A stretch of 64,000 nucleotides of DNA from an uncultured Clostridium sp. (GTDB lineage: Bacteria; Bacillota; Clostridia; TANB77; CAG-508). The notes below the pieces were generated by a model that was not told the DNA's origin, did not search any database, and saw only the letters and a list, made by a program, of their open reading frames with translations. Made by a program: the position numbers and the translations under genes. Below are positions 1 through 64,000 of this stretch, one piece after another. Where the stretch lies: assembly GCA_947064765.1 (NCBI GenBank), contig CAMSWH010000004.1:1782-65781 (forward strand), read 5' to 3'. Every line of letters starts with the position of its first letter. The stretch's first letter is position 1.

Positions 1-120
1 AATGGAGCAAGAGAACTATTAGAACTTAAACTTGATAAAGAAAATCAAGATAAGTTAGATAATAGTTGTAAAATATTAACTGAGAATATGGAAAACATTA
101 GAAAAGCTTTAAAAGCTTAG
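1..120 (+). CDS. 3' end of an upstream gene entering from the window edge (product unknown)
   Basis: Frame 1 is stop-free from base 1 to TAG 118-120 (...NMENIRKALKA*). No start is visible. Confidence 0.35.
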   Translation, partial: NGARELLELKLDKENQDKLDNSCKILTENMENIRKALKA

Positions 121-167
121 AGAAATATGTTATAATAATGTTATCACGTATTTTAGGAGGTAGCATT

Positions 168-611
168 ATGATAGAGGTTAAGGTTCGGTATGTAACAGAT
201 GATATTTCTGATTATGAAACCTTTATGGAGATGCATGAAAATTTTACTTATGTGCATGAAGATGAAATTGAATTTCCTCGTAAACCAGTAATCAAGGATT
301 ACGAGCAATTCAAAATTTGTGTACAGAATGAAGAGATTTTTATTGCAACAATGGGGGATGATGTGATTGGATATGCGGTTGCGCTTGGTTATACAGATGG
401 AGTCTGTAAGATTGCAGAAATCTATGTAAAACCAGAGAAAAGAAGGAAAGGACTGGGCAAAAAGTTTGTGGAGCAAATAGAGAAAGTTGCTCAAAGCGAA
501 GGCTTCAGAAAAATCCAGCTTAATTCTGCAACCATGGCAACAGATAATTTCTGGCATTCCTGCAACTTCAGACCGCTTAACGGAAGTGCATTGTACGAAT
601 TTTATTTTTAA
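168..611 (+). CDS. GNAT-family N-acetyltransferase
   Basis: ORF 138-611. Start moved to ATG 168, 7 nt after AGGAGG. Acetyl-CoA motif VKPEKRRKGLGKKF. GC-richer than the flanks. Confidence 0.75.
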   Translation: MIEVKVRYVTDDISDYETFMEMHENFTYVHEDEIEFPRKPVIKDYEQFKICVQNEEIFIATMGDDVIGYAVALGYTDGVCKIAEIYVKPEKRRKGLGKKFVEQIEKVAQSEGFRKIQLNSATMATDNFWHSCNFRPLNGSALYEFYF

Positions 612-621
612 CAGAAAAGAG

Positions 622-664
622 AAAAGTGGCTGTCCCAGTTCAGTATGAGGACATCCACTTTTTA
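622..664 (+). terminator. Rho-independent terminator
   Basis: AAAAGTGG...CCACTTTT stem followed by a T run, directly after the GNAT stop. Confidence 0.6.
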
Positions 665-749
665 CTAATTTAAGAAAAAAACTAGGTTATACCAAGAGTA
701 CAAATTACTGGTATAAAAATATTTTGTGTTTTATAACAAGTTAATATTG

Positions 750-1562
750 CTATTTAGATATATCATCTGTAGTAGATGTCTTTATTCCTATATAACGATT
801 TTCATCTACCTTTTTATTTAATTTAGCATAAAGCTCAGATATTTCCGCATATTTTTTTAATCTAGAAATTTGTTCTTCTCTTACTTTTTTAGCTAAATCT
901 ATTGTACTAATTTTCTGACCATCTTCTCTATTAATAGTAAGTTTTGAAAGTTTAGAACGTTGTTCTGTAGTTGCATAAGATAGTTTGGCAAAAAAAGTAT
1001 CAAGTTCTGATAGCATAAATTTATCTTCAATTTCACAAGCTTTTGAAAAGCTACTTGAGTCTATAACTTCAGATAATCTATCTTGAGAGTGTTTTAAAGT
1101 TTCAGAAGAAAGCTCTAGTGGTTTATAGTCTATGTCATGTGTAAATAAACTTTTTAAATGCATTTTATATGTATGATATAATTCATAATCTTCTCCAGAA
1201 ATTTTTGATTCCATATTTTGTCCAAATTCTGGATAAACTTCACTAATATTAGAAAAAAGTTCTTTTCTGAGATAAACAAGAAAATCTAATTTACGACTTG
1301 CTTTTATATTTTTTCTAAAATTGATATCAAAAAATTTATGGTTTTCTTCAAATATTCTCTCATGTTCAGCACGAGATTTTCCAGATATACCATATAAAAC
1401 AGGTGGTTTTACCATTAAAAGATTATCTGCTAATCTTGCCACTGATAACATATCATGATAATTTAATAATAAAGCTTGCTTAGTAGAAATATTATTTTTT
1501 ATATTTGTATAAGATGGTTGATCATACATTGAATGACTATGAATTTCTTTTTTATTGTTCAT
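750..1562 (-). CDS. hypothetical protein
   Basis: ORF 750-1577. Start moved to the Met of MNNKKEIH, which follows GGAGGT (1571-1576 on the complement). No recognisable motif. Confidence 0.6.
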   Translation of the reverse strand: MNNKKEIHSHSMYDQPSYTNIKNNISTKQALLLNYHDMLSVARLADNLLMVKPPVLYGISGKSRAEHERIFEENHKFFDINFRKNIKASRKLDFLVYLRKELFSNISEVYPEFGQNMESKISGEDYELYHTYKMHLKSLFTHDIDYKPLELSSETLKHSQDRLSEVIDSSSFSKACEIEDKFMLSELDTFFAKLSYATTEQRSKLSKLTINREDGQKISTIDLAKKVREEQISRLKKYAEISELYAKLNKKVDENRYIGIKTSTTDDISK

Positions 1563-1614
1563 AATTTTTACCTCCAAAGTAGAAGTATAGACCTGTTTAG
1601 TAAATTTGTCAATA

Positions 1615-2511
1615 TTAAAATAGTAAATTAATCATACCTAATATAAATCCAATTAATGCTCCTAAGTTTACTAAAGCATTTAGCTCTTTTTTCATGATGA
1701 ATAATATAAGTTTTTCTAGTTCTAAAATATCCATTGAATTAATTTTTTCTTTAACTATACTAGAAATATCTATAAATTTTATTATGCTTGGTAATTTCTC
1801 TATAATAAATTTTTCATAAATATTTAGTAGAATATTTGTAAGATTGATATTAGAATTATTAATTTGATTAGTAATATCAGCAATGCTAGATTTAGTTATT
1901 TTATTAACTTCTGATATTATCATTTTATTTATTAAATCTTTACCATTTAAATTAATATATTCATTTATTTTAATACTAGCAGTTTCAGAAATTGATGATA
2001 TTATAGCTTTTCCACCTAAAAGCCCAAGTACAGAGCCTTTTAATCTTTCTTTTGCAGCAATTATAATTTGATCTGCTACTACATTTCCTAAATTAGAATT
2101 TTTTATAGTTTCAAAAATACTAGAAGTTAGGTTATTTTCTATAATTTCTATGGTTTGATTATAATTATTTTCATTTATATATGAAGAAATAATTTTACAA
2201 ATAGGAGTGCTATTTTCACTAGAAGAGTTTAAAAAATTTGTAAGATTTTCTTCTATTTGTGATTTTATAGAATCTGATAATAAAGTATTTTTTAAAGTTT
2301 CTTCTGTTAATAAGTTATTACTAATAGAATCTCCAATAGCTTCCGCAAGTCTTTCTTTATTTTTTGGAATAATTCCAGGAGTAAATGGTAAAGTGAAATT
2401 TCCTATTTTTACAGGATTTAAAGGTCTAAACATCATTTTTACTGCAATCCAGTTTGTAACATATCCAATACCTGCGCCTATTAAAGGTCTAATTATAATA
2501 GAATAATTCAT
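1615..2511 (-). CDS. DUF445-family membrane protein
   Basis: N-terminal GIGYVTNWIAVKMMFRP signature and a C-terminal hydrophobic helix. Confidence 0.7.
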   Translation of the reverse strand: MNYSIIIRPLIGAGIGYVTNWIAVKMMFRPLNPVKIGNFTLPFTPGIIPKNKERLAEAIGDSISNNLLTEETLKNTLLSDSIKSQIEENLTNFLNSSSENSTPICKIISSYINENNYNQTIEIIENNLTSSIFETIKNSNLGNVVADQIIIAAKERLKGSVLGLLGGKAIISSISETASIKINEYINLNGKDLINKMIISEVNKITKSSIADITNQINNSNINLTNILLNIYEKFIIEKLPSIIKFIDISSIVKEKINSMDILELEKLILFIMKKELNALVNLGALIGFILGMINLLF

Positions 2512-2724
2512 ATAAATTCTCCTTTTTATTATAATGTTAATTATTAGATTTTAAGTATCCTTATTTAATTGCAAAGTTTTGTGCTTTACATATTAAATAT
2601 CTTCTATTTTTATTCTTATTTAAATTGATTATATAATCTATAAATAAAAATTGCAAATGATAAATTTACCTATTGAAATTTTAAAATAATATCTGTATAA
2701 TAGAAATGTATTTTGAATACGGAG

Positions 2725-2804
2725 ATGAATAAGTATGATTTTATGCAAGTATAAGCATAATAAAAAATCTAAGTGGAAAAGTAGGTTAGAAATAACTTAT
2801 TCAT
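2725..2804 (+). promoter_or_regulatory. candidate structured leader (three-helix junction) upstream of purA; class not recognised
   Basis: A 10-bp closing helix ATGAATAAGT (2725-2734) / ACTTATTCAT (2795-2804) encloses hairpins TTATGC/GCATAA (2741-2760) and TCTAA/TTAGA (2768-2790). Confidence 0.3.
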
Positions 2805-2835
2805 TTAGTATAGATAAAAAGCATCCAAATATAAA

Positions 2836-2869
2836 AAGAAGGTAGAATTATACTACCTTCTTATTTTTT
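2836..2869 (+). terminator. leader terminator/attenuator 67 nt upstream of the purA start
   Basis: AAGAAGGTAG (2836-2845) / CTACCTTCTT (2853-2862) followed by ATTTTTT. Confidence 0.55.
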
Positions 2870-2897
2870 GCTTTTTAGTGAAAAGAGGATTTACTAA

Positions 2898-4199
<1,302 letters not shown>

Positions 4200-4217
4200 A
4201 AGAAAGGAAGATAGAAA

Positions 4218-5559
4218 ATGAAAGAAGTTGATTTATTACTTGCGATTTCTCCAATTGATGGAAGATATCACGGTATTACAGAAAAGATAAATGAATATTT
4301 TAGTGAATATGCTTTTATAAAATACAGAGTTATAATTGAATTTGATTGGTTGAGCTTTTTGATTAAGAAAATAAATAAAGAAGAGGTTAGCTTTAAAAAA
4401 ATTATAGATGATTTTCATATAAATGATGTTAGAAGAATAAAAGAAATAGAAGAAAAAACAAATCATGATGTAAAAGCAATAGAATATTATGTTAGAGAAA
4501 AACTAAAAGAAAATAACTTAGAGAAATACACTAATTTTGTTCATTTTGGTTGTACATCAGAAGATATAAATAATATTGCTTATGGAAAAATGATAAAAGA
4601 TTTTATGAATAATACATTAAATAATGATATGTGGCGATTAATATATACTGTAAAAATGGAAGCTATTAAGTTATCTAACTTACCAATGTTAGGACATACT
4701 CATGGACAACATGCTACTCCAACTACTGTTCGGAAAAGAACTTGCAGTATTTGTATATAGATGGAATAGTATTTTAGAATTAATTAAAGGTATAAAATTA
4801 AAAGGAAAATTTAGTGGAGCTGTAGGAAATTTTAATGCACATTATACAGCATATCCAGAAATAGATTGGATAAATACAGCAAAAGAATTTGTTGAAAGCG
4901 AGGGATTAGAATTTAATCCATTAACAACACAAATAGAATCACATGATATGATAAGTGTACTATTTAGTTATATAAAATTATTTAATAATATAACAATGGA
5001 TTTTAATAATGATATGTGGCTTTATATAAGTATGGGATATTTTAAACAAAAAGTTATTAAAGATGAAGTAGGTTCTTCTGTAATGCCACACAAGGTAAAT
5101 CCAATAAATTATGAAAATTCTATGGCTAATATTCGTATAGGAAATTCAATATTAGACTGTTTAAGTAATAATCTTCAAATATCCAGAATGCAAAGAGATT
5201 TAAGTGATTCGTCAATGCTTAGAAATATAGGAGTAGCTTTTGCACATACAATAATATCAATTAATCAAACTATAAAAGGATTTTTGAAGATGGAGATAAA
5301 TGAAGAGATGATAAAAAAAGATTTAGAAAATTCACCAGAAGTTTTAGCAGAAGCAATACAAACTATTTTGAGAAAAAATGGTTTTGATAATGCATATGAA
5401 CTTTTAAAAGAATTTACTAGAGGAAAAAATATTACATTAGAAAGTTTAAGAGAATTTGTGAAAGAATTAGATATACATGAAGAGGAAAAAAATATGTTGT
5501 TAAATTTGACACCAGAAAGTTATATAGGGCTTTCAAAAAAACTATGTAATTTTATTTAA
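4218..5559 (+). pseudogene. purB: adenylosuccinate lyase interrupted by a +1 frameshift
   Basis: Two overlapping ORFs (4218-4760 and 4702-5559) are the N- and C-halves of PurB. GHTHGQHATPTT runs into the wrong frame, and FGKELAVFVYRW continues in the next frame. Removing G4728 restores TTFGKEL. Confidence 0.85.
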
Positions 5560-5740
5560 TATAAAAATTCTTAGTATTAATTAATTTATTTATTAAATTA
5601 TTACTTATAGTAGTATTTTATGAAACTTTACAGAAATTTTTATAATATAAAAAAGATTGGAAATAATAAATTTAGAATATTTAGATTTTAGTAGCATATA
5701 TAAATTGTGTACAAGAAAAATAATTATAGAAAATGCTGTT

Positions 5741-5772
5741 AAAGGAGGAGGTATGATATTTTAATATCATAC
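5741..5772 (+). promoter_or_regulatory. strong SD plus 3-codon mini-ORF embedded in a hairpin, upstream of the antiporter start
   Basis: AAAGGAGGAGG (5741-5751), then ATG ATA TTT TAA (5753-5764). Hairpin GTATGATAT (5751-5759) / ATATCATAC (5764-5772). Confidence 0.35.
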
Positions 5773-5782
5773 AAAAATTATT

Positions 5783-6742
5783 ATGATCTTAAATTTTTTA
5801 TTTATAATAATTGGATTTGCACTTTTGATAAAAGGAGCAGATTTTTTAGTTGATGGTTCAAGTAGTATAGCTAAAAAATTTCATATTCCAGAAATAATAA
5901 TAGGCTTAACAATAGTATCTGTAGGAACTTCAATGCCAGAATTAATGGTAAGTTTAACATCAGCTTTAGATGGTCATTCTGATATGGCTATTGGAAACAT
6001 AGTAGGTAGTAATATATCAAATTTATTTTTTATCTTAGGTGCATGTGCAGCAGTAAGACCTTTAAGATTTAAAGAACAAACTGTTAGATTAGAAATTCCA
6101 TTAGTAATATTTTTAACAGCATTATTATACATTTTTGGAAATAATGGTACTGATAATATAATTACAAAACAAGAAGGATTTATATTAGTTGTTTTTTGTG
6201 TTTTATTTATTTTATATAATATTTTTATGGCAAAAAGAGAAGGCATAGATATAACTGAAGAATCAGAAGTTTCTAAAAAGAATTCTAGTTTTAAAGCAAT
6301 ATTCAATATAATAATTGGAATTATAGCATTAAAATTTGGTGGAGATTTTGTAGTTGATAATGCATCAGCTATAGCTGCTAAACTTGGAGTTAGTGAAAAA
6401 GTAATTAGTTTAACGATAGTTGCTTTTAGCACAAGTCTACCAGAATTAATAACATCAATAAATGCAACTTTTAAAGGAGAAATAGATATGGCAATAGGAA
6501 ATGTAATTGGTTCTAATATCTTTAATATTGTGCTTATTGTAGGAGCAACAGCTTTAATAAATCCAATAGCATATTCAACTTCTTATAATAAAGATATAGT
6601 TATTTTTATGATAGGAATGATAGCACTTGGAATAATTCCATTTCTAGGTGAAAAAAACAAGATTTCAAGATGGAGTGGAATGGCATATGTAATTTCTTAT
6701 TTTTCATATATGGCAAGTTTAGTTTACGTAAATATAATGTAA
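5783..6742 (+). CDS. Ca2+/Na+ antiporter (CaCA family, YrbG-like)
   Basis: Two internal alpha-repeat motifs (GTSMPEL and STSLPEL), GNIVGSNI/GNVIGSNI, and about 10 TM segments. Confidence 0.8.
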   Translation: MILNFLFIIIGFALLIKGADFLVDGSSSIAKKFHIPEIIIGLTIVSVGTSMPELMVSLTSALDGHSDMAIGNIVGSNISNLFFILGACAAVRPLRFKEQTVRLEIPLVIFLTALLYIFGNNGTDNIITKQEGFILVVFCVLFILYNIFMAKREGIDITEESEVSKKNSSFKAIFNIIIGIIALKFGGDFVVDNASAIAAKLGVSEKVISLTIVAFSTSLPELITSINATFKGEIDMAIGNVIGSNIFNIVLIVGATALINPIAYSTSYNKDIVIFMIGMIALGIIPFLGEKNKISRWSGMAYVISYFSYMASLVYVNIM

Positions 6743-6995
6743 AAATATAACTTAAATTATTTTAAGATTTTATTTTCTTAAAGTAAATAATTTTTGTAAA
6801 TATGTAAAATTTTAAATAATTTACATAAAATTTACAAAAAAGTATTTATTTTCTTCACAATTTGTGATAAAATATATTTGTTGAGTGTGCAAAATTTAAT
6901 AAACAATAAATTTTCAACATACTACGTATGAAAAAATAAGCAATTAATTGCTTTTTAAAAACTATAAATGTGATTACATATATAGGAGGAAATAT

Positions 6996-8132
6996 ATGAC
7001 GAAACCAAATATGAGTTTTGCAGTTAATGATGGCGCAGTAGTATGCAATTTAATAAGTGGAGAGTATAGAGCTAGACTATTGTCAAGAAACAATCCAGAA
7101 AAAAGAGAATTATACAGAAATCGTAGAGTTATGGATACAACACCTGTAATAACTAGATTTATACAAAATCACCAAGGAGTTTTTTCAAATAGAAAATTAA
7201 TTCATTCAGATGGAACAAATTTCTTTGGAGAAATAGTGCCACTTTCATCACTTGCAGGAACAGAGTCACATAAAGAAATGTTAAAAAGTAGATTAAAATA
7301 TGAGTATGATTTAACAGACGAAGAACTACCAGAAATGGATAGTTTTATAGAGGATTTATATAGATTAAATCAAGAACCAGAAATAAAAAGTATAGTTAAT
7401 GAAACAAAGAGTTACAAGAATTCTATAGAAAGAATTTGGAGACTAAATGAAACAGCAGTAATGAATCATATAAAATCAGTTTTAGGAACGTACGAACCAG
7501 AAAACTTAGGAAAAGTTAGTACATATATAATGTATCCTAATTTTGATACACATAGAAGTTATCAATTAACAGGAAATAAAACATTCTTATTTTTTGCTAA
7601 ATCTGGAGAAAGTAATCCAAATAAGATAATAGCATCACTTGCACACCAAGCAGTACATCAACCAATGTTACCATATAAACCATCAATGACTAAAAAAGAA
7701 AAAGATGAATTTCATGCATTCATAAAATTCTTAACTGATAAAGACATATACAATAAATTTTCTGGAAATAGTTATTTAGATATAGTAACACAAGGCGAAG
7801 ATTCAGAAGTAATGGGAAGAATATACCCATTTTGGCTTGGATATAGATATAGAAATGCTGATAAAGAAGGATTAAATCCAGCAGAAGAAATAGAAAAAGC
7901 AATAAATAGAGATAAAGAATATTTTGATAGATTACCAGCAAATTCTAAAAAGAAAAAATTATATAAAAGTTATGAATTTGAAAAATTAGATTCAGAAAAA
8001 ATTGCAAGATTCTTTAAAGCAAAAAGGGCAATAACACCATATGAATTTGCAAAACTTGATTTTGAAGATAAGCAAAATATATATCAAGATAGATATTTAG
8101 ATGTTACTTATCCAATGTCAGGAGTAAGATAG
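6996..8132 (+). CDS. hypothetical protein
   Basis: ORF 6948-8132. Start moved to ATG 6996 behind AGGAGGA. No recognisable motif. Confidence 0.6.
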   Translation: MTKPNMSFAVNDGAVVCNLISGEYRARLLSRNNPEKRELYRNRRVMDTTPVITRFIQNHQGVFSNRKLIHSDGTNFFGEIVPLSSLAGTESHKEMLKSRLKYEYDLTDEELPEMDSFIEDLYRLNQEPEIKSIVNETKSYKNSIERIWRLNETAVMNHIKSVLGTYEPENLGKVSTYIMYPNFDTHRSYQLTGNKTFLFFAKSGESNPNKIIASLAHQAVHQPMLPYKPSMTKKEKDEFHAFIKFLTDKDIYNKFSGNSYLDIVTQGEDSEVMGRIYPFWLGYRYRNADKEGLNPAEEIEKAINRDKEYFDRLPANSKKKKLYKSYEFEKLDSEKIARFFKAKRAITPYEFAKLDFEDKQNIYQDRYLDVTYPMSGVR

Positions 8133-8154
8133 AAAATCCTAAAATTATCATATA

Positions 8155-8191
8155 AAAACTGTTATTACTAGCCAGTAATAGCAGTTTTTTG
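8155..8191 (+). terminator. Rho-independent terminator
   Basis: CTGTTATTACT / AGTAATAGCAG stem followed by TTTTTT. Confidence 0.7.
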
Positions 8192-8271
8192 TTGTTAAAA
8201 AAAAGAATTTATGATAATATAAGTGAATAAATATAACAAATAAAACAATACTAATAGAAAAGGAGAGTTTA

Positions 8272-9552
8272 ATGAGCAAAATCAGTTTAGAATTAAAACA
8301 AGGTATAAAAGCACATTTTATAAAAACAGATTTATATAAAACAGATCTTTCATGTATTATATTAACTACAACTTTAAAAAGAGATACTGTAACAAAAAAT
8401 GCATTAATACCATTTATGCTTAGAAGAGGAACAAACAGACTTCCAAATCAATATTTAATAAATAAAGAATTGGAAAATATGTATGGAGCCTCTTTTAATT
8501 GTGGTGTTGATAAAATGGGAGATAATATAGTTTTAAAATTTTATATAGAATCTATAGGTAATGAATATGCTCTAAATGGAGAAAATATTTTAAAAATGAA
8601 TATAGAAAATATTTTAGACTTAGTATTTGATCCTGTAAAAGATGGCAATAATTTAAATAAAGATTTTTTAGAGATTGAAAAAGATAATTTAAAAAAAGTT
8701 ATTGAAAGTAAGATTGATGATAAAGATTCATATGCGTTAGATAACTGTATTTCTACAATGTATGGAGATAGTGGATTTGGGCTGTATAAATATGGATATT
8801 CAGAAGATGTGGATAAAATAACAATAGAGGATATATCAGAATATTATGAATGGTTAATTCAGAATTCCAAAATAGATATATTTATATCAGGTAATATTAA
8901 TGAAGAGGATACTAAAAAGCTTTTATTAGAAAATAAAAATATAAGAAAATTAAAACCCAGAATTGAAAATTATACATTAAATAATGAATTTACAGAAAGA
9001 AAACAAATTGTGGAAAATGTTAAAGAAATTCAAGAAAATATGAATGTTACTCAAGGAAAATTAGTATTAGGATTAGATATTGTAGAAAGTATGGATAATT
9101 TGCAAGCAACTGCATTAGTATATAATGCTATTTTAGGTGATGGAGCAAATTCAATGATGTTCCAAAATGTAAGGGAAAAAGCAAGTTTAGCATATTCTGC
9201 AAAAAGCACTTTTGTAAAACAAAAATTAAATATATTTATTAGATGTGGAATACAAATTGAAAATTATGAAAAAGCATTAGATATTATAAAAGTACAACTT
9301 GAAAATATCAAAAAAGGAGAATTTACAAAAGAAGATATTGATAATGCTAAAACATATTTAATTTCTGGAATAAAAAATGTTGAAGAAGAACAAGATACAG
9401 AAGTTGTATTTTATATAGGACAAGAAATATCAAAAACTAATATTAGTTTAGAAGAATATATTAAAAGAATAGAAAAAGTATCAAAAGAAGATATATTAAA
9501 ATTAGCAAATTCTATTAATATAAATACAGTTTACTTTTTATCTTCTAAGTAA
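8272..9552 (+). CDS. M16 (pitrilysin) family protein lacking the zinc motif, probably the non-catalytic partner
   Basis: M16 fold-length protein. The position of HxxEH reads LIPFMLRRGT. Confidence 0.7.
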   Translation: MSKISLELKQGIKAHFIKTDLYKTDLSCIILTTTLKRDTVTKNALIPFMLRRGTNRLPNQYLINKELENMYGASFNCGVDKMGDNIVLKFYIESIGNEYALNGENILKMNIENILDLVFDPVKDGNNLNKDFLEIEKDNLKKVIESKIDDKDSYALDNCISTMYGDSGFGLYKYGYSEDVDKITIEDISEYYEWLIQNSKIDIFISGNINEEDTKKLLLENKNIRKLKPRIENYTLNNEFTERKQIVENVKEIQENMNVTQGKLVLGLDIVESMDNLQATALVYNAILGDGANSMMFQNVREKASLAYSAKSTFVKQKLNIFIRCGIQIENYEKALDIIKVQLENIKKGEFTKEDIDNAKTYLISGIKNVEEEQDTEVVFYIGQEISKTNISLEEYIKRIEKVSKEDILKLANSININTVYFLSSK

Positions 9553-9693
9553 AGTTAGTATAGAACTTTTAGTAGAAGAAAATTATGACAAACATTGGAT
9601 TTTGTAGCAGTTTAAGTTATGTACAAAATCTTAATTCTATTTTTAAAGAAATTAAAAGAAATAATATGTTTATTTTAAAAAGGAGATATTAAA

Positions 9694-10968
9694 TTGCAAA
9701 TAATAGAAAATAGTAAAATTAAAGAAAAATTATATGTTGAAAAATTAAGTAATGGACTAACAGTAATAATTTTGCCTAAAAAAACTAGAAAAAAATATAT
9801 TGTGTGGAGTACAAATTTTGGTTCTATAGATAACAAATTTTATGCGCCAGGAGAAGATATATTAACAGTTGTGCCAGACGGAATTGCACATTATTTAGAA
9901 CATAAATTATTTGAACAAGAAAATGGTAGAAATAGTTTAGATGTACTTACATCAATAGGTGTTGATGCAAACGCATATACGACTAATGACCATACAGCAT
10001 ATTTATTTGAGTGTACAGATAATTTTGATGAAGCTTTAGAAGAATTTATGAATTATGTTCAAAATCCATATTTTACTGATGAAAATGTTGAAAAAGAGCG
10101 TGGAATTATAGAACAAGAAATTATGATGTATGATGATGAGCCAACATGGTCATTATATATGAATGCTTTAAAATGTATGTATAAAGATAATGAAATAAAT
10201 ATTGATGTAGCAGGAACCAAAGAAACTATAGCAGAAATTGATAAAGATAAATTATATAAAATATATAATTCATTTTATAGACCTGATAATATGATAATTG
10301 TTCTTGCAGGAGACTTTGAGCCAGAATCAGCTTTAGAAAAAATAAAATCTAAAATGACATTAAAAGCAGTCGAAGAAGAGACTAAAAGAGTATATAATGA
10401 AGAAAAACTAGACATAGTTGAAAAATATATAGAAAAAGAAATGGATATAAGTATGCCTTGTGTACTTATTGGATATAAGGATAATGACATTAAATCGAAT
10501 AAGATAAAAAAAGATATTTCAATAGAAATATTAGGAGACTTATTATTTGGTAAAAGTTCAGAAACTTTTGAAGAGTTATATGAATCAGGAAAAATACTTT
10601 CAGAACCTGGTATTAATTATGAATTTTCTAAAACATATGCACATACTTTAATTCAAGTTCAAACTAACTATGTGGAAGATGTAATTAAAGTAATAGACGA
10701 AAAAATTGAAAAGATGAAACAAACAGGAATAAATGAGGAAGATTTTAATAGAGCTAAAAAGAAAATCTATGGAGAGTTTATTAAAGATTATAATGAAGTT
10801 TCAACAATATCAAGTATCATAGTTGCAGACCACTTTAAAGGTATAGATTCTTTTGATTATTTTGAAGAATTTAAAGTTGTAAGTAAAGAATATGTAGAAA
10901 AAGTTTTAAAAGAAATATTTGTAGAAGACAGAAAAGTAATATCAGTAATAAAACCAATTAGTAAATAG
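9694..10968 (+). CDS. M16 family zinc peptidase (catalytic subunit)
   Basis: HxxEH present (GIAHYLEHKLFE). TTG start 8 nt after AGGAG. Confidence 0.85.
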   Translation: MQIIENSKIKEKLYVEKLSNGLTVIILPKKTRKKYIVWSTNFGSIDNKFYAPGEDILTVVPDGIAHYLEHKLFEQENGRNSLDVLTSIGVDANAYTTNDHTAYLFECTDNFDEALEEFMNYVQNPYFTDENVEKERGIIEQEIMMYDDEPTWSLYMNALKCMYKDNEINIDVAGTKETIAEIDKDKLYKIYNSFYRPDNMIIVLAGDFEPESALEKIKSKMTLKAVEEETKRVYNEEKLDIVEKYIEKEMDISMPCVLIGYKDNDIKSNKIKKDISIEILGDLLFGKSSETFEELYESGKILSEPGINYEFSKTYAHTLIQVQTNYVEDVIKVIDEKIEKMKQTGINEEDFNRAKKKIYGEFIKDYNEVSTISSIIVADHFKGIDSFDYFEEFKVVSKEYVEKVLKEIFVEDRKVISVIKPISK

Positions 10969-11104
10969 AAATCTTTAAAATATATGTATATATCAAACAA
11001 AAAACATTTAAGTGATTTTTGTTTTTGCATTATGTTATACTATAAATTTTTAAAGTTCTTGTTAAAGGAATAATAATTTATTAATGAAAAGGTAATTGGT
11101 GTTT

Positions 11105-11902
11105 ATGAATATTATAGAATTTCCTGAAATTAATTTAAAATTAGAAATTTCAAAAATAGCATTTTCTATGTTTGGAATTGATGTATATTATTATGCGATT
11201 TGCATAGTGATGGGAATTATAGTAACACTGCTACTTGCAAGATTTAGTAAGGAAAAATTTGATATAAGTTTTGATACAGTTTTAGATAACACAATAATTT
11301 GTTTAATATTCGGAATAATTGGAGCAAGATTGTATTTTGTATTATTTAGTTTAGAACATTATTCTAAAAATATATTAGAAATATTTAATTTAAGAGATGG
11401 TGGGCTTGCAATTTATGGCGGATTAATTTTAGGTGGAATTGCAATAGCATTAAATTGCAAAATAAAAAAAGTAGATATATTGAATTTTTTAGACTATATA
11501 ATACCATTTGTTGCTATAGCTCAAAGCATTGGACGTTGGGGAAACTTTTTTAATATAGAAGCTTTTGGAAGCAAAACAAACAGCTTTTTAAGAATGGGAA
11601 TTGTAACAAATGAATACATAGAAGTACACCCAGTATTTTTATATGAATCAATATCAACTTTTATTATTTTTTGTATATTAAGAAAATTTCAAAAAAATAG
11701 AAAATTTAAAGGACAAATTGTATTAATTTATTGTTTGTTATATTCAGGAATAAGAACAATATTGGAAGGTTTAAGAATAGATAGTTTAATGTTGTTTAAT
11801 TTCAGAATATCGCAAATATTGTCTATAATTATATTTTTAATATCATCATTATATTTATATAAAAACGTAAAATATTCAAAAAAATATGAGATTAAAAAGT
11901 AG
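11105..11902 (+). CDS. lgt: prolipoprotein diacylglyceryl transferase
   Basis: GRWGNFFNIEAFG signature and multiple TM segments. ORF opens at 11096, and ATG 11105 is preferred as the start. Confidence 0.85.
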   Translation: MNIIEFPEINLKLEISKIAFSMFGIDVYYYAICIVMGIIVTLLLARFSKEKFDISFDTVLDNTIICLIFGIIGARLYFVLFSLEHYSKNILEIFNLRDGGLAIYGGLILGGIAIALNCKIKKVDILNFLDYIIPFVAIAQSIGRWGNFFNIEAFGSKTNSFLRMGIVTNEYIEVHPVFLYESISTFIIFCILRKFQKNRKFKGQIVLIYCLLYSGIRTILEGLRIDSLMLFNFRISQILSIIIFLISSLYLYKNVKYSKKYEIKK

Positions 11903-12077
11903 AAATATAAGATAAAAAAGATAAAAAGATAAAAAATAGTAAAAATATATAAAAAGTTGTCGAAATATGTATGACGAAAACCTTAGAAAATACTGATGTT
12001 TCGTTGACTTTGCTGTAACAATATGTTATTTTTAATATATACAAAAGATAAAAAAATAAGAAAAGGAGAGTGGTATT

Positions 12078-12233
12078 ATGTTAGATGAAAAAATTTGTAA
12101 ATTAAGGGATAAATTAAATAAATGTATTTCAAATGGCGAAGATTACTCTGTAATATATAAAGTAAGTGTTGAACTAGACGAACTTATTGCACAATACTAT
12201 GCTAGTAATGTGATTGAGCTTACTAATGAATAA
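12078..12233 (+). CDS. Spo0E-family aspartyl-phosphate phosphatase-like small protein (51 aa), not in the ORF track
   Basis: AAAGGAGAG SD 7 nt upstream. MLDEKICKLRDKLNKCISNGEDYSVIYKVSVELDELIAQYY matches the Spo0E helix-hairpin pattern. A terminator follows. Confidence 0.6.
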   Translation: MLDEKICKLRDKLNKCISNGEDYSVIYKVSVELDELIAQYYASNVIELTNE

Positions 12234-12241
12234 ATGATATG

Positions 12242-12275
12242 AAAACTCTAATTCAGTTTTGAATTGGAGTTTTTT
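12242..12275 (+). terminator. Rho-independent terminator
   Basis: AAAACTCTAATTC / GAATTGGAGTTTT stem plus a T run. Confidence 0.7.
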
Positions 12276-12373
12276 AGTTCAAAAAAATGAAATACCATTC
12301 AATTATACTCTAAGTATGTTGATATCAATATGTAAAAAGTGTATAATTAGAAAAAAGATTTTAGGAGACAAAA

Positions 12374-12880
12374 ATGAGTAATATTAGAAACTTTACAAAT
12401 GAAATATTTAACTTAAGTGAAGACACTATTTACAGTATTATTGATAAGTTTAATAATAATCAAAATGTTGATAAATCATTAACATATGTATATATAAAGG
12501 CTTTTTATCTACATAACATAAAAAGAGACTTGGAAAATAATAAAAAGATAGAAAATTTTGATGAAATATATGTAGAGTACAAAAAAGAGATAAGCAAATA
12601 TTATAAAACTAATAATTTAGGTATTAGTGAAGAATTAATAAATGATATTTTAGAAGCTTTTGATAAATCTTTTGAAATTATAGATTCAATAGGGTTTAAA
12701 GACTTAGACGAAAGTTATGAATTTAGACATTATATAGTAGTAGTGTTTGAGCTTTTAAGAAAAATATTAGAAAAGAAATCTAATAGTGAAATAAGAGTTG
12801 ATATTTTTGAAAATTCAATTTCTACTTTAAAAGATACAGCAGAAAAAATAATTGATTATTCAAGAAAAGAATTAAAATAA
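12374..12880 (+). CDS. hypothetical protein
   Basis: 168-aa ORF behind a TTAGGAGA SD. Helical and acidic, with no recognised motif. Confidence 0.6.
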   Translation: MSNIRNFTNEIFNLSEDTIYSIIDKFNNNQNVDKSLTYVYIKAFYLHNIKRDLENNKKIENFDEIYVEYKKEISKYYKTNNLGISEELINDILEAFDKSFEIIDSIGFKDLDESYEFRHYIVVVFELLRKILEKKSNSEIRVDIFENSISTLKDTAEKIIDYSRKELK

Positions 12881-12907
12881 AAATTACTAAATTTTATTTA
12901 ATTAAAA

Positions 12908-12932
12908 AAGGTGCTAGAAAATAGCACCTTTT
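12908..12932 (+). terminator. Rho-independent terminator
   Basis: AAGGTGCTA / TAGCACCTT stem followed by TTT. Confidence 0.7.
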
Positions 12933-12950
12933 AAAATATTTTTAAAATTA

Positions 12951-12998
12951 GTGAAACCAAATGGATATTTTTTTAATCTTATATATAGAAAGAAATTT
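12951..12998 (+). promoter_or_regulatory. ECF-type promoter candidate (GTGAAAC -35), copy 1, upstream of the sigma gene
   Basis: GTGAAACCAAATG...TTTTTTAATCTTATAT.TAGA.AGAAATTT. A near-identical block recurs at 16787-16833. Confidence 0.5.
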
Positions 12999-13015
12999 AT
13001 AAAAAGGAGAAAGAA

Positions 13016-13543
13016 ATGCTGGATGAACTAATAAAAAGAGCAAAAAAAGGCGATAATAAAGCTTTTCAAGAAATAATAATTTACTATAAAAATGATTTAT
13101 ATAAAATAGCCAAAACAAGACTTTCTAACACAGAAGATATTGATGATGCAATACAAGAAACAATAATATCTGCTTATGAATCAATACATAAATTAGTAAA
13201 TATATCAAAATTTAAATCTTGGATAATAACTATATTAATTAATGAATGCAATGTTATTTATAATAAAAAACAAAAAGATAATATTGTTTCTTATGATTTT
13301 ATGGAAGGTGAAAAATTTATATCAAAAGTTTCTGATAGTAATGCTAATATTGAATTTGATGCTTTATTAAAACCACTGAATAGTGATGAGCGAATGATTG
13401 TAGTTTTGTACTATTACGAAGGATATAAAGTAGAAGAAATATCCAAAATACTAAAGATTAATAATAATACTGTAAAAACTAAGCTATATCGAGCTAGAAA
13501 AAAGATTATGGATGATTTAAAGGAGGGATGCATAGATGGATAA
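13016..13543 (+). CDS. ECF (sigma-70 group 4) RNA polymerase sigma factor
   Basis: Region 2 (DDAIQETIISAYESIHKL) and region 4 HTH (YYEGYKVEEISKILKINNNTVKTKLYRARKK). Confidence 0.85.
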   Translation: MLDELIKRAKKGDNKAFQEIIIYYKNDLYKIAKTRLSNTEDIDDAIQETIISAYESIHKLVNISKFKSWIITILINECNVIYNKKQKDNIVSYDFMEGEKFISKVSDSNANIEFDALLKPLNSDERMIVVLYYYEGYKVEEISKILKINNNTVKTKLYRARKKIMDDLKEGCIDG

Positions 13544-14909
13544 TATTGATAATATTGATAATTTTATAAAAGATATTGTATCAAGAGATTTGAAACCTCA
13601 TGAAAGTTTTGATAGCACAATATATTCAACTTTTGAAGTTCTTGAAAGAAAAGTAAATCGAAAAACAAAAATACACCATTTAAAATTTGATTTAGCTATT
13701 GCTTGTTGTTTTATATTTTTAATAACAGGAGTAGTATTTGCAAAAGAAATAGAAAATTTTGTAAAAGCACAATTTGAAAATTTTGGACTAGGAAGAGGCT
13801 TTGATACAGCTATAGATAATGGATATATAGCAAAACCAGAAATGGACGATATGTCCCAAAATGTTCAAATTATTGAGAATAATGAAGTTATAGATAGCAC
13901 AAATGTTAAAGTAAAAATTGATGAATTCCTTATGACAGATTCAAATTTAAGTTTAGATTTTTATTTTGAATTTGAAAATAAAATATGTGACTATGTAAGT
14001 TTAGGAGAAATGATAAACGAAAATGTAGATTATGAAGGTTCACATGCTATAGTATTATCAGATTTATTTATAGTAGATGAAAATAACGAAGTTTTATATT
14101 TTAATCGTTGGGATTGCGAAAATTTTAAAGAATATTGCAAAAACAATAATATGGATTTTGATTATCCAGATTATAATTTATTTGGTATTCGAAATATGAC
14201 TAGAGAATATAATAAAAACGAAAATTTTATAGAAGTTAATAATATATATTATCTTACTGATAAATTTCCAAATTCTAAAAAATTAAATATATATTTTACA
14301 AAAATTGACTTAATAAATGATGAAGAACGTTTAGTAGAAAAAAATCTTAAAAATATTACACTAAAAGGAAATTGGCAATTTAGTTTAGATGTGCCAGAAA
14401 ATATGTATAATCGTACTTATGATACGTATAAAGTAGTTAGTTGTGATAATAAGGATTTTAATCTTTATGAAGCAAAACTAACTGATACTAGACTGGAAAT
14501 AGGGATAGAAATATCAAATGTTGAAATGCCAATATTTCCAGCAGAATTAGAGAAAGAGAAAGCTTTTAGTACTAGAGAAGAAGTAGTAGAATTTTATGGT
14601 GGCGAAGAATATGCAAATTTATTTGAGGAGTATTTAAGAAATGAATTCTTATTTGATGATATAGTTAATTATTTTTATCCTTGGATGGATTATAAAAATG
14701 AAGGCTCATATGCTATAAATTCAAATGGTGAAAAATTTAAAATAATGATTGGCGGATTTGATAGTAATTCATATAAAGATGATAAAAAATTTGATTGTCG
14801 TTGTACTTGTGATATAACTAAATATGATGATTATACTGATAAGATAACTTTAGTAATATATTTTAAAGATCAACCAGTAAAAATTGAATTGGAAAAAGTA
14901 AATAATTAA
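13536..14909 (+). CDS. putative membrane-anchored anti-sigma factor
   Basis: 8-nt overlap with the sigma gene. Short cytoplasmic N-terminus, single TM (LAIACCFIFLITGVVFA) and a large extracytoplasmic domain. Confidence 0.55.
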   Translation: MDNIDNIDNFIKDIVSRDLKPHESFDSTIYSTFEVLERKVNRKTKIHHLKFDLAIACCFIFLITGVVFAKEIENFVKAQFENFGLGRGFDTAIDNGYIAKPEMDDMSQNVQIIENNEVIDSTNVKVKIDEFLMTDSNLSLDFYFEFENKICDYVSLGEMINENVDYEGSHAIVLSDLFIVDENNEVLYFNRWDCENFKEYCKNNNMDFDYPDYNLFGIRNMTREYNKNENFIEVNNIYYLTDKFPNSKKLNIYFTKIDLINDEERLVEKNLKNITLKGNWQFSLDVPENMYNRTYDTYKVVSCDNKDFNLYEAKLTDTRLEIGIEISNVEMPIFPAELEKEKAFSTREEVVEFYGGEEYANLFEEYLRNEFLFDDIVNYFYPWMDYKNEGSYAINSNGEKFKIMIGGFDSNSYKDDKKFDCRCTCDITKYDDYTDKITLVIYFKDQPVKIELEKVNN

Positions 14910-14926
14910 TATAAATAGTATATAAA

Positions 14927-14963
14927 ATTAAGAGTGTTTCCTTATGATACACTCTTAATTTTA
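14927..14963 (+). terminator. Rho-independent terminator
   Basis: ATTAAGAGTGT / ACACTCTTAAT stem followed by TTTT. Confidence 0.65.
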
Positions 14964-15187
14964 TATAGGATTTAATTTTAATTGTAAAATATAAAAATTT
15001 GGTAGATTTTGCAGAAAAAAGTTTATCTTTTTTATCTTTTTCTTGCATTTATTAAAAAATGATTTATAATGTATCAGTACGAAATTTTCATACATATTGA
15101 ATCATAATCCATAATGTAACAACATTGGATTTGATATAAAAGTTTAGGGTGCAAAAAGTTGCATAACAACAAGAAAGTAGGTAAATA

Positions 15188-15775
15188 ATGAAAAGAAAAC
15201 TTTTTGCAAAAATTAGCAGTTTAATGCTGGCAATGGTAATTTGCATTATTGCATGTGCAAATACACCAGTTTATGCGGCAGAAATTTGTGATGCAGATGA
15301 AGCAGAGAATGTAGAGCAGGAAGAGATGGCAGCAAGAGCAGCGACACAGTCAATGGGACCAACCGAGTTTGATCCGGGATATGTAGATCTTCCATATGGA
15401 GATGCAAAAGTGATTAAAAGTGCGGTAACACTGTATAGTTCAAGCTATAAGCATATTGGATCAATACAACTCCCACAGAATGATGGACGGATTCATAGAA
15501 TAATCTATAAAGTTAGATTTATTAAGGATCCATATGATCAGGGAAATGGAGATGTGCGGTTAAAAGTTGATTTCAGGCGAAACGGGGTTTCAATTCACAG
15601 AGGTGAGTATGATTATGAAGACCTTGTGAATGGTACTATTCAGGCACAATTTGAAGGCGTATCTGCAGGACAGAGAATAGAAGTTTATGCTGATGCTGTT
15701 ACAAATCCTGATTATACATCAAATGGACATTGGAGAAAATTGTATATTTGGAGTTTTGAGGTCTACACTGACTGA
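15188..15775 (+). CDS. secreted protein of unknown function (signal peptide, VYA-AE cleavage)
   Basis: N-terminal K-rich plus hydrophobic signal ending in AxA. GC-rich codons (line 15301-15360 is 32/60 G+C). Confidence 0.65.
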   Translation: MKRKLFAKISSLMLAMVICIIACANTPVYAAEICDADEAENVEQEEMAARAATQSMGPTEFDPGYVDLPYGDAKVIKSAVTLYSSSYKHIGSIQLPQNDGRIHRIIYKVRFIKDPYDQGNGDVRLKVDFRRNGVSIHRGEYDYEDLVNGTIQAQFEGVSAGQRIEVYADAVTNPDYTSNGHWRKLYIWSFEVYTD

Positions 15776-15878
15776 TCACAGATAATGGCCGAGCTTATGG
15801 CGTCTTAGTAATTTACAACTGAATATTGATATTTTGAGCTATTAACAATTGCAACAAAATGCATCTAAAAAACTTTTT

Positions 15879-15908
15879 CGTGGGCGCTACTACAGGCCCA
15901 CGTTTTTC
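15879..15908 (+). terminator. Rho-independent terminator (GC-rich stem)
   Basis: CGTGGGC / GCCCACG stem followed by TTTTT. Confidence 0.75.
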
Positions 15909-15965
15909 TTAACTTAAGAAGAAAATTTCCAGTTGTTATAATTATTTGAAATGAAAATAATTATA

Positions 15966-16697
15966 TTATATTTTTGTTAAAACAAATTCAATAATTCTTT
16001 TTGGTCCTAAATTAGAATCAGAAGGATTGTTTAAATATTTTAATAACTCATTTTCTTCCCATGTAGATTTCATTTTTTCTGTTGCATTTCTTATATCACA
16101 TTTTATATTATGTGCAGAAGTTTCTAATTTTTGAGCTATTATAGGGTAAATATCTCTTTCATAATTGTTATTATAATAATCAGATGTTTTATATAAAAAA
16201 TATATTGTTTCGATTATGTATTGAGTTCCTTTATGTGAAAATTTATATCTTAAATTAGATAATTCTTTTTTTATTTTTTTCTTAATAATATTTTCTTTAG
16301 AATCTTTAATATCATATACTGCATTATTCATTTTTATTTTAACTAATTCATTAATTGGTTCTATAAGATTACTGATATTATCGGGATTTATAATATAATT
16401 ATAAATATATGATTTTGAGATAGAATTATTTTTTATAGATTTATTGTTTGAAATCAAAATAACTGAATTTTTATATTTATTATTTAAAAATGTATGTTTT
16501 TTGACTATTTTAGTATTTGGAAAAGAGTCTATATTCATTAAAATTATATCAATATCATGTTTGTTTAATATATGTCTTATATTAGTAAGTTTATTAGAAA
16601 TTGCTGAAATTCTTAAATTTTTGATTTTCATATGTATAGTATTTGTTAATTCTATGCTATTTTCAACATCTTTTTCGATTAATAGTGCATTTATCAT
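15966..16697 (-). CDS. Spo0A_C-domain transcription regulator with a degenerate receiver-like N-terminus
   Basis: The C-terminus HKGTQYIIETIYFLY...ERDIYPIIAQKLETSAHNIKCDIRNATEKM is collinear with the Spo0A DNA-binding domain. The N-terminal 120 aa are receiver-like, but KP is replaced by NP. Confidence 0.6.
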   Translation of the reverse strand: MINALLIEKDVENSIELTNTIHMKIKNLRISAISNKLTNIRHILNKHDIDIILMNIDSFPNTKIVKKHTFLNNKYKNSVILISNNKSIKNNSISKSYIYNYIINPDNISNLIEPINELVKIKMNNAVYDIKDSKENIIKKKIKKELSNLRYKFSHKGTQYIIETIYFLYKTSDYYNNNYERDIYPIIAQKLETSAHNIKCDIRNATEKMKSTWEENELLKYLNNPSDSNLGPKRIIEFVLTKI

Positions 16698-16786
16698 AGT
16701 AAAATCTTCCTTCCATTTTTTTCTATATAATAAGATTAAATTTTTTATAAAATGGTTTCAAAAATTTAAAATTTTTTTAAAATTTT

Positions 16787-16833
16787 GTGAAACCAAATGA
16801 AGTTTTTTAAATCTTATATGTAGATAGAAATTT
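16787..16833 (+). promoter_or_regulatory. ECF-type promoter candidate, copy 2, upstream of 16904
   Basis: GTGAAACCAAATGAAGTTTTTTAAATCTTATATGTAGATAGAAATTT, nearly identical to 12951-12998. Confidence 0.45.
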
Positions 16834-16903
16834 GTGAAAGTTTATGCTATTATTGATAATAGTACAAAGTGTATATGATTTTATATACTAAAAGGAGAAA
16901 GTT

Positions 16904-17560
16904 ATGAATAATAAAAAGAAATTAATAATATTAGGAATTATTATAATTTTATTAATAATTATTCCAATTATAGTTTTAGGAAATATTAGAATATTAAAAT
17001 ATAATGAAGAAGGAAAACCAATAGTTCATTCGGCAAAAGAAATGAACGAGTTAGAAGATGGAACAAAGTTTGTATTAGCAGTTCCAAGTAGCGATTCGGT
17101 AGATAGAGAAGAAATGGAAAGAAAACAAATTGAAGAGAAAAAGGCAGCAGAAAAAATATCTGAAGATATTAATAAAGGAATTCTACCAATGGATATGGCA
17201 GAAGAGGTAGACTTAAGTACAATAAATAAAGAGAAAAGAAATAAATCACCAGAAGATATAGAATTAGAAAATAAAAAACAACAAATTCAAGATATAATAA
17301 AAAAATATTACGGAACAGAATATGCAGAAAATTTATTTAATAATATAACAAAAGAAATAAATGAACAGGAAGGGCAGTATAAAGTACCAGAAAGTTCAAA
17401 AGAGTTGTTAAGAAAAAATATTGAGTTATATAATGCAACAGAAATTACAAGTGAAGAAAGAGAAGCAATAAAATATTATTTAGAAATAATAGACAGATCA
17501 TTTATAGAAGATAAAGATTTACTAAAAGCGATTGAAAGTACAGGAGTAGAAAGTAAATAA
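16904..17560 (+). CDS. membrane-anchored protein of unknown function
   Basis: N-terminal TM (LIILGIIIILLIIIPIIVLG), a charged extracytoplasmic part, and an AAAGGAGA SD. Confidence 0.6.
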   Translation: MNNKKKLIILGIIIILLIIIPIIVLGNIRILKYNEEGKPIVHSAKEMNELEDGTKFVLAVPSSDSVDREEMERKQIEEKKAAEKISEDINKGILPMDMAEEVDLSTINKEKRNKSPEDIELENKKQQIQDIIKKYYGTEYAENLFNNITKEINEQEGQYKVPESSKELLRKNIELYNATEITSEEREAIKYYLEIIDRSFIEDKDLLKAIESTGVESK

Positions 17561-17578
17561 TAAAATAGAAAATAATAA

Positions 17579-17619
17579 TTAAGAGGTTTTATTGACATAT
17601 TGCAATAAAACCTCTTAAT
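17579..17619 (+). terminator. hairpin, probable terminator
   Basis: ATTAAGAGGTTTTATT / AATAAAACCTCTTAAT stem. The T run is weak. Confidence 0.45.
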
Positions 17620-17750
17620 TACTTTTCAAAAAATGCACAATAAAATTGTCAAAAGACGCACAATATATATTGAAAAAACAGTGTATTTTTATTTTTCCAA
17701 AAAAAGGTATACATTTTTTTTCTTTTAATATATAATTAATCTGTATTATT

Positions 17751-18317
17751 ATGAGGAGAAGAATTTTGAATAAATTAATTAGTGAAGAAATAAAATATAA
17801 CGGACCTAGATTTAATATTGTTCAAAAAATCTATGAACGAGAAGATAAAGTAAGATATGTTAGAGACTGTGTAGAACCAGGAGATGCAGTTGTTATTTTA
17901 CCAATAAATAATAATAACGAGATTATATTTGTTAAACAATATAGAGAAGTAGTGGGAAAAGAATTATTAGAACTTCCAGCAGGAATGATTGATAAAGGCG
18001 AAAATCCTGAGCAAGCAGCACGAAGAGAACTGGAAGAAGAAACTGGAATAAAAACAAATAATATTGAATTTCTAGTTGATTTTTATGCTTCTTGCGGATA
18101 CACTAATGAAAAAGTTTATGTATATGTTGCAAAAGATTTCGAAAAAGGAAATCAACATTTTGATGATACAGAAGAAATTTTAAGTATAGAAAAAATTAAT
18201 ATAAAAGATTGTATAAATTATGCTTTAGAAAATAAATTTGAAGCTGCACACGTAAATATAGCAATTTTAACATATTATTTAAAAAATAATAAACGGAGGA
18301 AAAAATGGAAGAATTGA
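17751..18317 (+). CDS. NUDIX hydrolase (ADP-ribose pyrophosphatase-like)
   Basis: Nudix box GMIDKGENPEQAARRELEEETGI. Confidence 0.8.
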   Translation: MRRRILNKLISEEIKYNGPRFNIVQKIYEREDKVRYVRDCVEPGDAVVILPINNNNEIIFVKQYREVVGKELLELPAGMIDKGENPEQAARRELEEETGIKTNNIEFLVDFYASCGYTNEKVYVYVAKDFEKGNQHFDDTEEILSIEKINIKDCINYALENKFEAAHVNIAILTYYLKNNKRRKKWKN

Positions 18318-19396
18318 GAGAAATGCTAACATCAATTGATTTAGAAAATTTGCTTAAAATTTTTGATATACAAATCGGTTTAGGTGTTTTAGTTTTCTTC
18401 ATAATTTTTAAATCACTTTTTGCTAAGATTTTAATAAAAATATATTATAAATTAACTAAAAATAAGAAAAATCCTAAAGATAGTATTATGTATAAACCAT
18501 TAAATTTTTTCTTTTTACTATTAGGTATTTTTCTTATGATTAATATTTCTTTACAAAGTAGTAAAAGACTGATACTTATATCAAATGCAGTATTTCAAAC
18601 CATAGTAGTATATTACATAACTAAAGCAATAGCAACATTAATAACAGAAGAGTCAAAAGTTTATAAAAAGTTTTTTAAATCAGAAAATAAAGCTATAAAT
18701 AAATTTACTTGTAAGATATTAAGAGGAATTCTTTGGATAATATCATTTGTTTTTGTAGTAAAGAAAATATTTGGATGGGATATAGATTTTGGAGGAATTG
18801 GAACTTTAGTTACTGGTTTAGGAATAGGAAGTGCGGCGATAGCTTTAGCTGCACAAGACTTAGTTAAAGGGATGCTAAGTGGAGCAACAATTTTAACAGA
18901 TAAACCATTTGTAATTGGTGATTGGATAGAAGTTGGGGAGTTCCAAGGTTCAGTAATAGATATAACATTTAGAAGTACACGTATAAAAGCTGCTAATAAT
19001 ACAGTTATTACTATTCCAAACTCAACAATAACATCAACATCAGTTATAAACTGGAATAGATTAACAAGCAGAAGATTTGATTGTGTTCTAAATTTAAGTT
19101 TAGAAACACCATCTGAGAAAGTAAGAAAAGTTGTTAAAGAGATTAAATTAGTTTTACAAAATAATCCAGAAGTAATAAAAGAAACAGTAGAAGTAAATGT
19201 AAATGCAATATCAAGTTGCAGTACAGATATAAAAATATTTCTATATGTTAGACAGTCTGAATATGTTAAATTCTTAAAAGCGCAACAAGATATATTATGT
19301 AGTTTACTATTTTTAGTAGAGAAAGAGAATATTGATTTAGCATATCCAACACAAACTTTATATGTAAGAGAAGGAAAAGGAGAATCAGAAGAATAA
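18305..19396 (+). CDS. MscS-family mechanosensitive channel
   Basis: TM segments followed by TDKPFVIGDWIEVGEFQGSVIDITFRSTRIK. Confidence 0.8.
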   Translation: MEELREMLTSIDLENLLKIFDIQIGLGVLVFFIIFKSLFAKILIKIYYKLTKNKKNPKDSIMYKPLNFFFLLLGIFLMINISLQSSKRLILISNAVFQTIVVYYITKAIATLITEESKVYKKFFKSENKAINKFTCKILRGILWIISFVFVVKKIFGWDIDFGGIGTLVTGLGIGSAAIALAAQDLVKGMLSGATILTDKPFVIGDWIEVGEFQGSVIDITFRSTRIKAANNTVITIPNSTITSTSVINWNRLTSRRFDCVLNLSLETPSEKVRKVVKEIKLVLQNNPEVIKETVEVNVNAISSCSTDIKIFLYVRQSEYVKFLKAQQDILCSLLFLVEKENIDLAYPTQTLYVREGKGESEE

Positions 19397-20251
19397 ATGA
19401 GTTTAGGAGTAGCCTTAGCAGGTGGAGGATTAAAAGGATTAGCTCATATAGGAGCTCTAAAAGCATTAGAAGATTTAGGAATAAAAATTGATTATTTATC
19501 AGGTACAAGTTCTGGAAGTATATTTGCAAGTTTTTATGCAATGGAATATACAACTGATGAAATAAAAGAAAAAACAATGAAATGTTATAAAATGCTTACA
19601 AAAATAGAAAAAAGGCCAATATTTAAAGCTGGATTTTCATATATAACTTCAGGAGTAGCAAAAATTGAAGGACTAGTTCCGGGAGAGAATATTGAAAATT
19701 TAGTAAAAGAAGTGTCAAAAGATAAAAATATAACTAATATGAACCAAATTAAGATTCCTTATGCAATAGCAACAGTAGATACAATATCAACAAAAGAATG
19801 TATATTTTTATCAAAGAAAATAGATATAAAAGATGATGATATAGATTATATATATGATGCACCAATAGCTACAGCAACAAGGGCTAGTATGTCTTTTCCA
19901 GGAGTATATACTCCATGTCAATATGGAAAGTATAATTTTATAGATGGCGGAACAAAAGACAATTTGCCAGTAAAAATTTTAAAGGACATGGGAGCTGATA
20001 AAACTTTAGCTTTAAGTTTTAGAATAGATGATTATGAGCCTAAAGAAGATATACTTGCAATTTTACTTAGAACTGTTGATATATTTTCTTTGAAAGACGT
20101 TAGAAAAGCACAAAAAGAAGCGGATTTAGCTATTGAAATAGATGCAAGAGGTGCAAGTCTTTTAGAAATAGATGATGCAGATAGATTAGTACAAACTGGA
20201 TATGATACAATAATGAATAAAAAAGAAGAAATATTAAAACTAATGAAATAA
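19397..20251 (+). CDS. patatin-like phospholipase
   Basis: GGGLKGLAHIGALKALED oxyanion motif, GTSSG nucleophile elbow and DGG. Confidence 0.8.
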   Translation: MSLGVALAGGGLKGLAHIGALKALEDLGIKIDYLSGTSSGSIFASFYAMEYTTDEIKEKTMKCYKMLTKIEKRPIFKAGFSYITSGVAKIEGLVPGENIENLVKEVSKDKNITNMNQIKIPYAIATVDTISTKECIFLSKKIDIKDDDIDYIYDAPIATATRASMSFPGVYTPCQYGKYNFIDGGTKDNLPVKILKDMGADKTLALSFRIDDYEPKEDILAILLRTVDIFSLKDVRKAQKEADLAIEIDARGASLLEIDDADRLVQTGYDTIMNKKEEILKLMK

Positions 20252-20273
20252 ATAAAGATTAGGAGTGATAGAT

Positions 20274-21737
20274 TTGCCTGGAATGAACAATACTATGATG
20301 CAATATTTTGAGTGGTATTTACCTAGTGATTCTACACTTTGGAATAAGCTTACAAAAGATGCTAAACATTTAGAGAATATTGGTATAACCCATCTTTGGC
20401 TACCACCAGCATATAAAGGGGCAGGTGGAAAAGATGATGTAGGTTATGGAGTATATGATGTATATGATTTAGGAGAATTTGACCAAAAAGGTGCTATTCC
20501 TACAAAGTATGGAACAAAAGATGAATATGTAAATGCAATAAAAGTGTTGCGTGAAAATAATATAAAGGTTTTAGCAGATATAGTGCTTAACCATAAAATG
20601 GGAGCAGATGAAACAGAAGATGTTTTAGCTGTTATAGATGATGCTTCAAACAGAAATATAAGTTTAACGGAAGCAAAGCCAATCAGAGTTTGGACCAAAT
20701 ATACATTTCCAGGAAGAGGAAATATGTATTCAGATTTTAAATGGGATTGGACGCATTTTCATGGTATTGATTGGGATGAAAATACAGGAACTGCAGCCAT
20801 ATATAAGTTTTATGGTAAACACTGGGATGAGAGTGTAGACAAAGAAAATGGTAACTATGATTATTTAATGGGAGCAGATATAGATTTAAATAATTTTGAT
20901 GTTATTAGAGAGTTAAAAAAATGGGGAAGATGGTATTTAGACACTACCTCAGTAGATGGATTTAGATTAGATGCAGTAAAACATATAAGAGGAGAATTCT
21001 ATCCAGAATGGCTAGGAGACTTAAGAGAATATACAGGTAAAAAATTATTTTCAGTTGGAGAATACTGGAGTACAAATATAGATGTAATAAATGAATACAT
21101 AAATAAAACAGAAGGATGTATGAGCCTATTTGATGTACCATTACATTATAATTTCTATAGAGCATCAATTAGTAATGGAGAATTCAATATGAGCCAAATA
21201 TTTGATGGAACAATAGTTGCATCAAATCCAGATAAAGCAGTTACTTTTGTGGATAACCATGATACACAGCAAGGTCAAGCCTTAGAATCATGGATATTAG
21301 ATTGGTTTAAGCCTTTAGCATATTCACTTATATTACTTAGAAAGAACGGTTTTCCATGTGTTTTTTATGGAGATTATTATGGAATACCAGAAAAAGAAGT
21401 AGCTCCAAAGCAAAATATGTTAGATATATTATTAAAAGTAAGAAAATATTATGCATATGGAGAACAATATGATTATTTTAATCATAGAAATGTTATAGGA
21501 TTTACAAGACTTGGTGATTATGAACATCCAAATTCAGGATTAGCAGTTGTTATGTCTGACGAAAGAGGTGGATGTATACAAATGAATGTTGGAAAAAAAT
21601 TGGCAAATTCTGTATTTTATGATTGTACAGGAAATTTATCTGAACCAGTATATGTTGATAGTGAAGGGAATGGAATCTTTTATTGCAATGATGGTAGTGT
21701 ATCCGTTTGGATAAAAAAAGGTGAAAATGTAAACTAG
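20274..21737 (+). CDS. cytoplasmic GH13 alpha-amylase
   Basis: MMQYFEWYLP, GFRLDAVKH, EYW and FVDNHD blocks. No signal peptide. TTG 20274 sits 8 nt after AGGAG. The ORF opens at 20265. Confidence 0.85.
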   Translation: MPGMNNTMMQYFEWYLPSDSTLWNKLTKDAKHLENIGITHLWLPPAYKGAGGKDDVGYGVYDVYDLGEFDQKGAIPTKYGTKDEYVNAIKVLRENNIKVLADIVLNHKMGADETEDVLAVIDDASNRNISLTEAKPIRVWTKYTFPGRGNMYSDFKWDWTHFHGIDWDENTGTAAIYKFYGKHWDESVDKENGNYDYLMGADIDLNNFDVIRELKKWGRWYLDTTSVDGFRLDAVKHIRGEFYPEWLGDLREYTGKKLFSVGEYWSTNIDVINEYINKTEGCMSLFDVPLHYNFYRASISNGEFNMSQIFDGTIVASNPDKAVTFVDNHDTQQGQALESWILDWFKPLAYSLILLRKNGFPCVFYGDYYGIPEKEVAPKQNMLDILLKVRKYYAYGEQYDYFNHRNVIGFTRLGDYEHPNSGLAVVMSDERGGCIQMNVGKKLANSVFYDCTGNLSEPVYVDSEGNGIFYCNDGSVSVWIKKGENVN

Positions 21738-21743
21738 AATAAA

Positions 21744-21788
21744 ATTCTTAAAATATTAAGTAAATTACTTAATACTTTAAGAATTTTT
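21744..21788 (+). terminator. Rho-independent terminator
   Basis: 19-bp stem ATTCTTAAAATATTAAGTA / TACTTAATACTTTAAGAAT followed by TTTTT. Confidence 0.8.
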
Positions 21789-21949
21789 ATTTTTCTAAAC
21801 TTAAGAAATGTTGAATGATTTAAAATATTATTTATATGTATTAAATTTTACAAATATTAAATTAAAATATCTTTTATGTTACTTTTATGAGATTTGAATA
21901 AATTAATGGTAGAATAGTATTAGAGATATTATTTTTACAAGGAGAAATT

Positions 21950-22123
21950 ATGGAAGAGAAAAAAATTACAATAATGGGTAAAACAATTGATTATAGTAAT
22001 TTTTCAGATGAGCAATTACTTAGTTTATATAGAGAATTAAAGCAAAGAGAGTCTGTGCTATATAAAAGAATCATAAAATATAATGAAAAATATAATTTTT
22101 TACCAGAGATAAATTCAAAGTAG
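21950..22123 (+). CDS. small helical protein (57 aa), first gene of a four-gene operon; not in the ORF track
   Basis: AAGGAGA SD 6 nt upstream. Its stop abuts the next ORF. Confidence 0.4.
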   Translation: MEEKKITIMGKTIDYSNFSDEQLLSLYRELKQRESVLYKRIIKYNEKYNFLPEINSK

Positions 22124-22145
22124 TGTGAATGTGAGGGGATATAAA

Positions 22146-23027
22146 ATGGAAAATGTAGGAACTAGACTAATGACTCAAATAAGAGATTTAAGTGAGTTAG
22201 AAGTTCAAAAATTGGAAATACAAATAGCTAAATTTAATAAAGAAATTAGTGAATATTATGAAACTAAAATTAGTACAATAGAAGAAAATATAGATAGCCA
22301 AATAAGGTACTATGGAAATAATATTAGTGATCATAAAGAAGAAAAAGATAGAATATTAAATAAATACAAAGCAGAATTTCAAAAAAATTATGATACAAGA
22401 AAAGAGCAATTTTTTAATATACAAGTCGAAATTCAAGAACTTCAAGCTAATCAAAAAATTGCATTTGCTAATTTTAAAAAGGTTGCAGAAGATAGAAAAA
22501 GCTTTTTAGAAAGTTCAAAATATGCTGAATATATTTCTAAAAAACAAGAATTTCAGAAAGTAGTAAATTCAACCGTAAATAGAGAAGAGTTTGAAAAGTA
22601 TAGTGAGTTATTAGAAAATTTAAAAGATCCATTAGATACTTACACATCAAAACTAGAAGCTTTGATAAATAAATATGCTGGGTATGATGAAATAATATTA
22701 GAATGTGAAGCAAAACTAACTGATTGTATTTTAGCTACTAAAAAAGATTTTGATGAGATTACAAGATATAGAAATTCAGATGTAGCAGTAATAGAAGGTG
22801 GTAACTTCATTACAAATTTAATAAATAAAATCTTAAATAAATTTGCAGGAAAATCTAAATTTGAGAAAGATGTTATTCAAAAAATGGAAAGTGAATTAGT
22901 AGAAGTAGAGAAAAATAATCTTGCTATTAGTGATTCTATTAATGAACAAACAATATATCTTGTAGCAAAAATTGAGGAATTAAGAGATGTAATTAATTCT
23001 GAATTTAATCTTGCTACTAATGAATAG
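22146..23027 (+). CDS. coiled-coil protein of unknown function
   Basis: ORF 22125-23027, with ATG 22146 behind GAGGGG. Heptad-rich, E/K-rich sequence. Confidence 0.6.
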   Translation: MENVGTRLMTQIRDLSELEVQKLEIQIAKFNKEISEYYETKISTIEENIDSQIRYYGNNISDHKEEKDRILNKYKAEFQKNYDTRKEQFFNIQVEIQELQANQKIAFANFKKVAEDRKSFLESSKYAEYISKKQEFQKVVNSTVNREEFEKYSELLENLKDPLDTYTSKLEALINKYAGYDEIILECEAKLTDCILATKKDFDEITRYRNSDVAVIEGGNFITNLINKILNKFAGKSKFEKDVIQKMESELVEVEKNNLAISDSINEQTIYLVAKIEELRDVINSEFNLATNE

Positions 23028-23036
23028 GAGAAAATT

Positions 23037-23198
23037 ATGAATACTGAAAAAATTGGAGAGATATTTATAGATGGAAGAATTGTTAATTTAGATAATTCTT
23101 CAATTGAAGCTTTAGATAGCATGTTAGAAAAAATAGATTCTCAAAAGAAAAATATAATGAAAAACATAGATGAAATTTTAACAGAAATACAAGGTTAG
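23037..23198 (+). CDS. small protein (53 aa); not in the ORF track
   Basis: TAGGAGA SD 7 nt upstream. It fills the gap between the coiled-coil gene and the 565-aa gene. Confidence 0.4.
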   Translation: MNTEKIGEIFIDGRIVNLDNSSIEALDSMLEKIDSQKKNIMKNIDEILTEIQG

Positions 23199-23210
23199 GG
23201 AGAAACGATT

Positions 23211-24908
23211 ATGGGTGAAAAACAAGATATAAAGCCAGAAGATATAGAAAGCTTTGTAGAATTAAATGAAGCTTTTAAAAATTGTACTAAAGAAACAAAA
23301 GAACATATTAAAAACGATTTGAAAAATTTTGCAAATTTAGTTCCACAAATACCAGGAATTACAGCAGAAGCAGTTAGAAGAGGATTAGAAAAACAAGCAG
23401 AAAGAATAAGTAAAGAATTTGGTGATATAGATGCTCAAAGTTTAGCTAGTGGAATAGAATTAGGAGCTCATGCAGGATTAAAAGCTAAAGAAAACGAGTA
23501 CTGGGAAAGCCAAAATCAGAAGAGAACAGAAACTATTACAAGTAAAGTTACAGCTACAAAAAATAGATCTTTGGATAAAAGAGCTAAAAGAGTTGAAGGA
23601 GCATTAAAAGTAACTTCAATAGTTGGAAAAGGATTAGCATTATTTGGACAAAAGGGATTGGCAGATAAAATGCAAGAGGCTGTAGTGTCTAAAGGTAGAG
23701 ATTATATAATGAAAGATTCAAGACTTGGTAATGTAATGGAAAGAGCTGCAGACTTTGGCTTTACAGTAGCTGATGGAGCAAGATATGTAAAAGAAACAGT
23801 AGTAGAAGGTGCAGAGCTTGCTAAAGACATTGTAGAAGATGGAGTAGAAAATCTGGCAAAAAATGCTGTACAATTTGGAAAAAATGTAAAAGAAGGTTTG
23901 GGAAATGTAGATGCACAAACTAATTTAAATTATATGAATTTAGCTAGAGAAGCTTCAGATAAACAACAAGAATCAAAACAGTGGCAAATTGCACATGAAG
24001 ATAGAAGTTCAAGTGTTACAGGAGCTGTAAAAGGAATTAGTAATAGTTCTTTAGGTATGAAAACTTTTTTTGCACAAGGAAAAATAAAAGTAGCTTCACT
24101 GGGAGCTAAAGGAGTCGCACTTTTTGGAAAAAAAGATTTAGCAGAAAAAGTAGCAGCAAAAGGATTTGATACTAAGAAAAATATAGTAAAAAAGGATTCT
24201 AGGTTAGCTAAGTTTGCTGAAAGAATGGCAGAAAGTGGATTTATAGGTGCTGATAAATTTAGAGATGGTGTTGATCATACTAAAGAAATGGCAGGAGCAT
24301 ATGCAAGAGCAGGAGTTCAAGTAGCAAGAGATACTGTGGATAATGTAAAAGATGCGATAGATACAGGAGTAACAGCAGCGTATACATATGCAACTGATGG
24401 AGTTGAAGCAGTAAAGGATGCAATAGAGACAGGAAAAGTTGCAGCATATACGTATACAACAGATGGCGTTAAAGCAGTAAAAGACGCAGTAGAGTTAGGA
24501 AAAACAGCAGCATACACATATGCAACTGATGGAGCTAAGGCTGTAAAAGAAACTACTAAAAGAGAGGCTTTAAAATTCGGAAAAGCTACATATAAAGGTG
24601 CAGCGACAGCAGTAGCAATAGCATCAATTCCTTTAGAAGCAGTTGGAAAAGGTGCAGTTTGGTCAGTAGGAAAATTAGAAAAAGGTGCTAAATCTGCTGG
24701 AAAGGAAATATCAGAGTTAACTAAATCTGCTGTAGAAAGTGCAAAAACTAAGATTTCAGATAATAAAAAAAGAGCTGGTCTAGGAATAGCAAATTCATTT
24801 TTAAGTTTTTCTAGTGCAGTTAGTGGTAAATTAAGTAGTTTAAGTGAAAAGGCTAAAACTTATGTTAAAGAAAATAGTAAAGAAATTGAAGCTGAACCAG
24901 AACTTTAA
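23211..24908 (+). CDS. A/G/K-rich repeat-built protein of unknown function (565 aa)
   Basis: GGGAGA SD. Internal ~80-aa duplication (KGLALFGQKGLADK...KDSRLGNVMERAADFGF vs KGVALFGKKDLAEK...KDSRLAKFAERMAESGF) plus 3 x 22-aa tandem repeats. No TM or signal peptide. Confidence 0.65.
   Translation: MGEKQDIKPEDIESFVELNEAFKNCTKETKEHIKNDLKNFANLVPQIPGITAEAVRRGLEKQAERISKEFGDIDAQSLASGIELGAHAGLKAKENEYWESQNQKRTETITSKVTATKNRSLDKRAKRVEGALKVTSIVGKGLALFGQKGLADKMQEAVVSKGRDYIMKDSRLGNVMERAADFGFTVADGARYVKETVVEGAELAKDIVEDGVENLAKNAVQFGKNVKEGLGNVDAQTNLNYMNLAREASDKQQESKQWQIAHEDRSSSVTGAVKGISNSSLGMKTFFAQGKIKVASLGAKGVALFGKKDLAEKVAAKGFDTKKNIVKKDSRLAKFAERMAESGFIGADKFRDGVDHTKEMAGAYARAGVQVARDTVDNVKDAIDTGVTAAYTYATDGVEAVKDAIETGKVAAYTYTTDGVKAVKDAVELGKTAAYTYATDGAKAVKETTKREALKFGKATYKGAATAVAIASIPLEAVGKGAVWSVGKLEKGAKSAGKEISELTKSAVESAKTKISDNKKRAGLGIANSFLSFSSAVSGKLSSLSEKAKTYVKENSKEIEAEPEL
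24351..24548 (+). repeat. 3 x 66-nt in-frame tandem repeat inside the 565-aa gene
   Basis: Units start at 24351, 24417 and 24483. They encode DAIDTGVTAAYTYATDGVEAVK / DAIETGKVAAYTYTTDGVKAVK / DAVELGKTAAYTYATDGAKAVK. Confidence 0.9.
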
Positions 24909-24938
24909 AAACTATTAACATATAGAGAATATTTTATT

Positions 24939-24979
24939 AAAGCATAATGTTAGATAATATATCTAATTTTATGCTTTTT
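24939..24979 (+). terminator. Rho-independent terminator
   Basis: AAAGCATAA...TTATGCTTT long stem followed by a T run. Confidence 0.7.
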
Positions 24980-25188
24980 AATTTACAAATTTTATAAAAC
25001 ATTGCATAATTAGTAAAATTTTATAGTATTGCGTAAAGAAAATTTTAGCGTGAAACTATAAAAAATATTTATATGAGAGGTGATAAAAACAAAAAAATGA
25101 AAACAAGTTAACAGTGCACTTTTTTGAAAGGAGTGAAAAGCCTAATTTTTAAACAGTCAAATAATAAAAAGAGAAGGAGAATTTGCAT

Positions 25189-26136
25189 ATGACTGATGAA
25201 AAAAGAAAAGTAACTATTGGGCGGGAAGAGCAAAAACGACTTATTGGGACGAAAGTTGCCAAAGGGTCAATTGTCAGAGTGAAAGATGGAAATAGAGTAA
25301 TTCATATTGTAATAACTGACATTGATCGGGAGTGGTATGAAGGGGCAAAGATTGTTTTAAGTGCTGAGCACTATAATCCCGATAAGGAGGTACTTCTGGT
25401 TAAAGGCGAAGATGCTATCTACCAGAATTCTAATTATAAAGTTAAAGTTAGAGTTTTGGCAGAAATTATATCAGGTTTAAAGTATGAAAATTTCATACAA
25501 GGTGCAGGCGGAACAATTGTTGGAAAAGTAACAAATGATAACACATTGCAGAGAATTTGCGAAAATGTATATCATAAAGAATCCAAAAATAATGAGAGCA
25601 CCGATATACTGACAGAAGCAAAAAGCGAGACAGAAGAAACAATAACTGCCAAAGATGTTATGAATGCTGGCAATCAACTTTATGATGACAGTGTGGCAAT
25701 AAAAGAGGTGCCTACTGAAAATTGCGAAGTAAAAGATCAAACACCTGATGAAGAATCCGAAAAGAAGGTAGAAGATTCTTTTATAAAGCCTGAAGAAGGA
25801 GCAGAACAGGAAAATAATCTGAAACCGACAGTACCCAGCATTGATTTTGAAAAGGTGGTTTCTACATCAAAAGATGTAGACGAACTGATTACTAATTTAG
25901 GATTGTCAGAGTATGAAATGCTCAAAGAGGCTGTTGAGCATGATATCGAAGACCATCATGGTAAAATTAAAAAGATTCTTGTAACAATGCATGCACATCA
26001 TTATAAGCTTAATCAGAATGCAATAAGGCTTATTATAAATCAGGAGTTTTCTGAATGGATAGCGGTAAAGAATCTGCAGATGATTGAGTTTTCGGTAAGC
26101 TATATTTTGAAGACGATTGCAAAAGGCATGAGGTAA
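25189..26136 (+). CDS. hypothetical protein (beta-rich N-domain, acidic linker, helical C-domain)
   Basis: ATG 25189 behind AGAAGGAGA. GC-richer codons. No secure motif. Confidence 0.6.
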   Translation: MTDEKRKVTIGREEQKRLIGTKVAKGSIVRVKDGNRVIHIVITDIDREWYEGAKIVLSAEHYNPDKEVLLVKGEDAIYQNSNYKVKVRVLAEIISGLKYENFIQGAGGTIVGKVTNDNTLQRICENVYHKESKNNESTDILTEAKSETEETITAKDVMNAGNQLYDDSVAIKEVPTENCEVKDQTPDEESEKKVEDSFIKPEEGAEQENNLKPTVPSIDFEKVVSTSKDVDELITNLGLSEYEMLKEAVEHDIEDHHGKIKKILVTMHAHHYKLNQNAIRLIINQEFSEWIAVKNLQMIEFSVSYILKTIAKGMR

Positions 26137-26199
26137 TCTAAGAGGTAGATACTGGATTTTCAAATTTTATGTTTTAGAAACTGAAATAGAAATATTTTT

Positions 26200-26235
26200 G
26201 CAACGTGGTGGAGCTGTCCACTGCGTTGCTTTTTA
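26200..26235 (+). terminator. Rho-independent terminator (13-bp GC-rich stem)
   Basis: GCAACGTGGTGGA / TCCACTGCGTTGC stem followed by TTTTT. Confidence 0.8.
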
Positions 26236-26397
26236 TTTTTTGCATATTGAATATTGTACATTTTTGTTCTATTTTATAATAAATTTATTAATAATATTAT
26301 ATTAATAAATTTTGTCTAGTAAAATGAATACAATTTTTTTTCCTTGACAAAAATATAAAATGAAATATAATAATTTTATAATTAAAGGAGAGATGAT

Positions 26398-27162
26398 ATG
26401 AAAGTCTTAATTACTGGTGCATCTTCGGGAATTGGAAGAGATTTAGCAAGAGAATTTGCTAAAAAAAACTATGATATAGTTTTAGTTGCAAGAAATGTAG
26501 AAAAACTTGAAAGTTTAAAACAGGAATTAAAAGAAGAATATAATGTAAAAGTAGAATATTTAAGTATAGATTTATCAAACAGAGATAATTGTATAGATTT
26601 ACATGAAAAAATTAGGAATATAGATATTTTAGTAAATAATGCAGGATTAGGTGATTTTGGAAATTTTACGAAAACAGAATTGGAAAAAGATTTTAACATA
26701 ATAGATACTAATATAACAGCTATGCATGTACTTACAAAACTATATTTAAAAGATATGAAAGAAATAAATAGAGGAAAGATATTGAATGTTGCATCAATAG
26801 CAGGATTTTTACCGGGTCCACTAATGGCAACATATTATGCATCAAAAAATTATGTTGTAAGGCTTTCAGAAGCAATAAGAGAAGAATTAAAAAAAGAGAA
26901 ATCAAATGTAAAAATTAGTATTTTATGTCCAGGGCCAGTTAGAACTAATTTTAATAATGTAGCTAATGTAAAATTTCAAATAAGTTCTCTTTCTAGTGAG
27001 TATGTAGCAAAATATACAGTAGATAAATTTCTAAAAGATAAGTTTTATATAGTTCCAGGATTTCAAATAAAATGTACTAAATTTTTCTCTAAAATAGTGC
27101 CAACCTCAATACTTGCAAAGTTTACGTATCATATGCAAAAAAGAAAGGAAAGAGACAATTAA
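26398..27162 (+). CDS. short-chain dehydrogenase/reductase
   Basis: TGASSGIGR cofactor motif, NNAG, and YxxxK (YYASK). Confidence 0.85.
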   Translation: MKVLITGASSGIGRDLAREFAKKNYDIVLVARNVEKLESLKQELKEEYNVKVEYLSIDLSNRDNCIDLHEKIRNIDILVNNAGLGDFGNFTKTELEKDFNIIDTNITAMHVLTKLYLKDMKEINRGKILNVASIAGFLPGPLMATYYASKNYVVRLSEAIREELKKEKSNVKISILCPGPVRTNFNNVANVKFQISSLSSEYVAKYTVDKFLKDKFYIVPGFQIKCTKFFSKIVPTSILAKFTYHMQKRKERDN

Positions 27163-27210
27163 TTAAATTTAAGATAGAATAAGTAAAAATTTAATATTGT
27201 GAAATACTTA

Positions 27211-27394
27211 AAAAAATATTTATAATAGGATAAAAAAGTAAATAAAAATTACAATAGAAAAAATAAATAAGAATTATTATTCAAAAAAATTGTAGCAGGA
27301 AGAAAAGTAAGTAAAAATTATTGTTGAAAAATTGTAGCAGGAAGAAAAAATAAATAAAAATTATTATTAAAAAATTTGTAATAGGAAGAAAAAA
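27211..27394 (+). repeat. degenerate tandem repeat (~42-44 nt period) duplicating the SD region of the downstream gene
   Basis: Anchors TATAATAGGA 27221, TACAATAGA 27250, TGTAGCAGGAAG 27291, TGTAGCAGGAAG 27333 and TGTAATAGGAAG 27377. The last is followed by ATG 27395. Confidence 0.75.
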
Positions 27395-28435
27395 ATGAGT
27401 GAATATTTTGAAAATTTAGATATGTTAACAAAAGAATATTTTAATATTTTATCAGAAGATATACCAGATTTTTTATATGATTATATTGATACTGATGCTA
27501 TGAGAAGAATTGATAAAGTAGGTTGTGGATGCGGTACAGATTATACAAAGTTATATAATAAAAAATTTTTTTATTCTAATCTTAGACATAGTATAGGTGT
27601 AGCACTAATAATTTGGAATTTCACAAAAGATAAAAAGCAAACATTATCAGGATTATTTCATGATATATCAACGCCAGTATTTAAGCACTGTATAGATTTT
27701 ATGAATGGTGATTACGAAAAACAAGAATCAACTGAAGAATTGACAGTAAAAATGATAATAGAATCAGAAGAGATAATGAAATTATTAAAAAGAGATAATA
27801 TATTAGTAGAAGAAGTTTCAGATTATCATAAATATCCAATAGCAGATAATGATACACCAAGACTTTCATCTGATAGGCTTGAATATACATTAACACATAG
27901 TATATGCTCACGTAATATATGGAATTTAGAACAAATAAAAAGAATATATAAAGATATAACAATTTTAAAAAATGAAGACGGAATGGAAGAATTAGGATTT
28001 AAAACATTAGAAATAGCAGAAGAATTTGTTAGTGGTGCTAAAAAAATGTGGATGAATTGGATATCAAATCAAGATAAGCTAACACTGAAATTTTATGCAA
28101 CTATAATGAAAAAGATGAGTGAAAAAGGGTTAGTTACAGTAAAAGATTTATACACATTGTCTGAAAAAGAAATGATAGAAAAAATAGAAAATTGTAAAGT
28201 AGATAATATCTCAGAGTCATTCAAAAAGTTTAGAGAATTAACAATGATATATGAAAGCAATGAGCCAGTAACAGATAAATTTTGTATTAGTGCAAAAACT
28301 AAAAGAAGATATATAATTCCCTTAGTAGCAGACGGAGTAAGAATAGACAAGGTATCAGAAAAAGCAAAAAATATTATTGGAGATTACTTAAATTATGAAA
28401 CACCAAAATATGCTTATATAGATTTAAATATTTAA
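27395..28435 (+). CDS. HD-domain phosphohydrolase, paralogue 1
   Basis: H...HD...D pattern: LRHSIGVA, LFHDISTPVFKHCID, SDRLEYT. Collinear with 29428-30465. Confidence 0.7.
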   Translation: MSEYFENLDMLTKEYFNILSEDIPDFLYDYIDTDAMRRIDKVGCGCGTDYTKLYNKKFFYSNLRHSIGVALIIWNFTKDKKQTLSGLFHDISTPVFKHCIDFMNGDYEKQESTEELTVKMIIESEEIMKLLKRDNILVEEVSDYHKYPIADNDTPRLSSDRLEYTLTHSICSRNIWNLEQIKRIYKDITILKNEDGMEELGFKTLEIAEEFVSGAKKMWMNWISNQDKLTLKFYATIMKKMSEKGLVTVKDLYTLSEKEMIEKIENCKVDNISESFKKFRELTMIYESNEPVTDKFCISAKTKRRYIIPLVADGVRIDKVSEKAKNIIGDYLNYETPKYAYIDLNI

Positions 28436-28549
28436 GAAAATAGAGAAGAACTTGTAATAATAAATAGATAGAAAAATATAAAATAATTGCAAGAACTTAA
28501 TATAAATGTAGATTAAAATATTTTCATAACGAAAGGATGATAGTTAATT

Positions 28550-29428
28550 ATGGAAAAAATTATAATAGAAGTTGGATCAACTTGTACAAAAGTAGATTTA
28601 TATGATGGAAGAGAAGTAAAACATATAGAAACAAGAACTATTGAGTTTAAGAGAAACTTTAAAAAAGAAAATAAATTAGATCCAAATGATGTAAAGGAAT
28701 TAATAGATTTAGTAGAAGAATGTAAAGAAAAATGTGATAATTTATACATATGTGGAACAAGTGTGTTTAGAAATTTAACTGATGAGCAAAGAAGAGAATT
28801 TTTAGATTTATTTTATAAAGAAACTAAAATAAATTTTGATATTATTTCACCAGAAAAAGAAAATGAATTAACAGTATATGGAGCAGTACGTAAAGTAAAT
28901 CAAAAAGTTGCGGTATTTATTGGTGGTGGAGGCTCAACAGAAATAGCAATATACGATAATGGAATAAAAGAAATGGTAAATACCCCATTTGGAGTTATAG
29001 ATATAATGAATAAATATCCAGATTTAGGAGGGGACTTAGCAACTACTAAATTAGAAAAAATAAGAGAAGAAGTTAAAGAAAAGCTTAACATACCAAAAGA
29101 AAAAGCAGATATATTAATTTTAGCAGGAGGAGGTCATAAGTTTTTTGCATTAGAATCAGGAATTTCTTATGAAAAAAATACTTTATTTGAAGATGAATTA
29201 GAACCAATAATGATGGATATTGAAACAAGAAAAAAAGATACTTTAAGGTATTATGAAGAAATATCATTAGATGAGATAAGAAGTAGAGTTGAGGATCCAA
29301 ATTGGTGGTATGCAACAAGAGCAATGAGTGCATTTGCACTAGATGTTGCAGAAGAAATTGGAGCAAAATATATAGTTCCAACAGATATTTCAATGGTATA
29401 TGGATTAATAAATAATGAGGAAAAATAA
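28550..29428 (+). CDS. Ppx/GppA-like ASKHA-fold phosphatase/ATPase
   Basis: Phosphate-1 IIIEVGSTCTKVDL and phosphate-2 VFIGGGGSTEIAIY motifs. Confidence 0.6.
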   Translation: MEKIIIEVGSTCTKVDLYDGREVKHIETRTIEFKRNFKKENKLDPNDVKELIDLVEECKEKCDNLYICGTSVFRNLTDEQRREFLDLFYKETKINFDIISPEKENELTVYGAVRKVNQKVAVFIGGGGSTEIAIYDNGIKEMVNTPFGVIDIMNKYPDLGGDLATTKLEKIREEVKEKLNIPKEKADILILAGGGHKFFALESGISYEKNTLFEDELEPIMMDIETRKKDTLRYYEEISLDEIRSRVEDPNWWYATRAMSAFALDVAEEIGAKYIVPTDISMVYGLINNEEK

Positions 29429-30465
29429 TGAAAGAATATTTAGAAAAATTAAATTCACAAATAAAAGAGTATTTTAATATTTTATCAGAAGAAATACCAG
29501 AATTTTTATTAGAATATATTAAAACTCCAGAAATGCAAAGATTAGATAAAATAAGTGCATTAGTTGGAAATGATTATACAAAATTATTTAATGTTAAATT
29601 TTTTTATTCAAGTTTATCACATAGTGTAGGAGTAGCATTAATAATTTGGAATTTCACAAAAGATAAAAAACAAACACTAGCAGGACTATTTCATGATATA
29701 GCAAGTCCTGCTTTTAGACATTGTATTGATTATCTAAATGGTGATTACTTGGTGCAAGAATCAACACAGGTTAATACTAGTGAAATAATAAAAAATTCTA
29801 AAGAAATAATGAAGTTGTTAGAAAGAGATAATATAAAATTAGAAGAAGTAGATGATTACACTTTATATCCAATAGCGGATAATAGTACTCCAAAGCTTGC
29901 AGCAGATAGATTAGAATATACTTTTTCTGATATTTTAACATTTATAGATGGTTGGAATTTAGATGAAATTAGAGAAATATATAAAGATATATGTATAATG
30001 AAAAATGAAGATAATATTGAAGAATTAGGCTTTGGTAGTATAGAAATAGCAGAAAAATTTGTAGAAGGGGCAAGCTTACTTTGGTATTCTTTTCAAAGTA
30101 ATAAAGATAAATTAAAATCACAATTTATTGCAGATATTATAAAAAAGATGAACAATAAAAATCTTATAAATAAAGAAGATTTATATATTAAATCAGAAAA
30201 AGAAATAGTAAAAATGATAGAAAATTGTAAATATAAAGAAATTTCAGAAGCTTTTAAAAAATTTAGAAAATCAGATAAAATAGGAGAAGGAGAAAATAAA
30301 CCAGAAAATAAATATTCTGTTAGCTTAGATATAAAAAGAAGGTATATAGTACCTTTAGCATCAGGAAAGAGAATAAATGAAATATCGCCAAAAGCGAAAG
30401 ATATAATAGAAAAAGTTTCTAATTATAATTCTCCCAAATATGGTTGGCTAGATTTTGATTTTTAG
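29428..30465 (+). CDS. HD-domain phosphohydrolase, paralogue 2
   Basis: LSHSVGVA, LFHDIASPAFRHCID, ADRLEYT. The start overlaps the preceding stop by 1 nt (TAATG). Confidence 0.7.
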   Translation: MKEYLEKLNSQIKEYFNILSEEIPEFLLEYIKTPEMQRLDKISALVGNDYTKLFNVKFFYSSLSHSVGVALIIWNFTKDKKQTLAGLFHDIASPAFRHCIDYLNGDYLVQESTQVNTSEIIKNSKEIMKLLERDNIKLEEVDDYTLYPIADNSTPKLAADRLEYTFSDILTFIDGWNLDEIREIYKDICIMKNEDNIEELGFGSIEIAEKFVEGASLLWYSFQSNKDKLKSQFIADIIKKMNNKNLINKEDLYIKSEKEIVKMIENCKYKEISEAFKKFRKSDKIGEGENKPENKYSVSLDIKRRYIVPLASGKRINEISPKAKDIIEKVSNYNSPKYGWLDFDF

Positions 30466-30493
30466 ATTTTGAAGTAAAAGAAAGAGGGAAAAA

Positions 30494-30811
30494 ATGGAAA
30501 ATAAATATGCGATAGTTACTACATCATGTAATGATGAAGAAAATGCGAAAGAAATTACTGAAAGATTATTAGCTAAGAGACTAGTAAGTTATGTCCAAGA
30601 AAGTAAAAGATTTAGCTCATACTATTGGAAAGGTGAAATAGTAAGAGAATATGAATACTTCTTAACAATGGGAACAAAAAAATCATTATTTAAAGAAGTA
30701 GAAAAAGAAATAAAATCTGTGCATAAATATGAAGTCCCAGCAATTACAATGTATGATATTATAGATGGAAATGAAGAGATTTTTGAATGGATGGAAAAAG
30801 AAATAATTTAA
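30494..30811 (+). CDS. cutA: CutA divalent-cation tolerance protein
   Basis: YAIVTTSC...YYWKGEIVREYEYFL...HKYEVPAI, collinear with CutA1. Confidence 0.75.
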   Translation: MENKYAIVTTSCNDEENAKEITERLLAKRLVSYVQESKRFSSYYWKGEIVREYEYFLTMGTKKSLFKEVEKEIKSVHKYEVPAITMYDIIDGNEEIFEWMEKEII

Positions 30812-30821
30812 TTTACATAAC

Positions 30822-30850
30822 TTTACTAATAAAGTGAAATATGATATAAT
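30822..30850 (+). promoter_or_regulatory. sigma-A type promoter with extended -10
   Basis: TTTACT (30822-27), 17 nt, then TG-n-TATAAT (30842-50). Confidence 0.45.
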
Positions 30851-30947
30851 TAAAACATGTACGTTTTTTGCAAATTTGCACATGCAATACTTAAGCAAAC
30901 TTGCTTAGAAAACTTCAGCAAATAATAGAACAATGGAGGAAAGCAAA

Positions 30948-31538
30948 ATGTCAAGATTATTAGAAGCTGTGTCAAGAGACTATTTGCAAACGCTTTTAAA
31001 TGGTGAATTTAGCGATAAGTTTGATTTTGAGACTTATATGCAAATTATTGCCAAAAGCTATGCAAAAAAGAATCATGAGATGTGGTGCAAGAAAAAGCGG
31101 GAAGATGGGTATGTTTATGGTAACAGAGAAGATGATGAACAGAAAACATCCAATTTGTTGGTAGATTTCAATGATTTACCTGATTATTATAAACAATCCA
31201 AGATTGATAGCGCAAAAGCAGTACTGGAAGTGACAATGCAATGTGGATATGCAGTTGGAATACCAACTGAAGAACAGGAAAAGGAAAAGTTAATCTCCTT
31301 AATTGCTGAATCAATTCACAATAAGTGGGTAATAGGCAAAGCGAGAGAGGGATATAGCTACGGAGAAATGCAAAACGACAATCCTAAAAATGGTCCTTTA
31401 ACTCATAGGGACATGATTCCGTTCAAAGATATATTGGTGCACTATCCAGAAGATGCAGAACTTGAATTTCAGACTGCAAAAAGCGTTGTTGATGGAATGC
31501 TGGAGAATGGATATATTCTGGTGAAATTTGCTGGATAA
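30948..31538 (+). CDS. tandem RyR-domain protein
   Basis: Two repeats with the RyR pattern: HEMWCKKKREDGYVYGNREDDEQKTSNLLVDFNDLP...GY and HNKWVIGKAREGYSYGEMQND...THRDMIPFKDI...GY. ATG 30948 sits behind GGAGGA. Confidence 0.65.
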   Translation: MSRLLEAVSRDYLQTLLNGEFSDKFDFETYMQIIAKSYAKKNHEMWCKKKREDGYVYGNREDDEQKTSNLLVDFNDLPDYYKQSKIDSAKAVLEVTMQCGYAVGIPTEEQEKEKLISLIAESIHNKWVIGKAREGYSYGEMQNDNPKNGPLTHRDMIPFKDILVHYPEDAELEFQTAKSVVDGMLENGYILVKFAG

Positions 31539-31566
31539 TATTTATTTGTGGCTAACAGTCACCAAG

Positions 31567-31598
31567 AAGCCTGGACGGATATGGTCCAGGGCTTTTTT
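31567..31598 (+). terminator. Rho-independent terminator (GC-rich stem)
   Basis: GCCTGGAC / GTCCAGGGC stem followed by TTTTTT. Confidence 0.75.
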
Positions 31599-31690
31599 GG
31601 TTTTTTATCCATTTATTTAAAAAAACTATTTACTTTTTTTGAATTAAATAATAAAATCTTTATATATAAAATAAAAAGGAACAAAAGAAA

Positions 31691-32503
31691 ATGAAAAAAT
31701 ATTATCACATGGCTCCATTAAGTAAAGTACGTTCTATAAGTAATTTAGGACTTACACCACAAAATGGAGATAATAGTAAAGCTTCTGAAAAAGTATGTTT
31801 TTCAGAAGGAATGACAGGAGCAGTAGCATTATATACTGATTTACAAAAACAGTATGATCAAGTAAAATCAGGAAATATAGGAAAATCACCAGAAGATAGA
31901 ATAAAGGCAATACAAGCAAGTAATTCTTTAGAAGAATACTTAGGAGGAGATGGAGTATATTTTATTTTTGATGGAACAAATATTGAAAATGAAAAAAACT
32001 TTATGAATGGATGCACATCTCAAACTATATTGCCACAAGATCTGCAAGTTTGTTTATTAAAAAATAATGATACAAATGATGTTTCTTATTCAAGATATGA
32101 TATTATAAAATATATGATGGGAAAAGTTCCATCAGAAACAATTAATTATTCAGGAAAAGATGTAGATTCTGAAAATGTATCAAAATTAACATCAGAAATA
32201 CAAGCAGATGTTAGTGATTATTATAAAAAACATGAAAAAGAAATAAATTCTTTTAAATATGGAAATTATACTATGGAAAGTGTCTCTGTAAAAGAATTTT
32301 GTGAAAATTATTTATCTAATAAAGAAAGCAATTTAACTGGGCAAAATATTGGAAAAGAGACAATGAATTTATTAGAAGATGTTGAAGCAGTTTTAGCAAT
32401 GGAAGCAATATTAGATAGAGATGTAAGAGCTATAGAACTAGAGCAAGAACAAAGTAAACAACAAGAAGCAGAAAAAGTAAGAGTAAAAAAAGATAATCAA
32501 TAA
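31691..32503 (+). CDS. hypothetical protein
   Basis: 270-aa ORF. The N-terminus YYHMAPLSKVRSISNLGLTP...KVCFSEG weakly recalls the opening strands of ADP-ribosyltransferase/Tpt1-like folds (unverified). Confidence 0.6.
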   Translation: MKKYYHMAPLSKVRSISNLGLTPQNGDNSKASEKVCFSEGMTGAVALYTDLQKQYDQVKSGNIGKSPEDRIKAIQASNSLEEYLGGDGVYFIFDGTNIENEKNFMNGCTSQTILPQDLQVCLLKNNDTNDVSYSRYDIIKYMMGKVPSETINYSGKDVDSENVSKLTSEIQADVSDYYKKHEKEINSFKYGNYTMESVSVKEFCENYLSNKESNLTGQNIGKETMNLLEDVEAVLAMEAILDRDVRAIELEQEQSKQQEAEKVRVKKDNQ

Positions 32504-32506
32504 GGG

Positions 32507-32959
32507 GTGATTGTTATACAAAAGAAAAATACTGCATATGCACAAGTATTGGAAATATTAAATTATATGAAAATAGAAGATTATTTTAAAATTCCAAGAG
32601 AATTAATTTGTGCATTAGAAACTAATAAAGACAAAGATTCAGACTTTAAATATAATAAGGAAAAAGATTTTCTTGAGCAAAATGTTTCTGCTGAAGCAAA
32701 ATTAATATTGGCAATATTTTTTAAGAGATATTGGGCTACTGATGAACAAAAGGCTAAGATTAAAGTATATGAAATTAATAAAATTACAGCAATTGAAGAA
32801 GAAAAAAAGAAAATATATCCTAAAAATATATTAAGTAATAAAGTAATCGAAGAAAAGTTAGAAGAAAAAAGACAAAATCAATTAGCTACAATTAAAGAAC
32901 ATAATTGGTTTAAAAGATTATTAATAAAAATAAGAAAAAAATTCTCAGTTAGAGGATAA
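32507..32959 (+). CDS. hypothetical protein; start uncertain
   Basis: The ORF opens 3 nt after the previous stop. GTG 32507 abuts AAGGGG with no spacer. Confidence 0.45.
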   Translation: MIVIQKKNTAYAQVLEILNYMKIEDYFKIPRELICALETNKDKDSDFKYNKEKDFLEQNVSAEAKLILAIFFKRYWATDEQKAKIKVYEINKITAIEEEKKKIYPKNILSNKVIEEKLEEKRQNQLATIKEHNWFKRLLIKIRKKFSVRG

Positions 32960-32960
32960 G

Positions 32961-32994
32961 AAAAAAACTGTCACATTTGTTGGCAGTTTTTTTT
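32961..32994 (+). terminator. Rho-independent terminator
   Basis: AAAACTGTCA / TGGCAGTTTT stem plus a T run. Confidence 0.6.
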
Positions 32995-33120
32995 ACTAGA
33001 AAATTGTAATACGATAATCATAAAATTCAATTGAAAAAGGTCAATGTTGTTGATATAATTGGTGCATAATAAAAAGAGCTGTTTTTTAGGATAAAATATA
33101 ATGTTGGAGGAAAATTTAAT

Positions 33121-33663
33121 ATGAGTAAAATATTAAAAATAAGAGAAGTTGGAGATCCTATACTTTGTACTAAATGTAAAGAAGTAGATATAAAAAATAT
33201 TAATCAAGAAATTCTAGAAGACATTGGTGATTTGAAAGAAACTCTAAATTTTACAGAGGGATTTGGAATTGCAGCACCACAAGTAGGAATTAATAGAAGA
33301 ATAATAATCATTCAAGTAGATAAACAAAAATGTACATATAAAGATTGTGAAGAAGTACCAATTACAGTAATGATAAACCCAATATGGAAAAAACTATCAG
33401 AAGAAACAGAATTTGAATTTGAAGGTTGTTTAAGTGTTCCTTATATAAGAGGAAAAGTAGAAAGATATACAAATATAGAAGTAACATATTATAATGAATT
33501 TGGAGAAAAAATTACAAAACAGTTAAGAGGATTTACAGCAAGGGATGTGCAACATGAGTGTGATCATTTAGATGGCATAGTATTTTTAGAAAAAGTAAAA
33601 GAACATAATGGATTTGCAACTAAAGAAATGATAAATAAATTTAATTTAAAAGAGAATGTATAG
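33121..33663 (+). CDS. def: peptide deformylase
   Basis: GIAAPQVG, EGCLS and HECDH motifs. Confidence 0.9.
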   Translation: MSKILKIREVGDPILCTKCKEVDIKNINQEILEDIGDLKETLNFTEGFGIAAPQVGINRRIIIIQVDKQKCTYKDCEEVPITVMINPIWKKLSEETEFEFEGCLSVPYIRGKVERYTNIEVTYYNEFGEKITKQLRGFTARDVQHECDHLDGIVFLEKVKEHNGFATKEMINKFNLKENV

Positions 33664-33694
33664 AATAATATATTTTGTTTAATAGTAGTATATA

Positions 33695-33745
33695 AAATGT
33701 GAAACTTTTTTAGTAATATTTACTAATTTTGTTTCACATTTTTTA
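33695..33745. terminator. bidirectional terminator between convergent def and the antitoxin gene
   Basis: AAAATGTGAAAC / GTTTCACATTTT stem flanked by A and T runs. Confidence 0.7.
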
Positions 33746-33808
33746 TAAGTAAAAATAAATATTAAGATATTTAAGTCAATTTTATTCTAAATTGAAAGTT
33801 TTAAATTA

Positions 33809-34045
33809 TTATAATATATTTGTTTCTTCGTCTATTAATGCATTTTCTATATTTCCTAAAGTAACTTCTAATGCTTTTTCTGTTCCAATTTTCTCCATTA
33901 ATTTTGAGTATTTATCTAAACTCATTATAACCATTGAGCCATATCCATTTTTTGTTAAATAAACTTCTTCATCTTTTTTTAACACTAAATCTTCAACTTC
34001 TGGATATTTATTTCTTAAATCTGATATTGGTTTAATATAAATCAT
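33809..34045 (-). CDS. Phd/YefM-family antitoxin-like protein (orphan)
   Basis: IKPISDLRNKYPEVEDLV...VYLTKNGYGSMVIMSLDKY matches the Phd/YefM N-terminal pattern. Confidence 0.65.
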   Translation of the reverse strand: MIYIKPISDLRNKYPEVEDLVLKKDEEVYLTKNGYGSMVIMSLDKYSKLMEKIGTEKALEVTLGNIENALIDEETNIL

Positions 34046-34191
34046 AATTTACCACTCCTTTTTTATCATAGTTTTAACCAATTTTTAAAGTATTATTCTT
34101 CAAATTTTGTAACTTTTTAAAATTTTATAGAATAATATAATTCAAGAATTGGTTATTTTTTTAACCTATATTTTTAGAAAGGAAGGAACAT

Positions 34192-35466
34192 ATGAATACT
34201 TTAAGATTAAATTCTCGTGGTCCTGAAGTAGATTTACTACAAAGTACTTTGCAAAAACTTGGATTTTATAATGGTGCTATTGACGGAATTTTTGGTTTTC
34301 AAACTTTTACTGCTGTACAAAATTTTCAAAGACAATTTGGTCTTTCTGTTGATGGTATTGTTGGAACAAATACTTGGAATGCATTAATGCCTTATATTAA
34401 TGGAAATACTACTTATACTATTAAAGAAGGAGATACTTTTCATAAATTAGCACAAAAATATTCTACGACTGTTGATGCAATTATTTATGCAAATCCAGAT
34501 GTAGATTACAATAATTTATCTATTGGAGAAGAAATTATTATACCTTTTGGAAGTGTCGTTCAAACTAATATTAGATATACTTCTCAGATTTTAGGTCTTA
34601 ATGTGTCTGCTCTTCAAACAATTTATCCATTTCTTGAAATATCATCTATTGGTACTAGTGTTCTTGGTAGAAGAATTCAATGTATGAAGTTTGGTAATGG
34701 GCAAAAAGAAGTTTTTTATTGTGCTGCAACGCATGCCAATGAATGGATTACAGCACCACTATTAATGAAATTTATGGAGAATTTGTGTAAGAGTTATGTA
34801 AACAACCTTAATATTTTTGGATATAATGCTAGAGACCTTTTTAGCAATGTGTCTTTATATATTGTACCTATGGTTAATCCAGATGGAGTTGATTTAGTAA
34901 CTGGATTAATAAATGAAAATTCTATGGTATATAATAATGCAAGAAGAATAGCTAATAATTTTCCTAGTATACCTTTTACTAGTGGATGGAAAGCAAATAT
35001 AGAGGGGATTGACTTAAATCTTCAATTTCCTGCTGGATGGGCTGAAGCTAAAGAAATAAAATATGCTCAAGGATTTGATAAACCTGCACCACGTGATTTT
35101 GTTGGTTATGGTCCTCTTACTGCTCCAGAATCTGTTGCTTTATACAATTTTACTCTTAGACATAATTTTAGTTTAATGATAACATACCATACACAAGGAC
35201 GTGTAATTTATTATAAATATCAAGATCAAACACCACCAAATAGTGAAGAAATTGCTAAGAAATTTGCTGATATTTCTGGTTATACTATTGAGGAAGTTCC
35301 AACAAATTCTAGCTTTGCTGGATATAAAGATTGGTTTATTCTTTATTACAATAAACCTGGTTTTACTATTGAAGTTGGACTTGGTGAAAATCCTGTTGCT
35401 ATTTCACAATTTGCCGGAATTTACAGAGAAAATTTAGGTATTTTAGTTACTGGAATGGTACAATAA
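34192..35466 (+). CDS. gamma-D-glutamyl-diamino-acid endopeptidase-like M14 peptidase with PG-binding and LysM domains
   Basis: PGBD ([20 protein letters not shown]), LysM ([16 protein letters not shown]), and an M14 core (HANEWIT, NPDG). Confidence 0.75.
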
Positions 35467-35480
35467 AATATATCAAATAT

Positions 35481-35514
35481 AAAAGTGAAGTTCATTTATG
35501 AATTTCACTTTTAT
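35481..35514 (+). terminator. Rho-independent terminator
   Basis: AAAAGTGAAGTTCAT / ATGAATTTCACTTTT. Confidence 0.7.
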
Positions 35515-35658
35515 TCTTTAACAGGAAAGTGCTTTGAAATTCTTATTAAAGAAAAGCTAGGTCAACATTTGTTTAAAATATATATCAGACACTTGAAAAA
35601 TTAAAACATTTATTATAGAATAAATTTGAAAAATTATACTATATATGAGGTGAAAAAA

Positions 35659-35961
35659 GTGCTAATAGAAGCAGAAATAAAAGAACTATCAGAGAAAAAA
35701 GAATATACAAAAGTTTTCAATTATTTTCATGATGAGTATACAAATATGTTAAAAAACTTTTTAAAAAGACACGAAGTAGAGATTAATGAAAATGATTGTT
35801 TAATTGATTATATAGTTAAAACTAGGTTTTTTATGCCTAAATATATTTCATATACAATTCCAATTTCAAATGCCATGTATAATGAAGATTTAACAGAAGC
35901 AATGAAATATGAATTACTTATGAGTAGCTATAAAGATGTAATAAAAGCATTTAGTAAATAA
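35659..35961 (+). CDS. hypothetical small protein
   Basis: ORF 35626-35961. GTG 35659 sits 6 nt after GAGGTG. Confidence 0.45.
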   Translation: MLIEAEIKELSEKKEYTKVFNYFHDEYTNMLKNFLKRHEVEINENDCLIDYIVKTRFFMPKYISYTIPISNAMYNEDLTEAMKYELLMSSYKDVIKAFSK

Positions 35962-36069
35962 CATATGTGATAATAAGTTATTAAAAAAATAATAATATAA
36001 TTTAAAATAAATATTATTTTATAACTATGTAAGCTTACAGCAAAAAGAGAAAGGAATGAATCTTATAAA

Positions 36070-36960
36070 ATGAATAGAGTTGCAAAGTTCTTAGCACATG
36101 AGGGAAGAGTAAGTTTAGTATGTGCGAATACAACAGAATTAGTAGAAGAAATAAGAAATTTACATGATTTAACACCAACTACAACAGCAGCAATGGGAAG
36201 ATTTGCTACTATAACTGGGATGATGGGATTTACAGATATAAAAGAAAAAGATGATTATATTACTTTTCAAATAAATGGTAATGGTCCTATGGGTCGCTTG
36301 ATATCAGTTGTTAGAAGAGATAGTACTACATCTAAAGTAAAAGTATGTGTTGATGATCCACATGTAGAATTGCCATTAAAATCAAATGGAAAATTAGATG
36401 TTGGTGGAGCTGTTGGGAAAAATGGATTTTTAAATATAATTAATAAAAATGATGTAATAGATACAAACTATAACGGTCTGGTACCGCTTGTTTCTGGAGA
36501 AATAGCAGAAGATTTTACTGAATATTTTGCTAAATCAAAACAAAAGCCAACTGTAATAGCTTTAGGAGTTTTGATAAATAAAGATGGTGTAAAGGCTTCA
36601 GGCGGATATATGATACAATTAATGCCAGATGCAACTGAAGAAGATATATCAAAAGTAGAGAAAGCTTTAGAAAATGCACCAAGTATTAGTCAAATGATTT
36701 CAGAAGGAAGAAGCTTAGAGAATGTTGCACAAACTATTACTGGTGATGAAGATGTAATGATTTTAGCACAAGAGCTAGATATGATATATGAATGTGATTG
36801 TAGTAGAGAAAAACTTGAAAAAAGTCTTATTTCAATAGGAAAAAAAGAGATAACAAAGATAATAAAAGAAGATGGAAAAGCTGATATAATTTGCCATTTT
36901 TGCAATGAGAAATATCATTTTTCAAAAGAAGATTTAGAAGCTTTATTAGAAGAAATGTAA
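36070..36960 (+). CDS. hslO: redox-regulated chaperone Hsp33
   Basis: N-terminal Hsp33 pattern and the C-terminal zinc switch CDCSREK...CHFCNEKY. Confidence 0.9.
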   Translation: MNRVAKFLAHEGRVSLVCANTTELVEEIRNLHDLTPTTTAAMGRFATITGMMGFTDIKEKDDYITFQINGNGPMGRLISVVRRDSTTSKVKVCVDDPHVELPLKSNGKLDVGGAVGKNGFLNIINKNDVIDTNYNGLVPLVSGEIAEDFTEYFAKSKQKPTVIALGVLINKDGVKASGGYMIQLMPDATEEDISKVEKALENAPSISQMISEGRSLENVAQTITGDEDVMILAQELDMIYECDCSREKLEKSLISIGKKEITKIIKEDGKADIICHFCNEKYHFSKEDLEALLEEM

Positions 36961-36988
36961 AAAATTAATAGAAATAGGTGAGAAACAA

Positions 36989-38197
36989 ATGATAAAAAAA
37001 TTCGCAAATGAAGCAATGATTGAAGGAAATGAAAAGTGGGAAAAATCAATATCAAGAATAGAAAAATTATATGATCCTATTTATGGTGATGCTCCAATGC
37101 GTAGCGAATTTGATAGAGATTATACAAGAGTAATAAATTGTAATGCATATAGAAGATTAAAACATAAAACACAAGTATTTTTTGCTCCTAAAAATGATCA
37201 TATATGTACTAGAATTGAACATGTAAATTTAGTTGAATCAATAAGTAATACAATAGCAAATTATTTAGGATTAAACACTGAACTTACAAAAGCTATTGCA
37301 GTTACACATGATATAGGTCATAGTCCTTTTGGACATCAAGGAGAAAGAATATTATCTACTATTGCTGAGAGAGAATATGGAGAAAAGTTTTGCCATGGAA
37401 GAAATGGTGTACATTATGTAGATGATTTAGAACTTTTAAAAGATGTTGCAGGAATAAAAAGAAATTTAAATTTAACTTATGCTGTTAGAGATGGAATAAT
37501 AGGTCATTGTGGAAATCCTGATATTTCTGGTCAAAAGCCAAGAAATGAATTTATTAGTTTGGACAAGTTTACAAGACCAAATCAATATGCGCCATTTACT
37601 TGGGAAGGATGTGTTGTAAAACTTGCTGATAATATTTCGTATTTAGGAAGAGATTTAGAAGATGCAAAAGAAATGAAACTACTAACAGATAGAGATATAA
37701 ATAATTTTGATAAAGCAATAGAAAATATTAGAATAAATAATTCAAGTATAATAGGTTATTTAACAGGAGATTTATGCAAAAATAGTACAGTAGAAGATGG
37801 ACTTAAATTTTCAGATGAAGCATATAACACAATGGAAAAAATAAGAAAATTCAATTATGAAAAAATTTATAGAAATGACAAAATTCAACCAACTATTAGA
37901 TATTTTACTGTTTTAATGAATGAAATATTTTATACATTAAAAAACGAATATAATGGAACTGCTACAATTAAAAATATAAAGAAAATGAAAAGATATTATC
38001 CAGTTTTAGCAGAAGAATTTGCAAGTTGGCTTGAAGAATTTTCTAATTCAGCAGATAGAGATGATAATAAATATTCGAATAAAATTGTATATAATTTGAA
38101 TAATATAAAAGACTATAGTAGAGCGATAGTTGATTATATGTCAGGGATGACAGATCAATATATAGTTAGGGTTTATAATGAAATTGTAAGTTTTTAG
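36989..38197 (+). CDS. dGTP triphosphohydrolase-like HD protein
   Basis: RSEFDRDYTRVINCNAYRRLKHKTQVF, TRIEHV, THDIGHSPFGH. Confidence 0.8.
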   Translation: MIKKFANEAMIEGNEKWEKSISRIEKLYDPIYGDAPMRSEFDRDYTRVINCNAYRRLKHKTQVFFAPKNDHICTRIEHVNLVESISNTIANYLGLNTELTKAIAVTHDIGHSPFGHQGERILSTIAEREYGEKFCHGRNGVHYVDDLELLKDVAGIKRNLNLTYAVRDGIIGHCGNPDISGQKPRNEFISLDKFTRPNQYAPFTWEGCVVKLADNISYLGRDLEDAKEMKLLTDRDINNFDKAIENIRINNSSIIGYLTGDLCKNSTVEDGLKFSDEAYNTMEKIRKFNYEKIYRNDKIQPTIRYFTVLMNEIFYTLKNEYNGTATIKNIKKMKRYYPVLAEEFASWLEEFSNSADRDDNKYSNKIVYNLNNIKDYSRAIVDYMSGMTDQYIVRVYNEIVSF

Positions 38198-38209
38198 AAG
38201 GAGGAAAAT

Positions 38210-38461
38210 ATGGTATATAAATACGAACCAAAGGATGTTTGTTCAAGAGAAATGGATATAGATGTTGAAGGTAATACAATAAAATCTGTTAAAATTACTG
38301 GTGGATGTGATGGAAATACACAAGGAGTATCAATATTAGTTGCAGGAATGAATATTGATGATGCAATAAGAAAATTAAAAGGAATTGATTGTAGAGGAAG
38401 AGGTACTTCTTGTCCAGATCAACTAGCAAGAGCATTAGAGAAAATAAAAGCAAAAATGTAA
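38210..38461 (+). CDS. TSCPD-domain protein (TIGR03905-like)
   Basis: GGCDGNTQG...CRGRGTSCPDQLA. Confidence 0.7.
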   Translation: MVYKYEPKDVCSREMDIDVEGNTIKSVKITGGCDGNTQGVSILVAGMNIDDAIRKLKGIDCRGRGTSCPDQLARALEKIKAKM

Positions 38462-38577
38462 AATGAGTTTAAATAATGAAAATAGGAATTGATATAGATG
38501 TAGGTGATATTGTAAGAGTAAATAACTGGCTTGAAGTTTATAAATAAATAAAAAAAGTGTAAACGATTAATCTTCGT

Positions 38578-39423
38578 TTACACTTTTAATTTATCTGAGA
38601 GATATCCAAATTGATCTAAAGTTAGTTGTTCAGGACGAATACGAGAATCTAATTCTAATTCGTTTAAAATATTTTCTAAGTTTTCTTTATTTGAAATTCC
38701 TGAGTTTGATAATGAATTTATTAAAGTCTTTCTTTTTTGCATAAATGCACATTTTATGACTTTAAAAAATAATTCTTCATTTTTTACTCGTATTTTTGGT
38801 TGTTTTAGAATATTTAGTTTTATAACAGCAGAATCAACTTTTGGACTTGGAATAAAACTATCTTTGGAAACTTCTAAAACTAATTCTGGATTAGTATAAT
38901 AATTTATACTATAAGTTATTGCTCCAGTATTTTTACTACCAGGAGTTTCTACAAGTCTTTCTGCAACTTCCTTTTGAACCATTACAGTAATACTTTCTAA
39001 ATCTAATTTATTTTCTAAAAGTTTCATTATTATTGGAGTAGTAATGTAATAAGGAAGGTTTGCTACAACTTTTACATTTTTAAATTGTGAGTTGTTCAAT
39101 ATTAACGATTTTAAATCAACTTTTAAAATATCATCATTTATTAATTCAAAATTATTATATAAAGAAAATCTATCATTTAAAATTTCAAGCATTTTTTTAT
39201 CTAGTTCTATACAAATTACTTTTCCCGCCTTTTCTAAAAGTAGGGAGGTAAGAGTACCTAAACCAGGTCCAATTTCTATTATTAAATCATTTTTATTTAC
39301 TTCTGAACACATTACAATATTTTCTACAACATTTTCACTGATTAAAAAATTTTGACCAAAATTTTTGTTAGCAGTTATATTATATTTGTTCATAATAAAA
39401 TGAGTTTCGTTAGCTAGATTCAT
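38578..39423 (-). CDS. rsmA: 16S rRNA (adenine1518/1519-N6) dimethyltransferase
   Basis: FGQNFL, EIGPGLGTLT, NLPYYITTPI. Confidence 0.9.
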   Translation of the reverse strand: MNLANETHFIMNKYNITANKNFGQNFLISENVVENIVMCSEVNKNDLIIEIGPGLGTLTSLLLEKAGKVICIELDKKMLEILNDRFSLYNNFELINDDILKVDLKSLILNNSQFKNVKVVANLPYYITTPIIMKLLENKLDLESITVMVQKEVAERLVETPGSKNTGAITYSINYYTNPELVLEVSKDSFIPSPKVDSAVIKLNILKQPKIRVKNEELFFKVIKCAFMQKRKTLINSLSNSGISNKENLENILNELELDSRIRPEQLTLDQFGYLSDKLKV

Positions 39424-39525
39424 AATATTTTCCTTTCATAAACAATTTACATAATGTATTTTACTACAAATTTATAAAAAGTTCAACCAAAATATGAATA
39501 GGCATTATATAGAAATTTTATAAAA

Positions 39526-39562
39526 TATAAAACTCGGGAGCAGATAATGCATTGCTTCCGAG
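39526..39562 (-). terminator. Rho-independent terminator of the paralogue pair
   Basis: On the minus strand: CTCGGAAGCA / TGCTCCCGAG stem followed by TTTTATATTTT. Confidence 0.75.
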
Positions 39563-39598
39563 AACTTTCGTTTTTTATCCGTATTAAATTTTGAAAAA

Positions 39599-40060
39599 TT
39601 ACTCTGCACAATCATCAATAAGCTGACTACCTGCACAGTTCTCAATAAACTGACTGACCTGATCGGTATTGATTACTGTCGGCCAAGGATCTTCGTTTAT
39701 CTGCATTGTCTCCAAGAGCTCTCGTAATTGCAGTACACGCTTTAATTGGTCACATTCCAAACGCTTTTCAAATAATGTCTGATTTTGAAAGTGCATTAAA
39801 TTCATGATAAGTTGCGACTTTGAAAGTGCCTCTTGGCGGAATGAGATGATATTTTCATCAATATTTTCAAATTCCTGCTTTAACATAGCATCATTCTCAT
39901 TTTTTTCCCAATTTCTGAGCATTAACTGCAACCGCATCAGAGGAAGATCCAAATCACTAAATTGTTTTTGGCAAATAAAATCCAATTGCTTTGAAAATTC
40001 CTCAATCATAGCAGTATACCGCTCGATTGTTTTTGTGTAACTCTTTCTTAAATCTTCCAT
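39599..40060 (-). CDS. small helical protein, paralogue B (153 aa)
   Basis: GC-richer ORF behind an AAGGAGA SD. It shares N-terminal and C-terminal (INTD..FI) blocks with 40117-40590. Confidence 0.6.
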   Translation of the reverse strand: MEDLRKSYTKTIERYTAMIEEFSKQLDFICQKQFSDLDLPLMRLQLMLRNWEKNENDAMLKQEFENIDENIISFRQEALSKSQLIMNLMHFQNQTLFEKRLECDQLKRVLQLRELLETMQINEDPWPTVINTDQVSQFIENCAGSQLIDDCAE

Positions 40061-40080
40061 AAAAAATCTCCTTCTTGCAA

Positions 40081-40104
40081 TGAAATCAAATTGTAGTAAC
40101 TATA
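40081..40104 (-). repeat. conserved 24-nt leader block, copy B
   Basis: TGAAATCAAATTGTAGTAACTATA is identical to 40610-40633. On the coding strand it reads TATAGTTACTACAATTTGATTTCA. Confidence 0.85.
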
Positions 40105-40116
40105 AAACATTGGATT

Positions 40117-40590
40117 TTATGAATTGATAAAATCATTTAATAAATCCGTGTTAATTATTTCTGGAAAATCATCTCCGCATTCCTGCATATGTCTTAATAA
40201 CTTTTTTAAATCTGAAATTCTGTTGTTCTTAAGACGATTTTGAGTAGCTTCATAATCCTCTTTAAAATTATCAAATGGCTTTGATAATTGCTGAAAGCAT
40301 TTACACCGAATAGATTCTTTGCCACGTGTTAGGATCTTAAAGAGTTCATCTTCAGAAGTCATTTCATTGTAGAAATTGGTTATGTCAGTATCCAAGCTTG
40401 ATGAAATGCTTATGAAGCAATGAGAATATTGACTGGCCTGTAATTTCCGAAGCATTGATTGTAGTTTTTGCAAAGCTGGTTCAATATTTCCTACTTTTGA
40501 TAGGATGTAGTTGATATGCTTTGTAAATTCTTCGCAGATCTGTTGGTAATTTTGGATTTTTTTCTCATATTGTTGCTGTATTAAATCCAT
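40117..40590 (-). CDS. small helical protein, paralogue A (157 aa)
   Basis: GC-richer ORF behind an AGGAGGA SD. Confidence 0.6.
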   Translation of the reverse strand: MDLIQQQYEKKIQNYQQICEEFTKHINYILSKVGNIEPALQKLQSMLRKLQASQYSHCFISISSSLDTDITNFYNEMTSEDELFKILTRGKESIRCKCFQQLSKPFDNFKEDYEATQNRLKNNRISDLKKLLRHMQECGDDFPEIINTDLLNDFINS

Positions 40591-40609
40591 TTTAATCCTC
40601 CTTTTTGCA

Positions 40610-40633
40610 TGAAATCAAATTGTAGTAACTATA
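40610..40633 (-). repeat. conserved 24-nt leader block, copy A
   Basis: Identical to 40081-40104. It is followed upstream by the palindrome CAGCTAA-TAG-TTAGCTG (40634-40650). Confidence 0.85.
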
Positions 40634-40841
40634 CAGCTAATAGTTAGCTGTTAACGGACATTGATAAAAAAACATATCAATTTATTATAACATATTTTTA
40701 TAAATTAGTCAAAATTATGTAAATGGTATAGAATTTGTAATTAAAAGAATATATTAATTAAAGTTAGTAAAATTATATTTATTTATATTCAAAAAGAAAA
40801 TATAATTAATTAAAATAATAAATAAACTGACCATACATATA

Positions 40842-40870
40842 TTGACTTTAAAATTTAAAAAATATATACT
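40842..40870 (+). promoter_or_regulatory. sigma-A type promoter candidate for the oxidoreductase operon
   Basis: TTGACT (40842-47), 17 nt, TATACT (40865-70). Confidence 0.45.
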
Positions 40871-41019
40871 GTAAATATTAAAATAGATTAAATTTATTTT
40901 AGTAGAAAATGGATATAACATATTTTATATAATATTTATTTAATAGGATTTTACTATTAAATAAAAGCTTTACTAAATTTTACCTTGTGTTATATAAGAA
41001 AATTTAATAGGAGGTTATA

Positions 41020-41598
41020 ATGAGTGATTTAATCGAAATCAGATGGCATGGTAGAGGTGGTCAAGGTGCAAAAACAGCATCACTACTTCTAGCAGATGCA
41101 GCGTTCAACACTGGAAAATATATTCAAGGATTTCCTGAATATGGTCCAGAAAGAATGGGTGCTCCTATCACAGCTTATAACAGAATTAGTGATACACCTA
41201 TTACAGTACATTCAAATATTTATGAACCAGATTTTGTAGTAGTTGTAGATGATACACTATTAGATTCTGTTGATGTAACAGCTGGATTAAAACCAGAAGG
41301 AGCAATAATTATTAATTCTACTAAAGATGGAGAAGAATTAAAAAAATCTTTAAAAGGATATACAGGAAGTGTATATAAGATTGATGCAAGAAAAGTTTCA
41401 ATGGAAACTTTAGGAAAATATTTTCCAAATACTCCTATGCTTGCAGCAGTAGTAAAGGTTAGTGGAATTATGTCTGAAGAGGCATTTTTAGAAGATATGA
41501 TAGGATCTTTCAAACATAAATTTGCTAAAAAACCAGAAGTTATTGATGGTAATATGAAAGCATTAGAAATGGCTTTAAAAGAAGTGACTAAAGTTTAG
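41020..41598 (+). CDS. porC: 2-oxoacid (pyruvate-type):ferredoxin oxidoreductase, gamma subunit
   Basis: IRWHGRGGQGAKTAS motif. First of a tight four-gene set. Confidence 0.9.
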   Translation: MSDLIEIRWHGRGGQGAKTASLLLADAAFNTGKYIQGFPEYGPERMGAPITAYNRISDTPITVHSNIYEPDFVVVVDDTLLDSVDVTAGLKPEGAIIINSTKDGEELKKSLKGYTGSVYKIDARKVSMETLGKYFPNTPMLAAVVKVSGIMSEEAFLEDMIGSFKHKFAKKPEVIDGNMKALEMALKEVTKV

Positions 41599-41613
41599 AA
41601 AGGAGCTAAAATA

Positions 41614-41904
41614 ATGACAGAAGATGTATTAAATAGTAAAACACCTTGGCAAGACCTTACTATAGGTGGAAATATTTATAATGCAGGTAATGCAAAGGAA
41701 TTTAAAACTGGAGATTGGCGTTCGGTTACTCCTATTTTTAAATCAGAACTTTGCAAACAATGTGGACTTTGTTTTCCTGTTTGTCCAGAAGATTCAATTC
41801 CAGTAAATAAAGAAGGAAAAAGAGAAGATTTTGATTATGATAGTTGTAAAGGATGTGGCGTTTGTGCTAAAGTATGTCCTTTTAAAGCTATCGAAATGAA
41901 ATAA
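41614..41904 (+). CDS. porD: oxidoreductase delta subunit (2 x [4Fe-4S] ferredoxin)
   Basis: CKQCGLCFPVCP and CKGCGVCAKVCP. Confidence 0.9.
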   Translation: MTEDVLNSKTPWQDLTIGGNIYNAGNAKEFKTGDWRSVTPIFKSELCKQCGLCFPVCPEDSIPVNKEGKREDFDYDSCKGCGVCAKVCPFKAIEMK

Positions 41905-41932
41905 ATTTGATAAAAATGGAAAGGAAAAAAAT

Positions 41933-43120
41933 ATGGGAATTAGAGAAAGATTAAGTGGTAATGAAGCAGCGGCTATCGCTATGAAACAAATAAATCCAGA
42001 TGTTGTTGCAGCATTTCCTATCACACCTTCAACAGAAATACCACAATACTTTTCAAGTTTTGTAAGCAATGGTCAAGTTGATACAGAATTTGTTGCTGTT
42101 GAAAGTGAACATAGTGCTATGAGTGCTTGTATTGGAGCAGAATCAGCTGGTGCTAGAGCTATGACTGCTACTTCTGCAAATGGATTATCTTTAATGTGGG
42201 AAATGGTTTATATAGCTTCAAGCTTAAGATTACCTATTGTTATGTCTCTAGTAAATAGAGCAGTTTCAGGACCTTTAAATATACACAATGATCATTCAGA
42301 TGCAATGGGAGTTAGAGATGCTGGATGGATAATGTTATTTTCAGAAAATAACCAAGAAGCTTATGATAACTTATTGATGGCACATAGAATTGCAGAACAT
42401 AAAGATGTACAATTGCCTTTAATGGTTTGTCAAGATGGATTTATCACATCACATTCTATTGAAAATATAGAATTATTAGAAGATGATAAAGCAAAAGAAT
42501 TTGTTGGAAAATATAAACCAGAGCATTATCTATTAAATGATAAGGAACCTATAGCAGTTGGTCCATTAGATGTTCAAACTTATCTTTTTGAACATAAAGT
42601 ACAACAAGCAGAAGCTATGAGAAATGCAAAAAAAGTAATTGCAGAAGTATCTAAAGAATTTGAAGAATTAACAGGACGTAAATATAAATTCTTTGAAGAA
42701 TATAAAATGGAAGATGCAGAACTTGTAGTAGTTTGCATGAATTCAACAGCAGGTACAACTAAAGCTGCTATTGATGATTTAAGAAGCAAAGGTGTAAAAG
42801 CAGGATTATTAAAAATAAGAATGTTTAGACCTTTCCCATCAGAAGAAATAGCTAAAGCTTTAAAAAATGCAAAAGCTATTGCAGTATTAGACAAAGCAGA
42901 TTCTTTAAATGGTGCAGGTGGAGCATTATATGAAGATGTTACTTCAGGTATGTTTGTAAGTAAAATAAATGTTCCAACTATAAACTATGTTTATGGAATA
43001 GGTGGTAGAGATACTACAGTTAAAGATATAGAAAAAGTATATAATGATTTAGAGGAAATAGCAAAAAGTGGAAACATTGATAATCCTTATAGATATTTAG
43101 GTGTAAGGGGGGAAATTTAA
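41933..43120 (+). CDS. porA: oxidoreductase alpha subunit
   Basis: LSGNEAAAIAMKQINPDVVAAFPITPSTEI, collinear with PorA/VorA. Confidence 0.9.
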   Translation: MGIRERLSGNEAAAIAMKQINPDVVAAFPITPSTEIPQYFSSFVSNGQVDTEFVAVESEHSAMSACIGAESAGARAMTATSANGLSLMWEMVYIASSLRLPIVMSLVNRAVSGPLNIHNDHSDAMGVRDAGWIMLFSENNQEAYDNLLMAHRIAEHKDVQLPLMVCQDGFITSHSIENIELLEDDKAKEFVGKYKPEHYLLNDKEPIAVGPLDVQTYLFEHKVQQAEAMRNAKKVIAEVSKEFEELTGRKYKFFEEYKMEDAELVVVCMNSTAGTTKAAIDDLRSKGVKAGLLKIRMFRPFPSEEIAKALKNAKAIAVLDKADSLNGAGGALYEDVTSGMFVSKINVPTINYVYGIGGRDTTVKDIEKVYNDLEEIAKSGNIDNPYRYLGVRGEI

Positions 43121-43123
43121 GTT

Positions 43124-44080
43124 ATGGCATATAATCCAAAAGAAGTAATGACAAATAGACCTTCAAGATTTACATCAGGTCATAGAATGTGTGCAGGATG
43201 TGGTGCACCAGCTGTAGCTAGAATGATTTTAAGAGCAGTAAAACCAGAAGATCATGTTGTAGTAGCAGGAGCTACAGGATGTATGGAAGTTTCTACTTTT
43301 ATTTATCCATATACAGCATGGACTGATTCATTTATTCATACAGCTTTTGAATGTGCAGGAGCCACTTTAAGCGGTGCAGAAGCTGCATATAAAGCAATGA
43401 AACGCCAAGGAAAACTATCAGAAGACAAAACAACAAAATTTATCGCATTTGGTGGAGATGGTGGAACTTATGATATAGGTCTTCAAAGTTTATCAGGAGC
43501 AATGGAAAGAGGACATGACATGGTTTATGTTTGCTATGATAATGGGGCATATATGAATACAGGTATACAACGTTCTTCAGCAACACCAAGATTTGCAGAT
43601 ACAACAACATCACCTGCAGGTACAGTTGTTCCAGGTAAAATGCAATCACGTAAAGATTTAGCAAAAATTATGGCTGGACATCATATTCCATATGTAGCAC
43701 AAACAATAGCTTTAAATAATTTTAAAGATTTATATGAAAAATCAGAAAAAGCAATTTATACAGAAGGACCATGTTTCTTAAATGTATTAGCTCCTTGTCC
43801 AAGAGGTTGGGGATATAATACAGAAGATTTAATGCAAATAAATAAATTAGCAGTTGAAACTTGTTATTGGCCTTTATATGAAGTAATTGATGGAGTTTAT
43901 AAAATTAATTATAAACCAGCTAAAAAACTTCCAATAGAAGAATTTTTAAAACCGCAAAAAAGATTTAAACATATGTTTAAACCAGGTAATGAGTGGATGA
44001 TAGAAGAATTCCAAAAAGAAGTTGATTCAAGATGGCAAGAACTTCTTGATTTAGAAGAAATTACAAATAAAGAAAATTAA
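43124..44080 (+). CDS. porB: oxidoreductase beta subunit (TPP-binding)
   Basis: CAGCG, GGDGGTYDIG and YDNGAYMNTG motifs. Confidence 0.9.
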   Translation: MAYNPKEVMTNRPSRFTSGHRMCAGCGAPAVARMILRAVKPEDHVVVAGATGCMEVSTFIYPYTAWTDSFIHTAFECAGATLSGAEAAYKAMKRQGKLSEDKTTKFIAFGGDGGTYDIGLQSLSGAMERGHDMVYVCYDNGAYMNTGIQRSSATPRFADTTTSPAGTVVPGKMQSRKDLAKIMAGHHIPYVAQTIALNNFKDLYEKSEKAIYTEGPCFLNVLAPCPRGWGYNTEDLMQINKLAVETCYWPLYEVIDGVYKINYKPAKKLPIEEFLKPQKRFKHMFKPGNEWMIEEFQKEVDSRWQELLDLEEITNKEN

Positions 44081-44098
44081 AATATGTAATAATATAAA

Positions 44099-44135
44099 AG
44101 AAATTTAGCTTGATAAAAAGCTAAATTTCTTTTTT
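44099..44135 (+). terminator. Rho-independent terminator
   Basis: AGAAATTTAGC / GCTAAATTTCT stem followed by TTTTT. Confidence 0.8.
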
Positions 44136-44388
44136 ATAGTTAAATATAATCCGCCTCTTAAAGCCACTAATATATGGAAAAACACCATTTTTCAGCACAT
44201 TTTAAACATATTTTAGATTTTAATGTTATACTTATATTGTTCTTTCAAAACAATTCCATGCATTTTCTTGCAATTATTTTCATGTAAAAAATTTAATTCA
44301 AAATTAGTTTAAGTTCTTTATACAAAAGAAAATTCAACAAATTTTTTTCTAAAAAAATACAAAGGAATCAAATATAAGTTTTAAAAAG

Positions 44389-44424
44389 CATGTAATTTAA
44401 AATTAGATAAGTTACATGTTTTTT
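44389..44424. terminator. orphan terminator-like hairpin in a 560-nt non-coding gap
   Basis: CATGTAATTTA / TAAGTTACATG stem flanked by AAAAAG on the left and TTTTTT on the right. Confidence 0.4.
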
Positions 44425-44558
44425 ATATTATATGAACTTGTTTATAAATTTTAATAGTGTACGCTTCTGTTAAATAAAAAACTTTTTTAAAAAATTACGA
44501 TTAAATCTCACTTTCGTATTTTTATTACAAAAATATTACAAAAATGTATCAATATTGA

Positions 44559-44587
44559 TTGACTTTTAATGAAAAAAAATATAAGAT
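44559..44587 (+). promoter_or_regulatory. sigma-A type promoter candidate for minD
   Basis: TTGACT (44559-64), 17 nt, TAAGAT (44582-87). Confidence 0.35.
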
Positions 44588-44641
44588 ATATATGTTCAAA
44601 AAATGATAATTAAGTTCGTAGTTTTAAAGGAGGAAATTTAA

Positions 44642-45436
44642 GTGGGAGAAGTTATCGTTATTACATCTGGAAAAGGAGGAGTTGGTAAAACAACAACAAC
44701 AGCTAACTTAGGTTCAGCACTAGCATTAGCAGGAAAAAAAGTAGCATTAGTTGATACAGATATTGGACTTAGAAATTTGGATGTTGTTTTAGGTTTAGAA
44801 AATAGAATAGTATACGATTTAGTAGATGTTATAGAAGAAAAATGCAAATTAAGACAAGCTCTAATAAAAGACAAAAGATTTAAAGAGCTTTTTTTACTTC
44901 CAGCAGCACAAACTAAAGATAAAACTGCTATTAATGAAGAACAAATGAAAGATTTAATACAAAAATTAAGAGCAGATTTCGATTATGTAATTATTGATTG
45001 CCCAGCAGGAATTGAGCAAGGTTTTAAAAATGCTATTGCTGGAGCAGATAGAGCTTTAGTAGTTACAACAGCTGAAATATCTTCAATAAGAGATGCTGAT
45101 AGGATAATAGGATTATTAGAAGCTTCTGAAATAAAAAATCCAGAATTGATTGTTAACAGATTAAGACCAAGTATGGTAAAAAAAGGCGAAATGATGGATG
45201 TAAACGATATTGTAGATTTATTAGCAATAGACTTAATTGGAGTTGTACCAGATGATGAAAATATTATAACTCAAACTAATAAAGGAGAACCAGTTATTTC
45301 TAATAAAAGAGCACCTTCAGGAAAAGCGTATTTAGAAATATCAAGAAGATTATTAGGAGAAAATATTGAAGTTACAGTACCAGGAAAAGAAACAGGATTT
45401 TTCGCAAAACTAAAAAGCTTATTTGGAAAAGCATAG
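44642..45436 (+). CDS. minD: septum site-determining ATPase MinD
   Basis: Deviant Walker A GKGGVGKTT, DCPAGIE. GTG start behind AAGGAGG. Confidence 0.9.
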   Translation: MGEVIVITSGKGGVGKTTTTANLGSALALAGKKVALVDTDIGLRNLDVVLGLENRIVYDLVDVIEEKCKLRQALIKDKRFKELFLLPAAQTKDKTAINEEQMKDLIQKLRADFDYVIIDCPAGIEQGFKNAIAGADRALVVTTAEISSIRDADRIIGLLEASEIKNPELIVNRLRPSMVKKGEMMDVNDIVDLLAIDLIGVVPDDENIITQTNKGEPVISNKRAPSGKAYLEISRRLLGENIEVTVPGKETGFFAKLKSLFGKA

Positions 45437-45465
45437 ATAAAAAAAGTTGGAGGTAAGGATAAATA

Positions 45466-46260
45466 ATGTTTGAAAATATAGGACATTTTTTCAAGAGAAT
45501 AGTAAAAACAGAACAACAAAAAGAATTAGGTTCAAAGGATGCTGCAAAAGAGAGATTACATTTAGTTTTAATGCAAGATAGAGCTAATGTATCAGCAGAT
45601 TTTTTAGAGCTTATGAAACAAGAAATAATAGATGTAATAAAAAAATATATTGTAGTTGATGAAGCAGCCATAGATGTAAGGCTTACAAATCAATCAAACG
45701 AAGATGGAACAAATGGAGCTCCTGCTTTATATGCTAACATACCAATTGTTAATATAAAAAATGATATGATGGCAGAAAAAATAAAAGACTTTGAAGGTGT
45801 TGATTTTAACAAGGAAATGGGAATTTTAGTACCAGATCAAACAGAAGAAAAAAATGAAGAACAAATAGAAACACCAGAAGTTATAGAGTTATCTGAAAGT
45901 TATGAAGAAACAAAAGTGAGTGAAAATTTAAATCAAGAAGAAATAGAAAATAGTGAATCAGAAACAGAAGTAAAAGAAGAAATAGAAATAAAAGAAGAAA
46001 TAGAAGAAAGTAACGATAACAATAAAGAAATAAATAGTGATAATGAATCAGAAGAAAGTGAAGAAGCAGTTGAATTATTTGAAGAAGTGGACGAAGATGA
46101 TGATGACGATGTAACTTTTGATGATTTATTAAAAGCAGCAGAAGAAGAAGAAGATAAAAATACAGAAATGGCTGAAGAGAATAATAACAATAATAATATT
46201 AATAAAGGTGGAAAAAAAAACCGTAAAAAATCAAAAGATAAACGAAATAGAAGAAATTAG
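45466..46260 (+). CDS. minE: MinE topological specificity factor with a ~165-aa acidic C-terminal extension
   Basis: Residues 1-99 are MinE-like (KDAAKERLHLVLMQDRA...YANIPIVNIK). Residues 100-264 are E/D-rich and end in KGGKKNRKKSKDKRNRRN. Confidence 0.75.
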   Translation: MFENIGHFFKRIVKTEQQKELGSKDAAKERLHLVLMQDRANVSADFLELMKQEIIDVIKKYIVVDEAAIDVRLTNQSNEDGTNGAPALYANIPIVNIKNDMMAEKIKDFEGVDFNKEMGILVPDQTEEKNEEQIETPEVIELSESYEETKVSENLNQEEIENSESETEVKEEIEIKEEIEESNDNNKEINSDNESEESEEAVELFEEVDEDDDDDVTFDDLLKAAEEEEDKNTEMAEENNNNNNINKGGKKNRKKSKDKRNRRN

Positions 46261-46273
46261 GAGTATATAATAA

Positions 46274-47383
46274 ATGGGAAAAAAATTACTTAAGAATACA
46301 GAATGGACGATTCTTATTGTAAGTGCTATTTTAACAATTATAGGATTAGTAGCCTTGTTTTCAGCAACACAAAGTACAGAATATGAGGAATTTAAAAAAC
46401 AAGTTCAATGGATTATAATAAGCATACCATTTTTAATACTAGCATCATTAATTGATTATAATGTAATTGTTAGATTTTCTACGTTAGCATATATAATAGT
46501 AATAGGACTACTAATTGGAGTTTTATTTACTACTCCTATAAGTGGTGCTAGAAGTTGGTTTAAAATAACAGAAAGTTTAAGATTTCAGCCATCTGAAATA
46601 GGTAAAATTATAACAATATTATTTTTAGCTTTTATAATGAATAAATTACAAATAAGAGGAAGACATGAAATAAATAAAATTTGGAAATTAGTAACATATT
46701 TAATTTTTGCAATTATTCCAGTTTTACTAATAATAAAAGAACCAGATTATGGTACAGCAATAGCTTATATAACAGCAATATTATTCATATTATTCTCAGC
46801 AGGAATAGACAAAAAATATATTATTGTTGCAGTAGCAATAATTGTAATAGCAGCACCAATTGTTTATGCTAATTTACCAGATCATGCCTTAAAAAGAATA
46901 AATGTATTCTTAAATCCAACAGAAGCAGATAAAAGAAATGAAGGTTATAACCTAGAACAATCAAAACTTGCTGTAGGTGCTGGAGAAGCTTTTGGAATGG
47001 GATTATTTAAAGGCAACCAAACTCAACTTGGATTTTTACATCCAAAAACAACAGACTTTATATTTTCAGTTATTGGTGAAGAGATGGGATTTGTAGCAAC
47101 AGGAACTATTACGATTTTATATATAGTATTAGTTACGAAATCGATTTATATAGCTAAAACTGCAAAAGATAATGTAGGGTCATATATTGCGATAGGAATA
47201 GCAGGAATTTTCTTTTTCCATATGACAGAAAATATAGGAATGACGATAGGATTGTTACCAATAACAGGTGTACCATTACCATTTGTAAGTTATGGAGGAA
47301 GTTCGCTAGTTACTAATTTTATTTGTATAGGGCTTTTATTAAATATTAGTAGTAGAAGACAAAAAGCAATTTTTGTGGAATAG
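46274..47383 (+). CDS. rodA: SEDS-family peptidoglycan polymerase RodA
   Basis: FQPSEIGKI, PDYGTA, LPITGVPLPFVSYGGSS. Confidence 0.85.
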   Translation: MGKKLLKNTEWTILIVSAILTIIGLVALFSATQSTEYEEFKKQVQWIIISIPFLILASLIDYNVIVRFSTLAYIIVIGLLIGVLFTTPISGARSWFKITESLRFQPSEIGKIITILFLAFIMNKLQIRGRHEINKIWKLVTYLIFAIIPVLLIIKEPDYGTAIAYITAILFILFSAGIDKKYIIVAVAIIVIAAPIVYANLPDHALKRINVFLNPTEADKRNEGYNLEQSKLAVGAGEAFGMGLFKGNQTQLGFLHPKTTDFIFSVIGEEMGFVATGTITILYIVLVTKSIYIAKTAKDNVGSYIAIGIAGIFFFHMTENIGMTIGLLPITGVPLPFVSYGGSSLVTNFICIGLLLNISSRRQKAIFVE

Positions 47384-47434
47384 ATTATTGATGGAATTAA
47401 ATATTTATATTTAATTCCATATTTTATATAAAGG

Positions 47435-48418
47435 ATGAATATAATGTACTTAAAAAAATTAAAAATAGGAAATGTAGAATTAGAAAATAATATAATATTA
47501 GCTCCTATGGCTGGAGTTACAGATTTACCATATAGAATGATTTGTAAAAAGTATGGTAATCCTGGATTAGTTTGTAATGAGATGGTAAGTGCAAAAGCAA
47601 TATGTTATAAAGATGAGAAAACTTTAAAAATGATAAAATCTAATAATGAAAAAAGACCAATATCAATGCAAATTTTTGGAAGTGATCCAGAAGTTATGGG
47701 AGAAGCGTCCAAATTTATGTGTGATTATACTGATATTTTAGATATAAATATGGGATGTCCTGCTCCAAAAGTTGTAAAAAATGGAGATGGCAGTAAATTA
47801 TTATTAGATTTAGAACTTGTTTATAAAATAGTAAAAAGTGTGATAGAAAACTCTAGTAAACCAGTAACGGTAAAAATAAGAAAAGGATGGGATAATGATA
47901 ATATTGTTGCAGTAGAGGCGGCGAAAATTATTGAAGAAGCTGGAGCAGATGCTATAGTAGTTCATGGAAGAACGAGAGATGAATTTTATTCTGGAATAGC
48001 GGATTGGAACATAATAAAAGATGTAAAAAGCGCAGTCAAAATTCCAGTTATAGGAAATGGAGATATAAAAACAGAAGAAGATGCTGTAAGAATTTTTGAA
48101 CAAACAGGCTGTGATGGGATAATGATAGGAAGAGGTGCACTTGGAAATCCATGGATATTTAAACAAGTAGAGTATTATCTAAAAAATAATGAGAAGATGA
48201 AAGAGGTTTCAAATTTAGAAAAATATAATGTTATTTTAGAACATTTTGAATTATTATTAAAAGAAAAGGGAGAATATACAGCTACTAGAGAAATAAGAAA
48301 ACATATATCTTGGTATGTGAAAGGTATGCAAAATGCTACTGTAATTCGTGATAAAATAAACTCAGTTGAAACAGAAGATGAGTTTAAAAATATTTTAAAA
48401 CAATATTTTGGAATTTAA
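47435..48418 (+). CDS. dusB: tRNA-dihydrouridine synthase
   Basis: LAPMAGVTD, DINMGCP, and VHGRTR followed by GNGDI. Confidence 0.85.
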   Translation: MNIMYLKKLKIGNVELENNIILAPMAGVTDLPYRMICKKYGNPGLVCNEMVSAKAICYKDEKTLKMIKSNNEKRPISMQIFGSDPEVMGEASKFMCDYTDILDINMGCPAPKVVKNGDGSKLLLDLELVYKIVKSVIENSSKPVTVKIRKGWDNDNIVAVEAAKIIEEAGADAIVVHGRTRDEFYSGIADWNIIKDVKSAVKIPVIGNGDIKTEEDAVRIFEQTGCDGIMIGRGALGNPWIFKQVEYYLKNNEKMKEVSNLEKYNVILEHFELLLKEKGEYTATREIRKHISWYVKGMQNATVIRDKINSVETEDEFKNILKQYFGI

Positions 48419-48459
48419 AAATTCATGAATATTTAAAAATAAAAATAATATAGTTTAGA

Positions 48460-48486
48460 AGAATAGGTTTTTACTATTCTTTTTTA
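48460..48486 (+). terminator. Rho-independent terminator
   Basis: AGAATAG / CTATTCT stem followed by TTTTT. Confidence 0.6.
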
Positions 48487-48762
48487 TTTTAAATTTAAAC
48501 TATTGCTATTTTAATTATATATTTTCAATAAATAACTCATTTGTTAGTCGACTATATAAAAAATCATAAATTGATTTTTTTATATAATAACTTCGTAAGC
48601 CTCTTAGTTATGTATTAACTAACAGTAATCACTTACATTTAACTGTTAGTAAAAAACTACGCATCAGATATTTATTAAAAATATATAATCTAAGATTTAA
48701 TAATTAAAGTTCAATTAAAAGGTATAGATACTTTTATATAAATCTATTGAAAAGAGGTTTTT

Positions 48763-49365
48763 ATGAAATTTAAAAAAATTATGTTTATTTTTGTTTTTAT
48801 TTGTATTATTATTTTTAGTATTTTTTATTATAATTTTTTTCTTTTGGGTAATAATATCATTAGTAGAAGTCAAGAGGAAATTGTTGATAATATTTTAAAT
48901 GATTTGAGCTCTTATGAAGCAGATATAACAGTGAAAGTTATTAGCAATAAAAACGAAAATTATTATAATATGTATCAAATTGTTGATAATGAATATAGTA
49001 AATGTACTATTAATAGTCCAGATAATGTAAAAGGACTAAGTATTGAACTAGGAGATGGAAAATTAAAGATATCAAATGCAAGACTAAACATGGAAAAAAC
49101 ATATGATAATTATGAATTAATACTTAACAATTCATTGTTTCTTAATGTTTTTATTAATGATTATAAAAATAATGAGTCTAAAAACTATGAAGAAAATGAT
49201 TATATAGTTTTTTCTAGTAAACTTAATAATAATCATAGTACATATATAAAATATAAAGAATTATATGTAGATAAGCAAACAGGGATCCCAAAAGAATTAA
49301 TAATTAAAGACAATACCAAAAAGACATGTATCAGCATAATATATAATGATATAAAAATTAAATAA
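48763..49365 (+). CDS. membrane-anchored protein of unknown function
   Basis: N-terminal TM ([18 protein letters not shown]) followed by a beta-rich remainder. Confidence 0.6.
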
Positions 49366-49418
49366 TTTTAATATTTCAACAATTCTATTCTATATGTAAA
49401 TTAATAGGAGAGAAACTT

Positions 49419-49769
49419 ATGGTAATAAAAAGAGGAGATATGTTTTATGCAGATTTAAGTCCAGTTATTGGTTCTGAACAAGGGGGAATTAGACCAGTCT
49501 TAATTATACAGAATGATACTGGAAATAAATATAGTCCAACCGTTATAGCAGCCGCAATCACATCACAGACAGGTAAAAATAAATTGCCTACGCATATAGA
49601 CATAGGATCAGAAGATAATGGTTTAAAAGCTGATTCTGTTGTTTTAACAGAGCAGATTAGAACAATAGATAAAAGTAGACTTAAAGAAAAAATAGGTCAT
49701 ATAAATGACTCTAGTGTTATGGATCAAGTAAATAATGCGATAGGTATAAGCTTCGGTTTGGAAAATTAA
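49419..49769 (+). CDS. mazF: MazF/EndoA (PemK-family) endoribonuclease toxin
   Basis: [30 protein letters not shown]...KLPTHI...[12 protein letters not shown] is nearly collinear with Bacillus EndoA. Confidence 0.85.
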
Positions 49770-49777
49770 AGCAATAT

Positions 49778-49825
49778 CAAGATTTTGTAACAGTTTGAGC
49801 TGATTACAGAATCTTGATTTTTTTT
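49778..49825 (+). terminator. Rho-independent terminator
   Basis: CAAGATTTTGTAA / TTACAGAATCTTG stem followed by ATTTTTTTT. Confidence 0.8.
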
Positions 49826-49965
49826 GAAAAAACATTTTACTATTTATTAAAAATAGTATATGATAATAAAAAAAGAAAAAGGAGTTATAATATTTTAAAC
49901 AAATAAAGCTTGACATACAAAAGATTATTACAAAAGAGAGTTTTTGTTTTTATTATGTAGAAAAG

Positions 49966-50829
49966 ATGGAATTTAAAAAGTATGAAACAAAAGAAAAATT
50001 TTTAGAAGAGAATTTAGATATTTTAGTAAAAGAAGAAGCAAAAAACGATATAATTATAGGAATAGTTTTTGAGCATGAATCAGAAAAAGTTAATAATTGG
50101 TTACTTGGCAGGATTGAAGAAGCAGGTGAGGTAAAAGCAATATTTATAGTTGATGATGATAAATATGGATTAGCCTTATATTCTCCAACTGGAGAGATGA
50201 CTAATGAAACAATAGATTTTTTAGTAGATAATATTGTTAATTTAGACATAAGATTAGCAGAAATATTAGCAGAAAAAAAATATTTGCAAAAAATAGCAGA
50301 TACGTATATTAGTAAAACAAATGCAGAAGTATTTTATTCTTACTATTCATATACATTAAAACTAAAAGAGGTAAAAACAGAGTATCCTTTAGGAGAAAAT
50401 GAAAAATTAGTAAAATTAGTTGATGAGAAAGATAATCCAGAACATTTAATCCCTTTAGTAAAAGAAATTTATACGGATATATATGAAGAAGAGGAATGTT
50501 CTGATGAAGAGGCTTTAAAAGTAGCAAAAATATACTTAAAAAAGGGAATATACTTATTAACAAATGATAAAGAAAATGAAATATATACTCAAGCAGTACA
50601 TGTTAGAAAACATGTAAACGGTGGCGCAATAGGAGCAGTAATTACACCAAAAGAGCATAGAGGAAAAGGATATGCTAAAAAGTGTGTTTCTCATGTTTGT
50701 AAAGAAATTTTAAAAGATAATGAATTTGTTGTTTTACATGTTGATGTAGAAAATGAATCTGCAATGTCAGTTTATAAAAAAATAGGATTTGAAGAAATTG
50801 ATGAAACAGGAAAAATAATATTCAAATAA
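49966..50829 (+). CDS. GNAT-domain protein
   Basis: C-terminal acetyl-CoA motif PKEHRGKGYAKKCV and YKKIGFEE. Confidence 0.7.
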   Translation: MEFKKYETKEKFLEENLDILVKEEAKNDIIIGIVFEHESEKVNNWLLGRIEEAGEVKAIFIVDDDKYGLALYSPTGEMTNETIDFLVDNIVNLDIRLAEILAEKKYLQKIADTYISKTNAEVFYSYYSYTLKLKEVKTEYPLGENEKLVKLVDEKDNPEHLIPLVKEIYTDIYEEEECSDEEALKVAKIYLKKGIYLLTNDKENEIYTQAVHVRKHVNGGAIGAVITPKEHRGKGYAKKCVSHVCKEILKDNEFVVLHVDVENESAMSVYKKIGFEEIDETGKIIFK

Positions 50830-50889
50830 TATTGAAGTTTTTGCAACATTTCTATATAATATTGAAAGATTAATGTCGGAGGATAGTTT

Positions 50890-52281
50890 ATGGATAGTGT
50901 AGTGATAAAAGAATTATACAGAAATAGTGAAAAATATTTTGGAAAAGAGATAGAAGTATCAGGTTGGATAAAAACAGTTAGAGACTCAAAAACATTTGGT
51001 TTTATTGAAGTTAATGATGGATCGTTCTTTAAAAATTTACAAATTGTTTTTGATAATTCATTATCAAATTTTGATGAAATATGTAAATTAACTTTAAGTA
51101 CATCAATAACAGTTATTGGTGATTTAGTTAAAACTGAAAACGCAAAACAACCTTTTGAAGTAAAAGCAAAAGAAATAAAAGTAATAGCAATTTCTTCTCC
51201 AGAATATCCATTACAAAAGAAAAGACATACAATGGAATACTTAAGAACAATAGCACATTTACGTCCAAGAACAAATACATTTAATGCGGTATTTAGAGTA
51301 CGTTCAGTAGCATCATATGCAATACACAAATTCTTTCAAGAAAATAATTTTGTGTATGTTCATACACCAATAATTACAGGAAGTGATGCAGAAGGTGCAG
51401 GAGAAATGTTTAATTTAAACACATTTGATTTACAAAATGTGGATAAATTAGAAGATGGAACAGTTGATTTTACCAAAGACTTTTTTGGAAAACCAGCTCA
51501 TCTTACAGTTAGTGGTCAGCTTAATGTTGAAACATATGCATTTGCTTTTAGAAATGTATATACATTTGGACCAACATTTAGAGCTGAGAATTCAAATACA
51601 GTAAAACACGCAGCAGAATTTTGGATGATAGAACCAGAAATTTGTTTTGCAGATTTAAAAGATGATATGGATTTAGCAGAGAATATGCTAAAATATGTAA
51701 TAAATTATGTATTAGAAAATTGTCCAGAAGAAATGGAATTTTTCAATAATTTTATAGATAAAACATTACTTGAAAGACTTAATAACGTGGTAAATTCTGA
51801 GTTTGGAAGAATTAGCTATACAGATGCTGTAAAAGAACTTGAAAAACATAACGATAAATTTGAATATAAAGTATGTTGGGGAACAGACTTACAAACAGAA
51901 CATGAAAGGTATTTAAGTGAAGAAATATTTAAAAAACCAGTATTTGTTACAGATTATCCAGCAGAAATAAAAGCATTTTATATGAAATTAAACCCAGATG
52001 GAAAAACAGTAGCAGCAAGTGATCTTTTAGCACCAGGAATAGGTGAAATAATTGGTGGAAGCCAAAGAGAAGATAGTTTAGAAATCTTACAAAACAAGAT
52101 TAAAGATTTAAATATGGATGAAAAAGATTATTGGTGGTATTTAGATTTAAGAAGATATGGAAGTGTACCACATAGTGGATTTGGACTTGGTTTTGAAAGA
52201 CTTATGATGTATATAACAGGTATGCAGAATATACGTGATGTAATACCATTTCCTAGAACACCAAAAAATTGTGAATTTTAA
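50890..52281 (+). CDS. asnS: asparaginyl-tRNA synthetase
   Basis: Class II motifs ([22 protein letters not shown]) and an N-terminal OB fold. Confidence 0.95.
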
Positions 52282-52320
52282 AAATACATGAACTAAAGAG
52301 ATTTGAAAGGAAATACAAAA

Positions 52321-54156
52321 ATGAAAAAAGTATTATTTGATGTAGATGTATTAGATAAACATTATTGTATATATTTAGATGAAGAAACAAATAATTCATA
52401 TGCATATTCAATAAAAAAGAATGAAAAGGCATATGTAGTAAAAAAAGAAGAAGAAATAGATTTTCTTAATAAAATTGTTGAAAGTCTTAATAAAAAATAT
52501 ATAAAAAGAGAAATTATAAATTATAATGATGAATATTATTACAGATATATCAATAAATATAATCAAAAAAGTTACTTTTCTAAAATAATAAATGAGAATG
52601 AAATAGTATGTTCATATGACAGTATAAAAGAATTATATGATTATTATAATTCTCCCAAAGTATTAATGAGCAGACGTTCAAAAATAACTAAAATGAGTAA
52701 GGATAATTGGGATTACAGCAAATATAGTAGCAGTGGATATAATATGAATAATATGAACTATCACAGAAAATCGAAGTTACCAGTAAAAATAGCAGTTTGT
52801 ATTTTGGGAGTAGCAGCTACTATAACACTTGGAACAGGAGGATATCAAGTACTTTCTAAATCTGTTTTACCAAATATACTTACATCAAAAGAAGATGTAA
52901 AAGATGTAGAGTTTAAAACAGCAGACACTAAAATATCAGAAAAATATATAGAAATACAAAAACAACTTTTAGAACTTGGATTAGATAATTGGGAAATAGC
53001 AGCAGAACTTGATTCGGCATCTATAATATATGGAGAAATGAATGATATATCATTTTATTATGATGGAGATAAAGATGAAATAATATATGTAGATGGAAAT
53101 ATAGAACAAGAATTAGAAACAGATACAGAAGAAATTGAAAGGGACTCCATACCAGAAAATGTACAGCAAATTTTATCAGCACTTAACTCAAATCAAACAT
53201 TGTCTTATGAAGAAAAAGCATATATAGAGGAAAAATTTTTGCCAGATTGGATACAAAACAGTAATTATTTACAAACAGAGCAACTTGTAAATACATATTC
53301 AAGATTAAAAATGAATTATGATTATAAACCAGATGGAGAAGATATAGATGTTGATTATACTCCAAATAAAAAAGCAGCTGGTGTTGCAATAATTGGAGCA
53401 GATGAATTAACAATATATACAACAGATCATTTTGAACCGGGAAATGGAACTATTGATCATGAACTAAAGCATTTTAATGGAAATTTTGATGTTTATGAAG
53501 CAACATTATTAAATGAAGGATATACAAATTTAGATATAAATGATAATGTATATTCTCAAGAACAATTAATGGTTGGATTATTAATGGAAACTTTTGGAAT
53601 AGAATTAGTAAATGAAGGCTATTATTCTTCAAATTTAAAAGAATTAGTAGCAAACAATATAGTTGAAAAATCAGGAAAAACGCTTGAAGAAGCAACAAAA
53701 GAAACATATGATTTTTTTGATGATATAGAAAATGCTTTATATCGAACAGGAGAACTTGGAGATAATTATAGAGAAAATGCCGAATTAATGAAAGACTATC
53801 AAGATATTTTTGATAAACTTAGTGTATATTATGAAGCAAATAATAAAAAAGAAATGGGAAAAAATATCATAGTATCAATTATAAAAGATGAAATTATGGG
53901 AACAAATGATACTCAAATGCTTGGAAGTAGAGAATCTGTATCAAGTATTAGATATAGTGGAGATGGAACTCTTAAGGTAAATATAGTAAAAAATGAAGGA
54001 GATTTAGAATATACACAAGCAGGAATAGGAATTATAAGAAGTGTAGATTCTAAATATGGAAGATCAATAACTATAGGGCAAGATGAAAAATATAACAATT
54101 CTAAAAAAATATTTAGTCAAATAGAAGATGAAGATATAGAATATTCAAGTAGATAA
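52321..54156 (+). CDS. single-pass membrane protein with an extracytoplasmic HExxH motif (possible metallopeptidase)
   Basis: TM KIAVCILGVAATITLGTGGY. HELKH is encoded at 53458-53472, followed by LLNEGYT. ORF opens at 52303, and ATG 52321 is preferred as the start. Confidence 0.5.
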   Translation: MKKVLFDVDVLDKHYCIYLDEETNNSYAYSIKKNEKAYVVKKEEEIDFLNKIVESLNKKYIKREIINYNDEYYYRYINKYNQKSYFSKIINENEIVCSYDSIKELYDYYNSPKVLMSRRSKITKMSKDNWDYSKYSSSGYNMNNMNYHRKSKLPVKIAVCILGVAATITLGTGGYQVLSKSVLPNILTSKEDVKDVEFKTADTKISEKYIEIQKQLLELGLDNWEIAAELDSASIIYGEMNDISFYYDGDKDEIIYVDGNIEQELETDTEEIERDSIPENVQQILSALNSNQTLSYEEKAYIEEKFLPDWIQNSNYLQTEQLVNTYSRLKMNYDYKPDGEDIDVDYTPNKKAAGVAIIGADELTIYTTDHFEPGNGTIDHELKHFNGNFDVYEATLLNEGYTNLDINDNVYSQEQLMVGLLMETFGIELVNEGYYSSNLKELVANNIVEKSGKTLEEATKETYDFFDDIENALYRTGELGDNYRENAELMKDYQDIFDKLSVYYEANNKKEMGKNIIVSIIKDEIMGTNDTQMLGSRESVSSIRYSGDGTLKVNIVKNEGDLEYTQAGIGIIRSVDSKYGRSITIGQDEKYNNSKKIFSQIEDEDIEYSSR

Positions 54157-54188
54157 TATAAAGAATTCATTTTAATTAAGTATAGAAG

Positions 54189-54232
54189 ACTCCTAATTGT
54201 TAGATAATAATTTAACAATTAGGAGTAATTTT
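54189..54232. terminator. bidirectional terminator between convergent genes
   Basis: ACTCCTAATTGTTA / TAACAATTAGGAGT 14-bp stem. Confidence 0.7.
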
Positions 54233-54276
54233 ATATTAGTAAAATTTAATATTGAAGATTTAATGAAGCTTAATTT

Positions 54277-54795
54277 TTAAAATTTATTATAAAATACAGT
54301 TTTTTCAATAGGTTCTCTTGTTTCATGCATAGCACTTGGAGTGGCATCATCAGCAGGATATCCTATAGGTAAAATTGAAACAATTTCATAGTTTTCAGGA
54401 ATATTATAAACTTCACGAACTTTTGCAGGATTGAAGGCACCAATCCAAGTTGTACCTAAACCTAAATCTTCTATTTCAAGCATCATATGTGTTGTAATAA
54501 TACTTGCATCAACACGACCTTCATCATGACCATCATATTTATTTTTCCAAGAAATATTTTTATCATAGCATATAATCATTATAACTGGTGCACCCCAACC
54601 AAATCTAGTGCATTCACTTAATTTTGAAAGTTCTGCTTCATCTGTTAAAACAAGTATTCTTTGAGGTTGAAAATTACAAGCAGTTGGAGCAATTCTTCCA
54701 GCTTCTAAAATTTTATCTATTTTTTCTTGCTCAACAGCTTTGTTTTCAAAGCTTCTACAAGAATATCTTTTTTTAGCTAATTCTAAAAAATCCAT
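54277..54795 (-). CDS. nitroreductase-family protein
   Basis: KKRYSCRSF...APTACNFQPQRILV. Confidence 0.85.
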   Translation of the reverse strand: MDFLELAKKRYSCRSFENKAVEQEKIDKILEAGRIAPTACNFQPQRILVLTDEAELSKLSECTRFGWGAPVIMIICYDKNISWKNKYDGHDEGRVDASIITTHMMLEIEDLGLGTTWIGAFNPAKVREVYNIPENYEIVSILPIGYPADDATPSAMHETREPIEKTVFYNKF

Positions 54796-55065
54796 AATAA
54801 ATCCTCCTTTAATTTAAAAGTATTATATCATAAATTTAGAAAATATAAACAGATATAGTGAGTAAAATTATATCAAATTTAAAAATATAAATACTTATTA
54901 TAATTGGTTATTAATTATAGAAATTAGGCTAATATTGTGGTAATATATTAGTGAAACAAATATTGAGTAATATAGTTATAAAATTATATGATAATAGTAT
55001 AATAAAATTTTTATATTTTATAGCAATTTATATAGATATTTAAGTAATAGTTTATAGGAGAAAAA

Positions 55066-56037
55066 ATGAAAAAGACAGTAAAAATATTAATATTTTTAGT
55101 AATTGCTATAGCAATTACTATGATTGTTTTTATGAAAGTACATACTAAATATAATGAAGAAATAATAGACGAAGAAAGTGGAATGAGAATTACTTTAGTT
55201 GCAGGAGTTGCTATTCCAGAAAATGGAGATCGTAATTCAAATTCATATTTAATAAGAACAAAAAATAATAAACTTATTGTTGTTGATGGAGGAGAAATAG
55301 GAGATGCAGATTTTTTATTAGGATACATAATGAAATATGGGAATGGAAAAGTAGATTATTGGTATATTACTCACCCACATAGTGATCATGTTGGTGCACT
55401 ATGTGAGTTATTAGGAAGAGAAAATTGTAATATAGAAGTTGAAAATTTATATTATTCTTTTAATGAATTAAAGTGGTATGAAGAATATGATAAAAGAGGA
55501 TACGAATCAGAAAAGTTAATGTATGAAACTTTAGAAAGTTCTAAAATTATTAATAAAGTATCATGTAAGAAAAATCAAATTATAAATATGGATAATATTA
55601 AATGTGAAATAATAAGAATTGCAAATCCAGAAGTAACAAAATCAGACAATGGAAATGATAGTAGTATGGTTTTTAAAATGACAGCAGTTGATGTAGATAA
55701 AAGTATGATATTTTTAGGAGATGGATTTAATTATACAAGCAAAGAATTATTAGAAGAACCAGAAAAATTAAAAAGTTATGCAGTACAAATGGCACATCAC
55801 GGACAAAATGGTGTAAAAAAAGAAGTATATGATGCAATTTCACCTAAATTATGCTTTTTTAACGCACCAAAATGGTTATATGATAATGATAATGGAGGAG
55901 GATATAATTCAGGAAAATGGAAAAGTATTATTACTAGAGGATGGGTAGAAGAATATGGAGCAGATTCAATTTGTGCTTTTGAAGGAGATAAAGTAATTAA
56001 ATTAACTAAAGAAGGATACAAAATTATAGAGGAGTAG
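55066..56037 (+). CDS. membrane-anchored MBL-fold hydrolase (ComEC-type beta-lactamase domain)
   Basis: N-terminal TM segment, ITHPHSDHVGAL, and a downstream HHG. Confidence 0.75.
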   Translation: MKKTVKILIFLVIAIAITMIVFMKVHTKYNEEIIDEESGMRITLVAGVAIPENGDRNSNSYLIRTKNNKLIVVDGGEIGDADFLLGYIMKYGNGKVDYWYITHPHSDHVGALCELLGRENCNIEVENLYYSFNELKWYEEYDKRGYESEKLMYETLESSKIINKVSCKKNQIINMDNIKCEIIRIANPEVTKSDNGNDSSMVFKMTAVDVDKSMIFLGDGFNYTSKELLEEPEKLKSYAVQMAHHGQNGVKKEVYDAISPKLCFFNAPKWLYDNDNGGGYNSGKWKSIITRGWVEEYGADSICAFEGDKVIKLTKEGYKIIEE

Positions 56038-56044
56038 AGGATAT

Positions 56045-57493
56045 ATGAATGAATTAAAAAAAGCAGAAGAAAAATTTAAAAGTATTTTACGAAAATATCC
56101 AACAGATAAATTGCTAGAATATATCTCTAATAAATCTATGGAAATAGATTTAAATCAACAAGGTATTGTATTTGAAAAGAATATACTATATTCTCAATGG
56201 GAGTTAACACAATTATGTTATTATTCTATAAAATATAGTAATGATTATAGATACATGAATTCTGAAATCAATATGAATGACTTTTATAAGTTATTGAACG
56301 AAAATAAAAAGTATGATAGTTGTATGGAAAATATTAAAAATATGGATAAAATAAAAATTCTTGAACATATGCAATGTTTAACCAATGTACAATTTGATTA
56401 CCAGCAAAATAGAATAATAAGTAGATTTAACAGAATGTATAAAATTTTAATAGATATAAATCAAAATGAAGATTATATTCAAAGTACAAAAGTATATATT
56501 AATTTTGATGAAAAGTTTAAGGAAATTACTGGCATAGAAATGCTTAAATTTATAAAAATATATTTTATTATTATTTTACTTATAATATCTACAAAAAAGA
56601 ATAAAATATTAGATATATATGATATGATTAAAGAAGATATTGAAAAGATAGGGATTACGCAAAAAGAATGTCTAATGGCGATAGAATATTATAGTAAAAA
56701 ATATTCATATTTTAGAGACTGTGATAATTGGAATTCATTGAAATTTTATCCAATTGTAAAAACTGATAAAAATGAAAAATATATTTTAACTAATAAAGGA
56801 TCATTTATGATTTCTTTTCCAGATATACAATATTGGATAATAAGAAATTATTATAAAGAGAATGAAAATCGCGATTTTACAAGTTACTTTGGAGAATGTT
56901 TTGAAATCTATTTAAAAGAAGTGTTTGAATTTTATAATATTAATGCAGAAAAGTTAGAAGAAGATGGTAAGAGCAAAGTACCAGATTGGAAAATAGAAAC
57001 GAAAAAATATACAATTTTAGTTGAACAAAAAGCTACTTTATTTCCTATAGATGCTAGAGTAACAACAAGTGCGAATAGATATGATGCTATTGAAAAATAT
57101 TTTGAAAATATAAAAAAAGCTTTTAAGCAATTAAATTCTTTTGAAACTAAAGATAATGAAAAAAAAATTATAAGAATATGTTTAACATATGAAACAATCC
57201 ATATGACTGAAAATGCACAAGATATTATAAGAGAAATAATGGAATTTGATGATGAGATATATTTGAATTGGATATTAAATATTGATGAATTTGAAACTTT
57301 AATGGAACTTTTAAATGAAAGCGAAGAAAAATTTGATAATATCATTGAAAAAAAGATTGATTTAGAAAAAAAAGATAGTAATGAGGGAAAAAGTTTTGAA
57401 AGTATATTCGAGAAATTGGAAAGTAATTATGCGCGTGAAGAAATAAATTATTTTGATAATCTTATTAAAGAAATAGGAAAAGAATATTTATAG
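56045..57493 (+). CDS. hypothetical protein with a PD-(D/E)xK-like motif
   Basis: FGECFEIYL...VPDWKIETKKYTILVEQKAT (D at 56984-86, E-x-K at 57023-31). It starts 7 nt after the MBL gene. Confidence 0.5.
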   Translation: MNELKKAEEKFKSILRKYPTDKLLEYISNKSMEIDLNQQGIVFEKNILYSQWELTQLCYYSIKYSNDYRYMNSEINMNDFYKLLNENKKYDSCMENIKNMDKIKILEHMQCLTNVQFDYQQNRIISRFNRMYKILIDINQNEDYIQSTKVYINFDEKFKEITGIEMLKFIKIYFIIILLIISTKKNKILDIYDMIKEDIEKIGITQKECLMAIEYYSKKYSYFRDCDNWNSLKFYPIVKTDKNEKYILTNKGSFMISFPDIQYWIIRNYYKENENRDFTSYFGECFEIYLKEVFEFYNINAEKLEEDGKSKVPDWKIETKKYTILVEQKATLFPIDARVTTSANRYDAIEKYFENIKKAFKQLNSFETKDNEKKIIRICLTYETIHMTENAQDIIREIMEFDDEIYLNWILNIDEFETLMELLNESEEKFDNIIEKKIDLEKKDSNEGKSFESIFEKLESNYAREEINYFDNLIKEIGKEYL

Positions 57494-57570
57494 AATTGAT
57501 AAAAAATACTGATGTATAGTTAAAAAATTATAAATAAAAAAGGATTATATTTTCAAACTTCTTATAAAAC

Positions 57571-57599
57571 TTGCACATTAAAAAAATATGTGTTAAAAT
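57571..57599 (+). promoter_or_regulatory. sigma-A promoter with extended -10
   Basis: TTGCAC (57571-76), 17 nt, TG-n-TAAAAT (57591-99). Confidence 0.55.
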
Positions 57600-57623
57600 A
57601 TATAAAAATTAAATAAGAATAAA

Positions 57624-57881
57624 CCGTTGATTTAGAGTAGTAAGTATAATTGAAGAAAATAGAGAGTAATTGTTGGTGGAAATATTACATTGGAAGTTTT
57701 ACTGAATGGACTAATGAGGGCAACCCGAAATGTATAAAGTAGGCGTTGACGAGATTCTAACTCGTAAAAAGTAGACATATATGATGGTATATGAAGAAAT
57801 GAGTGGGCAATATTGTCAAATAAGGTGGCACCGCAGGAATTGTACTCCTGTCCTTAAATATTTTAAGGATAGGAGTTTTTT
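57624..57881 (+). promoter_or_regulatory. T-box leader, specifier UGG (Trp), with terminator
   Basis: Stem I GTTG/CAAC. AGUA (57636-39) lies opposite UGAA-UGG-A (57703-10). AGAGAG bulge. T-box GGTGGCACCGC (57824-34). Terminator CTCCTGTCCTTA/TAAGGATAGGAG plus TTTTTT (57845-81). Confidence 0.85.
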
Positions 57882-57970
57882 GTATGGAAAAAAAGTATTA
57901 TATGAGAAAAACAGAGAAAAATTGGTGTATGCAATTAATTTAAAAATATAATAAATTTGGAGGTACAAAA

Positions 57971-59161
57971 ATGAATGAAAATAAATTAACAAAAAAAGAA
58001 TGCGGGAGAATAGATAGTGCATTAAAACAATCAAGATTAGACTTATTTGATGTAGATGGAAATTTAAAATCAAAAGAATTAAGAGAAAAGATATGTACAT
58101 CTATGGATAGATGTACATCAGATATAAAAAGAGCTTTAGATGTATTTTTATGTTCAACAACAACAAATCCAGAATATAGAAAATTATTTAAAACAATAGA
58201 TTCTAAAGGAGTAGAAAATATTTCTGGAATATGTAGTAAATTAGAAAGAAAACCAGATGCTTTAAATGAAACTGTAATAAGAACAGTTTTTGGAGGAACA
58301 GAAAAAATGCCATTTAGAGCATTTGTATATTTATTACCAGCATTAAATATGTGTGAGGAATTATTAGAAAGTGGAAGCAATGATATTCCAAATATAGAAT
58401 ACTTTTTCATGAATGGTGCAGGGATAGTAACAAATGCACTTGATCCAGAAATAGCAAATGTAGAATCAGCAGAATTTATAAAAATTGCACAAAAATATAT
58501 TGAAGAATATCATCCAAGATTAAAAGATAAGGTAAATTTTTATACAGATTTAACATTTTCAACTGGTATAATAGGAACACCAGAATATAGACAAATGTAT
58601 GAAACATTAGAAAAAAAATTAGGATTTGAATCAGATTTAAAAACAGGTTTATTAGAAATGGGAGAAAGAAGAAAAAAAGCAGAAAATTCTATAAAATATG
58701 CAGCAATACATAGTTTTGTGCATGATGGATACATAGATTCAGAAGTTGCAAAAATGTCTAACTTTTTTGGAGAAAGTGAGCCAAAAGAATATGATACTAT
58801 TATATCTATTGGTGCAAAACCAGAAGAGAAGTTTTATAGAGCTAGAAAATTATTAGCAGAAGAAGTTAAAACAATTTCTTATTTTACACCAAAAGATACA
58901 GTTCAATATATTGCTAATATAAATGTACCACCATATTCACCACTTTCTGAAGGAGAGTTATATTTAAAAGATGTTATTAAAAATCCAAAATTGATAATGG
59001 AAGCGGTAAAAGTGTCACAAGGGGAGCATAGTGAATATCAAACTCCAGTTCAAAAAGCAGTAGAAAGCATATTAGATGATGTAGCACAAGCAGATAGTTA
59101 TAAAAGTATTATAGAGTTTATTGAAGAATATAAAAATTTAAATCAAAATAGGCAAAAGTAA
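57971..59161 (+). CDS. hypothetical soluble protein (396 aa), first gene behind the Trp T-box
   Basis: GGAGGT SD 7 nt upstream. No family recognised. Confidence 0.65.
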   Translation: MNENKLTKKECGRIDSALKQSRLDLFDVDGNLKSKELREKICTSMDRCTSDIKRALDVFLCSTTTNPEYRKLFKTIDSKGVENISGICSKLERKPDALNETVIRTVFGGTEKMPFRAFVYLLPALNMCEELLESGSNDIPNIEYFFMNGAGIVTNALDPEIANVESAEFIKIAQKYIEEYHPRLKDKVNFYTDLTFSTGIIGTPEYRQMYETLEKKLGFESDLKTGLLEMGERRKKAENSIKYAAIHSFVHDGYIDSEVAKMSNFFGESEPKEYDTIISIGAKPEEKFYRARKLLAEEVKTISYFTPKDTVQYIANINVPPYSPLSEGELYLKDVIKNPKLIMEAVKVSQGEHSEYQTPVQKAVESILDDVAQADSYKSIIEFIEEYKNLNQNRQK

Positions 59162-59196
59162 AGAATTAAGGGTAATTTTAAAAGGAGATGAATTTA

Positions 59197-60288
59197 ATGA
59201 TAGATAAATATTATAAAGAATTTAAAGTAAGAGATTATATGGATGAAGAGGGATTAAGTAATAGTTTAAGAAAAGATATTATAGATTGTTCATTAGGAAC
59301 TAATCCATTTATTGAAGAGGATTTAATAACTAAGTATTTAACAGAAAGTATATGTGAGATAAATAAATATCCATCTGTGCAGTATGAATTATTAAAAAAA
59401 GAGTTACTTAAATTTTATAAAGATGTGTTATGTGAAGGTGTAGACAAAGATAATATAGCTTTTGGAGCAGGAACAATGGGAACAATAAGAAATCTTGGAC
59501 AATTCTTAATGAGAGATGGTAAAAAGGTACTAGGATGTGCACCACAATTTCCAAGATTTATATCAGAAGTTGAATTACAAAAAGGAATATATGAGTATTA
59601 TACATTGGAAAAAAAGAATAACTATAAATTTATAACAGAAGATTTTATCAAAATGATAGATAGTAGTTATGATGTAATATCAATAGAAAATCCTAATAAT
59701 CCTACTGGTCAAGTTATAGATATTAAAAATATTGAGAAAATTGTAGCTAAAGCAAAAGAAAATAATATTATTGTTTTAATAGATGAAGCATATGGAGATT
59801 ATATGCCTAAAGGTAATTCAGCAATAACATTAGTAAATAAATATAATAATATTGTAGTTATAAGAAGTGCATCAAAGTTTTATGGATTACCAAATCATAG
59901 AGTAGGTTATATGTTTGCTGATAAAGAATTAATAAAAGTATATAATGAAATTGCAATGCCATTTCCATTTTCAGATTTATCTGCAAGTATATTTATTAAG
60001 GCTTTACAAAACGATAACAAGATAGAATATACTAAACCTATGATAGTTGAAGCAAAAGAGAGAATATGTAAAGCGATAAAAAAAGAAAACTATGTATACA
60101 CAAGTATGGATATACCGATTTTTACTATCAGATCAGATAAGTATGAAAATTTAACCCAAAAACTTATGGAAGATGGAATTATAGCTGAAAATTGTAGCTA
60201 TTTTATAAATTTAGATAGTACTTATGCAAGATTAAGAATAAATAAAGATTATGAAAAAATAATAGAAATTTTAACTAGAATACTTTAA
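59197..60288 (+). CDS. class I/II PLP aminotransferase (HisC/aromatic type)
   Basis: NPNNPTG, DEAYGDY, and the PLP lysine context RSASKFYGLPNHRVGY. ORF opens at 59188, and ATG 59197 is better spaced from the SD. Confidence 0.8.
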   Translation: MIDKYYKEFKVRDYMDEEGLSNSLRKDIIDCSLGTNPFIEEDLITKYLTESICEINKYPSVQYELLKKELLKFYKDVLCEGVDKDNIAFGAGTMGTIRNLGQFLMRDGKKVLGCAPQFPRFISEVELQKGIYEYYTLEKKNNYKFITEDFIKMIDSSYDVISIENPNNPTGQVIDIKNIEKIVAKAKENNIIVLIDEAYGDYMPKGNSAITLVNKYNNIVVIRSASKFYGLPNHRVGYMFADKELIKVYNEIAMPFPFSDLSASIFIKALQNDNKIEYTKPMIVEAKERICKAIKKENYVYTSMDIPIFTIRSDKYENLTQKLMEDGIIAENCSYFINLDSTYARLRINKDYEKIIEILTRIL

Positions 60289-60338
60289 TTATTTTACTAG
60301 AAAAAATGCAGTAAGTCTAATAGAGAATAAAATAAATG

Positions 60339-60367
60339 TTGACATTTAAAAAAAATCATGTTACCAT
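60339..60367 (+). promoter_or_regulatory. sigma-A promoter candidate for the riboswitch transcript
   Basis: TTGACA (60339-44), 17 nt, TG-n-TACCAT (60359-67). Confidence 0.45.
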
Positions 60368-60397
60368 ATTAACAATTAAATATTTTGTCATGAAAAT

Positions 60398-60560
60398 GAT
60401 GATAGAGGTCGCGATATTTAAGAGTAAAATATATTTTAGAATTAGGCTCTTTAAATATTTGAAAGGAAATATCGCCGAAGTGGTATTTAAAGCCTAAGTA
60501 AATACTGCTGGGACATTGCAAAATATGTAATGGACTGTCACTTATGTGGAGCGCTATCTA
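60398..60560 (+). promoter_or_regulatory. lysine riboswitch (L-box)
   Basis: Conserved blocks AGAGGTCGCG (60404-13), AGAGTA, TTGAAAGG, CGCCGAAG (60473-80), CTGCTGGG, ACTGTCA (60534-40) and TGGAGCGCTATC (60547-58). Confidence 0.85.
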
Positions 60561-60620
60561 ATATACGATAAATATGTAAATAATAAGATATCTTATTATA
60601 ATAAATTTTATTGAATATTT

Positions 60621-60651
60621 GGCCATGTATGTTCCCATACATGGTCTTTTT
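60621..60651 (+). terminator. riboswitch expression-platform terminator
   Basis: GGCCATGTATG / CATACATGGTC stem followed by TTTTT. Confidence 0.8.
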
Positions 60652-60701
60652 GATTATATAGCTTCCTTAAATGACAAGATATAAAAAAAGGAGGTATTTA
60701 T

Positions 60702-61550
60702 ATGAACAAAAAAGTAATTATTGGAATTATTGCAATAATAGTAATTGCAATAATAGGAGTACTTTATTTTAACAATTCAAACGAAGGAGAAAAAAATGAA
60801 AGAGGAGTTTTACGTGTAGGAATGGAATGTGCATATGCACCATACAACTGGTCACAAGCAGACACATCTAATGGAGCAGTTCCTATTAAAGGGAGTGATA
60901 GCTATGCATATGGATATGATGTAATAATGGCTAAAAAATTAGCAGAATCACTTGATTTAGATTTAGAAATTTATCAAATTGATTGGGATAGCTTACCATT
61001 AGCACTTCAATCTAATACAATAGATTGTGTTATAGCAGGTCAATCTATTACATCAGAAAGATTACAGACAGTTGACTTTTCAGAACCATATTATTATGCA
61101 TCAATTGTAGCATTAACAAATTCAGATAGTATATATGCACAAGCAACAGGAATATCAGATTTAGAAGGGGCAACTTGTACATCACAAATTAATACTTGTT
61201 GGTATGATACATGTTTACCACAAATAAATAATGCCAATATACTACCAGCAATGGATACAGCACCTAATATGCTTGTAGCTTTAAATTCAAGAACAGTTGA
61301 TTTAGTAGTAACAGATATGCCAACAGCAATGGCAGCTGTAGAAGTGTATCCAAATATGAAGATTTTAAATTTTACAGATACAAAGGAAAATTTTAATGTA
61401 TCAGAAGAGGAAATTAACATAGGGATCTCTGTAAGAAAGGGAAATACTGAATTGGTAGAAAAAATAAATAACTTTTTAAAAGATTATACAGCTATAGATT
61501 TTGAAAATATGATGAATCAAGCAATAAAGGTTCAACCATTATCAGAATAA
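60702..61550 (+). CDS. amino-acid ABC transporter substrate-binding protein (family 3), membrane-anchored
   Basis: N-terminal TM segment, then LRVGMECAYAPYNW and DCVIAGQSIT blocks. Confidence 0.8.
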   Translation: MNKKVIIGIIAIIVIAIIGVLYFNNSNEGEKNERGVLRVGMECAYAPYNWSQADTSNGAVPIKGSDSYAYGYDVIMAKKLAESLDLDLEIYQIDWDSLPLALQSNTIDCVIAGQSITSERLQTVDFSEPYYYASIVALTNSDSIYAQATGISDLEGATCTSQINTCWYDTCLPQINNANILPAMDTAPNMLVALNSRTVDLVVTDMPTAMAAVEVYPNMKILNFTDTKENFNVSEEEINIGISVRKGNTELVEKINNFLKDYTAIDFENMMNQAIKVQPLSE

Positions 61551-61572
61551 TAAAAAGATAGGGGGATTTTTA

Positions 61573-62382
61573 ATGGGTAAACTACCAGAGGATTTCTTTG
61601 GAAGGATTATATTTATATTACAAAAATACGGATCCACTATGTTAAATGGAGCAAAAACTACTCTAATAATTGCAATAATAGGAACAATTATAGGTTGTTT
61701 AATTGGATTTTTTGTTGGTACTATTCAAAGTATACCAATAAATAAAAAAGATAACATTTTTAAGAAAGTATTATTAAAATTTGTAAAAATAATTTTAAAT
61801 ATCTATGTGGAAGTTTTTCGTGGTACACCAATGATGGCACAAGCAATGTTTATATTTTATGGTTCAGCTATATTATTTAATTTACATATGGATATGTGGA
61901 GTGCAGCATATTTTATAGTATCAATAAATACAGGTGCATATATGGCTGAAACTGTAAGAGGTGGAATTCTATCTATTTCAGAAGGTCAAATAGAAGGAGC
62001 AAAAGCAATTGGAATGACACATTTTCAAACAATGTTGTATGTTATAATGCCACAAGCTTTAAGAAATATAATGCCACAGATTGGTAATAATTTAATTATT
62101 AATATAAAAGATACTTGTGTACTTTCATCAATAGGAGTTGTTGAATTATTCTTTGTCACAAAAACGGTGTCAGGGGCATATTACACGGTGTTTGAAGCAT
62201 ACACAATCACAATGATAATGTATTTAACTATGACAGTATTTTTCTCAAAATTACTTAGAGTTTTTGAAAATAAATTAAATGGACCAGAAGATTATTCTCT
62301 TTTAACAACAGACACTTTAGCATATACAAGTGGAATGTTAAAATATCCTGAAAAGGAGGCAAAAGAATGGGTGAAAAAATAA
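61573..62382 (+). CDS. amino-acid ABC transporter permease (HisM/GlnP type)
   Basis: FRGTP and the EAA-like [24 protein letters not shown]. Confidence 0.85.
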
Positions 62383-63104
62383 TCAAAATAAAACATTTAA
62401 AAAAACAATTTGGAAAAAATGAAGTTTTAAAGGATATTAATTTTTCAGTAAAAAAAGGAGATGTAACTTGTATAATAGGGTCTTCTGGCTCAGGAAAATC
62501 AACACTTTTAAGATGTATAAATTTATTGGAAGAACCTTCTAGTGGAGAAATATTATATATAAATCAAAATGTATTAGATTCAAAAGATATACCAGCATAC
62601 AGAGCAAAAGTAGGAATGGTATTTCAAGGATTTAATTTATTTGATAATATGAATGTATTACAAAATTGTATGATAGGATTGACAAAGGTATTAAAAGAAG
62701 ATAAAAAACAAGCAGAAAAAGAAAGTTTATATTATTTAGAAAAAGTAGGAATGTTGCCATATATTAATGCTAAACCACGACAATTATCTGGCGGACAAAA
62801 ACAACGTGTTGCAATAGCACGAGCATTAGCAATGAAGCCAGATGTATTGTTATTTGATGAACCTACTTCTGCTTTAGATCCTCAGATGGTAAGTGAAGTT
62901 TTAAATGTAATAAAAGAACTAGCAAAAGAAGGATTTACAATGATAATAGTTACACATGAAATGGCTTTTGCAAGAGATGTTTCAAATCATGTTATATATA
63001 TGAAAGATGGTGTTATTTGTGAAGAAGGAACACCACAAGAAATATTTAATAATCCACAAAAAGAAGAAACTAAAAATTTTTTAGAAAGATTTATTAATTT
63101 ATAG
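62367..63104 (+). CDS. amino-acid ABC transporter ATPase (GlnQ type)
   Basis: Walker [10 protein letters not shown], signature LSGGQKQR, Walker [12 protein letters not shown]. Confidence 0.9.
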
Positions 63105-63180
63105 TATATTAAAACATCATATTGAAAAATTATAGTAATTGACCCATAATTAGTGTATTTTTTCATAAGGCAATATTACA

Positions 63181-63203
63181 GGCAGGTAACTACCTGCCTT
63201 TTT
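63181..63203 (+). terminator. Rho-independent terminator
   Basis: GGCAGGTA / TACCTGCC stem followed by TTTTT. Confidence 0.85.
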
Positions 63204-63308
63204 ATATATCAAATTTGTATTTTTAACTGTGATATATGAATAAACTATTGATTAACAAACAAATAATATATATAATTTTATGTATAGATTTTGTATAAAG
63301 GAATGTGT

Positions 63309-64000
63309 ATGAAGAAAAAAATAATATTAATAGGAATAATTGTAGTAATTGCAATAATATTAGCAAAAGTGTTTATATTTTATGATAAATATAAAATGCC
63401 AAAAGGAGCAGAAATTAATATTTCTAATGAAGATATTGATGTATATGATGAGATCAATTTATATGATTTAATAAAAAATAATAATGTAGAGATATTAACA
63501 GAAGACGAACCTTTGGAGTATATGAATATTGGAGAGCATACAGTTACTATAGAATATAAATATAAGATGAAAAAATATGCTTATGATATAAAATATAATG
63601 TTGTTGATAATACAAAACCAATTTTTATTAATGTACCATCAACAAAAACATTATATGTTAATGAAGGAAATGAAGAATCATTAACTAAAAAAGTTAGTTA
63701 TGCAGATAATTATGATGCAAAGCCAGATTTAAAAATAGAAGGAAATGTAAATTTTAATGAGATTGGAACATATAAAATAAAATATATAATAACAGATCAG
63801 TCAGGAAATAAAGCGACAAAAGATACAGTAGTACAAGTAAAAGAAAAAGTAAAAAAAGAAGATTCTGAAAATAAAGAAGACGAGGAAGATGAAGAAGAAG
63901 ATTTTATTAGTATCGAAGAACAAATAGCAAATTATAAAACAGAAGATACAATGATTGGAATTGATATTTCAAAATGGCAAGGAGAAGTAGATTTCGAAAA
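63309..64000 (+). CDS. membrane-anchored cell-wall hydrolase, 5' part (Ig-like domain, acidic linker, start of a GH25 muramidase domain); runs off the window
   Basis: Stop-free from ATG 63309 to the window end. N-terminal TM segment, GTYKIKYIITDQSGNKATKDTVVQV, then GIDISKWQGEVDF, which is typical of a GH25 N-terminus. Not in the ORF track. Confidence 0.65.
   Translation, partial: MKKKIILIGIIVVIAIILAKVFIFYDKYKMPKGAEINISNEDIDVYDEINLYDLIKNNNVEILTEDEPLEYMNIGEHTVTIEYKYKMKKYAYDIKYNVVDNTKPIFINVPSTKTLYVNEGNEESLTKKVSYADNYDAKPDLKIEGNVNFNEIGTYKIKYIITDQSGNKATKDTVVQVKEKVKKEDSENKEDEEDEEEDFISIEEQIANYKTEDTMIGIDISKWQGEVDFE

Follow-up and report, generated by a model that had tools for sequence, protein, structure and literature searches.

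A tryptophan-specific T-box leader in the window (the whole 64,000-nucleotide stretch of DNA that was analyzed) stands in front of two genes, the first encoding a 396-amino-acid (aa) protein with the predicted fold of a tryptophanyl-tRNA synthetase (TrpRS) and the second an aminotransferase of the HisC family. The reading favored here, with a probability of about one half, is that the two form an operon for Trp starvation in which the aminotransferase would salvage Trp and the 396-aa protein, a putative pseudo-TrpRS, would work at the step where tRNA-Trp is charged.

The leader matches the Rfam T-box covariance model RF00230 over its entire length (model positions 1-219 of 219, 95.6 bits, E 1e-19; Table 1), above the gathering cut-off of 93 bits, in agreement with an earlier note on this DNA that had recognized a T-box here. 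Both the sequence and the covariance-model alignment give a paired Stem I helix of UUAG (57632-35) and CUAA (57711-14), right above which the specifier loop carries AGUA (an S-turn) at 57636-39 opposite U-GAA-UGG-A at 57703-10. Since GAA precedes and a purine follows, the specifier is UGG, and the specifier annotation of the covariance model yields the same codon that had been read before. Stem I also has an AGAGAG bulge and the distal loop UGGUGGAAA; these, the UUAG/CUAA helix, the AGUA motif and the T-box sequence GGUGGCACCGC had all been listed previously and are all present. The UGGC bulge at 57826-29 within the T-box sequence would pair with G73-C74-C75-A76 of uncharged tRNA-Trp. This fit to G73, also part of the earlier reading, holds at the related loci checked, where all tRNA-Trp genes beside homologs of the 396-aa gene have G73, and the leaders at L009 and L010 carry UGGU instead, with which a G-U wobble pair with G73 would form.

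Among nine homologous leaders with a mean identity of 82%, CUGAAUGGR is invariant and the UGG specifier is kept in 9/9. RNAalifold gives 69 pairs for the nine, 11 of them with compensatory changes, and directly below the specifier UUAG/CUAA changes to UCAG/CUGA in a compensatory manner. Scores of the orthologous leaders against RF00230 range from 88 to 98 bits. Judged from its sequence, the leader is confirmed as a genuine tryptophan-sensing T-box switch. The base of Stem I, previously placed at GTTG (57626-29) and CAAC (57721-24), has to be moved, as the covariance model and RNAalifold alike put it at CC (57624-25) and GG (57718-19). GUUGA is the unpaired GA/K-turn motif of the leader, and CAAC at 57721-24 forms the 5' side of Stem II, with GUUG at 57745-48 as its partner, a pairing that covaries to CAAU/AUUG in L009.

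The terminator folds at -28.2 kcal/mol (z = -3.9), a stability equaled by 0 of 200 shuffles, and is conserved across the homologous leaders with compensatory changes. The antiterminator, as drawn by the covariance-model helix, has a 3' arm that overlaps the terminator's 5' arm, so that the two structures are mutually exclusive. The promoter-like site is a weak consensus match (9/12) of a type that is not enriched in this AT-rich region, and its position is the sole argument for it. No intrinsic terminator was found by a terminator scan between the 396-aa ORF and the aminotransferase ORF, and the two ORFs (57971-59161 and 59188 or 59197-60288) lie as described when they were first proposed to be controlled by the leader. 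In the clade of the window, both genes stand behind one Trp T-box, whereas in other Clostridial clades an orthologous T-box separates the two genes and controls the aminotransferase alone.

Table 1. Features of the T-box-controlled region of the window (positions count from the first letter of the window).
Feature	Position	Strand	Description
Promoter-like site	57572..57599	+	TGCACA, 16-nt spacer, TG-extended TAAAAT; about 20 nt upstream of the leader
T-box leader RNA	57618..57858	+	RF00230, 95.6 bits, full model; covariation among nine leaders
Parts of the leader		+	Stem I (K-turn, specifier loop, AG bulge, distal loop), Stem II, Stem III, antiterminator
Specifier codon UGG (Trp)	57707..57709	+	GAA before, purine A57710 after; covariance-model alignment
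Conserved T-box sequence GGUGGCACCGC	57824..57834	+	Sequence, covariance model, homologous leaders
Intrinsic terminator	57844..57882	+	15-bp stem (57844-57876), 3-nt loop, UUUUUU tract
396-aa ORF	57971..59161	+	Ribosome-binding site GGAGG 8 nt upstream
HisC-family fold-type I PLP aminotransferase, 363 aa	59197..60288	+	ORF open from 59188; Trp-free; SASK PLP-lysine motif

The aminotransferase matches PF00155 at 1.4e-44 (153 bits; cut-off 19.7), and its nearest PDB relatives are HisC enzymes (E 6e-23), results that, with the SASK motif, bear out its initial assignment as a PLP aminotransferase of the HisC/aromatic type. By profile score it is a HisC-family member and not a HisC equivalog, an identity that was rejected because its 188.4 bits against TIGR01141 (hisC) fall under the equivalog cut-off of 276.55. 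The start codon is most likely ATG 59197 and not the 59188 given at first, because AGGAG (59183-87) sits immediately before the first ATG and homologs have a length of 363 aa. In common with known HisC-family aminotransferases, the enzyme has PF00155, the SxSK PLP-lysine motif and best matches to hisC, CobD and HisC structures; it differs from them in scoring below the HisC cut-off, in lying outside a his operon and in being accompanied by a Trp T-box at these loci. Its candidate role is the formation of L-Trp from indole-3-pyruvate. Members of the subfamily also occur without the 396-aa gene or a T-box (L036 and L038), and homologs of 59-70% identity exist without a gene of the 396-aa family. 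The T-box is the sole marker of Trp specificity for the aminotransferase, of which close homologs exist without a T-box.

The 396-aa protein has no match in Pfam, NCBIfam, PADLOC, PHROGs or PDB sequences, profile search included, and the earlier note was thus right that no sequence family can be recognized; its fold, in contrast, is recognizable, and in the predicted models it is the one seen in class Ic aminoacyl-tRNA synthetases (aaRS; TrpRS/TyrRS). The Foldseek PDB top 50 for the AlphaFold model of the window's protein (pLDDT 90.4, pTM 0.91) consists of TrpRS and TyrRS only, except for the designed esterase 3u1v at rank 14, with E-values from 6.5e-6 to 8e-4, and a second, independent AlphaFold model of a 27%-identical relative (pLDDT 90.2) retrieves exclusively TrpRS and TyrRS in its top 50. 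The best matches in the viral structure library are, in order, TrpRS, TyrRS and then cyclodipeptide synthase, the last being sixth-best with an E-value of 1.7e-3, weaker than TrpRS and TyrRS, and no cyclodipeptide synthase is found among the top 50 PDB matches of either model. TM-scores to TrpRS and TyrRS are just 0.35-0.5. There is no match between the protein and PF00579 or TIGR00233 at E-values up to 0.1, and hhalign against a TrpRS profile returns a probability of 0.1%. The identity of a canonical TrpRS was rejected on the missing PF00579 and TIGR00233 matches and the lack of HIGH and KMSKS. As delimited by sequence searches, the protein belongs to an undescribed family that is rare yet spread over several phyla.

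At the HIGH position (the beta1-helix junction), the family has FG[GA][TS]Ex[MIL]PxR, with GTEKMPFR in the window's protein, and at the KMSKS position (the loop past the last Rossmann strand) it has [VT]PPY...GD and no conserved Lys, with NVPPYSPL in the window's protein. No conserved His or Lys occurs in 50 sequences at these HIGH- and KMSKS-equivalent positions, which were placed by secondary-structure order and not by superposition, and no other recognizable nucleotide-binding motif was found in the protein. The polar residues conserved in the 50 sequences, which reach down to 21% identity (R104, D193, Y243, H247, H251, D252, E285, R292, Q312 and Y322), probably lie at the amino-acid and ribose sites of class Ic enzymes, again as placed by secondary-structure order rather than superposition. 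The strong conservation of Asp, His, Glu and Tyr suggests catalysis, which would be needless in a purely auxiliary subunit and speaks against such a role. Of the 50 sequences, 30 have T at position 110, 16 have S, 2 have V, and one each has Q and A. Sequence-family membership in the cyclodipeptide synthases was rejected on the absence of a Pfam match and of an invariant Ser after the first strand.

Across lineages, the steadiest neighbors of the family are trpS and tRNA-Trp genes, not the aminotransferase. Near-constant in its surroundings are trpS, tRNA-Trp (as many as five tandem copies), TrpR or a Trp T-box, an aminotransferase or racemase, and editing domains of the YbaK type, and every adjacent tRNA-synt_1b gene tested exceeds the TIGR00233 trpS cut-off. 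The order of genes is trpS, family gene, T-box, aminotransferase and trpS at L009; family gene, three or five tRNA-Trp genes and trpS at L011 and L034; family gene, T-box, aminotransferase, tRNA-Trp and trpS at L013; trpS, tRNA-Trp, family gene, T-box and aminotransferase at L014; racemase, family gene and trpS at L016, L020 and L026, the TrpRS of L020 being fused to a YbaK-type editing domain; tRNA-Trp, ORF1, TrpRS-A, family gene and a YbaK::TrpRS fusion at L022; trpG, a TrpR-like gene, family gene and racemase at L028; and a long form of the family gene, a class III aminotransferase or racemase-like gene, a free-standing YbaK-like gene and an aminotransferase at L031. The family occurs without the aminotransferase at L011, at L022 and in the racemase variants, and the two genes adjoin in all Clostridial loci. 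In the window's own clade, trpS and tRNA-Trp genes are absent to a distance of about 10 kb, and the link to trpS is therefore drawn for the window's protein from other lineages.

ORF1, TrpRS-A and a member of the 396-aa family share one operon at L022 and L023. In CPR bacteria and DPANN archaea, ORF1 and TrpRS-A-like proteins are described as uncharacterized and class I-like; their genes lie in tRNA-Trp/TrpRS operons, some of which have trpR at the head, and they have been proposed as TrpRS partners (Mukai et al. 2017, PMC5370408). ORF1 and the 396-aa protein are not the same: hhalign of the latter's family profile against the gene in the ORF1 position at L022 gives a probability of 0.7% and the family HMM has no match to ORF1, results on which identity with ORF1 was rejected. 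Sections 3.3 and 4 of Mukai et al. (2017) and the places in it reached by term searches contain no description of the present family.

Both products of the window have zero Trp residues and could therefore be made when Trp is missing. Trp is absent from 39 of the 42 close members of the 396-aa family and from 65 of the 99 distant ones, and it makes up 0.04% and 0.18% of the residues in the two groups, respectively, versus 0.64% in the window's other ORFs, these being counts over members that are not phylogenetically independent. The neighboring racemases (4/4) and the editing-domain TrpRS fusions are likewise Trp-free, as are the neighboring TrpRS-A and ORF1 genes (Mukai et al. 2017, PMC5370408). 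The near-total lack of Trp in the family lends independent support to the role in Trp limitation that had been suggested for the operon.

In the established T-box mechanism, uncharged cognate tRNA stabilizes the antiterminator, and we infer that the leader in the window works in the same way. When tRNA-Trp is mostly uncharged, its CCA anticodon would pair with UGG in the specifier loop and its free G73-CCA end with UGGC, stabilizing the antiterminator and allowing RNA polymerase to enter both genes; charged Trp-tRNA would be unable to do so, and transcription would consequently end at 57844-57882. The aminotransferase would then convert indole-3-pyruvate to L-Trp with glutamate as the amino donor. 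The pseudo-TrpRS would not adenylate Trp and, serving TrpRS as an auxiliary or quality-control partner, may bind Trp or the Trp-A76 end of tRNA-Trp at times of Trp scarcity and of salvage from indolepyruvate or D-Trp. Loss of adenylation and a role at the charging step are proposed because the ATP motifs are absent and the family is tied to trpS, tRNA-Trp, Trp regulators and editing domains, and for the pseudo-TrpRS this step is probably to be preferred over keto-acid salvage. A two-enzyme indolepyruvate route is less likely than two starvation functions because the genes occur apart and the T-box elsewhere gates only the aminotransferase.

Such a route was the model of the earlier note, in which the 396-aa protein would be a metabolic enzyme or obligate aminotransferase partner acting on free metabolites (indole-3-pyruvate, indole-lactate) in a two-step salvage of Trp. 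It would suit the single T-box in front of both genes in the window's clade, their adjacency in all Clostridial loci, the predicted pocket residues, which look catalytic, and the racemase and class III or class I/II aminotransferase neighbors elsewhere, with an alpha-carbon chemistry like that of the window's aminotransferase. It is nevertheless unlikely and gives way to the reading above: the neighbors are trpS and tRNA-Trp, with no aminotransferase or racemase in view at L011/L034 and L022, the aminotransferase homologs of 59-70% identity do without the family, one family would hardly supply a cofactor-independent racemase as well as a PLP transaminase, and the recurrent tRNA genes and YbaK-type domains suggest aminoacyl-tRNA, not free metabolites. 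Somewhat more doubtful again is a trans-acting aminoacyl-tRNA deacylase on a synthetase core, which would clear tRNA-Trp mischarged with D-Trp or a Trp analog, an error that would become common once L-Trp runs short and pools of D-Trp or keto acids are drawn upon. TrpRS accepts D-Trp, racemases are frequent neighbors, the amino-acid and ribose sites appear retained in the model with the ATP motifs lost, and the conserved His, Asp, Glu and Tyr could support hydrolysis. YbaK-type domains, fused to the neighboring TrpRS or free, occur in three contexts, so that editing of tRNA-Trp matters in these systems; however, these extra domains would be redundant beside such a deacylase, instead of a racemase the Clostridial loci have a fold-type I aminotransferase that is L-specific, and we know of no precedent for a homolog of the synthetase catalytic core as a dedicated deacylase.

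An unorthodox synthetase that loads a precursor onto tRNA-Trp for conversion on the tRNA by a racemase or PLP enzyme, by analogy with the SepRS/SepCysS logic, would account for the adjoining tRNA-Trp arrays, the regular partnership with fold-type I PLP enzymes or racemases and the editing domains close by, and on chemical reasoning an ester should undergo alpha-carbon chemistry more readily than a free amino acid. The lack of HIGH, KMSKS or any other recognizable nucleotide-binding motif, the usually adjacent canonical trpS, which makes direct charging available, and the solitary occurrence of the aminotransferase subfamily render it quite improbable. Among enzymes of class Ic fold, cyclodipeptide synthases are the known ones that bind aminoacyl-tRNA after the loss of HIGH and KMSKS, and the 396-aa protein has in common with them a G-x-[ST] motif after beta1 and, as noted, a sixth-best viral-library match. 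That it makes a small Trp-containing product from Trp-tRNA-Trp as donor is a slightly fainter prospect still, given that Pfam has no match, full-length TrpRS and TyrRS structures score better, the candidate nucleophile varies (T 30, S 16, V/Q/A 4) with the Val members keeping the tRNA-Trp/trpS context, and the loci are without tailoring enzymes or exporters; moreover, a consumer of Trp-tRNA induced at low charging would be physiologically senseless, as would its Trp-free sequence. The faintest of these prospects is a role as decoy or as resistance factor against TrpRS inhibitors (indolmycin-like compounds, tryptamine) that mimic starvation and trigger the T-box. The modeled TrpRS-like pocket without catalytic motifs, the extra trpS copies near several loci and the existence of T-box-controlled resistant synthetase copies for other amino acids agree with it, but stoichiometric binding would be an inefficient means of resistance, the racemase, aminotransferase, TrpR and trpG neighbors suit nutrition better, and no biosynthetic cluster or efflux gene is associated with the loci.

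Known Trp-specific T-box leaders include those of trpS and of the rtpA-ycbK (anti-TRAP) operon in Bacillus subtilis. The leader in the window has the same K-turn, GAA-codon-purine specifier loop, AG bulge, distal loop, Stems II and III, 14-nt T-box carrying a UGGN bulge, and terminator in competition with an antiterminator; its cargo differs, being a pseudo-synthetase and a HisC-like aminotransferase and not trpS, Trp biosynthesis, a transporter or anti-TRAP, and sister clades carry the leader inside the operon, between both genes. With class Ic aaRS (PF00579), the 396-aa protein has in common the predicted Rossmann core, CP1-like insertion and C-terminal helical domain over most of its length, as well as a family-wide genomic link to tRNA-Trp and trpS, but sequence similarity is undetectable even profile-profile, HIGH and KMSKS are replaced by FG[GA][TS]ExMPxR and [VT]PPY, and the C-terminal domain is shorter. 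The concept of a non-aminoacylating paralog that supplies or senses its own amino acid would be analogous to HisZ, the HisRS-like regulatory subunit of ATP phosphoribosyltransferase, and to the HisRS-like domain of GCN2; those have a class II fold and known partners, whereas the partnership of the 396-aa protein with TrpRS is putative. Cyclodipeptide synthases would be alike in a class Ic-derived Rossmann fold with lost ATP motifs and a kept aminoacyl pocket, the structural similarity of the model to them being weak. The window's protein differs from them in a length greater by about 150 residues, with helical domains at both the N and the C terminus, in having no invariant Ser nucleophile and no biosynthetic context, and in a regulation and Trp-free composition that point to Trp starvation.

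The leader at 57618-57858 (forward strand) matches the full length of the Rfam T-box model RF00230 and scores 95.6 bits, above the gathering score of 93; the sole other RNA family above cut-off in the window is a lysine riboswitch (60395-60564). The covariance-model alignment and the raw sequence agree on U-GAA-UGG-A and on the lower helix, and the specifier is therefore UGG (57707-09), with a purine next and the lower helix immediately after, in the canonical layout. This is the tryptophan specifier that the earlier note had claimed, and the lower helix, AGUA, AGAGAG bulge, distal loop, T-box sequence and terminator that it had read likewise held up (see the table). The Stem I base, which it had given as GTTG (57626-29) paired with CAAC (57721-24), was wrong: the covariance model and RNAalifold alike pair CC (57624-25) with GG (57718-19) and leave GUUGA unpaired as a K-turn motif, and CAAC belongs to Stem II, its pairing there being supported by covariation (CAAC/GUUG versus CAAU/AUUG in the related locus L009). 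The window leader and those of eight further loci have a mean identity of 82% with CUGAAUGGR invariant, and compensatory changes occur in 11 of the 69 pairs predicted by RNAalifold from the nine aligned leaders. The leader is almost certainly genuine, and its assignment to tryptophan is firm to the limit of sequence analysis. As a riboswitch it is a typical representative of a known family; its cargo is out of the ordinary.

Features of the window and gene orders at other loci carrying the family
Locus	Feature or gene order	Position	Strand	Support or remark
Window	Lower helix UUAG/CUAA	57632-35 / 57711-14	+	Covariance-model alignment, raw sequence
Window	AGUA	57636-39	+	Covariance-model alignment, raw sequence
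Window	U-GAA-UGG-A	57703-10	+	Covariance-model alignment, raw sequence
Window	AGAGAG bulge and distal loop UGGUGGAAA		+	Covariance-model alignment, raw sequence
Window	T-box sequence GGUGGCACCGC	57824-34	+	Covariance-model alignment, raw sequence
Window	Terminator, 15 bp and U tract	57844-57882	+	-28.2 kcal/mol, better than 200/200 shuffles
Window	396-aa ORF	57971-59161	+	Ribosome-binding site GGAGG 8 nt upstream
L009	trpS, family gene, T-box, aminotransferase, trpS			tRNA-Trp gene nearby
L011	Family gene, three tandem near-identical tRNA-Trp(CCA) genes, trpS	5144-5386 (tRNA genes)	+	
L013	Family gene, T-box, aminotransferase, 128-aa ORF, tRNA-Trp, trpS			
L014	Degenerate trpS, trpS, tRNA-Trp, family gene, T-box, aminotransferase			
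L016	Weak T-box-like leader, racemase, family gene, trpS			
L019	trpS, family gene			Facing convergent aminotransferase and M20 peptidase
L020	Racemase, family gene, TrpRS fused to YbaK-type editing domain			
L022	tRNA-Trp, ORF1, TrpRS-A, family gene, YbaK::TrpRS::tRNA-binding fusion	2753-8183	+	L023 the same
L026	trpS, racemase, family gene			
L027	tRNA-Trp, racemase, truncated family gene			
L028	trpG, TrpR-like gene, family gene, racemase			
L031	675-aa long form, class III aminotransferase or racemase-like, free-standing YbaK-like deacylase, 482-aa class I/II aminotransferase	1149-6406	+	
L034	Family gene, five tandem near-identical tRNA-Trp(CCA) genes, trpS	11277-11685 (tRNA genes)	+	

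Orthologous tryptophan T-boxes with UGGU instead of UGGC occur at L009 (7213-7453) and at a further locus, L010 (4461-4674). The tRNA-Trp near the former has G73, so that the discriminator contact with UGGU would be a G-U wobble pair. A short T-box-like leader at L016 (266-396, +) scores 34.9 bits (E 8.6e-6, search of 1.2 kb). It shows a terminator, GGUGGCACCGCG and a truncated Stem I, and lies upstream of a racemase, the family gene and trpS; no specifier is assignable to it.

No terminator separates the 396-aa ORF from the aminotransferase gene downstream. The aminotransferase frame is open from an ATG at 59188, which is abutted by AGGAG (59183-87); because the spacing from AGGAG is normal for the ATG at 59197 and homologues are 363 aa long, the latter is most likely the start, giving a predicted 363 aa. 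The product is a fold-type I PLP enzyme (PF00155, E 1.4e-44) closest to hisC and CobD, scoring 188 bits, below the hisC cut-off of 276.55, and its best PDB relatives are HisC enzymes (E 6e-23).

Sequence alone offers few clues to what an unknown gene does, T-box specifiers being one of them, and here the clue leads to a family with no match in any library searched. The 396-aa protein, in which the earlier note had recognised no family, has no match in Pfam, NCBIfam, PADLOC, PHROGs or PDB sequences (phmmer and family profile), and its family has no detectable sequence similarity to TrpRS, even profile against profile (hhalign, six-sequence TrpRS profile). A defence-system or phage origin was dropped, PADLOC and PHROGs being without a match. 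A scan for fused domains in ten relatives, either distant or longer (up to 972 aa), gave no usable Pfam match, two such relatives (P0140 and P0133) had no PDB match, isoelectric point and charge gave no useful hint on RNA binding, and the literature searched holds no description of the family. Only 47 similar clusters were found in a collection of 5.8 billion proteins, and of the 185,579 species genomes covered by a pattern-limited scan, 6 carried the family, each of them a MAG of an uncultured Clostridium or of Clostridia. A profile search of a word-indexed protein database with the wide alignment, over a capped set of candidates, gave little beyond the close family. An exhaustive profile search among 1.84 billion proteins returned 257 representatives at E ≤0.001, and a metagenome scan with a narrower family alignment returned 8 loci.

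The AlphaFold2 model built from the family alignment has a pLDDT of 90.4 and a pTM of 0.91, and the Foldseek comparison that the earlier note had proposed found a TrpRS/TyrRS fold. The top 50 PDB matches (E 6.5e-6 to 8e-4) are TrpRS or TyrRS except for a designed esterase (3u1v, rank 14), with TM-scores to TrpRS/TyrRS of only 0.35-0.5. A relative of another lineage, 27% identical, was modelled independently (pLDDT 90.2); this model has only TrpRS and TyrRS in its top 50, with the same top match, and viral structure matches rank TrpRS above TyrRS above cyclodipeptide synthase. Placed by secondary-structure order rather than superposition, the HIGH position (junction of beta1 and the next helix) reads FG[GA][TS]Ex[MIL]PxR, and the KMSKS position (loop after the last Rossmann strand), placed by the same order, reads [VT]PPY...GD without a conserved lysine. 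AKMSNFFG (residues 260-267) was rejected as a KMSKS remnant, since it precedes strand beta4 instead of following the last Rossmann strand, and the wider family does not conserve it. Among 50 sequences down to 21% identity, R104, G108, R116, D193, Y243, H247, H251, D252, G281, E285, F288, R292, Q312, P321 and Y322 are invariant or nearly so. They include the spacings Y-x3-H-x3-HD, on the helix before beta4, and G-x3-E, after beta4, which presumably resemble two features of class Ic enzymes, the helix that binds the amino acid and the GxDQ ribose motif. Given the TrpRS/TyrRS fold, the absence of HIGH and KMSKS and the conserved residues, the protein is best described as a pseudo-TrpRS, a predicted synthetase fold without the ATP machinery that probably retains the amino-acid/adenosine pocket. 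Set against TrpRS the family agrees in fold only and differs in sequence and motifs, as it also does from cyclodipeptide synthases; it should therefore be filed as a putative new aaRS-like paralogue family and not as a synthetase.

Gene neighbourhood is the strongest functional evidence. Amongst Clostridial relatives (L009, L011, L013, L014, L019 and L034) and relatives of 25-35% identity whose genomes have 37-53% GC (L016, L020, L022, L026, L027, L028 and L031), TrpRS and tRNA-Trp are the most constant partners of the pseudo-TrpRS. Every tested adjacent tRNA-synt_1b gene is a trpS above the TIGR00233 cut-off, and all neighbouring tRNAs are tRNA-Trp(CCA) with G73, the discriminator base that the earlier note had expected; the window holds no trpS and no tRNA gene. 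Only in the window's own clade (the window and L001-L008) is the orthologous T-box located upstream of the pseudo-TrpRS. Outside this clade its start lies 8-67 nt past the stop codon of the pseudo-TrpRS, and it controls the aminotransferase alone. The aminotransferase subfamily is larger (more than 120 clusters at ≥53% identity) and also occurs without the pseudo-TrpRS and without a T-box, at L036 and L038. The two genes are therefore separable modules. Members of the family occur in gut Clostridia, in CPR bacteria and in further lineages, almost always with Trp-tRNA machinery and T-box or TrpR control.

In the L022 operon, the ORF at the ORF1 position is Trp-free (338 aa), TrpRS-A is archaeal-type, and the YbaK::TrpRS::tRNA-binding fusion is 641 aa long. 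The closest published account concerns the ORF1 proteins of CPR operons (Mukai et al. 2017, PMC5370408); they are neighbouring and unrelated, identity with the family being rejected by the family HMM and by hhalign. The N-terminal extension of the L031 long form (~290 aa) has no recognisable domain. L014 carries a degenerate TrpRS paralogue (3574-4446, +; 290 aa) with KMSVF for KMSKS and internal deletions, directly upstream of the full-length trpS, tRNA-Trp and the family gene. A single tRNA-Trp gene is believed usual in most bacteria. A group II intron fragment lies upstream of the L034 tRNA-Trp array (9126-9238, -), and near-threshold group I intron matches occur at L022 (172-363) and L027 (562-753).

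Tryptophan itself is avoided, the signature expected of proteins needed when it is lacking. The window's 396-aa protein and its aminotransferase contain none, compared with a mean of 0.64% in the window's other ORFs of at least 200 aa; zero would be expected by chance in ~8% of proteins of this length in this genome, or ~2% at 1% Trp. Close full-length members of the family are Trp-free in 39 of 42 cases (0.04% Trp overall) and distant representatives in 65 of 99 (0.18%), counts that come from related and hence non-independent sequences, and the avoidance holds down to ~25% identity. All four neighbouring racemases are Trp-free, as are the editing-domain TrpRS fusions. For the TrpRS-A/ORF1 operons of CPR bacteria, the same avoidance has been reported and Trp limitation suggested (Mukai et al. 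2017, PMC5370408).

We give roughly even odds (about 0.5) to a composite reading in which a tryptophan T-box operon comprises Trp salvage by the aminotransferase and a pseudo-TrpRS at the charging step. Uncharged tRNA-Trp would pair with UGG and UGGC and stabilise the antiterminator, allowing read-through as in the established T-box mechanism, and the aminotransferase would form L-Trp from indole-3-pyruvate. The pseudo-TrpRS, presumably without Trp adenylation, may bind Trp or the Trp-A76 end of tRNA-Trp and work with TrpRS and tRNA-Trp in starvation, as an auxiliary subunit or quality-control factor. A role of the operon in Trp starvation is likely, and action of the pseudo-TrpRS at the charging step is slightly favoured. 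The recurrent racemases, aminotransferases and YbaK-type domains suggest that Trp is drawn from D-Trp or keto-acid pools, with mischarging a risk. The salvage pair acting on free metabolites, as the earlier note had it, is unlikely: that the two genes are separable counts against it, as do the neighbouring tRNA genes and editing domains. A deacylase with a synthetase core, acting on mischarged tRNA-Trp, is improbable.

Synthetase paralogues that lack aminoacylation (HisZ, cyclodipeptide synthases, YadB and PoxA) have each brought new biology, and the family is a Trp-system candidate among them. A bolder reading, and a long shot, is an aaRS-derived new enzyme family for a tRNA-Trp-linked salvage step: a precursor such as D-Trp or an acyl group derived from indolepyruvate would be carried by tRNA-Trp, where a neighbouring racemase or PLP enzyme would convert it to L-Trp-tRNA. 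Its milder version, covered by the same low estimate, is a new chirality or analogue proofreading factor for tRNA-Trp on a synthetase core. An unorthodox synthetase in a tRNA-dependent route is very improbable, as the ATP motifs are missing. A cyclodipeptide-synthase-like consumer of Trp-tRNA is highly unlikely, the nucleophile position not being conserved, regulation and Trp avoidance speaking against it, and no biosynthetic context being present. A decoy function against TrpRS inhibitors is likewise highly unlikely. Were the tRNA-linked salvage true, it would add a tRNA-dependent amino-acid route to those for Asn, Gln, Cys and Sec. If the family alters tRNA-Trp charging or proofreading in starvation, this would be relevant to the survival of auxotrophic bacteria of the gut and of groundwater when Trp is scarce, and to the use of D-Trp and indolepyruvate as sources of Trp. 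The finding is also of interest for the TrpRS-A/ORF1 operons of the 2017 study, which are unexplained, and the hypotheses are directly testable, both proteins being small and soluble.

Two large forward-strand ORFs shortly before the T-box, of 617 aa (52303-54156) and 482 aa (56045-57493), have no Pfam, PADLOC or PHROGs match; their position is conserved in L001-L004, and the former comes after an AsnRS-like gene (50890-52281). A 2-oxoacid:ferredoxin oxidoreductase (alpha and beta subunits; POR_N/PFOR_II, TPP_enzyme_C) is encoded at 41933-44080 (+), at a distance of 14 kb from the T-box, and could have a bearing on keto-acid metabolism. At L010, a DUF3800-I RNA (1965-2094, +; 66 bits) shares 7 nt with the end of an opposite-strand DUF3800 protein gene. 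Immediately after the aminotransferase, the lysine riboswitch (+, 110 bits), with a promoter-like TTGACA at 60339 and a terminator at 60621-60646, heads a separate operon, whose ORFs (60702-63104) encode the binding protein, permease and ATPase of an amino-acid ABC transporter.
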